Origin: Gammaproteobacteria bacterium
GTDB taxonomy: Bacteria > Pseudomonadota > Gammaproteobacteria > SpSt-1174
Reading direction: 5' to 3'
Assembly (NCBI GenBank): GCA_033839185.1
Contig: JAJLKJ010000078.1
Coordinates: 1 to 45,291 of the forward strand
Length of the DNA: 45,291 bases
The notes beneath the pieces are model-generated. The model did not search any database. It was not told the origin of the DNA and saw nothing but the letters and a program-made list of their open reading frames with translations. Every line of letters begins with the position of its first letter. The stretch's first letter is position 1. Made by a program: the position numbers and the translations under genes. Positions 1 to 45,291 of this stretch are shown piece after piece.

Positions 1-759
1 GTGCTGACCGGCGGCACCGTGATCTCCGAGGAAGTGGGTCTGTCCCTGGAAAAGGCCACCCTGGATGACCTGGGCACCGCCAAGAAGGTGCAGATCACCA
101 AGGAAAACACCACCGTCATCGACGGCGCCGGCCGCAAGGACGAGATCGAAGGCCGCGTGGCCCAGATCCGCGCCCAGATCGAGGAGGCCACCTCCGACTA
201 CGATCGCGAAAAGCTGCAGGAACGCGTGGCCAAGCTGGCCGGCGGTGTGGCCGTGATCAAGGTCGGTGCCGCCACCGAGATGGAAATGAAGGAAAAGAAG
301 GCCCGCGTCGAAGACGCCCTGCACGCCACGCGTGCGGCCGTCGAGGAAGGCGTGGTGCCGGGCGGTGGCGTCGCGCTGGTGCGCGTGCTGCAGGCCATCA
401 AGGGCCTCAAGGGTGACAACCACGACCAGAACACCGGCATCGACATCGCGCGTCGCGCCATGGAAGAGCCGTTGCGCCAGATCGTCTCCAACGCCGGCGA
501 AGAGGCCTCCGTGGTCGTCAACAACGTCGAGGCGGGCGAAGGCACCTACGGCTACAACGCCGCCACCGGTGAATACGGCGACATGATCGAGATGGGTATC
601 CTCGATCCGGCCAAGGTCACGCGCACCGCGCTGCAGAACGCCGCGTCCGTGTCCGGCCTGATCATCACCACCGAGGCGATGGTCGCCGAACTGCCGAAGA
701 AGGACGCCCCGGCCCCGGCCGGCGGCATGGGCGACATGGGCGGCATGGGCATGATGTAA
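1..759 (+). CDS. groL: Chaperonin GroEL, C-terminal 252 aa (5' end outside window)
   Basis: Frame-1 ORF open from the window edge. Shows the GroEL equatorial/C-terminal sequence ([10 protein letters not shown]..., [18 protein letters not shown]) and the hallmark [12 protein letters not shown] tail. TAA stop at 757-759, followed by a strong terminator. Confidence 0.97.
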
Positions 760-786
760 GCCCGGCTGCACAACGGCCCAACGGAA

Positions 787-817
787 GGCCCCGCATCTTC
801 GGATGCGGGGCCTTTTT
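787..817 (+). terminator. Rho-independent terminator of groL
   Basis: Perfect 11-bp stem ggccccgcatc (787-797) / gatgcggggcc (802-812), loop ttcg, then TTTTT (813-817). Confidence 0.9.
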
Positions 818-847
818 GTATTTGCGACAGGCGGGAGGGGTGAGGTG

Positions 848-861
848 TTAGGCGTTAGGCG
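848..861. repeat. (TTAGGCG)2 heptamer. Reverse complement of the CGCCTAA satellite at 14615-14688
   Basis: Direct reading: ttaggcg ttaggcg at 848-861, preceded by ggggtgagg (837-845), which is the reverse complement of the CCTCACC repeat unit at 944-969. Confidence 0.85.
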
Positions 862-874
862 GGAAGGCCGGTTT

Positions 875-930
875 GCCACAGAGGGCACAGAGGAGGAGCA
901 GAAACGATTCATCTCTGTGCCCTCTGTGGC
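875..930. repeat. Extragenic palindromic element, copy 1 (18-bp perfect arms, 20-nt loop)
   Basis: gccacagagggcacagag (875-892) and its exact reverse complement ctctgtgccctctgtggc (913-930). Identical 18-bp arms recur at 14529-14546 / 14585-14602. Confidence 0.9.
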
Positions 931-943
931 GAATAGAATTTCT

Positions 944-969
944 CCTCACCCCTCACCCCTCACCCCTCA
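944..969. repeat. (CCTCACC)3.7 tandem heptamer
   Basis: cctcacc x3 (944-964) plus a partial cctca (965-969). The unit differs from the CCTAACG satellite unit at two positions. Confidence 0.85.
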
Positions 970-1029
970 TTAAGTTCCACTTAAGTTTCCATGGTTATCC
1001 TTGGTCGCATGCTGTACAGGAGCCATGCC

Positions 1030-1572
1030 ATGACAGAGACCACCTTCATCGATCATCAGCCGCGTACCGTGCCCGTCTGGGACATCGCGGTCCGTGTCTT
1101 TCACTGGGCGCTGGTGACGTTCTTCTTCACTGCCTATTTCACCGGTGACGAGTTCGAGTCCGTGCACGAGTTCGCCGGTTATGCGGTGCTGGGCCTGGTC
1201 GGCTTTCGCCTGCTGTGGGGGCTGATCGGTACGCGTTACGCGCGCTTCACGAGCTTCTGGTTCCGCCCGAGGGAGGTGAAGGCCTACCTGCTGTCGCTGC
1301 TCACGCTGCGACCGCGCCATTACCTTGGCCACAATCCGGCGGGTGCCTGGATGATCTTTGCCCTGCTGGCCTCGCTGGTGATGACTGCGGCCACCGGCAT
1401 CCTCACCGAGGAGGTGGGTCACGCCTGGGAGGAGGTGCACGAGGTCTTCGTCAATCTCACCCTGTTCCTGGTCTTCGGCCACGTGGCCGGTGTGGTCCTC
1501 TCCAGCCTGCTGCATCGCGAAAACCTGGTGCGGGCCATGTTCACCGGCCGCAAGCGTGTCTCGCCCGAGTAA
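1030..1572 (+). CDS. Cytochrome b561-like / Ni-Fe-hydrogenase b-type cytochrome family membrane protein
   Basis: About 180 aa with 4 predicted TM helices and conserved His residues (VFHWALV, SVHEFAGY, HYLGHNPAG, GHVAGVVLSSLLHRENLVRAMFTGRK), typical of the PF01292-type family. Start moved to the ATG at 1030 because an AGGAG sits at 1018-1022. Terminator follows. Confidence 0.75.
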   Translation: MTETTFIDHQPRTVPVWDIAVRVFHWALVTFFFTAYFTGDEFESVHEFAGYAVLGLVGFRLLWGLIGTRYARFTSFWFRPREVKAYLLSLLTLRPRHYLGHNPAGAWMIFALLASLVMTAATGILTEEVGHAWEEVHEVFVNLTLFLVFGHVAGVVLSSLLHRENLVRAMFTGRKRVSPE

Positions 1573-1598
1573 GACGTCTTCCCTGCGTGTGGTTGCCT

Positions 1599-1624
1599 GA
1601 CCCGCCCCGGCGGGTCTCTTTTTG
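1599..1624 (+). terminator. Rho-independent terminator after the cytochrome b gene
   Basis: gacccg (1599-1604) / cgggtc (1611-1616) stem followed by tctttttg. Confidence 0.6.
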
Positions 1625-1634
1625 CCTGCGGGAA

Positions 1635-1677
1635 ATGCCGCAGTGTGGGGTCGAGCCGGTGTGTGATATGCCGCAGT
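1635..1677 (+). promoter_or_regulatory. 10-bp direct repeat ATGCCGCAGT x2, 33 bp apart, upstream of the TonB-dependent receptor
   Basis: atgccgcagt at 1635-1644 and 1668-1677, each followed by (g)tgg. Lies between the upstream terminator and the AT-richer segment preceding the receptor start. Confidence 0.3.
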
Positions 1678-1787
1678 TGGCCGTCATTCGTTATTCTCGT
1701 ATGAGGTATCCAGTTGAATAATATGGCGTAATGGAGATTGGCATCGCATTTGCTCCCCAGGTGGGCATAACAAACATGGGAGCCGTG

Positions 1788-3821
1788 ATGAAACAGTCCA
1801 GCCAGATGGCGTCGCTTTCGATGGCGATTGCCTTCACTCTTTCCGGGATGTCTGCCCAGGCCGCCGAGACCCTCGCCCCGATCGCGGTCGAGGCCGAGGC
1901 CGAGACCGCCGCCGAGCCCATCGTGCAGGGCAGGGAAGCCCTCGCGCCCTCCGCCACGACGGCCGCCGATCTGCTGAAGTCGGTGCCGGGCGCCGATGTG
2001 AACCGCAACGGCAGCCTGTCGGGTATCGCCCAGTACCGCGGCCTGTTCGGTGACCGCATCGATGTCAGTGTGAACGGCCAGCCCTCCGTGTCGGCCTGCA
2101 CCAACGCCATGGACGCGCCGCTGTCCTATGCCCCGGCCCCGTTGTTCGAGCGCCTCACCGTGTATCGCGGCGTGGCCCCGGTGAGCGTGACGCAGGAGGG
2201 CATTGGCGGGGTGATGGTGGCCGAGACCTGGCGGCCCGACTTCGAGCCCGGCACCCAGGGGCGTGTGACGGCGGGGGCGACCAGCGTGAACGAGGGCCAT
2301 GCCCTGGGCGCCAACGTGGCCGTCGGCAGTGACACCCAGCAGCTCTGGGCCGCGGCCAGCCGCGAGCAGGCCAACGACACCGACTATGCAGATGGCACCA
2401 TCGGTGCGACCGAATACGAACGCAACAGCTACGAGCTGGGTTACCAGCTGCGGGCCGGTGGCGGGATCTGGCGTCTCGAATTCGCGCGGGACGACGGCGG
2501 CCCCGCCGGTACACCGGCCCTGGCCATGGACACCTATCGCAACGAGGCCGACCGCTATCAGCTGTCCTACGCCGGTACCCTGGGCACGCATGGTGTGAAC
2601 GTGACGGCCTGGCGCAGCGACGGCGAGCACGACATGGACAACTACCACCTGCGTCCCAGTGCCACCACCCTGCGCCGCTCGCTGACCAGTGCGGACGATC
2701 GCGGGGTGAAGGTCGATGTCAGCCGCGCCGCCGCCGGCGGCCTGCTCACCGTGGGGGCCGAGGCACAGAAGACGGTGCACGAGGGTGACATCTATGACGC
2801 CGCCACCGACACCCTGCTCACCGTGGCCTACAACGACGTCGAGCGTGCCCCGATGGGCGCCTATGTTGAATGGGAGGGCCGGCGCGGGGGCTGGCAGCTG
2901 GTGGCCGGTGCGCGCTATACGCGGGTGGCGATGGACGCAGGCGAGGTGGACTCCAGCATGGCGATGATGAACCCCGCCGTGGCGGCCTATCGCGACGCCT
3001 TCAACGCCGCCGACCGCTCGGTGACCGATCACAACCTCAACTGGGCCCTGAACCTCCGCCGTCCGCTGACGGCCGGCACCGAGCTGGTCGCCGGGCTGTC
3101 GCGCAAGCTGCGCTCGGCCTCGTACCAGGAGCGCTACCTGTGGCTGCCGATGGAGTCCACCGGCGGGCTGGCCGACGGCAATGTCTATGTCGGGGACATC
3201 GGTCTGGATCCCGAGGTGGGGCACGAGATCGATCTGGGCATCGACTGGCAGGCCGGGGCGCATTACTTCACCCCGCGCGTGTTCTATCGCGACGTGAAGG
3301 ACTACATCCAGGGCGTGCCCAATGGGGACACCTTCATGGGCAACCCGGTGTTCCAGTTCACCAACGTCGATGCCGAGCTCTACGGTCTTGACGCCGGTTT
3401 CGGCCTCGGTCTCACACAGGCCCTGCGTGTGGATGGCGCCATGAGCTACACGCGCGGCAAGCGCACCGATGTCGACGACGACCTCTACCGCATCGCGCCC
3501 CCGCACCTCAATGCACAGCTCAGCTATGCCCATGGGCGGTCGGTCTTCGGTGTGGAGGGCGTGTTCTATGCCGAGCAGGACGATGTCTCGGCGACAAATT
3601 TCGAGCAGGCCACCGCGAGCTACGCCGTCTACAACCTGAGCTGGCGCTATGCGGCCACGCGCAACGCCGACCTCACGCTGGGCGTGGACAACGTCTTCGA
3701 CAATGGCTATCAGGATCATCTTGCCGGCTACAACCGTGTAGTCGACAGCGATGTGCCGGTGGGTGAACGCCTGCCGGGTGCCGGCCGCAACTTCCATGCC
3801 GGTCTTGCCGTGAGTTTTTGA
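1788..3821 (+). CDS. TonB-dependent outer-membrane receptor
   Basis: Signal peptide MKQSSQMASLSMAIAFTLSGMSAQA|AE and a TonB-box-like TLAPIAVEAE. Plug motifs (NGSLSGIAQYRGLFGDRIDVSVNG), a long beta-barrel and a C-terminal aromatic residue (..HAGLAVSF). GGGAG at 1778-1782. Substrate not assignable. Confidence 0.9.
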   Translation: MKQSSQMASLSMAIAFTLSGMSAQAAETLAPIAVEAEAETAAEPIVQGREALAPSATTAADLLKSVPGADVNRNGSLSGIAQYRGLFGDRIDVSVNGQPSVSACTNAMDAPLSYAPAPLFERLTVYRGVAPVSVTQEGIGGVMVAETWRPDFEPGTQGRVTAGATSVNEGHALGANVAVGSDTQQLWAAASREQANDTDYADGTIGATEYERNSYELGYQLRAGGGIWRLEFARDDGGPAGTPALAMDTYRNEADRYQLSYAGTLGTHGVNVTAWRSDGEHDMDNYHLRPSATTLRRSLTSADDRGVKVDVSRAAAGGLLTVGAEAQKTVHEGDIYDAATDTLLTVAYNDVERAPMGAYVEWEGRRGGWQLVAGARYTRVAMDAGEVDSSMAMMNPAVAAYRDAFNAADRSVTDHNLNWALNLRRPLTAGTELVAGLSRKLRSASYQERYLWLPMESTGGLADGNVYVGDIGLDPEVGHEIDLGIDWQAGAHYFTPRVFYRDVKDYIQGVPNGDTFMGNPVFQFTNVDAELYGLDAGFGLGLTQALRVDGAMSYTRGKRTDVDDDLYRIAPPHLNAQLSYAHGRSVFGVEGVFYAEQDDVSATNFEQATASYAVYNLSWRYAATRNADLTLGVDNVFDNGYQDHLAGYNRVVDSDVPVGERLPGAGRNFHAGLAVSF

Positions 3822-3945
3822 GGCGTCCCCGCCTCGAGCGGGCCCGCCCCGGGCCCGCCCTCCAGGCTCATGGTAAAATGCGCCCTCGGTCCCCAATGCC
3901 ATGCCCCGGCGGCGGGGGCCTCTTTTTTCCCGGGCCCCATCACCG

Positions 3946-4635
3946 ATGTCACGAAGTCTTGCACCAGCGCTGATGCTTTCCGCCGCCGTCCATGTCGCGG
4001 CCGCGGGCGGCTACTGGCTGTGGGGTGGGCAGCCGGCCGGGCATGACCGCCTGCCGGTGGTGGAGGTGGCCCTGCTGGCGGAGGCCGTCAGCCCTGCGGA
4101 CCCGGGGCCCGCCGACATCGACCCGGAGATCGCCCCGGAGCCGGTGAGGGCGGACGCCGTGCCCGTGACGGCGGCGAGTACCGACATGCCTCCTGTCGAG
4201 CACAGACCGCCCGAGCGGTCATCGCGTGAGCCGGTTGCCGGGCGGCCACCGGCAGCATCCACTGCGGTGCCGCCGGCGTCATCGGCATCGGCATCGGCGG
4301 CGCCGTCGCCGCAACCTGCCGCCGCCACCGCGGGGTTGATCGCCTCCATCGAGCAGGCCTACAAGACCGCCCTGCAGGCGGAGATCGCCCGCCATCGCAG
4401 CTATCCGCTGATGGCCCGGCGCCTGCGCCAGGAGGGCACGGTGGCGGTGGGTTTCGTGGTGCAGGCCGACGGGCAGCTGACCGCCATCGAGCTGCTGGAA
4501 AGCTCCGGCCATCGACTGCTGGACGAGGCCGCCCTGGCCGCCGTGCGCGAGGTCGCCCGGTTCCGTCCGATCCCCGAAGAGCTCGACCGCCAGGACTGGC
4601 CCCTCTCCGTCCCGCTAAATTTTCGGCTGCTCTAG
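3946..4635 (+). CDS. tonB: Energy transducer TonB
   Basis: N-terminal TM anchor (LAPALMLSAAVHVAAAGGYWLW), a Pro/Ala-rich spacer (PEIAPEPV...) and a TonB C-terminal domain (YPLMARRLRQEGTVAVGFVVQADGQLTAIELLESSGHRLLDEAALAAVRE). Start chosen at the ATG at 3946; 3901 is also possible. Confidence 0.85.
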   Translation: MSRSLAPALMLSAAVHVAAAGGYWLWGGQPAGHDRLPVVEVALLAEAVSPADPGPADIDPEIAPEPVRADAVPVTAASTDMPPVEHRPPERSSREPVAGRPPAASTAVPPASSASASAAPSPQPAAATAGLIASIEQAYKTALQAEIARHRSYPLMARRLRQEGTVAVGFVVQADGQLTAIELLESSGHRLLDEAALAAVREVARFRPIPEELDRQDWPLSVPLNFRLL

Positions 4636-4732
4636 CCGCTATCACTAGGTACAGCACGATTGGTACGAGATGGCCGTCTGTCCGTCGATTGCCGCCGTCA
4701 GGGCGGATGACGGGCAGTAATGCGGCCGGATT

Positions 4733-4751
4733 CACGTCTATATAAGACGTG
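4733..4751. promoter_or_regulatory. Inverted repeat CACGTCT-N5-AGACGTG enclosing a TATATAA motif, upstream of the chemoreceptor gene
   Basis: cacgtct (4733-4739) atata agacgtg (4745-4751), about 67 nt upstream of the ATG at 4818. The AT core resembles a -10 element. Confidence 0.3.
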
Positions 4752-4817
4752 GAGATGTCTCACCACAAGAGCGCCTGCGAGGGCGCCGACGCGCAAGGCG
4801 ACCGTAGGGGTAGAGCA

Positions 4818-6851
4818 ATGATGAAGCGTTTGATGCCGAACTTGCAGATCCGCCACAAGATCTGGGCCGGATACGGCCTGCTGGTGGCCATCCTGGCCGT
4901 GGTCTCGTTGAGCGCCTGGTTCGGGCTGGGCAGCACGCAGCGGGCGATGGACGAGATCGTCAGCGTGAAGCAGCCCGCCATGATGCAGTCCATGGAGCTT
5001 GCCCGGGACCTGGAGCGGGCGGTGGCGGGTATGGGCTTCTACCTGCTGAGCGGGGAAGAGGACCATCGCGAGAACTTTACATTCGCGCTGACACGCGTGC
5101 AGGAGCTCTCGGCCGAGTTGGCCGCCAACCCGTATGTGGCCGGCCAGGCCGAGCTCTCCGCACAGGTGGCCAACATCGCGGGTAACGTCGAGCGTCTGGG
5201 GGGCTTCAGTGCGGAGATCATCCGCCTGGCCCAGGACCCGGCGGCCAATATGCCGGCCATGCAGTATGCCGGTCAGACGGTCAACCCGCTGAGCCAGCAG
5301 ATGCTGCAGCAGCTCGGGCAGATGCTGCTCACCGAGGCCGAGGAGCCCGCGACCCCCGAGCGCAAGCGCCTGCTCGCCGACATCAACGACCTGCGCTACG
5401 CCTGGGCCAACGTGATGAACGGGGTGCGCGCCTATCTCGCCTTTCGCGGTGAAAGCTCGTTGAATGAAGTGGCGCTCTATCTCGAACAGACCGGTGCAGT
5501 GATCGAACGTCTCCAGGAATCCTCAGCCCTGCTCACCTTCGACCAGGAGGACTCGCTGTCCCAGTTCATCGAGCTGCGCGAGCAGTTCATCGCCAGCTAC
5601 GAGGAGCTGAAGGCCATTCATGGCGGCGAGAAGAGCCGCATGGATGCCTACCTGATCCGCACCGAGATCGGGCCGCTGGTCGCCGAGATCGAGTACGACC
5701 TGGCCATGCTGGGTTCCTCGCTGCAGGAGGAGATCAAGACGGTGACCAGCAGCCTCAACACGCAGCTGGCGGCCACCGAGTCGACGGCGCTGGTGCTGAT
5801 GCTGGTCGGGGTCGGCATCGGCATCCTCGCCGCCTGGGGCATGTCGCGCATGATCGGCGGGCCGCTGCGCCAGCTGTCGGCGGCGATGACGGACATTGCC
5901 GAGGGCGAGGGCGACCTGACCCACCGTCTGCAGGTGACCAGCCGTGACGAGATCGGCCAGCTGGCGCAGGCCTTCAATACCTTCGCCGGCAAGGTGCATG
6001 ACGTCGTGAGCCAGGTGAAGGGCTCCGTGGCCCAGCTGGCGGCAGCGGCCGAGCAGATGTCCGTGATCACCTCGCAGACCAGCGAGGGCGTGGCCCGCCA
6101 GCAGCAGGAGACCGACCAGGTCGCCACGGCCATGCACCAGATGAATGCCACGGCCCAGGAGGTGGCGCGCAACGCGAGCAGCACCGCCAGCGCGACCGAA
6201 GAGGCGGACCGCGAGACCCGCTCCGGTCAGGCGGTGGTGAACCGCACGGTGGAGGCGATGAACGCCCTGGCCGGCGAGGTGGAGCGCGCCGCCGGCGTGA
6301 TCATGAAGGTGGAGAAGGACTCCGAGAGCATCGGCACGGTCATGCAGGTGATCCGCGACATCGCCGAGCAGACCAACCTGCTGGCGCTCAACGCCGCCAT
6401 CGAGGCGGCGCGCGCCGGCGAGCAGGGCCGGGGCTTCGCGGTGGTGGCCGACGAGGTGCGTACCCTGGCCAGCCGCACGCAGGCCTCCACCGAGGAGATC
6501 GATCAGGTGATCAAGACCCTGCAGGGCGCCACGCGCGAGGCCGTGCAGGTGATGGAGGCGAGCCGCGACAAGGCACGCACGGGTGTGGACCAGGCCTCCG
6601 AGGCGGGCAAGTCGCTGACCTCCATCTCGGGCGCGGTGGACAACATCACCGAGATGGGCACCCAGATCGCCAGCGCCGCCGAGGAGCAGAGCGCCGTGGT
6701 CGAGGAGATCAGCCGCAACGTGACGAGCATCAGCGAGGTGGCGAGCCAGACCGCCGAGGGCACGCGTCAGCTGGCGGCGGCGAGCAACGAGCTGGCCAAC
6801 CTGTCGGCCGACCTGCAGGCCCTGGTGGGGCGCTTCAAGGTCGCCGACTGA
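4818..6851 (+). CDS. Methyl-accepting chemotaxis protein (CHASE3-like periplasmic domain, HAMP, MA signalling domain)
   Basis: N-terminal TM, then a CHASE3-like region ([15 protein letters not shown]), a second TM and HAMP ([39 protein letters not shown]). Conserved MCP hairpin [37 protein letters not shown]. Confidence 0.92.
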
Positions 6852-6860
6852 CGGCTGCGG

Positions 6861-7922
6861 TTACGGGCGCACGTCCTCGCGACGCGGGAACATCACCAGG
6901 TGGTCGATGTCGAGGCGGATCTTCATGCGCGCGCCGACCTGGTAGTCGTAGTGACTGTGGGCCAGTGACAGCACCTTGACGCCGCTCTGCAGGCGCAGGG
7001 TGTAGAGGAACTGGGCCCCGCGAAAGGCCTTGTCCAGCACCTCGGCCGGCAGGTCGGCGTTGTCGTCGTGCACGATGTCGTCCGGACGCACCAGGATGTC
7101 GACCTGGCAGCCCTTGCCGCAGAATGCCGGCACCTCCCCCTCGATGATGCCGAGTTCGGTCTCCACCTGGTGCGGGTTGAGCACCGTGCCCGGCAGCAGC
7201 ACGCCCTGGCCGATGAAGTCGGCCACGAAACGGTTGGCCGGCTGGTGATAGAGCTGGTAACCGTTTGCCCACTGCTGCAGCGCGCCGGCATTGATCACGC
7301 CGATCTCGTCGGCCATGGCGAAGGCCTCGAACTGGTCGTGGGTGACCAGCAGGCCCGAGATGCCCTCCTGCTTGAGGATCGCACGCACCTCGCGCGCGAG
7401 TCCCTCGCGCAGTTCCACGTCCATGCTGGAGAAGGGTTCGTCCATGAGCAGCAGCTTGGGGCGGGGCGCCAGTGCCCGGGCCAGGGCGATGCGCTGCTGC
7501 TGGGCGCCGGAGAGCTGGTGCGGGTAGGCCTTGCCGTAGGCGGGCAGGCCCACGAGCTGCAACAGCTGGGTGACGCGATCCTTGCGCTCGCCCACCGACT
7601 GCTGGCGGATGCCGAAGGCGATGTTCTCCTCCACCGTGAGGTGGGGGAACAGCGCGAAGTCCTGGAAGACCATGCCCACCTGCCGTTTCTCCGGCGGCAG
7701 GGCATAACCCGTCCGGCTCACCACCTTGCTGGCGAGGTAGATCCAGCCCGAGGCCACCGGCTCGAAACCGGCGATCGCGCGCAGCAGGGTGGTCTTGCCG
7801 CAGCCGCTCGGCCCCAGCAGGCAGCCGATCATGCCTTCTTCCAGCTGGAAGGAGACCTCGTGCACCACGTGACGCCTGCCGTAGGCGATGCTTACCTTGT
7901 CCAGTTCAAGCAGCGTGCTCAT
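6861..7922 (-). CDS. ABC transporter ATP-binding protein, Fe(3+)/polyamine-importer type (FbpC-like)
   Basis: Walker A GPSGCGKTT, signature LSGAQQQRIALARAL, Walker B LLLMDEPFS, and a C-terminal TOBE-like domain. Overlaps the permease stop. Confidence 0.9.
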   Translation of the reverse strand: MSTLLELDKVSIAYGRRHVVHEVSFQLEEGMIGCLLGPSGCGKTTLLRAIAGFEPVASGWIYLASKVVSRTGYALPPEKRQVGMVFQDFALFPHLTVEENIAFGIRQQSVGERKDRVTQLLQLVGLPAYGKAYPHQLSGAQQQRIALARALAPRPKLLLMDEPFSSMDVELREGLAREVRAILKQEGISGLLVTHDQFEAFAMADEIGVINAGALQQWANGYQLYHQPANRFVADFIGQGVLLPGTVLNPHQVETELGIIEGEVPAFCGKGCQVDILVRPDDIVHDDNADLPAEVLDKAFRGAQFLYTLRLQSGVKVLSLAHSHYDYQVGARMKIRLDIDHLVMFPRREDVRP

Positions 7923-9600
7923 GGCCCGGTCTCGATCGGCTGATGGAGCGGCTGAGGATGATCACCGGGATGATCCCCGCCACGACGATGGCGAGCGCCG
8001 CCGTGGAGGCGTCGGCCAGCCGCTCGTCGGAGGCCAGCTCGAAGGTGCGCACCGCCAGGGTGTTGAAGTTGAAGGGCCGCAGTATCAAGGTCGCCGGCAG
8101 TTCTTTCAAGACGTCCACGAACACCAGCAGCACCGCCGTGAGCAGCGTGCCGCGCATGATCGGCATATGGATCCTGCGCAGCACCTGGCGCGGGGGCAGG
8201 CCCAGCGAGCGGGCGGCGTCGTCCATGGTGGGGCGGATCTTGCCCAGTCCCGCCTCCACCGTCTGGATGGACACGGCCAGGAAGCGCACGGTGTAGGCGA
8301 ACAGCAGTGCGACCAGGGTGCCGCTTAGGATCAGCCCGGTGGAGATGCCGAACTGGGCGCGCATCCAGGCATCGATGGCATTGTCCGTCCAGGCAAAGGG
8401 CAGCATCACCCCCACGGCGATGACCGTGCCGGGTACGGCATAGCCCATGGCGGCCACGCGCACCGAGGCGACCATCAGCGGCGTGGGGCGCAGGCGCTTG
8501 CCATAACCCATGAGCAGGGCGAGTCCCACCGCGATGAGGGCCGCGAGACTCGCGAGCATGAGGCTGTTCCCGGTCAGCGCGATGAAGTCCGCATCCACCA
8601 TGGTCCCGGCGGTCTGCCAGGCCCAGACGGCGAGCTGGCCAGCGGGCACCACGAAGCCCAGCAGCAGGGGCAGCAGGCAGGCCAGCAGGGCCAGCGCGCG
8701 TCGCGTGCCGGTCAGGCGATGGCGGGGCAGCTGCAGGTAGCGGTTGCTGGTGTGGTGGAAACGGGCACGGCGCCGTGACCAGCGCTCCAGCACGATGAGC
8801 AGGAAGACGAAGCCCATGAGCAGGGCCGAGAGCTGCGCGGCGGCGGCGCTGTCACCCAGGCCGAACCAAGTGCGGAAGATGCCGGTGGTGAAGGTGCTCA
8901 CGCCGAAGTACTGCACCGTGCCGTAGTCGGCGAGGGTCTCCATCAGGGCCAGCGACAGGCCGGTGATGATGGCGGGGCGGGCGAGCGGCAGGGCCACGCG
9001 GAAGAAGCTCGCCCAGGGACCGAGGCCCAGGGTGCGGCTCACCTCCAGTACGCAGACCGACTGTTCGAGAAAGCCCGCGCGCGCCAGCAGGTAGACATAG
9101 GGATAGAGCACCAGCGAGAGCATGGCGATGGCCCCGCCCAGCGAGCGGATCTCGGGGAACCAGTAGTCGCCATAACCCCAGCCGAAGGCCTCGCGCAGGG
9201 CATCCTGTATCGGGCCCTCGAAGCCGAGCATCCCCGTGTAGGTGTAGGCGATGATGTAGGCCGGCACGGCCATGGGCAGCAGCAGCGCCCACTCGAAGAA
9301 ACGCCGCCCCGGGAATTCGCACATGCTGGTGAGCCAGGCCGTGCTGATGCCCATCGCCAGCGTACCGACGGCCACGCCGACCATCAGCAGCAGCGAGTTG
9401 ACGACGTAGTCGGCGAGCACCGTCTCGGCCAGGTGGCGCCAGACGTCGCCGGCCGGATAGAAGATGAAGCTGAACACCACCAGCACCGGCAGCGAGAGCA
9501 GCAGGGCCGTCGCCACCACGCCCACGCCCCAGGCGTCCGGCAGGGCCAGGCGCCTGGGGCGTGTCACGGGTTGTGGAGATGCCACCGGGTTCGGGTTCAT
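7906..9600 (-). CDS. Iron(III) ABC transporter permease (duplicated FbpB-like membrane domain)
   Basis: About 560 aa with two tandem ABC permease domains, each with an EAA-like loop (LEVSRTLGLGPWASFFRVALPLARPAI; DDAARSLGLPPRQVLRRIHMPIMR). The ATG at 9600 is preferred over the TTG at 9618. Confidence 0.88.
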   Translation of the reverse strand: MNPNPVASPQPVTRPRRLALPDAWGVGVVATALLLSLPVLVVFSFIFYPAGDVWRHLAETVLADYVVNSLLLMVGVAVGTLAMGISTAWLTSMCEFPGRRFFEWALLLPMAVPAYIIAYTYTGMLGFEGPIQDALREAFGWGYGDYWFPEIRSLGGAIAMLSLVLYPYVYLLARAGFLEQSVCVLEVSRTLGLGPWASFFRVALPLARPAIITGLSLALMETLADYGTVQYFGVSTFTTGIFRTWFGLGDSAAAAQLSALLMGFVFLLIVLERWSRRRARFHHTSNRYLQLPRHRLTGTRRALALLACLLPLLLGFVVPAGQLAVWAWQTAGTMVDADFIALTGNSLMLASLAALIAVGLALLMGYGKRLRPTPLMVASVRVAAMGYAVPGTVIAVGVMLPFAWTDNAIDAWMRAQFGISTGLILSGTLVALLFAYTVRFLAVSIQTVEAGLGKIRPTMDDAARSLGLPPRQVLRRIHMPIMRGTLLTAVLLVFVDVLKELPATLILRPFNFNTLAVRTFELASDERLADASTAALAIVVAGIIPVIILSRSISRSRPGHEHAA

Positions 9601-9609
9601 GGGCTGCAG

Positions 9610-9638
9610 CAAACGCAAAGGGGGCGCATTGCGCCCCC
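9610..9638 (-). terminator. Intercistronic GC hairpin (attenuator/partial terminator) between the binding-protein and permease genes
   Basis: On the minus strand: gggggcgc-aat-gcgccccc (9620-9638) followed by tttgcgtttg. Confidence 0.5.
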
Positions 9639-9667
9639 GGGCAAGAATGCCTGCAGTTTACCAGACA

Positions 9668-10690
9668 TCATTTCCAGCCGGCACGATCCATCAGCATCAG
9701 TGCCTCGGCATTCAGCTCGCCGAGCCTGCCCATGTTGACGGCGTCGGCCTTGAACTGACCCCAGTCTTCCAGGGTATCGCTCCAGGCCACGCCTTCCAGC
9801 ACCGGATATTCGTGGTTGGTCTCGGCATACCAGCGCTGGGACTCGGCGTTGCTCATGAACTCCAGCAGCTTGATGGCGTTGGCCTTGTTGCGGGACGCGG
9901 CGGTCACGCCGGCGCCGCTGACGTTGACGTGGGTACCGCGGTCGTCCTGGTTGGGCCAGAACACGCCGATCTTCTGCGCGGCCTCGCGCTGGGCGGCATC
10001 CGAGCCGTTGAGCATCATGGCCAGGTAGTAGGTGTTGGCGATGGCGATGTCGCAGCGACCGGCCGCGGCGGCACTGATCTGGTCGCGGTCACCCCCGCGC
10101 GGCGGCTGGGCGAAGTTGGCGACGAAGTCACGGGCCCAGTCCTCGGTGGCCTTGACGCCGTTGCTCGCGATCATCGAGGCGACCAGCGACTGATTGTAGA
10201 TGTTGCTCGAGGAGCGGATGCAGATGCGGCCCTTCCACTGCGGGTCGGCCAGGGCCTCGTAGGTGGAGAGTTCGGCCGGATCGACCTTGCCCTTCACGTA
10301 CATGATGGGGCGGGCGCGCAGCGACAGGCCATACCAGTAGCCTTCCGGATCGCGGTAGCTGGCGGGGATGGCGTCCTCGAGCACGGTCGAGTCGATCGGC
10401 TGCAGCACGCCGGCCTCCCTGGCGCGGTGCAGACGGCCCGCATCGGTGGTCAGCAGCAGGTCGGCCGGGGTGTTGCGGCCCTCGGACTGCAGGCGCTGCA
10501 GCAGGGCATCGGCCTTGCCGGTGACCAGGTTGACCTCGATGCCGGTTTCCTTCGTGAAGCGTTCCAGCAGGGGCTTGATGAGCTCTTCCTTGCGCGCGGA
10601 GTACAGGTTGACCTCTTCGGCGGCCTGGGCGGCGGCACCGAACAGGCCCAGGGCCAGCAGGCCGGCCAGCATCAGAAAACGACTACGCAT
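9668..10690 (-). CDS. Fe(3+) ABC transporter periplasmic substrate-binding protein (FbpA/AfuA-like)
   Basis: Signal peptide MRSRFLMLAGLLALGLFGAAAQA|AE. Mature start EVNLYSARKEELIKPLLERFTKETGIEVNLV is typical of ferric-binding proteins. GGGAG SD upstream. Confidence 0.88.
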   Translation of the reverse strand: MRSRFLMLAGLLALGLFGAAAQAAEEVNLYSARKEELIKPLLERFTKETGIEVNLVTGKADALLQRLQSEGRNTPADLLLTTDAGRLHRAREAGVLQPIDSTVLEDAIPASYRDPEGYWYGLSLRARPIMYVKGKVDPAELSTYEALADPQWKGRICIRSSSNIYNQSLVASMIASNGVKATEDWARDFVANFAQPPRGGDRDQISAAAAGRCDIAIANTYYLAMMLNGSDAAQREAAQKIGVFWPNQDDRGTHVNVSGAGVTAASRNKANAIKLLEFMSNAESQRWYAETNHEYPVLEGVAWSDTLEDWGQFKADAVNMGRLGELNAEALMLMDRAGWK

Positions 10691-10745
10691 ACAACGACTC
10701 CCTGGTTGAATGAATGGAGTGGATCGTGGATAAAAGTCGTAACGC

Positions 10746-10767
10746 GAATTATTATCATTTAATGATC
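10746..10767. promoter_or_regulatory. Fur-box-like AT-rich operator candidate upstream of the Fe(3+) ABC operon
   Basis: gaattattatcatttaatgatc is the only AT-rich patch in the fbpA-like upstream region. attattatcatttaa matches 10 of 15 positions of the Fur consensus segment ATGATAATCATTATC. Confidence 0.45.
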
Positions 10768-10816
10768 CGGTGGCGTCAAGGGGGACGCATCACCCGCTGT
10801 GCTGTCATCCCAAACG

Positions 10817-10840
10817 AAAAAAAGCGGCCACGAGGGCCGC
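10817..10840 (-). terminator. Rho-independent terminator of the ECF sigma/anti-sigma operon
   Basis: Minus strand: gcggcc-ctcgt-ggccgc (10824-10840) followed by TTTTTTT (complement of the A-run at 10817-10823). Confidence 0.8.
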
Positions 10841-10868
10841 TTCGATGCTCGGTAGCAGGGTGGGGAGG

Positions 10869-11561
10869 CTAGACCTTGATGTAGGTCCAGCCCTCGCGCA
10901 TCCGCTCGATGATGTGTTCCACGGCGGAGGGGGCGGTATGGGTCCTGGGCAGCAGCACCACCTCGACGCCGGCGCGCTCGAGGTGGCGGATGGCGGTGTC
11001 GCAGGCGATGAACTGGAGTTCCTCGTGCTCGGCCATCATGGCCAGCACGCGCTGGCCGTAGGGGGAGCCGCCCGCGCGCAGCATATGCAGTCCCTCGCTG
11101 TTGGCCACGACCTCGATCTGTACGCCCTGTTCGCGGTATTCCTCGAGCAGCGACTCGGCGCGATCGAGCGTGGCCTGCATCTTGGCCGGCTCGGCCGTGG
11201 CGATATGCAGGAGAATGCGCGGCGCCTGTTCTGCCGTCGCCACCTGCTGCAGGGGGCTGGTGCTGTGATGGTTGGCCAGCCAGCCGCCGGAGAAGCCCAG
11301 TGAGATCAGTAGGGCGGCCGCGACGCCGAAGGCCGCCAGACGCTTGCGCGGGTGGTTGCTGTCGACGACCTCGCGGCGTGGTGCCTCCACCCCGTCATAG
11401 GCGTGGCGCACGAGGTCCTTGAGGTTGCGCAGCTCGACGCACTCGGCGCGCAGGGCCGGGTCCTTTTCCATGTCGAGCAGGAAGGCGTCACGCTCCTGGT
11501 GGCTGAGTTCGCCGTCCAGGTAGGCATGGATACGCGCTTCGTCGCGAACGCTCTCGGTCAT
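10869..11561 (-). CDS. Membrane-spanning anti-sigma factor with a C-terminal (predicted periplasmic) DsrE-like / COG1416-type domain
   Basis: N-terminus has the anti-sigma signature IHAYLDGELSHQERDAFLLDMEKDPALRAE, with no HxxxCxxC zinc motif. Single TM at aa 74-95 (LAAFGVAAALLISLGFSGGWLA). Residues 113-230 align with the secreted DsrE-like protein at 12528-12983 (IEVVA..GL..L, F.AC..T, EG.TYIK end). The ATGA overlap with the sigma gene stop indicates translational coupling. Confidence 0.75.
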   Translation of the reverse strand: MTESVRDEARIHAYLDGELSHQERDAFLLDMEKDPALRAECVELRNLKDLVRHAYDGVEAPRREVVDSNHPRKRLAAFGVAAALLISLGFSGGWLANHHSTSPLQQVATAEQAPRILLHIATAEPAKMQATLDRAESLLEEYREQGVQIEVVANSEGLHMLRAGGSPYGQRVLAMMAEHEELQFIACDTAIRHLERAGVEVVLLPRTHTAPSAVEHIIERMREGWTYIKV

Positions 11562-12121
11562 TTAACCCTCCTCAGATGAGGTCTGCCCGCCTCGCTTGCG
11601 GCGGTTGCAGGCATGTGCAGATCGGTGAGAAACCCGGTCAGGGCGCGACGGGCCCGACACAGGCGGCTCATCACCGTGCCAACCGGGATGTCGAGGATCT
11701 CGGCCGTCTCGGCGTAGGCAAAGCCTTCGAGGTCCACCAGTGTGAGCACCTCACGCTGACCGATGGGCAGTTTGCCCACGGCACGGCGCACACGATTGAC
11801 GATCTCCTGGCTGGTCATCTCGACTTCGGGGCAATTCTCGCAGACGAACATCTCGTCGTCGATCTCCACCCCGGGCTTCTGCCGGCGCAGGTGTTCCCGC
11901 CAGGTGTTGCTGAGGATGGCGCTGAGCCAGTGCTCCAGCTTGTTGCCGTCACGCAGCTGGTGGCTCTTCTGCATGGCCTTGATCAGCGTGTCCTGGACCA
12001 GGTCGTCGGCCAGCATGGGGTCTCCACACCAGGCCAGCGCCATGCGGTAGAGCCGCGTTCGGCTGGCCTCCAGCTTCTTCTTGAACGTGCGCGTCGCACA
12101 GATGTGCTCGAGTACTTTCAT
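11558..12121 (-). CDS. ECF (sigma-70 family, group IV) RNA polymerase sigma factor
   Basis: Region 2 (RLYRMALAWCGDPMLADDLVQDTLIKAM) and region 4 HTH (REVLTLVDLEGFAYAETAEILDIPVGTVMSRLCRARRAL). 187 aa. Followed by an overlapping anti-sigma gene. Confidence 0.92.
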   Translation of the reverse strand: MKVLEHICATRTFKKKLEASRTRLYRMALAWCGDPMLADDLVQDTLIKAMQKSHQLRDGNKLEHWLSAILSNTWREHLRRQKPGVEIDDEMFVCENCPEVEMTSQEIVNRVRRAVGKLPIGQREVLTLVDLEGFAYAETAEILDIPVGTVMSRLCRARRALTGFLTDLHMPATAASEAGRPHLRRVK

Positions 12122-12430
12122 CTCTCCACCTACCCTGCATGATGCGTCGCCGGTTTTCTCTATTCCCGCTCTTTTGCGTACGTGCCTTGCGGCGATGGCG
12201 GTTTTGCGACGTGGTTTGTCTGTCGGTGACTTGGTAGCGGCGTGTTCCCCTTTGCCGTGAAGCAGTCTACCGCCACCGGCATCACATCGAAAGAAACAGA
12301 AGTATTTAATGAATTTCTAATCTTCCGGGCATGATGGATGGCGTCAGTTCTTCATGTCCCGCGTCCGTGGTTTTGACGGGATATTGCCTGCCATCATGCT
12401 GCCCGCCAGGGAGGGTGCCGTGCAGTGAAA

Positions 12431-12458
12431 GGAATATTTGTCATCCAGCGCGCGTCAA
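12431..12458 (+). promoter_or_regulatory. Candidate ECF-type promoter GGAAT-N17-CGTCAA upstream of the secreted DsrE-like gene
   Basis: ggaat (12431-12435), a 17-nt spacer, then cgtcaa (12453-12458), about 70 nt upstream of the ATG at 12528. Resembles the generic ECF architecture (GGAAC -35, CGTC/TCnAA -10). Not validated. Confidence 0.35.
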
Positions 12459-12527
12459 TCCGTCGTGAATGCAGAACAGTGCAGTCACGTATGCCAGGGA
12501 ATCATCAACAACAACAGAGGCAGGATA

Positions 12528-12983
12528 ATGAAACGCCACTCCTTTATCGCCGCGTGGTTCGCAGTATTGCTGGTGACTGTCTGCGCCGGGTCAAACGTCG
12601 TCGCGGCAGAGTCATCCTCCAAGCCGTTCGCCGAGAAGCATGTCGTCCTGCAGATATCGGATGAGGATCCGTTCAAGCAGACGCTGGTGCTGAATGTCGC
12701 GAGCAACCTGATCAAGCATTACGGACCTGACAAGGTGGACATCGAAATCGTGGCCTTTGGGCCGGGTCTGAGGCTGCTGTTTGCCGATAACGCGAACAGG
12801 GGGCGTATTGGTGATCTTTCACAGCAGGGCGTGCGGTTCGCGGCCTGCGAAAACACGATTGCCAACATGTCGCGCATCCTCGGCGAGGAGCCGGCCTTGA
12901 ACGACAAGGCCGTGCGGGTTTCTGCCGGCGTGGTGCGGGTCCTGGATCTTGAGGCCGAGGGCTACACGCTGATCCGTCCGTAA
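12528..12983 (+). CDS. Secreted DsrE-like (COG1416-type) protein, paralog of the anti-sigma sensor domain
   Basis: Sec signal MKRHSFIAAWFAVLLVTVCAGSNVVAA|ESS. Mature domain HVVLQISDEDP..., DIEIVAFGPGLRLL, RFAACENT (Cys107, codon 12846-12848), EGYTLIRP terminus. SD agagg/agga upstream. Visibly lower GC3 than neighbouring genes. Confidence 0.75.
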   Translation: MKRHSFIAAWFAVLLVTVCAGSNVVAAESSSKPFAEKHVVLQISDEDPFKQTLVLNVASNLIKHYGPDKVDIEIVAFGPGLRLLFADNANRGRIGDLSQQGVRFAACENTIANMSRILGEEPALNDKAVRVSAGVVRVLDLEAEGYTLIRP

Positions 12984-13052
12984 ACCGGGTAACGATTCCG
13001 CCTGCGTGTGCGGCGAGAAAGAACAAAGAAAAACATTCGGGGGTTTGAATTC

Positions 13053-14426
13053 ATGATGAAAGGGAAGAGACTGGCTGGCGCGGTGGCGCTGGCCCTGGGT
13101 ATGGTCGTGGCCGGTCAGGCGCAGGCCGCCAACTGGGTGATGCTGCAGGGCACGGAGCCGGATGGCATGGCCGAACGGGCCAGGCTTTGGGGGTTCGTGC
13201 AACCAACCTATCGCGCCACTGATGGCACCGAGCTGCCGGCAGGTCCGTGGGAAGGCCAGCCCATGCAGCCCAACATGATCCCCACCGACCTGAGCTCGGA
13301 TTCGCAGTTTCAGCTGCTGCGCGCCCGCATCGGCGTGCGTGGTGTGGCCATGCCGATCGACAGCAAGGTGAATTACTTCCTGCTGGCGGAGTTTGGTGAC
13401 AACGGCATCACCGCCGGCAAGGGCGGGGCGGGCGTCATCTCCGATGCCAGCGTGACACTCAATCACATCCCGGGTGCGCGTGTGCGACTGGGCCTGTTCA
13501 AGACGCCGATGAGCGAGGAGATCTTCCAGGGCGTGGGGACGATGGACTATGTCAACTTCACCGCCTTCACCGATCAGCAGCTCAACGAACGGCACCTGCC
13601 CACGGATGGCCTCGCGCCCTGTGTCTATGGTGCTGGCACCCTCTACAGCCGTTACTGCGAGGAAGGCAACACCTTCAGCGACTTCGGTGCGGCCCGCGAT
13701 ACCGGCGCCATGGTCTTCGATGCCTTCCGCCGAGGCGACTGGGAGCATACCTACGCCGTGATGCTCGGCAACGGCAGTGGCGTGAATGCCGGCAATACCG
13801 ACGACAACCTCGATACCCGCGCCTACTGGTCCTCCGAATGGGTCTTCGGCGGGCAGGGGCCGCGACGCGAGGGCTGGAAGCTCTATGCCTGGATGCATGA
13901 CGGCAAGCGCACCGTGCTCGACAGCGTGCAGCTGGCCGCGGGCAACCGGGTCGAGAACGAATACGACTACGAGCGCTCCGGCCTGGGTACGACCTACCGC
14001 CGCGGAAAGTACCGCTTCTTCGCCGAGTACAACCAGGCCGAGGGCATGATCTTCAACGGCACCGACGGCGGGGCCGTGGCGGGCTCGCTGAACAATGCCG
14101 GTACGATCGTCTCCACCTTCAACCTCCTACCCGAAGACAAGGCGAATGGTTACTACCTCGATTTCGGCTACAGGATCACGCCGAAGATCGAGCTGGATGT
14201 GCGCTATGACGTGCTGAACCGTGGTACGGAGACGGACGTGGAGGAACGCAAGTTCGAGACCGTGACACTGGGCGCGCAGTACTTCTTCAACCGCAAGTCG
14301 CGGCTGATCGTGAACTACGAGATGCGTGACCTGGAGGCACCCAACCTGCCGGCCAATGCCGTGCCGAACCAGATCGGCGAGGCGATCGATGACCGCCTGT
14401 CCGTCCAGGTCTTCATGGTCTTCTAG
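13053..14426 (+). CDS. Outer-membrane porin (possibly OprO/P-like anion porin family)
   Basis: Signal peptide MMKGKRLAGAVALALGMVVAGQAQA|AN. Alternating beta-strand pattern, RARIGVRG motif, terminal ..LSVQVFMVF. Lies 69 bp downstream of the DsrE-like gene and is followed by a strong terminator. Confidence 0.75.
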   Translation: MMKGKRLAGAVALALGMVVAGQAQAANWVMLQGTEPDGMAERARLWGFVQPTYRATDGTELPAGPWEGQPMQPNMIPTDLSSDSQFQLLRARIGVRGVAMPIDSKVNYFLLAEFGDNGITAGKGGAGVISDASVTLNHIPGARVRLGLFKTPMSEEIFQGVGTMDYVNFTAFTDQQLNERHLPTDGLAPCVYGAGTLYSRYCEEGNTFSDFGAARDTGAMVFDAFRRGDWEHTYAVMLGNGSGVNAGNTDDNLDTRAYWSSEWVFGGQGPRREGWKLYAWMHDGKRTVLDSVQLAAGNRVENEYDYERSGLGTTYRRGKYRFFAEYNQAEGMIFNGTDGGAVAGSLNNAGTIVSTFNLLPEDKANGYYLDFGYRITPKIELDVRYDVLNRGTETDVEERKFETVTLGAQYFFNRKSRLIVNYEMRDLEAPNLPANAVPNQIGEAIDDRLSVQVFMVF

Positions 14427-14489
14427 GATTAAAGGCTCCTGCAAGCGATAACAAGAACCTGCGTAATCAGGGTATGGCAGTGACGTTGA

Positions 14490-14513
14490 CCCCGGGCTTC
14501 CGGGGTTTTTTTT
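14490..14513 (+). terminator. Rho-independent terminator of the porin gene
   Basis: ccccgg-gctt-ccgggg (14490-14505) followed by T8 (14506-14513). Confidence 0.9.
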
Positions 14514-14528
14514 GCCTGGACGGTTTTG

Positions 14529-14602
14529 GCCACAGAGGGCACAGAGTACACAGAGGAAGAATCTGACCGGTTTGCCTCCGTGAGCTCTGTGCCCTCTGTG
14601 GC
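14529..14602. repeat. Extragenic palindromic element, copy 2 (same 18-bp arms as 875-930, 38-nt loop)
   Basis: gccacagagggcacagag (14529-14546) / ctctgtgccctctgtggc (14585-14602). The loop contains a nested imperfect repeat cacagagg...cctccgtg and the ccggtttgcc motif that flanks copy 1. Confidence 0.9.
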
Positions 14603-14614
14603 GCCTAGACTTTT

Positions 14615-14688
14615 CGCCTAACGCCTAACGCCTAACGCCTAACGCCTAACGCCTAACGCCTAACGCCTAACGCCTAACGCCTAACGCC
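14615..14688. repeat. Heptanucleotide microsatellite (CGCCTAA)10 plus a partial unit
   Basis: Ten perfect tandem copies at 14615-14684, plus cgcc. Located between convergent genes, 19 bp from the stop of the PAS-GGDEF-EAL gene. Confidence 0.95.
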
Positions 14689-14706
14689 CAAAATCGCATC
14701 CTGATG

Positions 14707-17025
14707 TCATGCCGGGAGGTCGGGCGTGTACTCGAAGAGTTGCGATTGCGGCATGGGACGGGCGAACAGGTAGCCCTGGTAGGCATCGCAGCCGGCGGTC
14801 TCGAGAAAGCGTTGCTGCTCCTTCGTCTCCACGCCCTCGGCGATGACCTCGAGATTGAGGGAGTGCCCCATGGCGATGATGGCGTGGATGATGGCGGCAT
14901 CGCTGGGGTTGAGCAGCACGTCGCGGACGAAGGAGGTGTCGATCTTGACCTGGTCCAGCGGCAGGCGCTTGAGGTAGGAGAGCGAGGAGTAGCCGGTGCC
15001 GAAGTCGTCCATGGAGAAGCGCAGCCCCAGTTCGCGCAGCTGGTGGATCTTGCCCGCGATCTCCTTCGGGTCGCCCAGTACGACGGTCTCCGTGAGTTCC
15101 AGCTTGATCAGTCGCGGGTCGACACCGGTTTCTTCCAGGATGTGTGTCACTCGCTGTACGTAATCGTTCTGGTGGAACTGGCGGGCGCTGACATTGACTG
15201 CGATGCAGCGCGGTGACTGCGGTTGACGCCGGTTCCAGTCGATGGTGGTGAGGCAGGCCTGCTTGAGGACCCAGTCTCCAATCGGGACGATGAGTCCGGT
15301 CTCCTCGGCCAGCGGGATGAAGGTGGCGGGCGAGACAGGCGCCTCGTCCGCTGGCAGCCAGCGCAACAGGGCCTCGGCGCCGGTGAGATTTCCGGTGCGG
15401 TCGATCTGTGGCTGGTAGTGCAGTGCCAGCTCATCGTTTTCCAGGGCATTGGCCAGGGTCGCCTCGAGCGAGGCGCGTTGCTCGACCGCGCGCTGCATGC
15501 GCGGGTTGAAGAAGACGGCGGTGTTGCGCCCCGCCGACTTGGCGGCGTAGAGGGCCATGTCGGACTGTTTGAGCAGGTCTTCCAGCGGGGTGCCCTGCCC
15601 CTGGAACAGGGTGATGCCGATACTCGGGGTGATGCGGTAGGCGCGTATCACACCGAGGTCATAGGGCTCGCTCAGGTTGTGGCGGATCTTTTCCGCAATA
15701 TCTTCAGCCTGCCGGGTGGCGGTCGCATCGTTGCTGTCCAGGGCCTCGAGCAGGATGACGAACTCGTCGCCGCCGAGACGGGCGATGGTGTCGACCTCGC
15801 GCACCAGCATGCGCAGGCGCTGCGCGATCTGTACCAGCAGTGTATCGCCGGCATCGTGTCCGCGCGTGTCGTTGAGGGTCTTGAAACGGTCGAGATCGAT
15901 CATCAGCACGGCACCGCGTTCGCCGGACCGGTTGCTGGTGGCCAGGGCATGTGCCAGCCGGTCGTTGAGCAGGCGGCGGTTGGCCAGGTGCGTGAGCGGG
16001 TCGTAGAAGGCCAGCTGGTGGATGCGGCGCTCGGCGTCCTTGCGGTCGGTGATGTCGGAGAAGGCCGCCACATAATGCGTGGTCTCGCCGGCATCGTTGC
16101 AGACCTCGCTGATGGAGAGCCATTCGGGGTAGACGCTGCCGGACTTGCGGCGATTCCAGATCTCGCCTTCCCAGTAGCCGCGTTCGCCGATGGCCTGCCA
16201 CATGTCGGCATAAAAGGCCGGGTCGTGACGCCCCGACTGCAGAATGCGCGGTGTCTGGCCGACAACCTCCTCGGGGGCGTAGCCCGTGATGCGGGTGAAG
16301 GCGCGGTTGACCTGTTCGATGCGGCCGCTGCGATCGGTGATCATGATGCCTTCCTGCGACTCGAAGGCCACGGCGGCAATGCCCAGGCGTTCCTCGCTTT
16401 GCTTGCGCCGGGTGATGTCCGTATGTGTGCCCATCACCCATTCGGGGCGATTGTCGGCGTCACGGGTGATCACCTGGCCGCGATCATGGATCCAGACCCA
16501 GTGCCCCTGCCGGTGGCGCATGCGGAATTCGATGTCGTAATGATCCAGCTCGCCGGAGAAGTGGCGCTGGAGCAGTTGTTCGGCGCGGGAGAGGTCGTCC
16601 GGGTGTGTGAGCCGGCGCCAGGTCTCGATGTCCGTGGGCTCGAGTTCCTCCAGCCTGTAGCCCAGGATGCCGGCCCAGCGCTCGTTGAAGATGGTCTGGC
16701 CGGTGAGGACGTTCCATTCCCAGGTCCCGGCCCGGGTGCCGTCGATGATGGCCGCCAGGCGGCGACGCTCGTCGGCGAGTGCCTGGCGCGCCTCGTCGGT
16801 GTGGCGTGACTCGTGGCGGACCATGAAGTACACGAACAGGATGGAGAGCAGGACGAAGATGAGTCCCTTGGTGCTCTGCACCTGACGCATCTGTTCGATA
16901 CTGAGGGGGGCCAGGCTGACGATCCAGTCCGACAGCAGGATCCAGCCCGTGCCGAAGAGGCCGTAATACAGGGTGCAGCGTCCGGCAATGCCGAGTCGAT
17001 GTAGCAGGGTCGGGCTGGGTTTCAT
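14707..17025 (-). CDS. Membrane-anchored PAS-PAS-GGDEF-EAL c-di-GMP turnover protein
   Basis: Two N-terminal TM helices and two PAS-like segments ([22 protein letters not shown]; [21 protein letters not shown]). Canonical GGDEF with an RxxD I-site ([14 protein letters not shown]). EAL domain ([39 protein letters not shown]). The ATG at 17025 is preferred over 17103. Confidence 0.93.
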
Positions 17026-17189
17026 GCAAGCTTGCCGGTTTGACGGGGCGGGCTGGCAGTGGCCCGGACCCAGGAGTGGGTGTATGGAGGGGAGTATATA
17101 CATATCCTGCCCCGGGTATCAGCGCCGCACGGCTTGAGCCGCCCTGTGGTATCGCGTAGTTTCGGGCTCAGGAGAGACGGCTCGTTGAC

Positions 17190-18245
17190 GTGGTGGATTT
17201 AGACATGACACATGATTGCCAATGCCATTCGGGCAGACGGCGGCTGCGTATCCGCTTTGCGGAGGCGGGGGCGGTCCCCGAGGTGGTGCATACGGCGGCA
17301 GCCAAGCTCGGGTGGGAGTCGGTGGCGGACGGGCGTTCCTTTGACCTGGAGATCGGGGGCGGGGCGCGCTTTTCCAGTCCGGCGGAGCTGGCGGTCTATC
17401 TGCGCGAGATCGCCTCCGAGGCCTTCGACGGGATGGAGGCCCTGTGGCTCGATGGCGAGGGGCAGCCGGCGGAACCCCTGTCGAAGAACCTGGCCGGCTA
17501 CGATGCCAACCCGCTCTATGCCCTGCTGGAGAAGCGGCGGCTGGCCACCTGGTTTCAGCCGGTCTTCGATCGCGACCTCCGGGTATGGGGCTACGAATGC
17601 CTGGTGCGCGCGCACGACGAGGCCGGCGGGCTGATCACGCCGGATCGTCTCATCGGCTGGGCGCGGGACGAGAACCTGCTGTTCTACTTCGATCGGATCT
17701 GCCGCGAGACCCATGTCGCCAATGCGGCGGCCGCCAAGGCGCCGGAGGATGCCCGCTTTCTCATCAACTTCCTGCCGACCACCATTTACGAGCCCACGGT
17801 CTGTCTGCGTACGACACTGAAGGCCGTGGACCGGGCGGGTCTGGCCAAGGAGCGGGTGATCTTCGAGGTGGTGGAGAGCGAGAAGATCGAGGACGCCGCG
17901 CACCTGCGCCGCATCCTCGACCATTATCGCGCAAGCGGATTCGGCGTCGCCCTGGACGACCTGGGAACCGGGCATTCCGGCCTGTTCCTGCTGGCCGAAC
18001 TCGAGCCGGACCTCATCAAGCTCGACCGCGAACTGGTCGCAAGGGTGGCGGACTCGCGCATCCATCGTTCCATCTGCCGCAGCATCATCGACCTCGGCCG
18101 GGAGGAGGGAAAGCTGGTGCTGGCCGAAGGGATCGAGACGGGCGAGCAATACGCGATGCTGCACGAACTGGGGGCCGACCTGTTCCAGGGGTTCTACCTC
18201 GGTCGCCCGGCCGCCAAGCCGGCGCTCTCCGCGTTGATCGACTGA
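17190..18245 (+). CDS. EAL-domain phosphodiesterase with an uncharacterised ~115-aa N-terminal domain
   Basis: EAL domain motifs WFQPVFDRDLRVWGYECLVR, EVVESE, LDDLGTGHSGL, KLDREL, AEGIET, QGFYLGRP. The N-terminal region (contains DCQCH) matches no family I recognise. Start uncertain (GTG 17190 or ATG 17205). Confidence 0.85.
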   Translation: MVDLDMTHDCQCHSGRRRLRIRFAEAGAVPEVVHTAAAKLGWESVADGRSFDLEIGGGARFSSPAELAVYLREIASEAFDGMEALWLDGEGQPAEPLSKNLAGYDANPLYALLEKRRLATWFQPVFDRDLRVWGYECLVRAHDEAGGLITPDRLIGWARDENLLFYFDRICRETHVANAAAAKAPEDARFLINFLPTTIYEPTVCLRTTLKAVDRAGLAKERVIFEVVESEKIEDAAHLRRILDHYRASGFGVALDDLGTGHSGLFLLAELEPDLIKLDRELVARVADSRIHRSICRSIIDLGREEGKLVLAEGIETGEQYAMLHELGADLFQGFYLGRPAAKPALSALID

Positions 18246-18346
18246 CTCCCTCTCCTGTCAGGGCTGTGACACCACCCGGTATTTTCCGGTATGCCGCAGG
18301 CGGTATACTCCCCGCCGTTTCGTCCACCACTGACAAGGAGTTCAAG

Positions 18347-18880
18347 ATGAAAAAGACGTTGATGACACTGGGCATGATGACGGCCCTGGCCGCCGGCGGG
18401 CCCGCGTTGGCCGCCGATGGCACCTACGCATCGGCCAGCCCCTATTTCGGCGCCCAGCTGGGCATTGCCGACGTGGACGGTTTCGACGAGGGTCTGATGG
18501 TCGCAGGCACGCTGGGCCTGCCGGCGGAGCACCTGGTTCCCAATCTGGCCTTCGAGGCCGAACTCGGCATGAGCCTGGTCGATCCGGAGCGCGATGTGCC
18601 GGGCGGCACGGTCGAGATCTCCTACTGGTACCTGGCCGGCTTTGGCGTGTACAACGTGCCGCTCAATGGCGACTTCAAGCTGCGCGGCAAGCTCGGCATG
18701 GGTTACCTGGATGCCGAGGCCGATGGCCCGGGTGGTTCCGCCTCCGACAGCGACCTGGAGCTGATGTACGGCGTCGGCCTCGTCATTCCGTTGCGTGGCG
18801 ATCTGCGGGGCCTGGTCGAATATACCCACGTCGAGTCGGATCTCGGACAGCTCTCGGCCGGGGTACAGTTCAACTTCTGA
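18347..18880 (+). CDS. Small outer-membrane beta-barrel protein (OmpA-like/OMP_b-brl type)
   Basis: AAGGAG SD at 18335-18340. Signal peptide MKKTLMTLGMMTALAAGGPALA|AD, alternating beta-strands, terminal ..SAGVQFNF. The rest of the 478-aa track ORF is an out-of-frame overlap with the EAL gene. Confidence 0.8.
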   Translation: MKKTLMTLGMMTALAAGGPALAADGTYASASPYFGAQLGIADVDGFDEGLMVAGTLGLPAEHLVPNLAFEAELGMSLVDPERDVPGGTVEISYWYLAGFGVYNVPLNGDFKLRGKLGMGYLDAEADGPGGSASDSDLELMYGVGLVIPLRGDLRGLVEYTHVESDLGQLSAGVQFNF

Positions 18881-18903
18881 TCCGGTTCTGACTGGTGCAG
18901 GTG

Positions 18904-18931
18904 AAAAAGCCGGGCTTCTGCCCGGCTTTTT
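18904..18931. terminator. Bidirectional rho-independent terminator between convergent genes
   Basis: aaaaa-gccgggc-ttct-gcccggc-ttttt (18904-18931). Confidence 0.9.
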
Positions 18932-20727
18932 CATGCCTCGCCGACGGCGCGTGCCGTATCGACGGCATCATGCGTCGGGGTAAGGTGCTGCCGCCGGGAG
19001 ACGAACAGCGCATTGCCCTCCATCGTCTTGGCCATGTGCTTGGCATCGGTGGCCAATGTGGCCACCTCGTGATGGGAGGCGCAGCGACGGGCATCCGGAC
19101 TCGCCACCCCCACTGACAGGCTCAACAGTGGAAAGAAGGTAGGCTGACCCTGCCGGTCACTGGCCTCGATGCCGCCGCGGGCGATGTCGGCCGGCTCGTA
19201 GAAATCCATCGTGGCATTGGCAAAGGCTTCCAGGATGTGCTGACAACGGGCCTGCCAGTCGGTGCTGCGCAGAATGGCGACGAAGTCATCGCCGCCGACA
19301 TGGCCAATGAAGTCGTTACGCGGATCGAGCCCGGTTTCCAGTATCTGCGCCAGCCGCTTGATGACCTGGTCGCCCTTGCTGTAGCCGTAGGTGTCGTTAT
19401 AGGGCTTGAAATTGTCGAGATCGAAATAGGCGATGTGGAAGTCGCCGCCTTCCTGCAACAGGCGATCGATGGTCTCGTAGATCGGTACGTTGCCGGGCAG
19501 TTGGGTGAGCGGGTTGGAGTGGCGGGCATTGCGTATCTGCAGGTCGGTGATCTTGCGCAGCAGATCGCGTACATGACCCATGCCGAGGTACTTCCCCTGC
19601 TTGCTGATGATGAAGTCATGGCGCATGTCCAGCTGGGGATTCTCGGTGAGCTTCTGGCTGACGGCCTCCACCGGGGAGTCATGGGCCACGATCATGGGCC
19701 GGGAATCCATGAATTGCTCGATGGGTTTCTTGCCATGCAGTTCGCGGCCATAGCGGCTGGCGAAGAGCTCCAGCATGGTGTCGCGGTGCATGATGCCCAC
19801 CGGGCGTTGCTGGCGCAGCACCGGCAGCGACTGCAGTCCCTGCACCATCTGGAACATCTCCGCCACCTGGTTGACGCGTGTGCCGGCCTCCACCGACGGC
19901 ACGCGCACGGCCAGGCTTTCGATGGTCTCGGACAGCCGGGGCGTACGCTGGTTGCCGCCGCAGTTACGGCAATGCAGCAGCGACTCGTCCAGCTGGTCCG
20001 GCGGCATGGCCTGTGGGCGGCCGAAGTAATAGCCCTGGCCCAGGCGGATACCCATGTTGAATACGGTCTGGTATTCGGCGGCCGTCTCGATGCCCTCGGC
20101 AATCACGCGGCAGCCCAGGCCGGCGGCGATGTCGATGATCGAACGGACGAACTCCTGCTTGACGATGTCTTCATCGATGCCTGCGATGAAGTGCCGGTCG
20201 ATCTTCACGTAGTCCGGGCGCAGCTCCGACCAGCTGCGCAGTCCCGCGTAGCCCGCACCCAGGTCATCGATGGCGATCTCGAATCCCATGGCCCGGTAAT
20301 GGCGCACGGTATCCCGGATCAGATCGTAATCATCCAGCGGGTATTGCTCTGAGATCTCGATGACGACCGAGCGGGGACTGATGCCCGCCTGCTCCAGGAT
20401 CTGCGGCGTCTGGTTCGACGGGTAGTTGCGTTCCAGCAGGCTGGTCGGGCTGACATTGAGAAAGAGCTTGCCGGCGAGGTCCAGATGGGCGAACTGCAGA
20501 GCGGAGATCTCGCGCGCCAGCAGCTCCACATCGGCGAGCCGGTTGTAGCGATTGGCGGCCTCGAACAGGTTGATCGGGGCATGCAGGCTGCTGTCGGACG
20601 GGCCGCGGATCAGGGCCTCATAGCCCAGCATGCAGCGGTCCTGGAAGTCCACGATGGGCTGGAACAGGGCACTGAGCGCCCGGGCATCGAGAATGCGGTT
20701 GAGTTCGGCCTGGGAGGTTGAAGGCAT
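18931..20727 (-). CDS. EAL - CBS pair - GGDEF(degenerate GGDDF) signalling protein
   Basis: N-terminal EAL (LFQPIVDFQDRCMLGYEALIRGP, EISEQ, IDDLGAGYAGL, KIDRHF, AEGIET, GQGYYFGRP). Central CBS-like pair. C-terminal GGDEF fold (FDLDNFKPYNDTYGYSKGD ... HVGGDDFVAIL). Start ATG 20727 or GTG 20757. Confidence 0.9.
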   Translation of the reverse strand: MPSTSQAELNRILDARALSALFQPIVDFQDRCMLGYEALIRGPSDSSLHAPINLFEAANRYNRLADVELLAREISALQFAHLDLAGKLFLNVSPTSLLERNYPSNQTPQILEQAGISPRSVVIEISEQYPLDDYDLIRDTVRHYRAMGFEIAIDDLGAGYAGLRSWSELRPDYVKIDRHFIAGIDEDIVKQEFVRSIIDIAAGLGCRVIAEGIETAAEYQTVFNMGIRLGQGYYFGRPQAMPPDQLDESLLHCRNCGGNQRTPRLSETIESLAVRVPSVEAGTRVNQVAEMFQMVQGLQSLPVLRQQRPVGIMHRDTMLELFASRYGRELHGKKPIEQFMDSRPMIVAHDSPVEAVSQKLTENPQLDMRHDFIISKQGKYLGMGHVRDLLRKITDLQIRNARHSNPLTQLPGNVPIYETIDRLLQEGGDFHIAYFDLDNFKPYNDTYGYSKGDQVIKRLAQILETGLDPRNDFIGHVGGDDFVAILRSTDWQARCQHILEAFANATMDFYEPADIARGGIEASDRQGQPTFFPLLSLSVGVASPDARRCASHHEVATLATDAKHMAKTMEGNALFVSRRQHLTPTHDAVDTARAVGEA

Positions 20728-20844
20728 GCAGTCGGCCCGGCATGAGGATGGATGCACAGGGCGTGAACGATACGAAACCGACGTGACAGCCGGATGACGG
20801 CGGATGGTTCGCGCGAAGAGTGGGGCGTCGGCGCTGGCGGGAGG

Positions 20845-21660
20845 CTAGTCGGCCGGCAGGCAGATCGACCAGTCGCGGCTGTCGGCGCCGAAGACGAAGA
20901 ATTCGGGGTTGAGCAGGCTGTCGCGCGTGTTGTAGCGCAGGGGATTCATGGCGGTGTCGGTGACCTGGCCGCCGGCCGCCTCGACCACGCACTGGGCGGC
21001 GGCCGTGTCCCACTCGGAGGTGGGGCCCAGGCGCACGTACAGGTCGGCCGTGCCTTCTGCCACCAGGCAGGACTTGAGTGCGCTGCCCATGCTGATGTGC
21101 TTGTGCGGGCCGACGTTCTCGAGGAAGCGGCCGAGGCGGGAGCCGGCATGCGACCGGGCACCGGCCACGACGGGGCGCCGGCTGCCCAGCCGGCGCACGT
21201 GGATGGGGCGCGGCGGGTCGGAGTCGTCCTGGCGATAGGCGGTCCCGCCGTCGAGCGCGTAATAGCTGGTGCCCAGCGCCGGGGCATGCACGATGCCGAG
21301 GATCGGCCGGTGGTCGTGCACCAGGGCGATGTTGACCGTGAACTCGTCGTTGCGCTTGATGAATTCGCGCGTACCGTCCAGCGGGTCGATGAGCCAGTAG
21401 GTCTCCCAGCCGGCGCGCTCGCTGAAGGGGATGGCATCGGACTCCTCCGAGAGCACGGGGTAGTGTGGCTGCAGCGTGCTCAGGCCGCCGACGATGCAGC
21501 GATGGGCCGCCAGGTCGGCGGTGGTCAGCGGGCTGCGGTCGGCCTTTTCCTGCACATCGAAGCCCTCGCGGTAGACGCGCAGGATCTCGACGCCGGCCTC
21601 GCGGGCCAGGGCCAGGCCCTGGCGCAGCAGCCCGTCCAGGGTGTCGGCGTCAGGCCTCAT
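20845..21660 (-). CDS. cysQ: 3'(2'),5'-bisphosphate nucleotidase
   Basis: Inositol-monophosphatase fold motifs: SPLTTADLAAH, SEESD, WLIDPLDGTREF, EWDTAAAQCVVEAAGG. Overlaps the nudE stop. Confidence 0.9.
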   Translation of the reverse strand: MRPDADTLDGLLRQGLALAREAGVEILRVYREGFDVQEKADRSPLTTADLAAHRCIVGGLSTLQPHYPVLSEESDAIPFSERAGWETYWLIDPLDGTREFIKRNDEFTVNIALVHDHRPILGIVHAPALGTSYYALDGGTAYRQDDSDPPRPIHVRRLGSRRPVVAGARSHAGSRLGRFLENVGPHKHISMGSALKSCLVAEGTADLYVRLGPTSEWDTAAAQCVVEAAGGQVTDTAMNPLRYNTRDSLLNPEFFVFGADSRDWSICLPAD

Positions 21661-22214
21661 GCGGGTTCGCGGGCGAGGCGGTCGCGGGTGAGGTAGAGGG
21701 CGGCAATGCTGCGGGCCTCGGTGAAGTCCTCGCGGGCCACCAGCTCGTCGAGCCGGTCCAGCCGCCAGGGCACCACCTCGATCTCCTCGGGCTCGTCGCC
21801 CGGCAGGCGCTTCTCGTAGAGTTCGGTGGCCAGCACGATGTGGGTGGTGTGGCCGAGATAGCCCGGGGCGAGGCTCAGGTGGTTCAGGATCTCGAGCCGG
21901 CGGGCGCCGTAGCCGACCTCTTCCATGATCTCGCGGTTGGCGGCCTCGAGGATGTCCTCGTCGCGCTCGATACGCCCCTTGGGCAGGGCCAGTTCATAGC
22001 GGTCGGTGCCGCCGGCGTATTCGCGGATGAGTAGCACGGTGTGCGGGTCGAGCAGGGGGACGATGAGCACGGCGCCGAAGCCGGAGCTGCGCAGGCGCTC
22101 GTATTGCGCGCGGTTGCCGTTGGCGAACTCGAGCTCGATCTGCTCGATGCTGAACAGGCGGCTCTCGGCGACGATGCGCTGATCCAGGATGCGGGGTTTC
22201 TTCTTCTCGGCCAT
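21657..22214 (-). CDS. nudE: NUDIX hydrolase, ADP-compounds hydrolase NudE-like
   Basis: Nudix box GRIERDEDILEAANREIMEEVGY. Length 185 aa. Conserved nudE-cysQ adjacency as in other gammaproteobacteria. Confidence 0.8.
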   Translation of the reverse strand: MAEKKKPRILDQRIVAESRLFSIEQIELEFANGNRAQYERLRSSGFGAVLIVPLLDPHTVLLIREYAGGTDRYELALPKGRIERDEDILEAANREIMEEVGYGARRLEILNHLSLAPGYLGHTTHIVLATELYEKRLPGDEPEEIEVVPWRLDRLDELVAREDFTEARSIAALYLTRDRLAREPA

Positions 22215-22248
22215 GTGGCGTCAGCCCTCGGGCGCCACCGGCGGGCGC

Positions 22249-22935
22249 TCAGCAGGTGGGTGGTCCGGCGCGGTTGCAGCGGTCGAAACGGACCTCGGTC
22301 TGCAGTCTTCCTTCGAACCAGGCATTGATCTCGACCCCCTGCGTACTGGATGTCACGTCAAAGCCCTCCTGGCGTGGGGGCTGTATCCCGGCAAAGCGCA
22401 GCTGCCGCGCGGGGAGCCGGATGTCCATCGATACCCGCATCGGGTAGTAGCCGTCGAGGAAACGGCGCATGAACGGCCCGTTGCGCAGGGTGTAGCTGCC
22501 GTCCCCGTTTGCGACCAGGGCTCGCGTCTCGGCCCGCACACACAGCCGCGCCTGCGGGCGGACGTCCTCGAGCTGGACGCTGGCGCCCTCGACCCAGGCC
22601 CGGCCGATGTTCTCGACCTCGGTGACCTCGAGGCCACGGCTGCGGTCCTCATTGTACACGACCTGGGCGCGACGGACGGCATCGAGGTTTTCGTGGCACT
22701 GTACCAGCCCCACCCAGCCGTCCTCCAGGCTGCTGGCGGAGAGTTCGATGGTGTTGTGGTGATGGTGCACCGGTTTGCCCGCGGGCTGTTCGATGAACCG
22801 GAGTTCGCCCTCGTTGACCTCCAGGGCACGGAATTCGCTGTCGTCCTCCAGCCAGGCCTCGTCGGGGTCGGTGGCCAGGAGGGTGGCGGGCAGCAGTGTG
22901 AGGCTGGCGAGCAGGGGCAGGAATCGGGCGGGCAT
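22249..22935 (-). CDS. Secreted hypothetical protein (no recognised family)
   Basis: Signal peptide MPARFLPLLASLTLLPATLLA|TD, an HHHH run and 4 Cys including the C-terminal CNRAGPPTC. Lies 35 bp upstream of nudE on the same strand. Confidence 0.6.
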   Translation of the reverse strand: MPARFLPLLASLTLLPATLLATDPDEAWLEDDSEFRALEVNEGELRFIEQPAGKPVHHHHNTIELSASSLEDGWVGLVQCHENLDAVRRAQVVYNEDRSRGLEVTEVENIGRAWVEGASVQLEDVRPQARLCVRAETRALVANGDGSYTLRNGPFMRRFLDGYYPMRVSMDIRLPARQLRFAGIQPPRQEGFDVTSSTQGVEINAWFEGRLQTEVRFDRCNRAGPPTC

Positions 22936-23053
22936 GGGGCACCTCGTCGTTTGCGGCTGACGTAACCAGAGGGAGTCGCGAATCGTCCCGGAGTTCCCCG
23001 CCTCTTATAGCCAATCCGGCCACGGTCTGCCGGGCCTCGTGTACACTGCGCAC

Positions 23054-23779
23054 ATGGATACCGGAACCATTTTCCCCTCGCCGAACGGGCTGCCGGCCCC
23101 CGACTGGGCGCGCATCCGCACCGTGTTTCTCGACATGGACGGGACGCTGCTCGATCTGCACTTCGACAACCATTTCTGGCTGGAGCACCTGCCGCTGCGC
23201 TATGCCGAGGAGCACGGGATCGGCGTGACCGAGGCCAAGGGCCGCCTGTATCCGCGGCTGAAGGCGGCGGAAGGCACCCTGTCCTGGTATTGCCTGGATC
23301 ACTGGAGCCGCGAGCTGGGGCTGGACATCGTTGCCCTCAAGCACGAGGTGGCCCACCTCATCGACGTGCACAGCCACGTGCCGGAGTTTCTCGATACCCT
23401 CCGCCGGGCGGGCAAGCGCGTGGTGCTGCTGACCAATGCCCATGGCGCCAGTGTCTCCCTCAAGCTCGACTACACGGGCATCGAGGGGCATTTCGATCGG
23501 GTGATCACCTCCCATGCGCTGGGGCTGGCCAAGGAGCAGCCGGGGTTCTGGGCCAGGCTCAATGCCGTCGAGCCCTATGATCCCGCCACCACCCTCATGG
23601 TGGATGACAATCTCAGCGTGCTGGCGGCCGCCCGTGACTACGGGGTGGGCTATCTGCTGGCCGTGCGCCAGCCGGACACGAAGGGGGCGGCGAAGGACAC
23701 GGCCGACTATCCGGCGGTGGAAGGCGTCGGCGTGATGATCCCGGCGATCGAGGCCGCCGCGGCACGGCGCGGCGGCTGA
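23054..23779 (+). CDS. HAD-superfamily hydrolase, GMP/IMP nucleotidase YrfG-like
   Basis: HAD motif I FLDMDGTLLDLHFDNHFW, motif II LLTNA, motif IV MVDDN. Start ATG 23054 (GTG 23039 possible). Confidence 0.8.
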   Translation: MDTGTIFPSPNGLPAPDWARIRTVFLDMDGTLLDLHFDNHFWLEHLPLRYAEEHGIGVTEAKGRLYPRLKAAEGTLSWYCLDHWSRELGLDIVALKHEVAHLIDVHSHVPEFLDTLRRAGKRVVLLTNAHGASVSLKLDYTGIEGHFDRVITSHALGLAKEQPGFWARLNAVEPYDPATTLMVDDNLSVLAAARDYGVGYLLAVRQPDTKGAAKDTADYPAVEGVGVMIPAIEAAAARRGG

Positions 23780-23786
23780 CCCGGCC

Positions 23787-24227
23787 TCAGCCGCGCTCCC
23801 ACTTCTTGAAGCGCTTCTTGCAGTACTTCAGCAGCGAGGCGTAGTCGGGGAAGTAGAGCTCGAAGCCGTCCTCGGCGGGGGCGTCGAACTCGCAGTAGTC
23901 GTTGGAGTGCTCGCGACAGATCTCGGGACGGTGCTCGTAGATGCCGCAGCCGCCGTCCGGCAGGAGGTGGGTGCAGCGCGCCTCCACCAGCAGATACCAG
24001 CCATCCTCGTCCTTGTAGGTCGCGATGTTCTCGTGCGAGACCTGCCACAGCAGGTGTTCGAAGTCGTACTTGCTCTTCGGCGTGTCGATTTCCTGTGTGA
24101 TGTAGGTGCAGCACTTGGAGTTGGTGCAAAAGCCGCACTTGTTCTCCGGCGTGATCTTCACCTTGATGTCCGCGAGTTTCTTCTTGGCCATGCCGTCAGC
24201 CATCTTGCCTGTGAGTGGATGGGGCAT
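23787..24227 (-). CDS. YkgJ/UPF0153-family cysteine-cluster (CxxCxxCC) protein
   Basis: ENKCGFCTNSKCCTYI ... ARCTHLLPDGGCGIYEHRPEICREH is characteristic of the Fe-S/zinc-chelating YkgJ (FliB-related) family. Lies 38 bp downstream of gspN on the same strand. Start uncertain (24227, 24203 or 24191). Confidence 0.75.
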   Translation of the reverse strand: MPHPLTGKMADGMAKKKLADIKVKITPENKCGFCTNSKCCTYITQEIDTPKSKYDFEHLLWQVSHENIATYKDEDGWYLLVEARCTHLLPDGGCGIYEHRPEICREHSNDYCEFDAPAEDGFELYFPDYASLLKYCKKRFKKWERG

Positions 24228-24265
24228 GATACGCCAGTGCGCCGTTTTGCGCCTGCCCGCGTGGC

Positions 24266-25039
24266 CTAATTGCCGATCCAGCGTTGCAGTTCCCCGCGTT
24301 GCACCAGGGTGATGCTGCCATCGGTGGCCGGCCGTCCGGCCAGCCTCAGGGCATTGACCAGTGCCGGGTCGGCATCCGGGTGCGGACGCAGCGTCACGTT
24401 GAGCTGGTAGCGGCTGCCCTGGGTGAGCCGGAACTGGCCGCGTGCACTCAGTGGTTCCTCGCTGCTGGTGATGGTGCCAGTCACGATCTTGCCGGTGGTG
24501 GAGAAGTCGACGGTGAAATCGCCGAGTTCCAGGTCGCCGGGAAAGGTGAGGGCGACCTGCTGCAGCCTGAGCTGCCCCTCGATCAGCGTGATGCCGGTGG
24601 CATCGGCATGCGCATGGTCGATGCGCCCGGTGAGCCGGCCGCGGGTGGGGGCGAGACCGGGGGGGCGCGAGGTGATGGCCAGGACGTCCAGCGAGAGGTC
24701 GAGCTCGCTGATGTCGAGTTCGGACTCGTTCACCCAGACATGTGCACGCGCCTCCCCCAGCGGGCCGTTGAACTGCAGGTCGGCGCCGAGCCGTCCGATG
24801 AGCAGGGGCAGGAGGTCCAGTTGCCAGCTGACATCGCCCAACGGGCCCCGGCGATCAGATACGGCCGCCTGGCCGGACCAGACGCTGCCCTGGGGGTTGG
24901 CGAGTTTCAGTCCCTCGGGCAGCGCGATGCGCTCGAGCGCCAGCTGGGCGGGGAGCCCGGCCAGCAGGAACAGCAGGTAGGCGAGCAGGAACAGGCCGGC
25001 ATAGCCGAACACCGCCTTCGCCGTGACGGGTTTCATCAC
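24266..25039 (-). CDS. gspN: Type II secretion system protein N
   Basis: N-terminal TM (FGYAGLFLLAYLLFLLAGLPA), 257 aa. Position after gspM with an ATGA overlap. Confidence 0.8.
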   Translation of the reverse strand: MMKPVTAKAVFGYAGLFLLAYLLFLLAGLPAQLALERIALPEGLKLANPQGSVWSGQAAVSDRRGPLGDVSWQLDLLPLLIGRLGADLQFNGPLGEARAHVWVNESELDISELDLSLDVLAITSRPPGLAPTRGRLTGRIDHAHADATGITLIEGQLRLQQVALTFPGDLELGDFTVDFSTTGKIVTGTITSSEEPLSARGQFRLTQGSRYQLNVTLRPHPDADPALVNALRLAGRPATDGSITLVQRGELQRWIGN

Positions 25040-25515
25040 CGGCGCTCCAGGGTCAGGCGCACATCGACCCGGCAGGGCAGTTCGGTGCGGGTGAGCGTGA
25101 GGGTGGACACCATGATGGAATGCTCCAGTTCCAGGTCGCCGAGCCAGGTGACGAAGCCATCGAAGTTTACACTGCTGATCAGCAGCTCGATGGCCTGCTC
25201 ACCCTGGGGCGTCATGCGCTGGATCGTTTTGGCCAGTTCATGCCGTTGTGCGCTCTGGTTGACGATGGAGAGCAGCGAACCGCCCGCCTGCGCGAGGTTG
25301 GCATTGCGGGTGCGCAGGCGCGCCACTTCCACGGCGGCGGACTGCATCCAGGAGAAGCTCGCGCGTTGGGCCGCGACGCTGGTCTCCAGCTGCGTGATCT
25401 GGCGCTGTAGCGGTGCCCATGCCAGCACGTAGAAGAGCAGCGGCAGGGCGATGGCGCCCCCCGCGATCAGTATGCGCCGGTCGCGCGGGGTGAGCTGCTC
25501 GAGCCATGTCCTCAT
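25036..25515 (-). CDS. gspM: Type II secretion system protein M
   Basis: MRTWLEQLTPRDRRILIAGGAIALPLLFYVLAWAPL... is a typical GspM N-terminus plus TM. 159 aa. Overlaps the gspL stop. Confidence 0.88.
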   Translation of the reverse strand: MRTWLEQLTPRDRRILIAGGAIALPLLFYVLAWAPLQRQITQLETSVAAQRASFSWMQSAAVEVARLRTRNANLAQAGGSLLSIVNQSAQRHELAKTIQRMTPQGEQAIELLISSVNFDGFVTWLGDLELEHSIMVSTLTLTRTELPCRVDVRLTLERR

Positions 25516-26714
25516 CGTGTCTGCTCCACGTTGAGCCGGCCGATGACGCGGCTGCCCTGGGTGTCCACGGACTGCAGGCTGGCATTCAGGCCATTGGCCT
25601 GAATGGTCTGCTTGATCTGTTCCAGTGTGCCCGCGTCCCCTGTCTCGAGTTCGAGCTCCAGCCGGCCGTTGCGGAAGGTGATCAGGTTGATGCGCACCTG
25701 GTCGAGATCCGTGATCGCCCCTCCGGCGGTATCCAGCATGGTCAGGAAGGACGTGCCGGTGCCTCCCCGACTGCTGGCGCGGAAGGCCTCCAGGCGCTGT
25801 TCCATCAGCAGCCGGGGGTCAGGGACCCGGCTGGCATCCGGGAAGGTGTCGAGGTAGAGCGCGCGCATGGCGTCCTGATACTCCGCCTTCAGGTGGTCGA
25901 GCTCGCTGTAGTGCAGCAGGTCCTGGGCAAAGGTCAGCAACAGCCAGCTGGCCGCCAGTGCGGCCGCGATCCACCAGGGGGCGTGACGGCGTGCCAGGCG
26001 TCTGGAGCGGTAGGCCCCCTGCAGCAGGTTGAGCGGCGGATAACGGCCCCATGCGGGGGGGATCAGCGTGAGCGGGTTCCCGCCGCAGGGCAGCTCTTTT
26101 ACCGGGGTGCCGGAGGGCTGGGGGCTGGGGATGCCGGCCTCGCCGCAGCGCCAGACGTCGAGCCCCGCCGGGGTGTTGCTGGCCGCCTCCAGCGTCGCAG
26201 ACAGCAGGGCCTCGAACGCCCTGTCGTCCGCGGCGAGGCCGCAGGCGGGCCCGGTGCGCAGCAGCCCGCGCCGGCCCTCGAGCAGCAGGCTGACATGCCC
26301 CTCGGTGAACGGCAGTGCCAGGACATCCGGTACCAGTGCATGGGGGTAGAGGCCGTTGCTCTCGAGACCGGTCAGCCATGTCTGCAGGCGTTTCCGGGCA
26401 ACCACGGCAACGGGTACCGGATCGTTGTCTTCGGCCTTGCCGAAGGCGAAGTGCAGGTTCTCGACATCCTCGGCGAGCTCGTCCTCCAGGACGTAGGGTG
26501 TCGCGCGGTTGAGTTCCCGGCGATTGGGGATGGTCACCTCGGTGAGCAGGACGTCCTCGGCCGGAACCAGCCAGAGCAGGCGTGCATCCTCGCAGATACC
26601 TGCCAGCTCGGCGAAACCGCCCTCGCCGAACTGCGGTTCGCCGCTGGACGGATCGACACGCCATTGCAGCAGGTCAGGTGCATGCGGATGCTGACGGGCG
26701 ATCACGGTATCCAT
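25512..26714 (-). CDS. gspL: Type II secretion system protein L
   Basis: GspL motif ATPYVLEDELAEDVENLHFAFG, a central TM (WWIAAALAASWLLLTF) and a periplasmic C-terminal domain. Confidence 0.9.
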   Translation of the reverse strand: MDTVIARQHPHAPDLLQWRVDPSSGEPQFGEGGFAELAGICEDARLLWLVPAEDVLLTEVTIPNRRELNRATPYVLEDELAEDVENLHFAFGKAEDNDPVPVAVVARKRLQTWLTGLESNGLYPHALVPDVLALPFTEGHVSLLLEGRRGLLRTGPACGLAADDRAFEALLSATLEAASNTPAGLDVWRCGEAGIPSPQPSGTPVKELPCGGNPLTLIPPAWGRYPPLNLLQGAYRSRRLARRHAPWWIAAALAASWLLLTFAQDLLHYSELDHLKAEYQDAMRALYLDTFPDASRVPDPRLLMEQRLEAFRASSRGGTGTSFLTMLDTAGGAITDLDQVRINLITFRNGRLELELETGDAGTLEQIKQTIQANGLNASLQSVDTQGSRVIGRLNVEQTR

Positions 26715-26718
26715 GGCG

Positions 26719-27645
26719 TCAGAAGAGCTCCTGGCGACGATGCAGGATTTTCAGTGTACCGTTTTCCTCGCGCCGTATCAGGCTGAACAGCGAGAGTTCG
26801 GCGCTGGCGAAACGCACCTGGCTGTAGAGGGCAAAATGACGCGAGCTGACGCTCAGGCCGGTGCGTTCGATGCCCGAACCCTTGAGCGCCGGCAGGGACA
26901 GGAGGGCGTCGACCGAGGCAAAGGGTGTCGCGGTTCTGGCCTCGAGGACGGTCGCGATCGCGTCCTCGGGGATGCCGATGGCGGCAAGCAGCTCGGGCGA
27001 GGCCGTGTTGATATTGATGGGCGTGGCGTCGGGCAGGGCGGTGACCTGTGGCGCGAGGCGCTGATAGCCCTCCTCGTCGATGCCCGCCACCAGCCGCAAT
27101 TCCGTCGGGCTCAGCATGCGTGCATTGGGTGGCAGGTAGGGCGGGTCGAGGCGGGTATAGCTGTCGTCCTCCGCGCCGAACATGCCCTGGGGTTCGCGGT
27201 CGGCATCGATCCAGTCGACGATGGCAGCAGCCAGTTCCGGGGGCAGCTCCAGCTCCGCCAGCAACCGCTCCAGGCGGGCGAGCGCGACGCCGTCGAGCTT
27301 GCCGTCGGCGGTGAGCAGGCTGTTGAGGTTGAACCGCCCCTGCAGGTCGATGATCTGGCCGGCAATCATGGCCTGGTCGGAGAGGGGCAGGCTGGCGGGC
27401 TGTGCCCAGGTCTCGTCCGGCGAGTCGATGCCGGGGTCATCCTCCATGAGCGCGATCTGCGCCAGACCCTCGGCGGCGTGCACGTATTCCATCGCCTGAT
27501 CGTGTGCCAGCAGGTTGTGACTCTGGCGAATGCCGAGTTGCTGGTCGAAGGCGAGAAAGGCCGCGGCAGACACGGCTACGGCCACCACGGCCATGGCCGT
27601 GATGAGTGCGACACCCTGCTGTCGATGTGCGTGATGCTGCATCAT
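26719..27645 (-). CDS. gspK: Type II secretion minor pseudopilin K
   Basis: Starts MMQHHAHRQQGVALITAMAVVAVAV (pseudopilin-like hydrophobic segment). The ATG overlaps the gspJ TGA (ATGATG at 27640-27645). The 528-aa track ORF extension upstream has no support. Confidence 0.88.
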   Translation of the reverse strand: MMQHHAHRQQGVALITAMAVVAVAVSAAAFLAFDQQLGIRQSHNLLAHDQAMEYVHAAEGLAQIALMEDDPGIDSPDETWAQPASLPLSDQAMIAGQIIDLQGRFNLNSLLTADGKLDGVALARLERLLAELELPPELAAAIVDWIDADREPQGMFGAEDDSYTRLDPPYLPPNARMLSPTELRLVAGIDEEGYQRLAPQVTALPDATPININTASPELLAAIGIPEDAIATVLEARTATPFASVDALLSLPALKGSGIERTGLSVSSRHFALYSQVRFASAELSLFSLIRREENGTLKILHRRQELF

Positions 27646-28247
27646 GTCCCCACCTGCAGCAGTCGCTCTATCGGACCCCAGCGCGGATGGTCGATGGTCA
27701 GTTGTACGGCGCGCGGCGGGACGTTCGGGTCGACTGCGTCCGGTGGCGGCCAGTCCGTGACCCACTGCCCGTCGGTCGTCAGGAAGCGGACGTCCGCCCC
27801 CTGTGTGCCTTCGAGCATCACGGCAGTGGACGCCGTATCCGCTGGCGCGCCGTCGACATGCACCCAGCTCAGGCGCAACAGCCGGTCGCCATCCAGCACA
27901 TAGCTCAGGCGTAACAGTTCGCTGCGGGGGGCGGCGGCGGGGTTGGGCCAGCCGGTCCGCGTGAAGGTGAAGAGCGTTCCCGTGCCGGGGCCGCCGAACC
28001 AGGCCGGCTGGGTGTCGCCAAGGGCATCCCGGGAAGGGCGTGCCACCGCATGGGCGAGGTCGCGCTCGAGCATCAGCATGTCGCGCTGCAGCAGCATGAG
28101 GTCCTGGCTCATGGCGTCGACCTCGGCCCGGGTGTCGAGTATGGCCACCAGGCCCACCTGGATGATCCCGGCCATGATCGCGAAGATCGCCACCGAGACC
28201 AGAAGCTCCAGCAGGGTGAATCCCTGCATGTGCCGCGCCCCGGTCAT
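27642..28247 (-). CDS. gspJ: Type II secretion minor pseudopilin J
   Basis: Prepilin motif QGFTLLELLVSVAIFAIMAG. 201 aa. Overlaps the gspI stop. Confidence 0.9.
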   Translation of the reverse strand: MTGARHMQGFTLLELLVSVAIFAIMAGIIQVGLVAILDTRAEVDAMSQDLMLLQRDMLMLERDLAHAVARPSRDALGDTQPAWFGGPGTGTLFTFTRTGWPNPAAAPRSELLRLSYVLDGDRLLRLSWVHVDGAPADTASTAVMLEGTQGADVRFLTTDGQWVTDWPPPDAVDPNVPPRAVQLTIDHPRWGPIERLLQVGT

Positions 28248-28648
28248 CGGCGACTGCCTCCGGCGGCAGGACTGACGGACTGCGGTTGCAGCAGATAGCT
28301 TTCAAGACGGGTGCGCACGGAATCGCGCGGATCCGCTTCCAGGCGCACCGTGATCTCGATGCGGCGCAGGCGCGCGTCCTCGGTACTGTTCACCCTGCGC
28401 TCCCAGTGCCAGTCGCGCCCGGCGAGCTGCAGCGTGCCGCGTTGCTCCCCGGGGCGCGGCCACTCCTGGCGTATGCGCAGTCCGGTGATGTGGTCACGGG
28501 CGATCCAGTGCGCGAAGCTGGCAATCTGCATGGCATCGGTGTTGCTCACTGCCTGCAGGGTGGTGCGTTGTACGGCCGCCAGCGCCACGGCCACCACCGC
28601 CAGTGCGACCAGCAGTTCGATCAGGGTGAAACCAGCGGGCCGGCGCAT
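28244..28648 (-). CDS. gspI: Type II secretion minor pseudopilin I
   Basis: MRRPAGFTLIELLVALAVVAVAL prepilin leader/cleavage motif. 134 aa. Confidence 0.9.
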   Translation of the reverse strand: MRRPAGFTLIELLVALAVVAVALAAVQRTTLQAVSNTDAMQIASFAHWIARDHITGLRIRQEWPRPGEQRGTLQLAGRDWHWERRVNSTEDARLRRIEITVRLEADPRDSVRTRLESYLLQPQSVSPAAGGSRR

Positions 28649-28652
28649 CGGG

Positions 28653-29141
28653 CTACGGCTCCCGTGTCAGGGACAGATGCCCCAGGGCGTCGCCGCTCAG
28701 GCTGACCCGTCGGTCGTCGGTGAAAAACTCGACGGTAAAGGGCTGCATCTCCCCGGAGGACAGGATGAAGACCTGGGGCTGATCGGCCCGGCTGCCACCG
28801 AGCGCGATGCGGATGCCATCCAGATAGACCTCGGCCCGTACCGGGTCGGCATAGCGGTGCGGCATCAGCAGGCGGTCGCCGGAGTAGGGCACCCAGGCCC
28901 GGTCGCGATCCAATCGTTGAAACTCATATCCGGACGGGTCGAAGCTGATCCCCAGCTGGCGATTGTGGAGCATGGCATCCTGCTGGGCGTAGGCGATGAC
29001 GGCCTGCAGGCGATGGCTTTCCTGTTCGAGTTTCTCGCCGGCGGAGTCGAACAGGGTCAGCGAAACGCTGCCGATGATCACCGCCATGATGACGGTGACC
29101 ACCAGTATCTCGATCAGGGTAAAACCGCGCGCGTGAAACAT
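28653..29141 (-). CDS. gspH: Type II secretion minor pseudopilin H
   Basis: MFHARGFTLIEILVVTVIMAVIIG prepilin motif. The ATG at 29141 is in frame within the longer track ORF. 162 aa. Confidence 0.88.
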   Translation of the reverse strand: MFHARGFTLIEILVVTVIMAVIIGSVSLTLFDSAGEKLEQESHRLQAVIAYAQQDAMLHNRQLGISFDPSGYEFQRLDRDRAWVPYSGDRLLMPHRYADPVRAEVYLDGIRIALGGSRADQPQVFILSSGEMQPFTVEFFTDDRRVSLSGDALGHLSLTREP

Positions 29142-29158
29142 GGCCTGCAGCCGGCTGC

Positions 29159-29605
29159 CTACTCGAGATTCCAGTTGCCGATGTCGTCGTCGCTGGGCTG
29201 CTGGTCGGGCCCCAGTGAATAGATGTCGATCTCGCCGCGTTGCCCCGGGTTCAGATAGAGGTAGGGATTGCCCCAGGGATCGTTTGGCAGGCGTTTGATG
29301 TAACCCCCCGTCTTCCAGTTGCGCGGCTCGGGCATGCCGCTGGGCTTTTCGATCAGGGCCTGGAGCCCCTGGTCGGTGCTGGGGTAGTGGAAGTTGTTGG
29401 CACGGTAGATCTCCAGGGCGCTTTCCAGCGTGCGGATGTCGGTCTTGGCACGCGTGATGGCGGCCCTCTCCGGCTCGTCCACCACGTTGGGGATGATGGC
29501 CGCGGCGAGGATGGCGAGGATCACCACCACCACGATCACTTCGATGAGCGTGAAGCCATGCTGGGATCTGCCGCATGACGATGGGATTGCATGAGTCTTG
29601 TGCAT
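29159..29605 (-). CDS. gspG: Type II secretion major pseudopilin G
   Basis: GFTLIEVIVVVVILAILAAAIIPNV ... DPWGNPYLYLNPGQRGEIDIYSLGPDQ is typical GspG. Start at the ATG at 29605 (AAGGA SD 8 nt upstream), giving a 17-aa leader. Confidence 0.93.
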   Translation of the reverse strand: MHKTHAIPSSCGRSQHGFTLIEVIVVVVILAILAAAIIPNVVDEPERAAITRAKTDIRTLESALEIYRANNFHYPSTDQGLQALIEKPSGMPEPRNWKTGGYIKRLPNDPWGNPYLYLNPGQRGEIDIYSLGPDQQPSDDDIGNWNLE

Positions 29606-29628
29606 GACGGACGTTCCTTCTGGTTGCA

Positions 29629-30846
29629 TTAGCCGAACATCTGCTGGCTTTCGAAGATGGGCAGCAGAATGGCCAGTACGATCAATAGCACCACGCCGCC
29701 CATGGCGATGATCAGCAGCGGCTCGAATACGCCGAGCGCCATGGCGATCGTGGCATCGGTCTCGCGTTCCTGCTGGGTGGCGGCGCGTTCCAGCATGTTG
29801 TCCAGTTCGCCACTGCTTTCCCCGCTGGCGATGAGATGGATGGTCATGGGCGGGAAGTGCCCCGCGTCCTCCAGGGCGCGATGAATGGCCGTGCCTTCCC
29901 TCACCCTGACGGCAACCTGCTCGACCGCCGCGCGCATCGGCAGGTTGCTGATCACCTGGGCCGAGATCTGCAGCGCCTGCAGGATCGGTACGCCACTGGC
30001 GGCGAGGATGCTCAGGGTGCGCGCAAAACGGGCGGCATTGAGGCCGCGTACCAGTGCGCCGAACAGCGGCAGGCGCAGCTGCAGTGCATGGACGCGGCGG
30101 CGGAAGGCCGGACGCCGCATCAGGCGGAAGAAACCCGCTGTCAGCAGGGCAACGCCGATCAGCAGCACGATGCCCCAGTCGCGGGCGATGTCGCTGCTGG
30201 CGAGCAGGATGCGGGTGAGCAGCGGGAGTTCCTGTCCCAGGTTGTCGAAGACCTCGACCACCTTGGGCACCACGAAACCGAGCAGGCCGGCGAGCACCGC
30301 GAGCGCCATGATGCTGAGCAGGACCGGATAGAGCATGGCCTGTACCAGTCGCTGATGCATGGTCTGACGTGATTCGGTGTAGTCGGCCAGGCGTTCGAGT
30401 ACTGCATCGAGATAGCCCGATTCCTCACCGGCGGCGACCGTGGCGCGATAGAGCTCGGGAAAGGCCTGCGGGTAATCGGCCAGCCCGCTCGCCAGGGGAT
30501 GACCTTCCACCACGCGGGCCCGCACGGCCAGGATGATGCCTTTCACGCTGCGCCGATGCGTCTGTCGCGAGATGGTGGTCAGCGCCTCCTCCAGGGGTGA
30601 GCCGGCATGCAGCAGTGTGGCGAGCTGTCGGGTGAACAGCGCCAGGTCGGCGGCCGTCATCTTCCTGCGCCACAGGCGCCCGCCGATCCCCGCAGGCTGC
30701 TCGCGTCGGTCCACCGGGCTGACTTCCAGCGGCGTGAGTCCGCCTTCGCGCAGCAGCTGGCGGACCTGGTGGGCGTTGTCCCCCTCCATCACGCCGCGTT
30801 CCTTGCGGCCGGAGGGTTTGAGCGCGGTGTATTCGAAGGCGGGCAT
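29629..30846 (-). CDS. gspF: Type II secretion inner-membrane platform protein F
   Basis: 405 aa with duplicated GspF/PilC domains (FTRQLATLLHAGSPLEEAL; FARTLSILAASGVPILQAL). Confidence 0.95.
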   Translation of the reverse strand: MPAFEYTALKPSGRKERGVMEGDNAHQVRQLLREGGLTPLEVSPVDRREQPAGIGGRLWRRKMTAADLALFTRQLATLLHAGSPLEEALTTISRQTHRRSVKGIILAVRARVVEGHPLASGLADYPQAFPELYRATVAAGEESGYLDAVLERLADYTESRQTMHQRLVQAMLYPVLLSIMALAVLAGLLGFVVPKVVEVFDNLGQELPLLTRILLASSDIARDWGIVLLIGVALLTAGFFRLMRRPAFRRRVHALQLRLPLFGALVRGLNAARFARTLSILAASGVPILQALQISAQVISNLPMRAAVEQVAVRVREGTAIHRALEDAGHFPPMTIHLIASGESSGELDNMLERAATQQERETDATIAMALGVFEPLLIIAMGGVVLLIVLAILLPIFESQQMFG

Positions 30847-30856
30847 GACCGGTGTC

Positions 30857-32359
30857 CTACTCGTCTTCGCGAGTCACGCGCAGCACTTCTTCCAGCGTGG
30901 TGTCGCCGGCCAGTACGCGACGCAGGCCGTCCTGCCGGATGCTGGGCGCGATGTCGCGGGCATGCCGTTCCAGCGCGTGTTCGGCCGCGCCGTCGTGGAT
31001 GAGGCGACGCAAGGTCGCATCGACGGGCACCAGCTCGTAGATGCCGGTGCGGCCGCTGTAACCGGTGTGGTTGCACTCCGGGCAGCCGACGGCGCGGTAA
31101 AGGGTCGGCGGATCCTGCGGGTCCGCCTTGAGCAGCCCGCATTCCGTGGTGTCGGCCGGGTAGGGCTGGCGGCACTGCCTGCAGAGGGTGCGGACGAGCC
31201 GCTGGGCGAGCATGCCGAGCAGCGTGGAGGCGAGCAGATAGGGCTCCACGCCCATGTCCCGCAGCCGGGTGATTGCGCCGACGGCCGTGTTGGTGTGCAG
31301 GGTGGAAAACACCAGGTGGCCGGTGAGGCTCGCCTGGATGGCGATGTGCACGGTTTCGATGTCGCGGATCTCGCCGACCATGACCACATCCGGGTCCTGG
31401 CGCAGGATGGCGCGCAGCCCCCGGGCGAAACTCATGTCGACCTTGCTGTTGACCTGGGTCTGACCGATGCCGTCGATGAAGTATTCGATGGGGTCTTCCA
31501 CCGTCAGGATGTTGCGGCTGCTGTCGTTCAGGTGGGCCAGTGCCGCGTACAGCGTGGTGGTCTTGCCGGAACCGGTGGGGCCGGTGACGAGCAGTATCCC
31601 GTGGGGTTTGGCGATGAGGTCCCTGAGGCGCTCATGGGTCTGCGGGTCCATGCCCAGGCGGCCGAGTTCGAGCCGGCCGGCCTGCTTGTCGAGCAGGCGC
31701 AGCACGATGCGTTCCCCGTAACCGGACGGCAGGGTGGAGACGCGCACATCGATGGGGTGCCCGGCGACCTTGAGCGAGATGCGCCCGTCCTGTGGCAGGC
31801 GCTTTTCGGCGATGTCGAGCCGCGCCATGACCTTGATGCGCGAGGTGATCAGCGGACCGAGGGCGCGAGGCGGCTCGAGGATCTCGTGCAGCACGCCATC
31901 CACGCGCAGGCGCACGAGCAGACGGTCCTCGAAACTCTCGATGTGGATGTCCGAGGCATTTTCCTTGATGGCCTGGGTGAGGATGGCATTGATCAGGCGG
32001 ATGATGGGGGCGTCATCCTCGGATTCGAGCAGGTCCTCCGGTTCCGGCAGGGAGGCCGCCACGCTGTCCAGGTCGAGCTCCTCGCCCAGGTCGCTCATCA
32101 TGGCCTGCGCGCCGTCATCGGCCAGCTGATAGGCCTCTGCCAGGCGGGTGTCGAATTGCACGGCATCGATGGGGCGGAGCTCTACCGGCTGGCCGAGGAA
32201 GCGGCGCAGCTCCGCGATCAGGCGTGGTTTCGGCCGGTCGCGATGATAGATGATGACGGCACCGTCGGCCGTCTGCTCCACGAGCAGGCCATGACGCCTG
32301 GCGAAGCCATAGGGCGGGCGCTGAAGCGTCTCGCTCGGACTGTCGGCGGCTGCACTCAT
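30857..32359 (-). CDS. gspE: Type II secretion ATPase E
   Basis: Walker A GPTGSGKTTTLYAAL, Asp/His boxes, tetracysteine motif (CRQC ... CPECNHTGYSGR). 500 aa. Confidence 0.96.
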   Translation of the reverse strand: MSAAADSPSETLQRPPYGFARRHGLLVEQTADGAVIIYHRDRPKPRLIAELRRFLGQPVELRPIDAVQFDTRLAEAYQLADDGAQAMMSDLGEELDLDSVAASLPEPEDLLESEDDAPIIRLINAILTQAIKENASDIHIESFEDRLLVRLRVDGVLHEILEPPRALGPLITSRIKVMARLDIAEKRLPQDGRISLKVAGHPIDVRVSTLPSGYGERIVLRLLDKQAGRLELGRLGMDPQTHERLRDLIAKPHGILLVTGPTGSGKTTTLYAALAHLNDSSRNILTVEDPIEYFIDGIGQTQVNSKVDMSFARGLRAILRQDPDVVMVGEIRDIETVHIAIQASLTGHLVFSTLHTNTAVGAITRLRDMGVEPYLLASTLLGMLAQRLVRTLCRQCRQPYPADTTECGLLKADPQDPPTLYRAVGCPECNHTGYSGRTGIYELVPVDATLRRLIHDGAAEHALERHARDIAPSIRQDGLRRVLAGDTTLEEVLRVTREDE

Positions 32360-32366
32360 GTCGTGT

Positions 32367-34352
32367 TCAGGGCTCGATGCGCGGTGTGGTCAGGATGTCC
32401 TCGAGTCCGGTTTCCTTCGGGCGCAGTACCTCGGGCGGCGGCAGCTGGGTCACCAGCTCCTCCAGGTCGGGGAATACCGCCCGGGAGTCGCGGATCAGGC
32501 CACGCTCGCCAATCCCGGCCTCGAGCTGGCGGGCGCGCAGGTAGTCGTACTTGCGGCTGGTATAGGCGCCCGCCTCCACCGAGTCCTTGATGATCGCGGG
32601 ATGGATGAACACCATCAGGTTCTGCTTGATCTTCTGGGTGCTGTCGTAGCGGAACAGTCGCCCGAGCAGCGGGATGTCGCCGAGCAGAGGGACCTTTTCC
32701 TGCCGGTCGCGGAAGCTGTCCTCGATCAGTCCGCCGAGGACGAGGATCTGTCCGTCCTCGACGGTAACGGTGGTGCGCAGGGCACGCTTGTTGGTGATCA
32801 GGTCGGCTGCCGACGCCGCGGAACTGGCGATGCTGGAAACCTCCTGTTCGATGGCGAGCTTGATCCGGTTGCCCTCGTTGACCTGGGGCGTGACACGCAG
32901 GCTCAGCCCCACGTCCTGGCGCTGGATGGTCTGGAAGGGGTTGGTGACGGAGCCGGTGGTGCCGGTGGTGGTGTAGCTGCCGGTGACGAAGGGCACGTTC
33001 TGCCCGACCACGATCTCGGCCTCCTCGTTGTCGGTGGTCACCAGCGTCGGCGTGGAGAGGATGTTGGTGGCGGCATCGCCGGCCAGGGCGCGCAACACCG
33101 CGGCCCAGTTGGTCCGTCCCTCGCGCAGGTCGCCGACGCCGAGCAACAGGCCGACCGGCGGGGTGGCGGTGCCGCGCGCCACACTCAGGGCCGTTTCGGC
33201 GAGACCGCCGACGTTGCTCACGGCAACCGGGCCGCTGTCGTCGCCGCGCTCCGTACCGTCCACCGCCCAGGCCACGCCGAGATCGCGCGATAGATCGGTG
33301 GAGACCTCGGCAATGATCGCCTCGACCAGCACCTGGGCACGTGGGATGTCGAGCTGGCGCACCACCGAGGCGATGTTGCGCTGCATGTCGGCGGGGGCGG
33401 TGATGATCAGTGCGTTGTTGGTCTGGTCGGCCTGGATGTCGATTTCCTGGCTGGAAGCCGGCGGCTTGGCCTGCTGCCCCTGTTGCTGCTGGGACTTGGC
33501 CGTGCCCTGCAGTACCGCGACCAGTTCCTCCGCCTTGGCATACTTGAGGAAGATGACCTGGGTGCCGCCATAGGCCTCCAGCGGGGTGTCGAGGTGGGCG
33601 ATCAGCCCGCGGATGCGCAGGCGCGCCGGACGGTCGCCGGACAGGAGGATGGAGTTGGTACGGTCGTCGGCGGCCAGGATGGGCTTGCCGGGCGCACCCT
33701 GGCCCGCCTGTTCGCCCTGGCTCAGGGAGTTCACGATGCGCACGATCTCGCTGGCCGAGGCATGGCGCAGCTGTATGACCTCGATCTCCTCGCTCTCGGA
33801 GCGGTCGATCCGGCGCACGATCTCGACCAGGCGGTCGATGTTGGCCGCGCGATCCGAGATCACCAGGACGTTGGTGGCGGGGTAGGCGGCCAGGTGGCCC
33901 TGCTGGGGGACCAGCGGGCGCAGGATCGGCACGAGCTGGGCGGCAGGCACATGCCGGATCTGCAGCACGCGCGTGACGAGTTCGTCGCCGGTTCCGGGAC
34001 TGGTCTCGCTGACCGTGGGTACCGGCCCCTGGCGGGCGTTGGCATCGGGCACGATCTTGATGACCTCGCCCACCGGCACGGCGGCGTAGCCATGGACCTC
34101 GAGGATGGAGAGGAAGACCTGGTAGAGCTCCTCCTTTTCCATCGGGCGGGCGGTGATGACGGTGACGTTGGCCTTGACCCGCGGGTCGACGACGAAGTTG
34201 CGGCCGGTGACGCGCGACACCGTGTCCACCAGGGTGCGGATGTCGGCGTCCTTGAGATTGAGGCTGGCTTCGGCCTGCGCCCGGGCGGCGAGGGGCAGCG
34301 TTGCGATACAGCACAACAGCAGCAGTCCGGCAACCGATCGCAATGTCATCAT
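32367..34352 (-). CDS. gspD: Type II secretion secretin D
   Basis: Signal peptide, N0-N3 domains (LNLKDADIRTLVDTVSRVTGRNFVVDPRV) and a secretin core (VEDGQILVLGGLIEDSFRDRQEKVPLLGDIPLLGRLFR). Confidence 0.96.
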   Translation of the reverse strand: MMTLRSVAGLLLLCCIATLPLAARAQAEASLNLKDADIRTLVDTVSRVTGRNFVVDPRVKANVTVITARPMEKEELYQVFLSILEVHGYAAVPVGEVIKIVPDANARQGPVPTVSETSPGTGDELVTRVLQIRHVPAAQLVPILRPLVPQQGHLAAYPATNVLVISDRAANIDRLVEIVRRIDRSESEEIEVIQLRHASASEIVRIVNSLSQGEQAGQGAPGKPILAADDRTNSILLSGDRPARLRIRGLIAHLDTPLEAYGGTQVIFLKYAKAEELVAVLQGTAKSQQQQGQQAKPPASSQEIDIQADQTNNALIITAPADMQRNIASVVRQLDIPRAQVLVEAIIAEVSTDLSRDLGVAWAVDGTERGDDSGPVAVSNVGGLAETALSVARGTATPPVGLLLGVGDLREGRTNWAAVLRALAGDAATNILSTPTLVTTDNEEAEIVVGQNVPFVTGSYTTTGTTGSVTNPFQTIQRQDVGLSLRVTPQVNEGNRIKLAIEQEVSSIASSAASAADLITNKRALRTTVTVEDGQILVLGGLIEDSFRDRQEKVPLLGDIPLLGRLFRYDSTQKIKQNLMVFIHPAIIKDSVEAGAYTSRKYDYLRARQLEAGIGERGLIRDSRAVFPDLEELVTQLPPPEVLRPKETGLEDILTTPRIEP

Positions 34353-34403
34353 ATCGAGTCCGTCATCCCGGTTTGGGGGTCGCGTCTGCGCCCCGAGGTG
34401 TTC

Positions 34404-35258
34404 TTATTTACCGATGGTGGCCTGTATGGTCTGCGCCGACCCGTCGCGCAGCACCGTCACGTTGAGCGTGCTGGCCGTGGCCAGCTGGCGCAGCACGATG
34501 ATGCCGGCCTCGGGCCTGTTCAGCGCGATGCCGTTGACCTCGGTGACCACGTCGCCCGGCCTGAGGCCCGCCTGCTCGAAGAGCGGCAGGGGTTGCCTTG
34601 GTGTCAGGCGATAGCCGATCAGGCGCCCGTTGTCCATCACCGGCTCGGCGGCGATGGCCTCGGCCAGGCGCGCCGGGTTGCGCAATGCGTCGTTACGATA
34701 GCGCGCTAACTGGGCCGCAACATTGTCCTGTGTCATTTCGGCCGCATCGGGGCGGCCGGTACCCAGTGCGTTGTCGAGTGTCTCCAGCGGCAGTTTCAGG
34801 GTTTCCAGCTGGCCGTTACGCTCGAGAATGACGCGGTCGGGGTAGACCGATCGCAGTGTGGCATTGCCCGGCAGGTTGTCGCCGATGCCGTACAGGGTGG
34901 CCTGCCGCTGGCCCGGGACGATGATCGCCAGGGCGGAGGCGTCGCCGGTGGCATAGACGCCGACGAGCTTCAGGTCGAGCCGGGTCTCCGGGGCGTCGGC
35001 AGGCGTGTCACCAAGGACCTCGGCGGTGCCGAACAGGTGCTTCAATGCCAGCGGGATGGCCGGGTTCTGCGCCTGGATGCGGGGCGTGGTTGCCGGCGTT
35101 GGTGCCGGCATGACGACCTCGATCGGCGGGTGGGGGGTGATGAACTGCCAGGTCAGGCCGGACAGGGTCCTGGCCAGTAGCGCCAGCACGGCCAGCAACA
35201 CCAGGCGGAACAGCCAGGGTTCGTGGCGCAGCCAGTTGCCGAGATGGGTGGACGTCAT
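34404..35258 (-). CDS. gspC: Type II secretion protein C (TM anchor, HR domain, C-terminal PDZ)
   Basis: N-terminal TM LFRLVLLAVLALLA. PDZ-like GLRPGDVVTEVNGIALNRPEAG. First gsp gene of the cluster. Confidence 0.88.
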   Translation of the reverse strand: MTSTHLGNWLRHEPWLFRLVLLAVLALLARTLSGLTWQFITPHPPIEVVMPAPTPATTPRIQAQNPAIPLALKHLFGTAEVLGDTPADAPETRLDLKLVGVYATGDASALAIIVPGQRQATLYGIGDNLPGNATLRSVYPDRVILERNGQLETLKLPLETLDNALGTGRPDAAEMTQDNVAAQLARYRNDALRNPARLAEAIAAEPVMDNGRLIGYRLTPRQPLPLFEQAGLRPGDVVTEVNGIALNRPEAGIIVLRQLATASTLNVTVLRDGSAQTIQATIGK

Positions 35259-35500
35259 TTCACGGGTGTCGGCAGGTTGCGTATGAGGTCCAGGCGGATC
35301 AGGTGGTCGATATCCTTCTCGTCCCGGGCGCGCAGATAGCGGCGCTGGTCACGTTCGATGATCTCCTGCGGCCAGAGGGTGCCGAGAAAGGCCTGGTTGC
35401 CTTCTTCCTCGGCCCACTGCAGCTTGAGCTTTTCGCCGCAGAGAATGGCGATCTCGAGGCGTTCCTCGACGTGGGCCGGTACGGGTGTATAGGGTTTCAT
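35255..35500 (-). CDS. Small 81-aa protein, candidate Rof-like (Rho-binding antiterminator family) protein
   Basis: Pattern Y-x-P-V...ERLEIA...KLKL ... RYL......LIRLDLI resembles my recollection of E. coli Rof/YaeO (YQPI..YDNLELA...LTLEL ... EYL ... LRLDKI). The stop overlaps the gspC start (ATGA at 35255-35258). The family call is tentative. Confidence 0.4.
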   Translation of the reverse strand: MKPYTPVPAHVEERLEIAILCGEKLKLQWAEEEGNQAFLGTLWPQEIIERDQRRYLRARDEKDIDHLIRLDLIRNLPTPVK

Positions 35501-35545
35501 GGCCTGATATGTCGTCTGTAGCTATGGTTGATCATAGTCGGTGAA

Positions 35546-36205
35546 TCATGGCTTTTTGAAGCCTGCAGGGTCGTGTAGCCCCAGTTCGGCAAAGGCCGCA
35601 CGGCGTTTCTCGCACTGCGGGCAGGCCCCGCATTGCTGCGGATAGCCGAGCAGGCAGCTGTAGCTCTGGTGATAGTCTACGCCGAGCTCGAGTCCCAGCG
35701 CGATGATCTCGCGCTTGCTGCGATCGATCAGCGGGGTGGTGATGTCGATGGCCTCCAGTGTGCGTGCCAGCGACCGCAGGCGCTCGACAAAGTCGCCGGA
35801 GGCGCTGGCATAGGCAGCGGTGTCCTCGCGGTTCAGGGCGAGGGCGACGGCCGTGGCCTGCTGCTGTGCCGCGAAGCTGATGGCGAGGCTGGCGATCACC
35901 AGGTTGCGATGCGGCAGCGGCACGTGCAGCCGTCGTTCCTGGCCGGCGCGAAAGCCCTCCCCCACGGCGGCCATGTCCAGTTCGCGCAGGGACAGGCCGA
36001 GCACGGCACACTGGGCCCGGGCCGCCTCCCGCTCGCGCGCAGCGGCACGCTGGCCATAATCGATGAACAGCGGGTGGACGCGGCCCTCGCGGTGGAGCAG
36101 ATGCAGCAGCGTCGCGCTTTCGATGCCTCCGCTGAGCAGCAGTACGGAACCCTCGCGGCCGGGTGTGTCCAATGGGCTGTGCAGGCGGGTTTCCTCCATG
36201 GTCAA
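35546..36205 (-). CDS. QueC-family PP-loop ATPase (7-cyano-7-deazaguanine synthase-like), divergent
   Basis: PP-loop LLLSGGIESATL, DYGQR, VPLPHRNL, TPLIDRSKREII and a C-terminal zinc motif C-x7-C-x2-C-x2-C (SCLLGYPQQCGACPQCEKRR). It has SGGIES instead of the usual SGGxDS and is shorter than E. coli QueC. Confidence 0.7.
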   Translation of the reverse strand: MTMEETRLHSPLDTPGREGSVLLLSGGIESATLLHLLHREGRVHPLFIDYGQRAAAREREAARAQCAVLGLSLRELDMAAVGEGFRAGQERRLHVPLPHRNLVIASLAISFAAQQQATAVALALNREDTAAYASASGDFVERLRSLARTLEAIDITTPLIDRSKREIIALGLELGVDYHQSYSCLLGYPQQCGACPQCEKRRAAFAELGLHDPAGFKKP

Positions 36206-36301
36206 TCCTGTGGTGTCGGCCGGTCTGTCAGGCAGGACGATTTATGCGAAGATAATGCACCTGCGGCGCCGCCCCGCGCGTCACCCAGAGTATCTCAGCT
36301 G

Positions 36302-36631
36302 ATGAATGATTCGATCCACAATTTCCCGGCGGGCTTCTGCCCGGGCCAGCTCGTACGCCACCGGCTGTTCGGCTATCGCGGCGTGATCTACGATGTCGAT
36401 CCCGTCTTCGATGAAAGCGACGAGTGGTACGAGGCGATGGCCGGTACCCGCCCGCCAAGGGATCGTCCCTGGTACCGGGTGCTGGTCGACGGCCAGCCGG
36501 TGACGACCTATGTCGCCGAACGCAATCTGGAGGCGGATGACAGCGCCATGCCCGTCGATCACCCCCTGGTCGAGGCCTTTTTCACCGGGTTCCAGGCCGG
36601 CAGCTACCGTCTGCGCGTGAGTACGAACTGA
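36302..36631 (+). CDS. hspQ: Heat-shock protein HspQ (YccV hemimethylated-DNA-binding domain)
   Basis: GQLVRHRLFGYRGVIYDVDPVF ... PWYRVLVDG...TYVAERNLE matches the HspQ pattern. 109 aa. Confidence 0.85.
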   Translation: MNDSIHNFPAGFCPGQLVRHRLFGYRGVIYDVDPVFDESDEWYEAMAGTRPPRDRPWYRVLVDGQPVTTYVAERNLEADDSAMPVDHPLVEAFFTGFQAGSYRLRVSTN

Positions 36632-36633
36632 TC

Positions 36634-37086
36634 ATGCTGGGCGCGATCAGGCAGTTTTTCGCCGAGCAGCTGGGGGCCGAAGAGAGTGGGACCGACGATG
36701 CCCATACCCTGCACATGGCGTCGGCCATGCTGTTGCTGGAGGTGAGCCGGGCGGACTTCTCCGTCGAGCCTGCGGAACTGGCAGTGGTCGCCGGCATCCT
36801 GCGACGCCAGTTCGGGTTCTCCGGGCAGGAGGTCGACGAGCTCGTCGATCTGGCCCGGCGGCACAGTGACGAGACGCATTCGATCCATCCTTTTCTGCGG
36901 CTGCTCAACGAGCACTGCGATGCCGGCGAGAAGGAGCAGATGATCGAGGATCTGTGGCGTGTGGCCTATGCGGACGACCGGCTGGACAAATACGAGGAGC
37001 ATCAGATACGCAAGATCGCGGATCTGCTGTATGTGCCGCATGCCACCTTCATTCGCACCAAGCACCGTGTCCAGGCCGGGGAGTGA
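36634..37086 (+). CDS. TerB-family (tellurite-resistance TerB-like / DjlA N-domain-like) protein
   Basis: 150 aa. ASAMLLLEVSRADFSVEPAELAVVAGILRRQF ... EDLWRVAYADDRLDKYEEHQIRKIADLLYV is typical of the TerB fold. Starts 2 nt after the hspQ stop. Confidence 0.65.
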   Translation: MLGAIRQFFAEQLGAEESGTDDAHTLHMASAMLLLEVSRADFSVEPAELAVVAGILRRQFGFSGQEVDELVDLARRHSDETHSIHPFLRLLNEHCDAGEKEQMIEDLWRVAYADDRLDKYEEHQIRKIADLLYVPHATFIRTKHRVQAGE

Positions 37087-37097
37087 ACATGGCACGC

Positions 37098-37140
37098 CAG
37101 CAACGAAAAAGGGGCCTCAAAGGCCCCTTTTTCGTTGCTG
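37098..37140. terminator. Bidirectional rho-independent terminator
   Basis: Long palindrome cagcaacgaaaaaggggcc-tcaaa-ggcccctttttcgttgctg between convergent genes. Confidence 0.9.
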
Positions 37141-37153
37141 GCGAGGACGGACC

Positions 37154-37510
37154 TCAGACCATGTCTTTCAGCCCCTTGAGCGGCTGCACCTTCACGACCT
37201 TGCGGGCCGGCTTGGCCTTGAACACGGTCTCTTCGCCGGTGAAGGGGTTGATGCCCTTGCGTGCCTTGGTGGCCGGCTTCTTGATGACCTTGATCTTCAT
37301 GAGCCCCGGCACGGTGAAGGCGCCCGGACCGCGGGCCTTCAGGTTCTTGCCAATCATGCCGTTCAGCGAATCGAACACGGCGCTCACGTCCTTGCGGGTG
37401 AGGCCCGTTTCGCCGGCGATATGGTTTAGAATTTCGGACTTGGTCGGCGGCTTGGCAACGGCGCTGGCGGTTGCGGTTTTTTTCGTAGCGGCCTTTTTCT
37501 TTGCAGCCAT
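37154..37510 (-). CDS. HU/IHF-family DNA-binding protein with a Lys/Ala-rich N-terminal extension
   Basis: N-terminal MAAKKKAATKKTATASAVAKPPTK tail, followed by an HU fold (SEILNHIAGETGLTRKDVSAVFDSLNGMIGKNL ... RKGINPFTGEETVFKAKPARKVVKVQPLKGLKDMV). GGAG SD upstream of the ATG at 37510. Confidence 0.85.
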   Translation of the reverse strand: MAAKKKAATKKTATASAVAKPPTKSEILNHIAGETGLTRKDVSAVFDSLNGMIGKNLKARGPGAFTVPGLMKIKVIKKPATKARKGINPFTGEETVFKAKPARKVVKVQPLKGLKDMV

Positions 37511-37613
37511 TGGCAACTCCTTCGGATGGTATGACGGCGATTTGCCGGGTAAGGTCGGGGCAAAGATAGCACGCTGTCTGCGTGGGCGCGAGTGATAATA
37601 TGCTTGTATATAA

Positions 37614-38342
37614 GTGTTTTCTTCAATTCGACGGGTTGTCGGCGTGGACCTGCTGACGCTCTGTCTCACGGCCTTTGCCTCGGGATTGCTCGGCGGTGTG
37701 CACTGCGTGGGCATGTGCGGCGGCGTGGTGGGTGCCATGACCTTCGGCCTGCCGGAGCAGGAGCGGCGTCCCGGTGGCCGCCTGCTGCTGTTTCTGGCCG
37801 GCTACAATCTCGGCCGTATCGCGAGCTACATGCTGGCCGGCCTCATCGTCGGCGGTGTCGCCGGGCTGGCGGTGGGGCTGGTCGACCTGCGTGCGGCAAC
37901 CATGGCGCTGTTGCTGCTGGCGGGCATCTTCATGCTCCTGCTCGGGCTGTATCTGGCGGGATGGTGGCGGGGGCTGGCGCAGATCGAGCGTCTGGGTGGC
38001 CTGCTGTGGCGCCGCATCGAACCCCTGGCGCGTCGCCTGATGATCGTGCGTACCCCCTGGCAGACGCTGCCCATGGGGCTGGTCTGGGGCTGGCTGCCCT
38101 GCGGGCTCGTCTACAGCGCGTTGATCCTCGCGCTGGCGGCCGGCGGTCCGCTGGAGGGGGCGCTGGTGATGCTGAGTTTCGGTCTGGGCACCCTGCCCAA
38201 CCTGATGCTGATCGGCGTGTTCGCGGCCCAGCTCTCCCGCTTCACGCGCAACCCGCGGGTGCGGGTCGTGGCCGGCCTGCTGGTGATGGGCTTCGGGGTG
38301 TATTACCTGGTGCTGGCGCTGACCGGTTCGCTGCCGGCCTGA
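37614..38342 (+). CDS. Integral membrane protein, DsbD_2 / TauE-SafE-like family
   Basis: Six or more TM helices and the motif GLLGGVHCVGMCGGVVGA typical of the DsbD_2-type (PF13386-like) family. GTG start at 37614 or 37644. Confidence 0.6.
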   Translation: MFSSIRRVVGVDLLTLCLTAFASGLLGGVHCVGMCGGVVGAMTFGLPEQERRPGGRLLLFLAGYNLGRIASYMLAGLIVGGVAGLAVGLVDLRAATMALLLLAGIFMLLLGLYLAGWWRGLAQIERLGGLLWRRIEPLARRLMIVRTPWQTLPMGLVWGWLPCGLVYSALILALAAGGPLEGALVMLSFGLGTLPNLMLIGVFAAQLSRFTRNPRVRVVAGLLVMGFGVYYLVLALTGSLPA

Positions 38343-38376
38343 AGCCGGCCGCGGGTGATCCCGCGACCGGGCTGTC

Positions 38377-38823
38377 TCAGTTGACGAAGAACTGCTGGCG
38401 GAAGCTCAGGGTTCCGCGCGGCCCGCCCTCCGGCACCACCTCCACCGTGAAGTCCACCGTCTCGCCGTCGACGATGCGGAAGTCGGCGATGTAGTAGATG
38501 GAATCCTGGTCGACGATCTCGCGCACGGTCAGCGGCTTCACCTGCTGGTTGAGGTTCACGGCGCGCACGCTGATCTGGGCCCTGACCGGCTGGTTGGGCA
38601 CGCCGGCCGTGCGCCTGAGCACGGAGAAGGTCACCATGGCGCGGTTGGCGCTGCGCTGGATGTCGTAGGCCCGCGCCGTTTCCGGGGCGAGGAAGTCGGT
38701 GCCCAGCGCGTTGTAGTGGACGACGAAGTCACCGATCTCCTGGAACTTCTCGGCCTGGGCGGCCGGGACGAGGGCGATGAGCAGGAACAGGACCAAAGCC
38801 GAGATGCGCCTGGCGTGAGTCAT
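38377..38823 (-). CDS. DUF4426-like periplasmic protein
   Basis: Signal peptide MTHARRISALVLFLLIALVPAAQA|EK, then FQEIGDFVVHYNALGTDFLAPETARAYDIQRS. Position downstream of metW matches P. aeruginosa PA0388. Confidence 0.65.
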   Translation of the reverse strand: MTHARRISALVLFLLIALVPAAQAEKFQEIGDFVVHYNALGTDFLAPETARAYDIQRSANRAMVTFSVLRRTAGVPNQPVRAQISVRAVNLNQQVKPLTVREIVDQDSIYYIADFRIVDGETVDFTVEVVPEGGPRGTLSFRQQFFVN

Positions 38824-38898
38824 GGGCGGATCCTCCATTGCTTGTTGTTATGTAGGGAGTGTAGGCGAAGATTCCCCCCTCGCCAGCCATGGCCGTGA

Positions 38899-39495
38899 TC
38901 AGCCGCGGCAGAAGCGGTACAGGGCGATCTCGCCGAGCAGGTTGGGCAGGACGTGCATGCCGTGGTGGCGGCGATGTGCGGCGTCCACCACCTCGCGCTG
39001 CAGGATGTGTATGCCGCGCTCGCGGCACAGGGCCTCGAAGTCGCGGATGGTGCACAGGTGGATGTTGGGCGTGTCGTACCAGGCGTTGGGCAGGGTGCGC
39101 GAGACCGGCATGCGGCCCCTGAACGCCAGGTGCAGCCGGTTCTTCCAGTGCCCCATGTTGGGGAAGGTGACGATGCCTTCGCGGCCGACGCGCAGCATCT
39201 CGTCGAGCAGGCGTTCGGGGTGCGTCATCGCCTGCAGGGTCTGCGACATGATGACGTAGTCGAAGGAGTCCTCGTCGAAGAACACGGACAGCCCGTCGTC
39301 CAGGTCGGTCTGGATGACGTTCGCCCCCTTGTCGATGCAGGCGACGATGTTGTCGTCGTCGATCTCCAGGCCGTAGCCGGTGACGTCGCGCTGCGTCTCC
39401 AGGTGTGCGAGCAGCGTGCCGTCGCCGCAGCCCAGGTCCAGCACCCGCGAGCCCGGCTCGATCCATTCGGCGATGATGGCCAGATCGGGACGCAT
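38899..39495 (-). CDS. metW: Methionine biosynthesis protein MetW
   Basis: [32 protein letters not shown] (SAM-MTase-like fold, MetW signature). The ATG overlaps the metX TGA. The upstream part of the 553-aa track ORF is a shadow frame. Confidence 0.92.
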   Translation of the reverse strand: MRPDLAIIAEWIEPGSRVLDLGCGDGTLLAHLETQRDVTGYGLEIDDDNIVACIDKGANVIQTDLDDGLSVFFDEDSFDYVIMSQTLQAMTHPERLLDEMLRVGREGIVTFPNMGHWKNRLHLAFRGRMPVSRTLPNAWYDTPNIHLCTIRDFEALCRERGIHILQREVVDAAHRRHHGMHVLPNLLGEIALYRFCRG

Positions 39496-40640
39496 CAGCC
39501 GATCTCCTCTTCGACGCGGCGCATGTAGCTGTAGAGCACCTTCATGTACTGCGGGATCGGCAGCAGGAAGGCATCGTGGCCGTGGTGGGCCTCCACCTCG
39601 GCATAGCTCACCACCCGGTCGGCATCCAGCAGGGCGCGGGTGATCTCGCGCGAGCGCTGCGGCGCGAAGCGCCAGTCGCTGGTGAAGGACACCACCAGGA
39701 ACTCCGCGCTGGCGCGGCGGAAGGCCTCGGCCAGGTCGCCCTCGTAGTCGTGCGCCGGATCGAAGTAGTCCAGCGCCTTGGTCATGAGCAGGTAGGTGTT
39801 GGCGTCGAAGCGCTCGACGAAGGACTCGCCCTGGTAGCGCAGATAGCTCTCGATCTGGAATTCCACGTCGAAGCCGAAGTTGATCTTGCCCTCGCGCAGG
39901 TCGCGGCCGAACTTGGCGCGCATGGCCTCGTCCGAGAGGTAGGTGATGTGGCCGAGCATGCGCGCCAGGCGCAGGCCGCGACGCGGCACCGTGTCGTGGG
40001 CGTAGAAATGCCCCTCGTGGAATTCCGGGTCGGTGAGGATGGCCTGGCGGGCCACCTCGTTGAAGGCGATGTTCTGCGCCGAGAGCTTGGGCGCGGCGGC
40101 GATGACGATGGCGTGGCGCAGGCGCTCGGGCAGGTCGATGGCCCACTGCATCACCTGCATGCCGCCGAGGCTGCCGCCGATCACGGCGGCCCATTGCTCG
40201 ATGCCGAGCATGTCGGCGAGGCGCGCCTGACTCTTCACCCAGTCCTTGACCGTGACGATGGGGAAATCGGCCCCCCACTCCCTGCCGGTCGCGGGGTTGA
40301 GCTGGTTGGGGCCGCTCGAACCCTTGCAGCCACCCAGGTTGTTGAGCGAGACGATGAAGTACTTGCTGGTGTCGAAGGGCTTGCCCGGGCCGATGCAGCT
40401 GTCCCACCAGCCGGGCTTGCGGTCTTCCATGCGGTGATAGCCGGCGGCATGGTGGTCGCCGGACAGGGCATGGCAGATCAGGATGGCGTTGGAACGCGCG
40501 GCGTTGAGCTCGCCGTAGGTCTCGTAGACCAGATCGTATTCCACGAGCGCACGCCCGCATTCCAGCTCGAGCGGCTGGTCGAAATGCAGCGTCTGGGGGG
40601 ATACCAGGCCGACGGAATCGGCGGGTATGGTCTCCGGCAT
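39495..40640 (-). CDS. metX: Homoserine O-acyltransferase MetX (acetyl/succinyl)
   Basis: Alpha/beta-hydrolase MetX motifs: CHALSGDHH, nucleophile elbow [15 protein letters not shown]. 381 aa. metX-metW pair. Confidence 0.95.
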
Positions 40641-40682
40641 CGTGGGAATCGTGTGTCTGGCTGGGAAAAAAGTCGTCTGAGT

Positions 40683-41018
40683 CTAATGATGGGGTCCGGC
40701 GGATGCAACCGGCCCCCTCCCGCTGCCGGGGATGATCGGCGGCAGCCGGCGCGGTGCGCGGATGCGCAGGCGCTTGTCGCGGCCGGTCTCGCCCGCCAGC
40801 AGCTCGATGCTCCCCCGGGGTACGCCGAACGTCCTGGCGAGGAAGACGGTCAGGGCGGCATTCGCCTGGCCGTCCACCGGCGGTGCGGTGAGCCGGACCT
40901 TGAGCCGGTCGCCCAGCACCTCGGCGAAGCCGTCGCGACTGGCGCGCGGCTGCACCTTCAGGTTGAGGATGAGGTCCCCGTCCTCCCAGCGGAAGAAGGC
41001 GCCGGCGGCTTCAGACAT
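40683..41018 (-). CDS. DUF167 (YggU) family protein
   Basis: LNLKVQPRASRDGFAEVLGDRLKVRLTAPPVDGQANAALTVFLARTFGV is the DUF167 signature. Confidence 0.85.
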   Translation of the reverse strand: MSEAAGAFFRWEDGDLILNLKVQPRASRDGFAEVLGDRLKVRLTAPPVDGQANAALTVFLARTFGVPRGSIELLAGETGRDKRLRIRAPRRLPPIIPGSGRGPVASAGPHH

Positions 41019-41565
41019 AGCCGACCAGGTGGTCCAGTATCCGCAGGCCGATGAACAGGAGCAGGATCGCGATCATCGGCGTGATGTCGATCATGCCGAA
41101 CGGCGGGATCACCCGGCGCAGCGGACGCATCAGCGGCTCGGTGAGGCTCCAGGCCAGGGCGGCGGCGGGGTTGCGGCTGCCGGGGGCGACCCAGCTGACG
41201 ATGACCTGGATGAAGATGGCGGCGATGAAGACCCATACGCCCAGGCGCAGCAGCTGCACCACCGAGGCCAGCAGGATCGGCCCGACGGGGGTCGGGCGGC
41301 CGTGCAGCAGGAGCAGCAGCGTGAGCTCGATGGCCTGCAGCAGCAGCATGAGCAGGATGGCGGCGGTGTCGATGCGGCCGATCGGCGGGATCACGCGGCG
41401 CAGCGGCACCAGGATCGGGTTGGTGACGCTGACGATGGCCTGCGAGAGCGGGTTGTAGAAGTCGGCGCGTACCCAGGCCAGCAGGAAACGCAGCATCACG
41501 AAGACGATCAGGAAGGAAAACAGGAACTGTATCAGCAGGGATCCGATGTCTTGCCCGAGATTCAT
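41011..41565 (-). CDS. yggT: YggT family membrane protein
   Basis: Duplicated YGGT repeats (NPILVPLRRVIPPIGRIDTAAIL; TEPLMRPLRRVIPPFGMIDITPMIAIL). The ATG at 41565 avoids overlapping proC. Confidence 0.88.
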   Translation of the reverse strand: MNLGQDIGSLLIQFLFSFLIVFVMLRFLLAWVRADFYNPLSQAIVSVTNPILVPLRRVIPPIGRIDTAAILLMLLLQAIELTLLLLLHGRPTPVGPILLASVVQLLRLGVWVFIAAIFIQVIVSWVAPGSRNPAAALAWSLTEPLMRPLRRVIPPFGMIDITPMIAILLLFIGLRILDHLVGYV

Positions 41566-41566
41566 G

Positions 41567-42403
41567 TCAGTCTTTCCCCAGTTCGTCGCCCAGCTCGCGG
41601 GCACGGTCGGCGGCCGCGGCCAGGGCCTGTTCGAAGAGTGTCATCAGGCCACCGGACTCCAGCGTACGGATGGCCTGTTCGGTGGTGCCCCCGGGGGAGG
41701 TCACCCGGGCGCGCAGCGTGGCGGCATCGTCGGTGCTCTCCAGGGCGAGCTTGGCGGCCCCGAAGGCGGTCTCCAGCACCAGCAGGCGGGCCTGTTCCGG
41801 GGCCAGCCCCAGCTTCTCGCCGGCCGCCTGCATGGCCTCCATCACGTAGAAGAAGTAGGCCGGTCCGCTGCCGGAGACCGCGGTCACGGCATCCAGCTGC
41901 GCCTCGTTCCCCACCCACAGCGTGAGGCCGACGGCGCGCAGGATGCGTTCGGCGGCATTGCGCTGGGACTCGGTCACGGCCAGGTTCGCATACAGGCCGC
42001 TGGCGCCGCTGCGCACCAGGGCCGGGGTGTTGGGCATGCAGCGCACGATGGCATGGCCGCCGCCCAGCCAGCGGTCGATGTCGCCCGCGCGCACCCCGGC
42101 GGCGATGGAGACGATCAGCGGGCGCATGCGCGCCACGGTGGGCAGCAGGTCTTCGGTCACGGCGCGTATCACCTGCGGCTTGACGGCCAGCACCAGGATG
42201 CCGGCATCGGCTGCCGCGGCGTGATTGTCCTGCGTGGTGCGCAGGCCGGGCCAGCGCGCGGCCAGGCCCGCCAGGGCCTCGGCGGAGGGGTCGGCGACGA
42301 TGATGCCCTCGGGGGCGCGGCCGTCGGCCACCAGCCCGCCGATGATGCTGGCGGCCATGTTGCCGCCGCCGATGAAGCAGATGCTGTCGTTGTGCATGGT
42401 CAT
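41567..42403 (-). CDS. proC: Pyrroline-5-carboxylate reductase
   Basis: N-terminal Rossmann ICFIGGGNMAASIIGGL. C-terminal SPGGTTEQAIRTLE. Confidence 0.95.
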   Translation of the reverse strand: MTMHNDSICFIGGGNMAASIIGGLVADGRAPEGIIVADPSAEALAGLAARWPGLRTTQDNHAAAADAGILVLAVKPQVIRAVTEDLLPTVARMRPLIVSIAAGVRAGDIDRWLGGGHAIVRCMPNTPALVRSGASGLYANLAVTESQRNAAERILRAVGLTLWVGNEAQLDAVTAVSGSGPAYFFYVMEAMQAAGEKLGLAPEQARLLVLETAFGAAKLALESTDDAATLRARVTSPGGTTEQAIRTLESGGLMTLFEQALAAAADRARELGDELGKD

Positions 42404-42436
42404 GATGTGCGCTGTCTGGTGGTGTATGGCCTCATT

Positions 42437-43120
42437 CTACCCGCGCGCCCCGAAGATTGCCGTACCGATACGCACCAGGGTGGCCCCCTCGGCGATGGCG
42501 GCGGCCATGTCGCCCGTCATGCCCATGGAGAGGGTGTCGAGGGTGTGGCCGCGGGCGATCAGCGACTCCTGCGCCTCCCGCACCCGGGCGAAGACACGGC
42601 GCTGGTCATCGAGGTCGGTGCTCGGGGCCGGGATGGCCATCAGGCCCCGCAGGCGCAGTGCGGGCAGGCCGGCGATGGTCTCGGCCAGGGCCGGCAGGTC
42701 GTCGGGGGCGACCCCGGACTTGCTCGCCTCGCCGCTGATGTTCACCTGCAGGCAGACGTTGAGCGGGGTCATCTGCGCCGGGCGCTGTTCATGCAGGCGC
42801 CGGGCGATCTTCTCGCGATCCAGGCTGTGCATCCAGTCGGCCCGCTCGGCGACGATGCGCGACTTGTTCGACTGCAGCGGGCCGATGAAGTGCCACTCGA
42901 TGCCTGTGCCGGCCAGCGCCTCCTGTTTCTCCTCCAGCTCCTGCACGTAGTTCTCGCCGAAGGCCCGCTGTCCGCAGGCCAGTGCCTCGCGCAGGTCGGC
43001 GACGGGCTTGGTCTTGCTCACGGCCAGCAGCTGCACGCTGTCCGGCGCGCGGCCGAAACGGGCCTCGAGCTGGTGGATTTCGTCGCGAATCCTGCGCAGA
43101 TTGTCGCAAATTACGGTCAT
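42437..43120 (-). CDS. yggS: YggS-family pyridoxal-phosphate homeostasis protein
   Basis: LLAVSKTKP (PLP lysine), FGENYVQE, WHFIGPLQSNK, SMGMTGD, VRIGTAIFG. Confidence 0.93.
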   Translation of the reverse strand: MTVICDNLRRIRDEIHQLEARFGRAPDSVQLLAVSKTKPVADLREALACGQRAFGENYVQELEEKQEALAGTGIEWHFIGPLQSNKSRIVAERADWMHSLDREKIARRLHEQRPAQMTPLNVCLQVNISGEASKSGVAPDDLPALAETIAGLPALRLRGLMAIPAPSTDLDDQRRVFARVREAQESLIARGHTLDTLSMGMTGDMAAAIAEGATLVRIGTAIFGARG

Positions 43121-43243
43121 GACCCCTGTGCTATAGTTGCTTTTCGTGGGCGTTGGGACGCATTATTTTCCCGGTTGCATCCGCTGGCCGGCGCATTTGT
43201 CCGGCGCAGCGTCATATAAGAACCATAAATTCTGGGGGGATCG

Positions 43244-44278
43244 ATGGATATCGCGCAACTTCTCGCCTTTGCGGTCAAGAACGGTGCTTCCGACCTGCAT
43301 CTCTCCGCCGGTTTGCCGCCGATGATACGCGTGGATGGCGACGTGCGCCGGATCAACGTACCCGCCATGGACCACAAGCAGGTCCACGGCATGGTGTACG
43401 ACATCATGAACGACAAGCAGCGCAAGGACTACGAGGAGTTCTGGGAGACCGACTTCTCCTTCGAGATCCCGGGCCTGGCGCGCTTCCGTGTCAACGCCTT
43501 CAACCACAATCGCGGTGCGGGGGCGGTGTTCCGTACCATCCCCTCCAAGATCCTCACCCTCGAGGAGCTGGGCGCGCCCAAGATCTTCGAATCGATCTCC
43601 GAATACCCGCGCGGCATCGTGCTGGTCACCGGGCCGACCGGCTCGGGCAAGTCGACCACGCTCGCGGCCATGATGAACCACAAGAACGAGACCGAGTACG
43701 GACACATCCTCACCGTCGAGGACCCGATCGAGTTCGTGCACGAAAGCAAGAAATGCCTCATCAACCAGCGCGAGGTGCACCGCGACACCATGGGCTTCAA
43801 CGAGGCCCTGCGCTCGGCCCTGCGTGAGGACCCGGACACCATCCTGGTCGGCGAGATGCGCGACCTCGAGACCATCCGCCTGGCACTCACGGCGGCCGAG
43901 ACCGGCCATCTCGTGTTCGGCACCCTGCACACCAGTTCCGCCGCCAAGACCATCGACCGTGTGGTCGACGTGTTCCCTGCCGCGGAAAAGGACATGGTGC
44001 GCGCCATGCTCTCCGAGTCCCTGCGCGCGGTCATCTCGCAGTCGCTGCTGAAGAAGATCGGCGGTGGGCGTGTGGCGGCGCACGAGATCATGATCGGCAC
44101 CCCCGCCATCCGCAACCTCATTCGTGAAAACAAGATCGCGCAGATGTACTCGGCCATCCAGACCGGTCAGAACATCGGCATGCAGACGCTCGACCAGTCG
44201 CTGAAGGAACTGGTGGCGCGCGGTGTCGTGAGCAAGGAAGAGGCGCGTCGCAAGGCCGCCAACCCCGACTCGCTGTAA
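43244..44278 (+). CDS. pilT: Type IV pilus retraction ATPase PilT
   Basis: MDIAQLLAFAVKNGASDLHLSAGLPPMIRVDGD, Walker A GPTGSGKSTTLAAM, AIRNLIRE motif. 344 aa. Confidence 0.95.
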   Translation: MDIAQLLAFAVKNGASDLHLSAGLPPMIRVDGDVRRINVPAMDHKQVHGMVYDIMNDKQRKDYEEFWETDFSFEIPGLARFRVNAFNHNRGAGAVFRTIPSKILTLEELGAPKIFESISEYPRGIVLVTGPTGSGKSTTLAAMMNHKNETEYGHILTVEDPIEFVHESKKCLINQREVHRDTMGFNEALRSALREDPDTILVGEMRDLETIRLALTAAETGHLVFGTLHTSSAAKTIDRVVDVFPAAEKDMVRAMLSESLRAVISQSLLKKIGGGRVAAHEIMIGTPAIRNLIRENKIAQMYSAIQTGQNIGMQTLDQSLKELVARGVVSKEEARRKAANPDSL

Positions 44279-44305
44279 TCACGCGATCAACGCTGGAGAG
44301 TCTCA

Positions 44306-45291
44306 ATGGATCGCGATAAGGCCATACGTTTCATGCACGACCTGCTGAGGACCATGCTCAGCAAGGACGGCTCCGACCTCTTCATCACTTCTGGCGCACC
44401 GCCTTCGATGAAGGTGAACGGCAAGATGATGCCGATCACCAACCAGCCCCTGTCGCCCTCGCATACGCAGGTGCTGGTGCGTTCCATCATGAACGACAAG
44501 CAGGCGGCCGAGTTCGAAGAGCACATGGAATGCAACTTCGCCATCAGCCTGCCGGGTGTGGCGCGTTTTCGTGTCAACGCCTTCACCCAGCGCGGCAGCA
44601 GCGGCATGGTGCTGCGTGTCATCAACTCGGAGATCCCCAAGTTCGAAGACCTCGGTCTGCCCAAGGTGCTGTCGGACATCGCCATGACCAAGCGCGGCCT
44701 GGTGATCTTCGTCGGCGGCACCGGTTCGGGTAAGTCGACCTCGCTGGCGGCAATGGTCGGCTATCGCAACCACAACAGCTACGGGCACATCGTCACCATC
44801 GAGGACCCGATCGAGTTCGTGCACAATCACGGCAACTGCATCATCACGCAGCGCGAGGTCGGCGTGGATACCGAGACCTACGAGATCGCGCTGAAGAACA
44901 CCCTGCGACAGGCCCCCGACGTGATCCTGATCGGCGAAATCCGTGACCGCGACACCATGGACTACGGCATCGCCTTCGCCGAAACAGGGCATCTGTGTCT
45001 GTCCACCCTGCATGCCAACAGCACCAACCAGGCGCTGGACCGCATCATCAACTTCTTCCCGGAAGAGCGCCGCCCGCAGCTGTTGATGGACCTGTCGCTC
45101 AACCTGCGTGCCGTGATCTCCCAGCGCCTGATCCCGCGCGCCGATGGCAAGGGTCGCGTGCCGGCGGTGGAGATCATGATCAATACGCCGCTCATGTCCG
45201 ACCTCATCTTCAAGGGCGAGGTCCACGAGATGAAGGAGCTGATGAAGAAGTCCAACGAGGCCGGCATGAAGACCTTCGACCAGGCCCTGTT
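44306..45291 (+). CDS. pilU: Type IV pilus ATPase PilU (3' end outside window)
   Basis: Not in the ORF track because no stop falls in the window. The ATG at 44306 has a GGAGAG SD. Translation: MDRDKAIRFMHDLLRTMLSKDGSDLFITSGAPPSMKVNGKM..., Walker A GGTGSGKSTSLAAM. PilT paralog immediately after pilT. Confidence 0.88.
   Translation, partial: MDRDKAIRFMHDLLRTMLSKDGSDLFITSGAPPSMKVNGKMMPITNQPLSPSHTQVLVRSIMNDKQAAEFEEHMECNFAISLPGVARFRVNAFTQRGSSGMVLRVINSEIPKFEDLGLPKVLSDIAMTKRGLVIFVGGTGSGKSTSLAAMVGYRNHNSYGHIVTIEDPIEFVHNHGNCIITQREVGVDTETYEIALKNTLRQAPDVILIGEIRDRDTMDYGIAFAETGHLCLSTLHANSTNQALDRIINFFPEERRPQLLMDLSLNLRAVISQRLIPRADGKGRVPAVEIMINTPLMSDLIFKGEVHEMKELMKKSNEAGMKTFDQAL

Follow-up and report, generated by a model that had tools for sequence, protein, structure and literature searches.

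A candidate ECF sigma/anti-sigma module with a periplasmic DsrE-like domain in sulfur-oxidising Proteobacteria

Among the described systems closest to the one analysed here are those built on ECF26 sigma factors, represented by RpoE1 and RpoE4 of Sinorhizobium meliloti and by the RpoE encoded beside sorAB in Starkeya novella (PMC3511301). In these systems, as predicted here, an ECF sigma factor is co-transcribed with a membrane anti-sigma factor and autoregulated; the regulon is very small and adjoins the sigma operon, and the cue is sulfite derived from thiosulfate or taurine (PMC3511301). A response to an inorganic sulfur compound and control over periplasmic sulfur-oxidation proteins (PMC3511301) are features that we also propose for the present system. 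The parts differ, however: the ECF26 anti-sigma factor carries a COG5662 domain in place of the COG1416/DsrE-like domain found here, the output consists of sulfite dehydrogenase, cytochrome c and pseudoazurin instead of a DsrE-like protein and a porin, and the hosts are heterotrophic Alphaproteobacteria. Sulfane sulfur also governs sulfur-oxidation genes through cysteine modification of the repressors SoxR, sHdrR, SqrR and BigR (PMC10451225). These are cytoplasmic ArsR-type DNA-binding proteins with two cysteines, whereas here a trans-membrane sigma/anti-sigma pair presents one periplasmic cysteine, and most carriers are gamma- and betaproteobacteria named for sulfur oxidation. In obligate chemolithoautotrophs, sulfur-oxidation genes are generally held to run at constantly high levels (PMC10451225).

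From an architectural perspective, RseA/RseB-sigmaE and CnrYXH resemble the system proposed here in that their anti-sigma factor crosses the membrane once, binds sigma through a cytoplasmic domain and receives its input in the periplasm. Both are modulated by a co-encoded periplasmic partner, CnrH and RpoE are related to the sigma factor described here, and the RseA_N profile matches 5 of 25 members of our anti-sigma family. Unlike in those systems, the sensor is a fused DsrE-fold domain and the candidate partner is the sensor's own paralog. DsrEFH and TusBCD (Pfam PF02635) share with our proteins the alpha/beta fold, a cysteine at the end of strand beta3 and paralogous subunits side by side; they work, however, in the cytoplasm, as hetero-hexamers from which DsrC or TusE receives persulfide sulfur, whereas the proteins here are periplasmic, one of them is fused to an anti-sigma factor, and both fall into the distant MTH1491/COG1416 branch. 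Two members of that branch with solved structures, MTH1491 (PDB 1L1S) and ST0148 (2PD2), have the same ACxNT cysteine motif and C-terminal G-W/Y-x-Y-I/L-K/R motif, but are archaeal, cytoplasmic and stand-alone, whereas the present proteins are secreted or anchored in the membrane and tied to the control of transcription. A periplasmic precedent for covalent sulfur carriage on cysteine is SoxYZ (PMC5336275), whose genes adjoin our system in three loci, although its fold is unrelated and it has no regulatory role.

The window, a stretch of 45,291 nucleotides from a gammaproteobacterium, contains a four-gene locus in which an ECF sigma factor and its anti-sigma factor are encoded on the minus strand and a secreted DsrE-like protein and a porin diverge from them on the plus strand (Table 1). 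Both ends of the block are marked by an intrinsic-terminator-like hairpin followed by a T run. The first-pass annotation had described this layout, with four genes between terminators, a head-to-head arrangement across a 406-bp spacer, a sigma gene coupled through ATGA to that of a single-pass anti-sigma factor, and a porin in the divergent operon; each element was recovered here. No sox, dsr or sqr genes are present in the 45-kb window.

Table 1. Features of the four-gene locus (positions counted from the first nucleotide of the window)
Feature	Position	Strand	Basis or detail
Terminator-like hairpin and T run, 3' of anti-sigma gene	10811..10843	-	stem 10843-10821, 9 pairs, 6 G-C, then TTTTTCGTTTG
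Anti-sigma gene, 230 aa: N-terminal helical domain, one TM helix, C-terminal periplasmic COG1416/DsrE-like domain	10869..11561	-	
Periplasmic COG1416/MTH1491-type DsrE-like domain, residues ~112-230	10872..11228	-	phmmer, Foldseek
Cys187 codon	11001..11003	-	TGC, context FIACDTA
Single transmembrane segment, residues 75-97	11271..11339	-	LAAFGVAAALLISLGFSGGWLAN; hydropathy maximum 1.86
Cytoplasmic anti-sigma domain, residues 1-57, three helices	11391..11561	-	AlphaFold2
ECF (group IV) sigma-70 factor gene, 187 aa	11558..12121	-	Pfam and NCBIfam profiles
Spacer between sigma gene and secreted-protein gene	12122-12527		406 bp
Predicted autoregulatory ECF promoter of sigma operon	12141..12166	-	GGAATAG-N15-GCATC
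Conserved spacer block	12264..12307	.	AGTCTA, 21-22 nt, then AAGAAACAGAAGTAT
Predicted ECF promoter of divergent operon	12431..12456	+	GGAATA-N16-CGTC, 72 nt upstream of secreted-protein ATG
Secreted stand-alone COG1416/DsrE-like protein, 151 aa	12528..12983	+	start ATG 12528
Cys107 codon of secreted protein	12846-12848		
Outer-membrane porin, 457 aa including signal peptide, Porin_O_P family	13053..14426	+	
Terminator-like hairpin and T8 run, 3' of porin gene	14488..14515	+	stem 14488-14507, 8 pairs, 6 G-C, then TTTTTTGCCT

The regulatory wiring of the locus is well supported. The sigma factor matches Pfam Sigma70_r2 (E 3e-13) and Sigma70_r4_2 (E 1e-17) and exceeds the cut-off of the NCBIfam sigma70-ECF superfamily model (72.5 against 42.9 bits); its best relatives in the PDB are SigH, SigW and RpoE, and CnrH is also detectable. 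Its TGA stop and the anti-sigma ATG share the sequence ATGA. The anti-sigma factor scores slightly under the zf-HC2 cut-off (E 5.7e-4, 20.4 against 22.2 bits) and matches NCBIfam anti-sigma models at E 9e-4 and 1.5e-3, while zf-HC2 matches 9 of the 25 family members tested. The AlphaFold2 model places helices at residues 3-15, 21-33 and 35-55 of the cytoplasmic domain (pLDDT 85-90). An HxxxCxxC zinc motif is absent from this domain and no zinc-site cysteine or histidine is conserved among 179 relatives, in which D16 and L19 are at least 95% conserved. Five K/R residues lie within the 15 residues preceding the single hydrophobic segment and none within the following 15 (family means 3.7 before and 0.84 after), and the positive-inside rule gives an N-in/C-out topology in 171 of the 179 relatives. 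The C-terminal domain is thus extracytoplasmic, as had been proposed from the sequence.

What kind of domain does the anti-sigma factor expose to the periplasm? The first-pass annotation had named a DsrE-type fold, and sequence, profile and structure searches agree, placing the domain in the COG1416/MTH1491 branch of DsrE/DsrF-like proteins. With phmmer it matches MTH1491, the COG1416 prototype (1L1S), at E 6e-7; with Foldseek its AlphaFold2 model (pLDDT ~90) matches the same entry at E 4e-9, TM 0.91 and an rmsd of 1.7 A, and further matches are 2PD2, 3PNX, 2QS7 and 3MC3, all DsrE/DsrF-like. The suggested comparison with known DsrE structures is thereby borne out, and the suggested Pfam assignment holds in part: neither DsrE-like sequence of the window reaches E <= 1 against PF02635, but this family matches relatives of both, 13 of 25 for the anti-sigma factor and 8 of 17 for the secreted protein. 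Cys187 is 100% conserved and the sole cysteine of the periplasmic domain in all 179 of 179 sequences examined. The AlphaFold2 model puts it where strand beta3 ends, the position that the persulfide-carrying Cys78 has in TusD. Alignment to TusD by hhalign is not significant (probability 0.3%), and sulfur carriage by the COG1416/MTH1491 branch would be an extrapolation from these distant DsrE/TusD relatives. In trimeric MTH1491, Cys72, the equivalent of Cys187, is among the native cysteines that needed protection by Ellman's reagent (PMC5495134).

Where might the sigma factor act? A promoter had been placed at 12431-12458, and we locate an ECF-type site at 12431-12456; its GGAATA-N16-CGTC sequence is the sole exact match in the 45-kb window (0.08 expected). 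Both predicted promoters are conserved in two related loci (L001 and L047), and several gammaproteobacterial loci likewise have a -10 element of the form GCATC. A search for the family motif GGAATAA-N15-17-C[G/A]TC found it within 300 nt upstream of the sigma gene in 30 of 37 distinct loci (shuffle expectation 0.003), with an opposite-strand twin in 20 of the 37; in 400 kb there are 49 matches, against 6.0 +/- 2.8 expected. Further copies of the motif lie ahead of soxY in locus L003 and ahead of a second DsrE-plus-porin operon in L006.

The anti-sigma family comprises at least 527 clusters at 50% identity, of which the best 150 listed are all full length. Carriers, where named, are mostly of sulfur-oxidiser lineages (Thiomicrospira, Thiohalobacter, Thiobacillus, Thiobacillaceae, Sulfuriferula, Thiotrichales, Chromatiales and Rhodocyclaceae), a link that is drawn from MAG and isolate names and not from genome-wide co-occurrence with sulfur-oxidation genes. 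The arrangement of all four genes is widely conserved and extends to distant genomes such as those of Thiomicrospira, Thiohalobacter and Thiobacillaceae; it was recovered both from the anti-sigma factor and, independently, from the secreted protein. In Rhodocyclaceae the sigma/anti-sigma pair lies inside sox operons. Its position relative to sox genes is between soxYZ and soxAXB (L003), upstream of soxY-soxZ-soxXA-soxB (L033, where the divergent operon includes a Sulf_transp transporter, PF04143) and upstream of soxY-soxZ...soxB (L036). In about a third of loci the pair lies among groESL or other housekeeping genes, and no sulfur gene is found within 6 kb. We found neither a paper describing the sigma/anti-sigma-DsrE architecture nor a curated family for it, and it is not covered by any NCBIfam model. 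The first-pass view of a candidate undescribed module is supported, and the suggested sulfur link is strengthened by carrier taxonomy, placement in sox operons and the ECF motif before soxY. Cytochrome b561-type genes occur near the pair in two loci (L006 and L039), accompanied in one by a molybdopterin oxidoreductase gene and in the other by a YceI-family gene, and phosphonate-binding-protein genes occur near the module in two others (L007 and L008).

We lean, by a modest degree, towards an ECF signalling module that is complete in itself and by which sulfur-oxidising Proteobacteria sense periplasmic sulfur species at Cys187. Judging from its family, the N-terminal helical domain of the anti-sigma factor would keep the sigma factor at the membrane in the resting state, and the periplasmic DsrE-fold domain with its solitary invariant cysteine would serve as the sensor. 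We envision that a reduced or partly oxidised inorganic sulfur species, conceivably polysulfide or other sulfane sulfur, thiosulfate, tetrathionate or sulfite, modifies or binds at Cys187, either directly or relayed by the secreted paralog. The sigma factor might then be freed, most likely by the proteolytic cascade usual for single-pass anti-sigma factors or by a change in oligomeric state. To judge from the conserved promoters, free sigma factor would act on GGAATAA-N15-17-C(G/A)TC sites, and thus on its own operon and on the divergent operon for the single-cysteine secreted paralog and the OprP-family porin; in Rhodocyclaceae the same system would drive sox genes. Several points count against this reading: the 45-kb window has no sox, dsr or sqr genes, about a third of loci have no sulfur gene close to the pair, the alignment to TusD is not significant, the window's own DsrE-like sequences miss PF02635, and sulfur-oxidation genes of obligate chemolithoautotrophs are generally held to be expressed constantly. 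If true, it would constitute a candidate route by which sulfur oxidisers detect sulfur compounds outside the cytoplasm.

Alternatively, the lone cysteine may report oxidants or thiol stress rather than sulfur substrates, for example via intermolecular disulfides, with ROS or chlorine species as possible cues and the porin and secreted protein as a protective envelope response. Because Cys187 is both single and invariant, no intradomain disulfide is possible, which fits such a sensor, as do the redox-stress factor SigH among the closest solved relatives of the sigma factor, the several loci that lack nearby sulfur genes and the cytochrome b561-type genes near two of the pairs. We nevertheless regard this reading as improbable, given that named carriers are mostly of sulfur-oxidiser lineages, that sox operons contain the pair and the motif occurs before soxY, and that the superfamily of the fold is best known for sulfur carriers.

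The secreted protein has a hydrophobic N-terminus with a Sec-type signal peptide (residues 1-26) and, in its mature form, a single cysteine, Cys107. It matches 1L1S at E 3e-11 and 2PD2 at E 4e-4 with phmmer, and its family profile matches 1L1S at E 1e-26; it is matched by no fewer than 3594 clusters at 90% identity, and in its family C107, N109 and T110 are invariant. The notion that it is an exported copy of the anti-sigma domain escapes BLASTP, which finds no similarity between the two, but is confirmed by profile comparison (hhalign probability 99.5%, E 2e-23), and by these alignments the two are true paralogs, with Cys107 corresponding to Cys187. Might the paralogs act on each other? Conceivably, the sensor domain forms mixed trimers with the secreted protein, whose occupancy, sulfur loading or abundance would set sigma activity; because the secreted protein would itself be under ECF control, the feedback loop would be closed. 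Precedents are the paralogous DsrE-fold subunits of DsrEFH and TusBCD, the guarding of RseA by RseB and the action of CnrX on CnrY. Paralogy, the ECF promoter on the secreted-protein gene, a head-to-head gene order in about two thirds of loci and the stable homotrimer formed by MTH1491 (PMC5495134) all speak for such an arrangement, and so do the three or four paralogous periplasmic copies of some carriers (L006). Residue N154, which is particular to anti-sigma copies where secreted copies have F, Y or H, would fit a specialised interface. About a third of loci, however, have no adjacent paralog, and we consider partner feedback possible but rather unlikely as the governing principle. It is compatible with sulfur sensing at Cys187 and may form part of it.

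The porin gene follows that of the secreted protein after a gap of 69 nt, and the two are probably co-transcribed. The porin scores above the gathering cut-off of Pfam PF07396 (Porin_O_P; 30.9 against 20.9 bits), which is also present in nearly all porin homologs listed. Its AlphaFold2 model is a 16-strand barrel (pLDDT 79), for which Foldseek retrieves OmpF, Omp32 and OprP at E ~1e-12; among the top matches the highest query-normalised TM shown, 0.53, belongs to OprP, tied with one OmpF entry. Together with the secreted paralog, the porin might admit and bind an anionic sulfur substrate. Its family and the resemblance to OprP would also suit a generic uptake system for phosphate, polyphosphate, nitrate or selenate, in which the DsrE-like proteins bind that anion, and the nearby phosphonate-binding-protein genes point the same way. 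Generic anion uptake, however, leaves the invariant cysteine, the sox linkage and the carrier taxonomy unexplained, and the porin is missing from several loci (L007 and L008) that keep the DsrE-like pair, so that we give this alternative very little weight.

A three-way alignment of the window with L047 and L001 reveals one further conserved island, in a stretch of the spacer that has otherwise diverged (Table 1). This block gave no match in an Rfam search, and it may represent a housekeeping promoter or the site of a second regulator.

The studied region of the window holds four genes in two divergent operons, one encoding an ECF sigma factor and its anti-sigma factor and the other a secreted DsrE-like protein and a porin. 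The TGA stop codon of the sigma gene and the ATG of the anti-sigma gene overlap as ATGA. The open reading frames, this coupling, the spacer length and the terminator-like hairpins at both ends had been described in a first-pass annotation, and all of these sequence statements were borne out. Its interpretation of the four genes as an envelope sulfur-sensing module is supported as a candidate.

Coordinates of the four-gene module and its predicted signals in the window
Feature	Position	Strand	Remarks
ECF sigma gene	11558-12121	minus	187 aa, sigma-70 regions 2 and 4 only
Anti-sigma gene	10869-11561	minus	230 aa
Spacer between the divergent operons	12122-12527		406 bp
Secreted DsrE-like gene	ATG at 12528	plus	151 aa
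Porin gene	13053-14426	plus	457 aa, 69 nt after the secreted gene
Terminator-like hairpin and T run	10843-10821	minus	closes the sigma/anti-sigma operon
Terminator-like hairpin and T run	14488-14507	plus	closes the secreted-protein/porin operon
Predicted ECF promoter, divergent operon	12431-12456	plus	72 nt upstream of the secreted gene start codon
Predicted ECF promoter, sigma operon	12166-12141	minus	just upstream of sigma

The proposed ECF identity of the sigma factor is confirmed by Pfam matches to Sigma70_r2 (residues 19-82, E 3e-13) and Sigma70_r4_2 (residues 110-161, E 1e-17) and by a score of 72.5 bits against the NCBIfam superfamily model TIGR02937 (sigma70-ECF; cut-off 42.9). It reaches no specific NCBIfam equivalog (best NF009164, 113.8 bits against a cut-off of 185), and among proteins of solved structure SigH, SigW and RpoE are its closest relatives. 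The anti-sigma gene lies directly downstream of sigma in all loci with enough upstream sequence. A region-2 motif with one cysteine, YR(L/M)A(Y/L)(A/S)WC(H/G)D, is present in most of the sigma translations viewed and reads LYRMALAWCGD in the window (11960-12040, residues ~28-33); judged by this motif, the sigma factor might conceivably receive a second thiol input of its own, in the cytoplasm.

The N-terminus of the anti-sigma factor is weakly but consistently anti-sigma-like: it scores 20.4 bits against zf-HC2, just below the cut-off of 22.2, and matches NCBIfam anti-sigma models at E about 1e-3, while 9 of 25 relatives match zf-HC2 and 5 match RseA_N, and AlphaFold2 places three confident helices at residues 3-55. 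For conservation we used an alignment of 179 sequences, composed of the window protein, 31 close homologs and 147 further best representatives of a profile search that covered 1.84 billion proteins. Conserved Cys or His residues of an H-x3-C-x2-C zinc motif are absent from these 179 relatives, the only conserved residues in that stretch being D16, L19 and A13, and a zinc-binding, ZAS-type anti-sigma factor was therefore rejected. The single hydrophobic segment (residues 75-97) is flanked in the window protein by five Lys/Arg residues in the 15 positions before it and by none after it. Family means of K+R are 3.7 before and 0.84 after this segment, and the positive-inside rule assigns an N-in/C-out orientation to 171 of the 179 sequences, in agreement with the single-pass topology and extracytoplasmic sensor claimed from the sequence.

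The sensor domain (residues about 112-230, AlphaFold2 pLDDT about 90) matches MTH1491 (PDB 1L1S), the prototype of COG1416, by sequence over the whole 113-aa chain (E 6e-7) and by Foldseek (E 4e-9, TM 0.91, rmsd 1.7 A). The next structural matches are ST0148 (2PD2, TM 0.87) and the entries 3PNX, 2QS7 and 3MC3, annotated as DsrE/DsrF-like (E 4e-5 to 3e-3). The domain thus has the DsrE/TusD/YchN-type alpha/beta fold with a five-stranded parallel sheet, as had been suspected. Among relatives, the profile of the Pfam family DrsE (PF02635) picks up 13 of 25 anti-sigma factors (lowest E 1.6e-6) and, on the secreted side, 8 of 17 proteins (lowest E 1.2e-12), whereas neither Pfam nor NCBIfam gave a DsrE match at E <= 1 for the window's own two DsrE-like proteins; the DsrE assignment of the window proteins rests on the PDB sequence search, the fold search and the scans of relatives.

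The secreted protein begins with a Sec-type signal peptide (MKRH, a hydrophobic core, VVA↓AE). A lipoprotein reading based on Cys19 was rejected, because its context, VTVC, does not form a lipobox and the residue is missing from homologs. Like the sensor domain, the protein matches the whole 113-aa chain of 1L1S (E 3e-11 with the single sequence, 1.3e-26 with the family profile). BLASTP between the secreted protein and the anti-sigma domain is not significant (E 1.1); hhalign between the two families gives a probability of 99.5% (E 2e-23, 27% identity over 115 columns). This profile-profile match identifies the secreted protein and the sensor domain, at the level of sequence, as true paralogs, and so upholds the view that an exported, stand-alone copy of the sensor is encoded next to it. 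Neither protein is cytoplasmic, since one carries a Sec signal peptide and the other follows an N-in transmembrane helix. DsrEFH and TusBCD, the closest systems in fold, are cytoplasmic and only distantly related; the module thus places the DsrE fold outside the known cytoplasmic relay systems. MTH1491 is a direct homolog of the DsrE-like domains of the module, and we know of no role for it or for COG1416, although its structure has been solved since 2002. The paralogy also bears on a reading by partner feedback, whereby the secreted paralog is itself the real ligand of the sensor. We consider this unlikely; it would be compatible with the main model developed below.

Both DsrE-like domains are built around one cysteine. 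In the anti-sigma family, Cys187 is conserved in 100% of the sequences and is the sole cysteine of the periplasmic domain in 179 of 179; G157, W225 and Y227 are likewise invariant, and N154 (97%) and H119 (95%) nearly so. Its counterpart in the secreted family, Cys107, is invariant, forms part of an ACxNT motif and has no other cysteine beside it in the mature protein. In the AlphaFold2 model, strand beta3 ends with the cysteine, and a helix follows. In the sequence of E. coli TusD, the same place is held by Cys78, the persulfide carrier. An hhalign comparison of the secreted family with TusD yielded a single local alignment, QGVRFAAC107/HGVALNIC78, which is not significant (8 residues, probability 0.3%), and because of this short and improbable match the equivalence of the family cysteine with TusD Cys78 is only suggestive. 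In MTH1491 the equivalent residue is Cys72. MTH1491 is a stable homotrimer, whose native Cys70 and Cys72 needed protection by Ellman's reagent during labelling (PMC5495134). Covalent chemistry at Cys187 is a tentative proposal, to which we would give slightly less than an even chance.

The porin claimed for the second operon scores 30.9 bits against Pfam PF07396 (Porin_O_P; gathering score 20.9), a domain that its homologs also carry, and is modelled as a 16-strand barrel (pLDDT 79). By Foldseek, the model matches OmpF, Omp32 and OprP (E about 1e-12); a sequence search of the PDB with the porin found nothing, OprP included. Omp32 is anion-selective. The module may point to an outer-membrane entry route for anionic sulfur substrates. 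Alternatively, the module might control the uptake of an anion that does not contain sulfur, which we regard as highly improbable. Two cysteines 14 residues apart (APCVYGAGTLYSRYCEEG; window 13680-13730, residues about 208-222) lie in a stretch of the porin modelled without regular strands and, going by the model, may staple a loop by a disulfide.

How widespread is this arrangement? For the anti-sigma factor, a word-indexed search returned 31 clusters at 90% identity and an exhaustive profile search at least 527 clusters at 50% identity (E <= 1e-30), the best 150 of which are all full length (221-261 aa). The names that they carry in the source records were all assigned automatically ('DsrE family protein', 'zf-HC2 domain-containing protein'), and the architecture is a large unnamed family. 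The secreted and porin families comprise at least 3594 and at least 1939 clusters, respectively, at 90% identity. Named carriers include Thiomicrospira sp. WB1 and S5, Thiohalobacter thiocyanaticus Hrh1, Thiobacillus, Thiobacillaceae and Sulfuriferula, as well as Thiotrichales, Thiohalobacterales, Chromatiales and Rhodocyclaceae; a tubeworm endosymbiont, too, has a member of the porin family. Going by the names of MAGs and isolates, these carriers are sulfur-oxidising lineages.

Related loci were searched with an alignment of the eight closest sequences, the alignment of 25 being too little conserved. The window is fully syntenic with the Chromatiales MAG GCA_014762505.1. In about 21 of about 33 distinct loci a secreted DsrE-like gene diverges from the pair, usually followed by a porin gene, and the module was found again starting from two homologs of the secreted protein. 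Recurrence of the four-gene linkage in other genomes, a point raised by the first-pass annotation, is thus established from the anti-sigma side and from the secreted side. In three Rhodocyclaceae loci (L003, L033 and L036) the pair belongs to sox clusters. The order is soxY-soxZ-sigma-anti-sigma-soxA-soxX-soxB in L003, and sigma-anti-sigma-soxY-soxZ-soxXA fusion (458 aa)-soxB in L033 (Rhodocyclaceae UBA2271, 3213-10823), where the divergent operon encodes a secreted alpha/beta hydrolase (320 aa) and then a Sulf_transp (PF04143) membrane transporter and an ECF promoter pair is predicted in front of both operons; in L036, soxY, soxZ and soxB lie downstream of the anti-sigma gene. In roughly one third of the loci the pair is solitary and surrounded by housekeeping genes, with groESL often adjacent. 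The family is large and its link to sulfur oxidation is specific. That the invariant cysteine instead serves a general thiol-redox or envelope-stress sensor appears distinctly improbable to us.

One Thiobacillaceae locus, L006 (MAG GCA_049578545.1, 1949-8267), encodes four periplasmic COG1416/DsrE-like domains. They belong to a protein of 148 aa with a porin behind it, a protein of 153 aa, the anti-sigma factor and, downstream, another protein of 148 aa. By sequence, three types can be told apart (VVLQISD...ACxNT; KVVYHIDD...VCNNTLKGR; VVF...VACENTM). Of the four sites in this locus with the ECF motif described next, one precedes the gene of a secreted protein of 141 aa without a Pfam match.

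The two promoters predicted in the spacer are the only matches in the window to GGAATA-N14-18-CRTC (0.27 expected). Both lie in islands common to the window and two related loci, L047 and L001, the remaining spacer having diverged. Of 37 distinct loci, 30 have the form GGAAT[AT]-N15-17-C[GA]TC no more than 300 nt upstream of sigma and 20 have it on the opposite strand, whereas shuffled sequence would be expected to give 0.003 per strand. With the stricter CGT[CT] ending there are 49 matches in 400 kb (6.0 +/- 2.8 in shuffles), most of them in the spacers between sigma and the divergent operon. The motif fits the ECF group-specific form, with AAC/AAT-type -35 and CGT-type -10 elements, and is found also in front of soxY in L003 and of the second DsrE-plus-porin operon in L006. 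This predicted promoter pattern is characteristic of an ECF sigma factor that controls its own operon and a small regulon nearby.

Matches within a conserved ORF of three Thiobacillus-type loci were set aside as coding-sequence conservation rather than promoters. There, a near-identical match (GGAATATCCGGTCACGTTCAGCGTC) lies a few kb from the module at L020 9029-9005, L026 8940-8916 and L027 3885-3861, the hosts being two Thiobacillus MAGs and one MAG labelled only Pseudomonadota; its recurrence in a long conserved ORF probably reflects the coding sequence. The spacer contains a further island at 12264-12307, distinct from both predicted ECF promoters, in which AGTCTA is followed after 21-22 nt by AAGAAACAGAAGTAT; it is common to the window, L047 and L001, with diverged flanks, and might serve basal sigma expression as a housekeeping promoter or bind a second regulator. 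A riboswitch or small RNA was rejected, as Rfam gave no match in the spacer, including this island.

How might the module perceive its signal? We envision that the anti-sigma factor sequesters the sigma factor until a periplasmic inorganic sulfur species modifies or binds the sensor at Cys187, either directly or via the secreted paralog, and that sigma is then released, most likely by a proteolytic cascade of the kind that normally acts on single-pass anti-sigma factors, or else because the oligomeric state changes. Free sigma would activate its own operon and that of the secreted DsrE-like protein and anion-type porin, which together would admit and bind the substrate, and in some lineages also sox genes. 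We hold the regulatory wiring of this scheme to be very probable, and we lean, with less assurance, towards a sulfur compound as the signal; the mechanism is drawn from association and from a fold for whose nearest relatives no function is known. Conceivably, the single-cysteine periplasmic DsrE-fold proteins might even form an extracytoplasmic sulfur relay that ends on an anti-sigma factor, as a counterpart of DsrEFH and TusBCD. The secreted paralog would then take sulfane or thiosulfonate sulfur from a substrate entering by the dedicated porin and pass this sulfur, or its own state of loading, on to the paralogous domain that the anti-sigma factor carries, such that covalent sulfur transfer onto a trans-membrane anti-sigma factor sets sulfur-oxidation transcription, sox included. 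Such a relay is doubtful in our view; if true, it would be the first periplasmic inorganic-sulfur sensor in chemolithoautotrophic sulfur oxidisers, the first function of COG1416 and a new input logic for ECF factors, namely relay by a paralog of the sensor.

From a comparative perspective, the module is closest in logic to RseA/RseB and CnrYXH. The functionally closest system is ECF26 (RpoE1 and RpoE4 of S. meliloti), which responds to sulfite; it occurs in alphaproteobacterial heterotrophs, targets sulfite dehydrogenase and electron carriers, and has the COG5662 domain as the hallmark of its anti-sigma factors (PMC3511301), whereas the anti-sigma factor studied here has a COG1416/DsrE-like C-terminal domain. 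Little is known of inorganic sulfur sensing in sulfur oxidisers, and the sulfur-oxidation regulators SoxR, sHdrR and SqrR are cytoplasmic ArsR-type repressors (PMC10451225), in contrast to the trans-membrane sigma/anti-sigma pair of the module. Consistent with the earlier remark that its author knew of no anti-sigma sensor of DsrE type, our full-text literature search found no description linking an anti-sigma factor to a DsrE-like domain; an apparent 'DsrE' match in PMC3511301 proved to be 'DsRed', and DsrE and sulfur are both absent from the main text of the ECF reclassification paper. ECF sigma/anti-sigma signalling is known as such, and our findings support a previously undescribed periplasmic sensor of DsrE fold with a paralogous secreted partner as its new element.

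The module is a concrete and widespread candidate for the sensing of thiosulfate, polysulfide and related compounds in sulfur oxidisers, and some of its carriers, such as Thiomicrospira, Thiobacillus, Sulfuriferula and Thiohalobacter, are important to the sulfur cycle in marine and sedimentary settings. Its predictions (one cysteine, two promoters, a small regulon) are easily testable in culturable hosts. It would offer a first functional handle on the COG1416/MTH1491 family and could supply synthetic biology with an orthogonal sulfur-responsive ECF switch.

The surroundings of the module in the window differ in how far they are shared. Directly after the porin terminator lies a gene for a PAS-GGDEF-EAL protein (14707-17103, minus strand), syntenic in L047 and L001, and further on a 608-aa ORF (18931-20757, minus strand), syntenic in L047, where its counterpart has EAL, CBS and GGDEF domains; neither is kept beside the module in distant carriers, and both are therefore probably unrelated to it. 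On the other side, the window opens with the 3' part of groEL (1-759), and genes for a TonB-dependent receptor, TonB, a chemoreceptor and an Fe3+-type ABC transporter (~1731-10690) lie between groEL and the sigma/anti-sigma pair. In loci of three other lineages (L017, L024 and L041) the pair directly adjoins groES-groEL, and the TonB/ABC block of the window may be an insertion into an older groESL-sigma neighbourhood.

Follow-up and report, generated by a model that had tools for sequence, protein, structure and literature searches.

The genes of an ECF sigma factor, its anti-sigma factor, a secreted DsrE-like protein and a porin form a cassette that is conserved across sulfur-oxidizing Gamma- and Betaproteobacteria, and the sigma/anti-sigma/DsrE combination is a candidate for a conserved, uncharacterized and testable sensor of periplasmic sulfur compounds. 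The cassette studied here lies in a 45-kb stretch of gammaproteobacterial DNA (45,291 nt), which was analyzed as a whole and is called the window below (Table 1). The anti-sigma factor ends in a predicted periplasmic domain that belongs to the same family as the secreted protein, and the two share a cysteine at the equivalent position. We regard it as an even call whether the cassette is a self-contained signaling and uptake unit, in which Cys187 of the anti-sigma factor would sense a reactive sulfur species in the periplasm, followed by induction of the free carrier and the porin by the sigma factor.

Table 1. Positions of the cassette genes, protein domains, cysteine codons and candidate promoters in the window.
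Feature	Position	Strand	Details
Anti-sigma factor, single-pass, 230 aa	10869..11561	-	zf-HC2 weak, 20.4 bits vs cutoff 22.2
Predicted periplasmic DsrE-like sensor domain, residues about 114-230	10872..11222	-	phmmer, family profile, Foldseek vs PDB 1L1S
Cys187 codon TGC, sole Cys of sensor domain	11001..11003	-	invariant in fusion family
Predicted transmembrane helix, residues 72-94	11280..11348	-	hydrophobic helix in AF2 model
Anti-sigma cytoplasmic domain (predicted), residues 1-55, not zinc-binding	11397..11561	-	AF2 helices 8-15, 21-33, 35-55; pLDDT 84-91
ECF (group IV) sigma factor, 187 aa	11558..12121	-	Pfam Sigma70_r2 3e-13, Sigma70_r4_2 1e-17; without region 3
Candidate ECF promoter, sigma/anti-sigma operon	12138..12166	-	GGAATAG-N14-GCATCATG
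Candidate ECF promoter, dsrE-like/porin operon	12431..12459	+	GGAATAT-N15-CGTCAAT
Secreted free-standing DsrE-like protein, 151 aa from ATG	12528..12983	+	phmmer 1L1S 2.2e-11; Foldseek TM 0.90
Cys107 codon TGC, within invariant A-C-x-N-T motif	12846..12848	+	conserved in orthologues
Outer-membrane porin, OprO/OprP (anion-selective) family	13053..14426	+	Pfam Porin_O_P 2.3e-07

Homology and fold of the sensor domain and the secreted protein

The relationship of the sensor domain to the secreted protein was analyzed using both single sequences and family alignments. Smith–Waterman alignment with the BLOSUM62 matrix gave a score of 111 (z = 18.7), which was reached in 0 of 2000 shuffles, while the comparison of the two domains by phmmer gave 8e-12, and BLASTP with sensitive seeding gave 47.4 bits (E 7e-12). 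Default pairwise BLASTP returned only noise, which was caused by a failure of seeding and not by a missing signal, as the three other pairwise methods were concordant. The alignment of both families by hhalign covered 116 columns with a probability of 99.3% (E 4.5e-20), and placed the cysteine columns opposite each other. Hence, the alignment is significant at the pairwise and at the HMM–HMM level, and the two domains are homologous on this evidence, as an earlier note on this DNA had claimed. The positions and TGC codons that it gave for both cysteines were correct, and the sequence blocks that it described as shared were all present in the formal alignment, while its estimate of about 30% identity was too high, because the aligned domains are 25–27% identical. 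The sensor domains formed a single, monophyletic clade in the tree (bootstrap 100/100), and the duplication that separated them from the free proteins is, as judged from the sequences, ancient, which means that they are not recent paralogs.

Both proteins are DsrE-like, of the MTH1491 type, according to their predicted folds and significant sequence matches. The sensor domain matched PDB entry 1L1S (MTH1491) in phmmer (2.3e-07) and in the family profile search (4.4e-20), and the secreted protein also matched it in the profile search (3.5e-13) as well as in phmmer. Foldseek search with the AF2 domain models, which had pLDDT above 90, showed 1L1S as the top match of the sensor domain (TM 0.92, rmsd 1.6), followed by ST0148, DsrEFH, and YchN, and the predicted model of the secreted protein was similarly close to 1L1S. 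The TM values for 2PD2 were 0.88 and 0.89, and the next entries were 2HY5, 1JX7, 3MC3, and 2D1P at Foldseek probability 1.0. The family identity was taken from these PDB sequence and fold searches; in Pfam and NCBIfam the secreted protein was unmatched, and the sensor domain gave only a sub-threshold match to Pfam DsrE (PF02635), with 15.8 bits against a gathering score of 22.7. The same profile matched 16 of 30 fusion homologues at E<0.01. The family of the secreted protein is represented by more than 3594 homologues.

As the earlier note had also proposed, each domain contains one cysteine at the equivalent position. The anti-sigma factor has cysteines at positions 41 and 187, and the secreted protein at 19 and 107, so that a single cysteine is left in each mature periplasmic domain. 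Cys187 was invariant in 30/30 and then in 177/177 fusion proteins, and Cys107 in 36/36 orthologues of the secreted protein (59–88% identity), and this conservation marks the shared cysteine as the one invariant functional residue of both families. Cysteine was also present in 18 of the 19 free paralogs adjoining fusions, the exception being L021, which has serine instead. In the AF2 model Cys187 is the last residue of strand 182–187, directly before helix 188–196, and it aligns with the cysteine of the MTH1491 'CACSNT' motif; the cysteines of both proteins align with those of MTH1491 and ST0148, which are likewise located at a strand end before a helix. This may be the position of DsrE Cys78, as fold similarity suggests, the residue-level alignment covering MTH1491 and ST0148; the DsrE and TusD structures were too dissimilar in sequence to be aligned directly. 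The asparagine and threonine of the C-x-N-T motif are invariant in the free proteins and relaxed in the sensor clade, which suggests that the chemistry of the sensor may differ from that of the free proteins. The mean column identity of the 36 secreted-protein orthologues was 68%, with 43 invariant columns.

Proteins of the DsrE fold are obligate trimers or hexamers, which often mix paralogs, as in DsrEFH and TusBCD. The free protein could therefore co-assemble with the sensor domain and shield the anti-sigma factor from the site-1 protease, similarly to the shielding of RseA by RseB and of CpxA by CpxP. Sulfur loading of the free protein, or its recruitment elsewhere, would then release the sensor, and the amount of unoccupied carrier would set the output. 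This arrangement is consistent with the grouping of both models by Foldseek with DsrEFH (2HY5) and TusBCD (2D1P), two hetero-oligomers built from paralogous subunits, with the trimeric state of MTH1491 in the 1L1S crystal, with the extreme conservation of the free protein, which is expected for a protein with protein partners, and with its predicted control by the same sigma factor. However, the domains are only about 25% identical and come from long-separated clades, some loci contain the sensor without a free partner, and the absolute invariance of the sensor cysteine would be left unexplained. Hence, we consider such titration of the anti-sigma factor quite unlikely.

Organization and distribution of the cassette

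The sigma factor contains only regions sigma-2 and sigma-4, in a length that is within the ECF family norm of about 180–200 aa, and it scored 72.5 bits against the sigma70-ECF superfamily model TIGR02937 of NCBIfam (cutoff 42.9). The cognate anti-sigma factor and the autoregulatory site of an ECF system are both represented, the former by an ATGA overlap of the anti-sigma start with the sigma stop codon, which corresponds to translational coupling, and the latter by a predicted promoter directly 5′ of the sigma gene, which is conserved in the majority of the related loci. In the AF2 model of the anti-sigma factor, a confidently predicted N-terminal three-helix bundle is followed by a single long hydrophobic helix and, at the C terminus, by an alpha/beta domain. 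The N terminus is probably cytoplasmic, as the basic sequence RKR precedes the transmembrane helix. The ZAS zinc motif H-x3-C-x2-C is absent from the anti-sigma factor, and Cys41, the only cysteine of the N-terminal domain, is in a variable column: most of the 177 homologues carry V, L, A, or I there, and L024, the nearest relative, carries Tyr. Among 30 fusion-family members, zf-HC2 matched 11 and RseA_N matched 5, and the PDB profile matches to the MucA and RseA N-terminal domains were weak (E 0.19–0.42).

On the opposite strand, the ATG of the secreted protein is preceded by a GAGG ribosome-binding site, and its predicted signal peptide of about 26 residues has an N-terminal helix (residues 4–24), followed by V-V-A|A-E. 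The porin gene is in the same orientation, 70 bp 3′ of the dsrE-like gene; its start was set at the ATG that agrees with the gene call in L024, while the reading frame itself opens at GTG 13008. The 45-kb window contains no sox or dsr genes. Neither sorT nor sorAB adjoins the sigma/anti-sigma pair in the window, and the C-terminal domain of the anti-sigma factor is DsrE-like, which separates the pair from the ECF26 type, defined by a COG5662 anti-sigma factor together with sulfite dehydrogenase genes. The system is also different from FecI/FecR/FecA, because there is no FecR domain and the outer-membrane partner is a Porin_O_P porin and not a TonB-dependent receptor. The transcript search in public sequencing runs yielded none with >20% of the sampled words, and one doubtful RNA run only.

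The fusion family comprised 542 clusters at 50% identity (E<=1e-30), of which the best 150 were all full length. Fusions were found in Thiomicrospira, Thiohalobacter, Sulfuriferula, Thiobacillaceae, Rhodocyclaceae, and Chromatiales, a distribution confined to sulfur oxidizers, and the cultured strains with the cassette include Thiomicrospira sp. S5 and WB1, Sulfuriferula sp. GW1, and Thiohalobacter thiocyanaticus Hrh1. The sigma/anti-sigma pair has one or more free DsrE-like genes as neighbors in 19 of 26 informative distinct loci, and at least 15 distinct loci also carry the porin, placed after the free gene. When loci were sampled from the side of the free protein, the pair was present in 3/3. 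In a Rhodocyclaceae genome (L002) the pair is located inside a sox cluster, in the order soxYZ-sigma-antisigma-soxAXB. The DsrE-like fold, the restriction to sulfur oxidizers and this one locus wired into sox all fit a sulfur-related role.

Two other gene contexts were considered and set aside. In Thiohalobacter, a secreted protein of 538–592 aa is encoded beside a second sigma/anti-sigma pair, and the idea that it was a thiocyanate dehydrogenase was dropped, as it had no PDB or Pfam match. The DsrE/F-like genes and the porin in a Thioalkalivibrio arsenite transcriptome do not represent this cassette, as the porin there adjoins a TonB receptor and not a dsrE-like gene. A Redoxin gene is present within the cassette of L025.

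The neighborhood data bear on two further explanations. If the proteins only had an abundant fold in common, their adjacency could be accidental and the functional link absent, which would agree with the free family being much larger than the fusion family. However, the adjacency is kept across Gamma- and Betaproteobacteria, the pair was recovered in every locus sampled through the free protein, and the promoter motif described below is common to both sides. Both lines of data, synteny and promoter, already contradict this explanation, and we regard it as extremely improbable.

Alternatively, along the lines of the relay suggested in the earlier note, the free DsrE-like protein could be the first to accept sulfane sulfur or a thiosulfonate group, and the transfer from Cys107 to Cys187 would be the signal. 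Such a relay agrees with the presence of a single cysteine and one fold in both periplasmic proteins, with their genes lying side by side in the 19 loci, and with the Cys-to-Cys sulfur transfer documented in the superfamily from DsrE3A to TusA (PMC4175335). The transfer of sulfur from DsrEFH to DsrC is likewise documented (PMC6620896, citing Stockdreher 2012). On the other hand, fusions with intact cysteine are found with no free paralog in the surrounding sequence in six lineages (L002, L012, L015, L016, L020, and L022), and the cysteine is replaced in the adjoining paralog of L021. The six lone fusions suggest that the sensor can work alone, which makes direct sensing more likely than an obligate relay, and we consider the relay unlikely.

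Candidate promoter motif and predicted regulon

Two copies of a putative ECF promoter motif face outward from the region between the divergent operons, the sigma gene and the gene of the secreted protein each having one copy in front. The pattern GGAATA-N15-17-C(G/A)TC had exactly 2 matches in the 45-kb window versus 0.12 expected, in a count for which the motif was derived from these same loci. The sigma-side site was also found at the same position in L024, L009/L027, L028, L010, L011, and L026, and equivalent sites precede the free dsrE-like genes of L001, L003-L006, L008-L011, L024-L028, and L037. Overall, the motif recurs 5′ of the sigma gene, of every class of free dsrE-like gene, of dsrE-porin operons, and of soxY, the last in L002. 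Its position and conservation make it a candidate for the motif recognized by this sigma factor. Because of the common motif, the sigma factor's own regulon seems to consist of the free paralog and the porin, which is the strongest element of the case and was absent from the earlier note. With the free protein in this regulon, the relay considered above would give positive feedback.

In L003 and L006 the motif is also present before a YedYZ/MsrPQ-like operon, which encodes a molybdopterin oxidoreductase and a cytochrome b561, and this could instead indicate oxidative stress. In that case, oxidants such as HOCl, H2O2, or chloramines might turn Cys187 into a sulfenic acid or mixed disulfide, and the regulon would serve periplasmic repair and defense, with the free DsrE-like proteins acting as thiol reductants and not as sulfur carriers. 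Besides the YedYZ/MsrPQ-like operon, such thiol-oxidation sensing would be in agreement with the Redoxin gene of L025, and with the existence of DsrE-like selenoproteins that have a redox motif (PMC1088965). It is difficult to reconcile, however, with the confinement to sulfur oxidizers and with the sox-wired locus, an anion porin would be odd in an oxidant defense regulon, and the cassette is without a conserved partner cysteine or reductase. Hence, we judge the sensing of oxidants to be very unlikely.

Proposed mechanism and relation to known systems

In the direct sensing of sulfur species, which is the reading we prefer, the ECF sigma factor would be held at the inner membrane by the single-pass anti-sigma factor with its periplasmic DsrE-like domain. 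A reactive periplasmic sulfur species would covalently modify Cys187; sulfane sulfur and polysulfide are candidates, as are thiosulfonate donors, for example thiosulfate or tetrathionate. The modified sensor domain would change its fold or oligomeric state. The anti-sigma factor would then be inactivated, most likely by regulated proteolysis, by analogy with RseA and MucA, and the sigma factor would be set free to transcribe its own operon and the divergent operon of the secreted DsrE-like protein, with its Cys107, and the anion-type porin. With the induction, the cell would be able to take in and carry more of this sulfur species, and the sigma factor may, in some lineages, also drive further free DsrE-like paralogs or sox genes. 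The sensor domain would have been recruited long ago from the family of its effector, and the two proteins need not touch. We infer the topology, the cysteine modification, the proteolysis, and the direction of regulation, as well as the ligand, whose identity is suggested by fold and genomic context. The cysteine chemistry would be in line with that published for the fold, which is a persulfide on DsrE and a Cys-thiosulfonate on DsrE3A and TusA (PMC4175335, PMC11094781).

The closest known structures, MTH1491 (PDB 1L1S) and ST0148 (PDB 2PD2), are small DsrE-like proteins of COG1416 in the DsrE/DsrF-like superfamily (PF02635). They have the same fold (TM 0.88–0.92, rmsd 1.6–2.0) and significant sequence matches, with the same cysteine where the strand ends and a helix follows, and with EGW.YI likewise at the C terminus. 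However, they are cytoplasmic archaeal proteins of unknown function, while here one copy is predicted to be exported by Sec and a predicted transmembrane helix links the other to an anti-sigma domain. We know of no periplasmic or sensor branch among the published DsrE groups (DsrE to DsrE5). The DsrEFH, TusBCD, DsrE3A, and TusA proteins have the same superfamily fold (Foldseek probability 1.0, TM 0.6) and one essential cysteine that carries persulfide or thiosulfonate, and their paralogous subunits cooperate (PMC4175335, PMC11094781). In contrast to the present pair, they are cytoplasmic and without regulatory output.

Among anti-sigma factors, the RseA/MucA-type and other class I proteins with extracytoplasmic sensor domains have an N-terminal helical domain, one transmembrane helix, and a periplasmic C-terminal domain, an arrangement that is also predicted here. 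Further similarities are the translational coupling to an ECF sigma factor, for which autoregulation is predicted here, and the weak RseA_N, MucA, and zf-HC2 matches. The periplasmic domain of RseA is, however, unrelated, the ZAS signature is missing here, and the trigger would probably be covalent cysteine modification, by comparison with the unfolded outer-membrane proteins that act on RseA. Sulfur compounds and sox genes have been linked to other ECF systems, as RpoE1/RpoE4 of the ECF26 group respond to sulfite (PMC3511301), and sigma-2/sigma-7 of A. butzleri act on sox (PMC3445524). These are also autoregulated ECF sigma factors over periplasmic sulfur oxidation genes, but the anti-sigma factors of ECF26 have a COG5662 domain in place of the DsrE-like one, and no paralog of the sensor belongs to the ECF26 regulon. 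The earlier note had presented its proposed mechanisms as new for ECF systems; no description of an ECF system with a DsrE-type anti-sigma sensor was found in the literature search, which agrees with this view, while ECF control of sulfur oxidation through other anti-sigma factors is already known (PMC3511301, PMC3445524). Like the cassette proteins, SoxYZ is periplasmic and has one conserved cysteine with covalent sulfur adducts (PMC2864759), and the motif shared by the cassette promoters is predicted to control it in L002. It differs in its unrelated fold and in the location of its cysteine on a C-terminal swinging arm.

To our knowledge, the sensing of periplasmic reduced sulfur by chemolithotrophic sulfur oxidizers is largely unknown, and all characterized DsrE relatives are cytoplasmic. 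For sox, the regulators known so far are ArsR-type repressors in the cytoplasm of a few Alpha- and Betaproteobacteria. With the cassette, a concrete candidate for such a sensor is available, which combines one putatively reactive residue with a defined candidate promoter and a tiny predicted regulon. It provides a first functional handle on exported DsrE-like proteins, which have thousands of members here, and it would extend the extracytoplasmic sensor domains of ECF systems by a new one. It is unlikely that the sensor and its secreted twin form a mixed periplasmic oligomer of the DsrEFH kind, in which persulfide or thiosulfonate would be passed from the cysteine of the free subunit to that of the anti-sigma factor to gate the ECF sigma factor. 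If they do, the periplasmic sulfur relay would have transcription as its end point, and for some lineages of Beta- and Gammaproteobacteria it would represent the inducer pathway that has long been sought for sox and related sulfur-oxidation genes. More generally, an exchange of sulfur between sensor and effector would represent a new signaling principle; otherwise, the cassette would be a clean case of a sensor recruited from the family that it regulates.

The DsrE-like domain of the anti-sigma factor and of the secreted protein

The 230-aa protein encoded next to the ECF sigma factor contains a helical N-terminus, which weakly resembles zf-HC2 and RseA_N, a single long hydrophobic helix at residues 72-94, immediately preceded by the basic stretch RKR, and a C-terminal alpha/beta domain, which was modelled with confidence. 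It is read as a predicted single-pass class I anti-sigma factor with a periplasmic sensor domain, and it lacks the identity of a zinc-binding ZAS protein, because the N-terminal Cys41 is not conserved. The divergently encoded 151-aa protein has by eye a Sec-type signal peptide, with a basic N-terminus, a hydrophobic helix at residues 4-24 and a V-V-A|A-E boundary. The porin ORF opens at GTG 13008, and ATG 13053 gives a signal peptide (MMKGKRLAG...); the latter is likely the start and agrees with the start called in L024, an 88%-identical locus from a Chromatiales MAG. Between 12001 and 14000 the G+C content falls to 0.61 over the dsrE-like/porin operon, compared to 0.65-0.68 in the flanks, and the dsrE-like gene has G+C of 0.60 and GC3 of 0.77, compared to GC3 of 0.82-0.89 in its neighbours.

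Both the secreted protein and the sensor domain matched the sequence of MTH1491 (PDB 1L1S; 2.2e-11 and 2.3e-07, respectively) and, more weakly, that of ST0148. The AlphaFold models, with domain pLDDT above 90 for both, superposed on 1L1S with TM of 0.90-0.92 and rmsd of 1.6-1.9, and the next structural matches were ST0148, followed by DsrEFH, YchN, TusBCD and other DsrE/DsrF-like entries. The sequence matches together with the superposition place both in the MTH1491 type of small DsrE-like domains. Pfam's DsrE model stayed below threshold for both window proteins and matched 16 of 30 homologues of the fusion of anti-sigma factor and DsrE-like domain, which databases name "DsrE family protein" or "zf-HC2 domain-containing protein".

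The earlier note had proposed that the sensor domain and the secreted protein are paralogs with roughly 30% identity and one shared cysteine. Its coordinates and codons were exact, each periplasmic domain indeed has a single Cys (Cys187 and Cys107, both encoded by TGC), and the homology was borne out by Smith-Waterman alignment (score 111, z = 18.7, 0 of 2000 shuffles as high), phmmer (8e-12), short-word BLASTP (47.4 bits, E 7e-12, 26% identity) and a profile-profile comparison of both families (probability 99.3%, E 4.5e-20, 116 columns), in which the Cys columns are aligned. Default pairwise BLASTP gave no alignment of the two, which is a seeding artefact, because the four other tests all detect it. 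The identity is lower than had been claimed, 25-27%, and the two are paralogs in a deep sense only, given 25% identity versus 60-88% between free-protein orthologues. In the models the Cys is the final residue of a strand, with a helix after it. Its counterparts in the alignments are the Cys of MTH1491 (CACSNT) and that of ST0148 (GCENS), and, judged from the fold, it is likely equivalent to the catalytic Cys78 of DsrE.

Conservation of the cysteine and origin of the fusion

A word-indexed search found 31 fusion proteins, while an exhaustive profile search gave 5837 matches, with 542 clusters (50% identity) at E<=1e-30, of which the best 150 were full-length fusions throughout (221-303 aa). 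Cys187 was kept in 177 of 177 aligned fusions, in which Gly157, Trp225, Tyr227 and the N-terminal Asp16 were also invariant, and His119 was kept in 168. In the secreted family, which has more than 3594 members, Cys107 and the entire A-C-x-N-T motif were invariant in 36 of 36 orthologues (59-88% identity), and the Cys was present in 18 of 19 free paralogs adjoining fusions, the exception (L021) having Ser. The conservation expected in the earlier note was thus observed on both sides. In the 177 fusions the C-x-N-T motif is relaxed, with N, Q, R or K at the Asn site and A or T at the Thr site; therefore the thiol was retained, and its exact surroundings were not.

In a neighbour-joining tree of 21 sensor domains, 19 free proteins, MTH1491 and ST0148, the free proteins split into at least three subfamilies, and the sensor domains formed one clade (100 of 100 bootstraps), hence the fusion was a single old event. 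The sensor clade has a conserved C-terminus, E-G-W-T-Y-I-K-V-COOH (10872-10895, -), while free proteins end in G-Y-x-(L/I)-(I/V)-(K/R)-P-COOH (12960-12980, +). As a speculation, the free hydrophobic C-terminus of the anti-sigma factor could tag it for a PDZ protease.

Gene neighbourhoods and a candidate promoter motif

The remaining window is ordinary gammaproteobacterial chromosome and contains no sox or dsr genes; it includes the groEL 3' end, cytochrome b561, a TonB receptor and TonB, a chemoreceptor, an Fe3+-type ABC importer, queC, terB, a DsbD_2 protein, a type II secretion cluster and three c-di-GMP turnover genes, the first two of which are also neighbours in L024.

Features of the cassette, its surroundings and related loci
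Feature	Locus	Positions	Strand	Remarks
ECF sigma factor, 187 aa	window	11558-12121	-	Sigma70_r2 and Sigma70_r4_2 only
Anti-sigma, 230 aa	window	10869-11561	-	3' of sigma; start overlaps sigma stop as ATGA
Secreted DsrE-like protein, 151 aa	window	12528-12983	+	GAGG ribosome-binding site before ATG 12528; divergent from sigma
Porin_O_P family porin	window	ORF 13008-14426, probable start 13053	+	3' of dsrE-like gene
Candidate promoter	window	12431-12459	+	~70 bp before ATG 12528
Candidate promoter	window	12138-12166	-	~20 bp before sigma start codon
PAS-GGDEF-EAL, c-di-GMP turnover	window	14707-17103	-	with the next two, directly beside cassette
EAL, c-di-GMP turnover	window	17190-18245	+	
EAL-CBS-GGDEF, c-di-GMP turnover	window	18931-20757	-	
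Complete gsp type II secretion cluster	window	24266-35258	-	C, D, E, F, H, K, L, M, N by Pfam
Pair inside sox cluster	L002	5405-11044		Rhodocyclaceae MAG GCA_026415155.1; soxY-soxZ-sigma-antisigma-soxA-soxX-soxB
Motif before soxY	L002	5405-5433		
Motif before sigma	L002	6403-6431		
Motif before 141-aa ORF	L003	2525-2553	-	genes 87-2374; L006 arranged alike
538-592 aa secreted protein	L015	1026-2642	-	
538-592 aa secreted protein	L016	405-2039	-	
538-592 aa secreted protein	L020	4524-6302	-	
Cys-less free DsrE-like paralog	L021	5949-6416	+	directly 3' of anti-sigma; VVSATAL versus V/ACxNT elsewhere

Neighbourhoods of the fusion were drawn from assemblies, species genomes and metagenomes and annotated with family HMMs, which gave 26 informative distinct loci. 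At least one secreted DsrE-like gene adjoined the sigma/anti-sigma pair in 19 of them, mostly divergent from sigma, and in at least 15 loci a free dsrE-like gene was directly followed by a porin gene, either beside the pair or a few kb off in the same locus. L024 has the complete arrangement of the window with matching flanking genes, and all three loci chosen from the side of the free protein (60-88% identity to the window protein) contained the pair. Among the hosts are Thiomicrospira sp. S5 and WB1, Thiohalobacter thiocyanaticus Hrh1, Sulfuriferula sp. GW1 and MAGs of Thiobacillaceae, Rhodocyclaceae, Thiohalobacterales, Chromatiales and Burkholderiaceae; the genera and families in this list are sulfur-oxidising lineages.

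Within the flanking DNA covered, which spans 1.3 to ~7 kb per side according to the contig, six lineages have the fusion and no free paralog. In three of them (L015, L016 and L020, from Thiohalobacter and Thiohalobacterales MAGs) a second sigma/anti-sigma pair is divergent from a gene for a 538-592 aa secreted protein with an acidic, D/E/K-rich insert, which takes the place of the dsrE-like gene. Pfam and PDB sequence searches gave no match for this protein, and thiocyanate dehydrogenase was rejected as its identity. The loci with a lone sensor bear on the relay proposed in the earlier note, in which the free carrier would pass persulfide to the anti-sigma Cys: they speak against an obligate form of it and favour direct sensing, and we regard the relay as unlikely.

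A bipartite motif, GGAATA(A)-N15-17-C(G/A)TC(T)(T/A), is conserved among the sigma/dsrE-like intergenic regions and is built like an ECF promoter. It was found upstream of sigma genes, of the free dsrE-like genes divergent from them, in each of the three subfamilies, and of separate dsrE-like/porin operons in three loci (L003, L006, L025). GGAATA-N15-17-C[GA]TC occurs exactly twice in the 45-kb window, compared to 0.12 expected from shuffles; both copies lie in the 406-bp intergenic region, face outward and are retained in the nearest relatives (L024, L009/L027, L028). Even though the motif was derived from the same loci, which makes the evidence comparative rather than proof, this pattern strongly suggests one sigma factor that is autoregulated and also directs expression of the free paralog and of the porin. 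In L003 and L006 the motif precedes a 141-aa ORF, after which come genes for cytochrome b561 (Ni_hydr_CYTB) and a molybdopterin oxidoreductase (Oxidored_molyb); this operon resembles YedYZ/MsrPQ and may be an extra regulon member in Thiobacillaceae. Such a target, as well as a Redoxin neighbour, would fit a sensor of thiol-oxidation stress, which is the least probable of the readings weighed here.

Proposed signalling and relation to known systems

The single Cys of this fold carries a persulfide in DsrE, or a thiosulfonate in DsrE3A and TusA, which is handed to partner proteins (PMC4175335, PMC11094781). An isolated periplasmic Cys has no intramolecular disulfide partner and therefore can remain reactive, as does the carrier Cys of SoxY (PMC2864759). 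In the model that we prefer, and to which we give about an even chance, a reactive periplasmic sulfur species would directly modify Cys187, the anti-sigma factor would thereby be inactivated, probably by regulated proteolysis in analogy with RseA and MucA, and the sigma factor set free would induce both the free carrier and the porin, as well as further carriers or sox in other lineages. A feedback loop, with the sensor shielded by the regulon product in a mixed oligomer like DsrEFH, seems even less probable than the relay, yet not so doubtful as stress sensing.

ECF factors are already known to act over sulfur oxidation, namely the ECF26 factors RpoE1/RpoE4, which respond to sulfite (PMC3511301), and sigma-2/sigma-7 of A. 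butzleri, which govern sox (PMC3445524); their anti-sigma factors are unrelated. The published classes, DsrE to DsrE5, consist solely of cytoplasmic proteins (PMC4175335, PMC11094781). Neither a DsrE-type anti-sigma factor nor this cassette was described in the 8.3 million papers searched, although a bare listing in the ECF Hub group tables is possible. We class the cassette as sigma/anti-sigma signalling of the ECF kind that combines a new sensor domain with a regulon centred on the free relatives of that domain.
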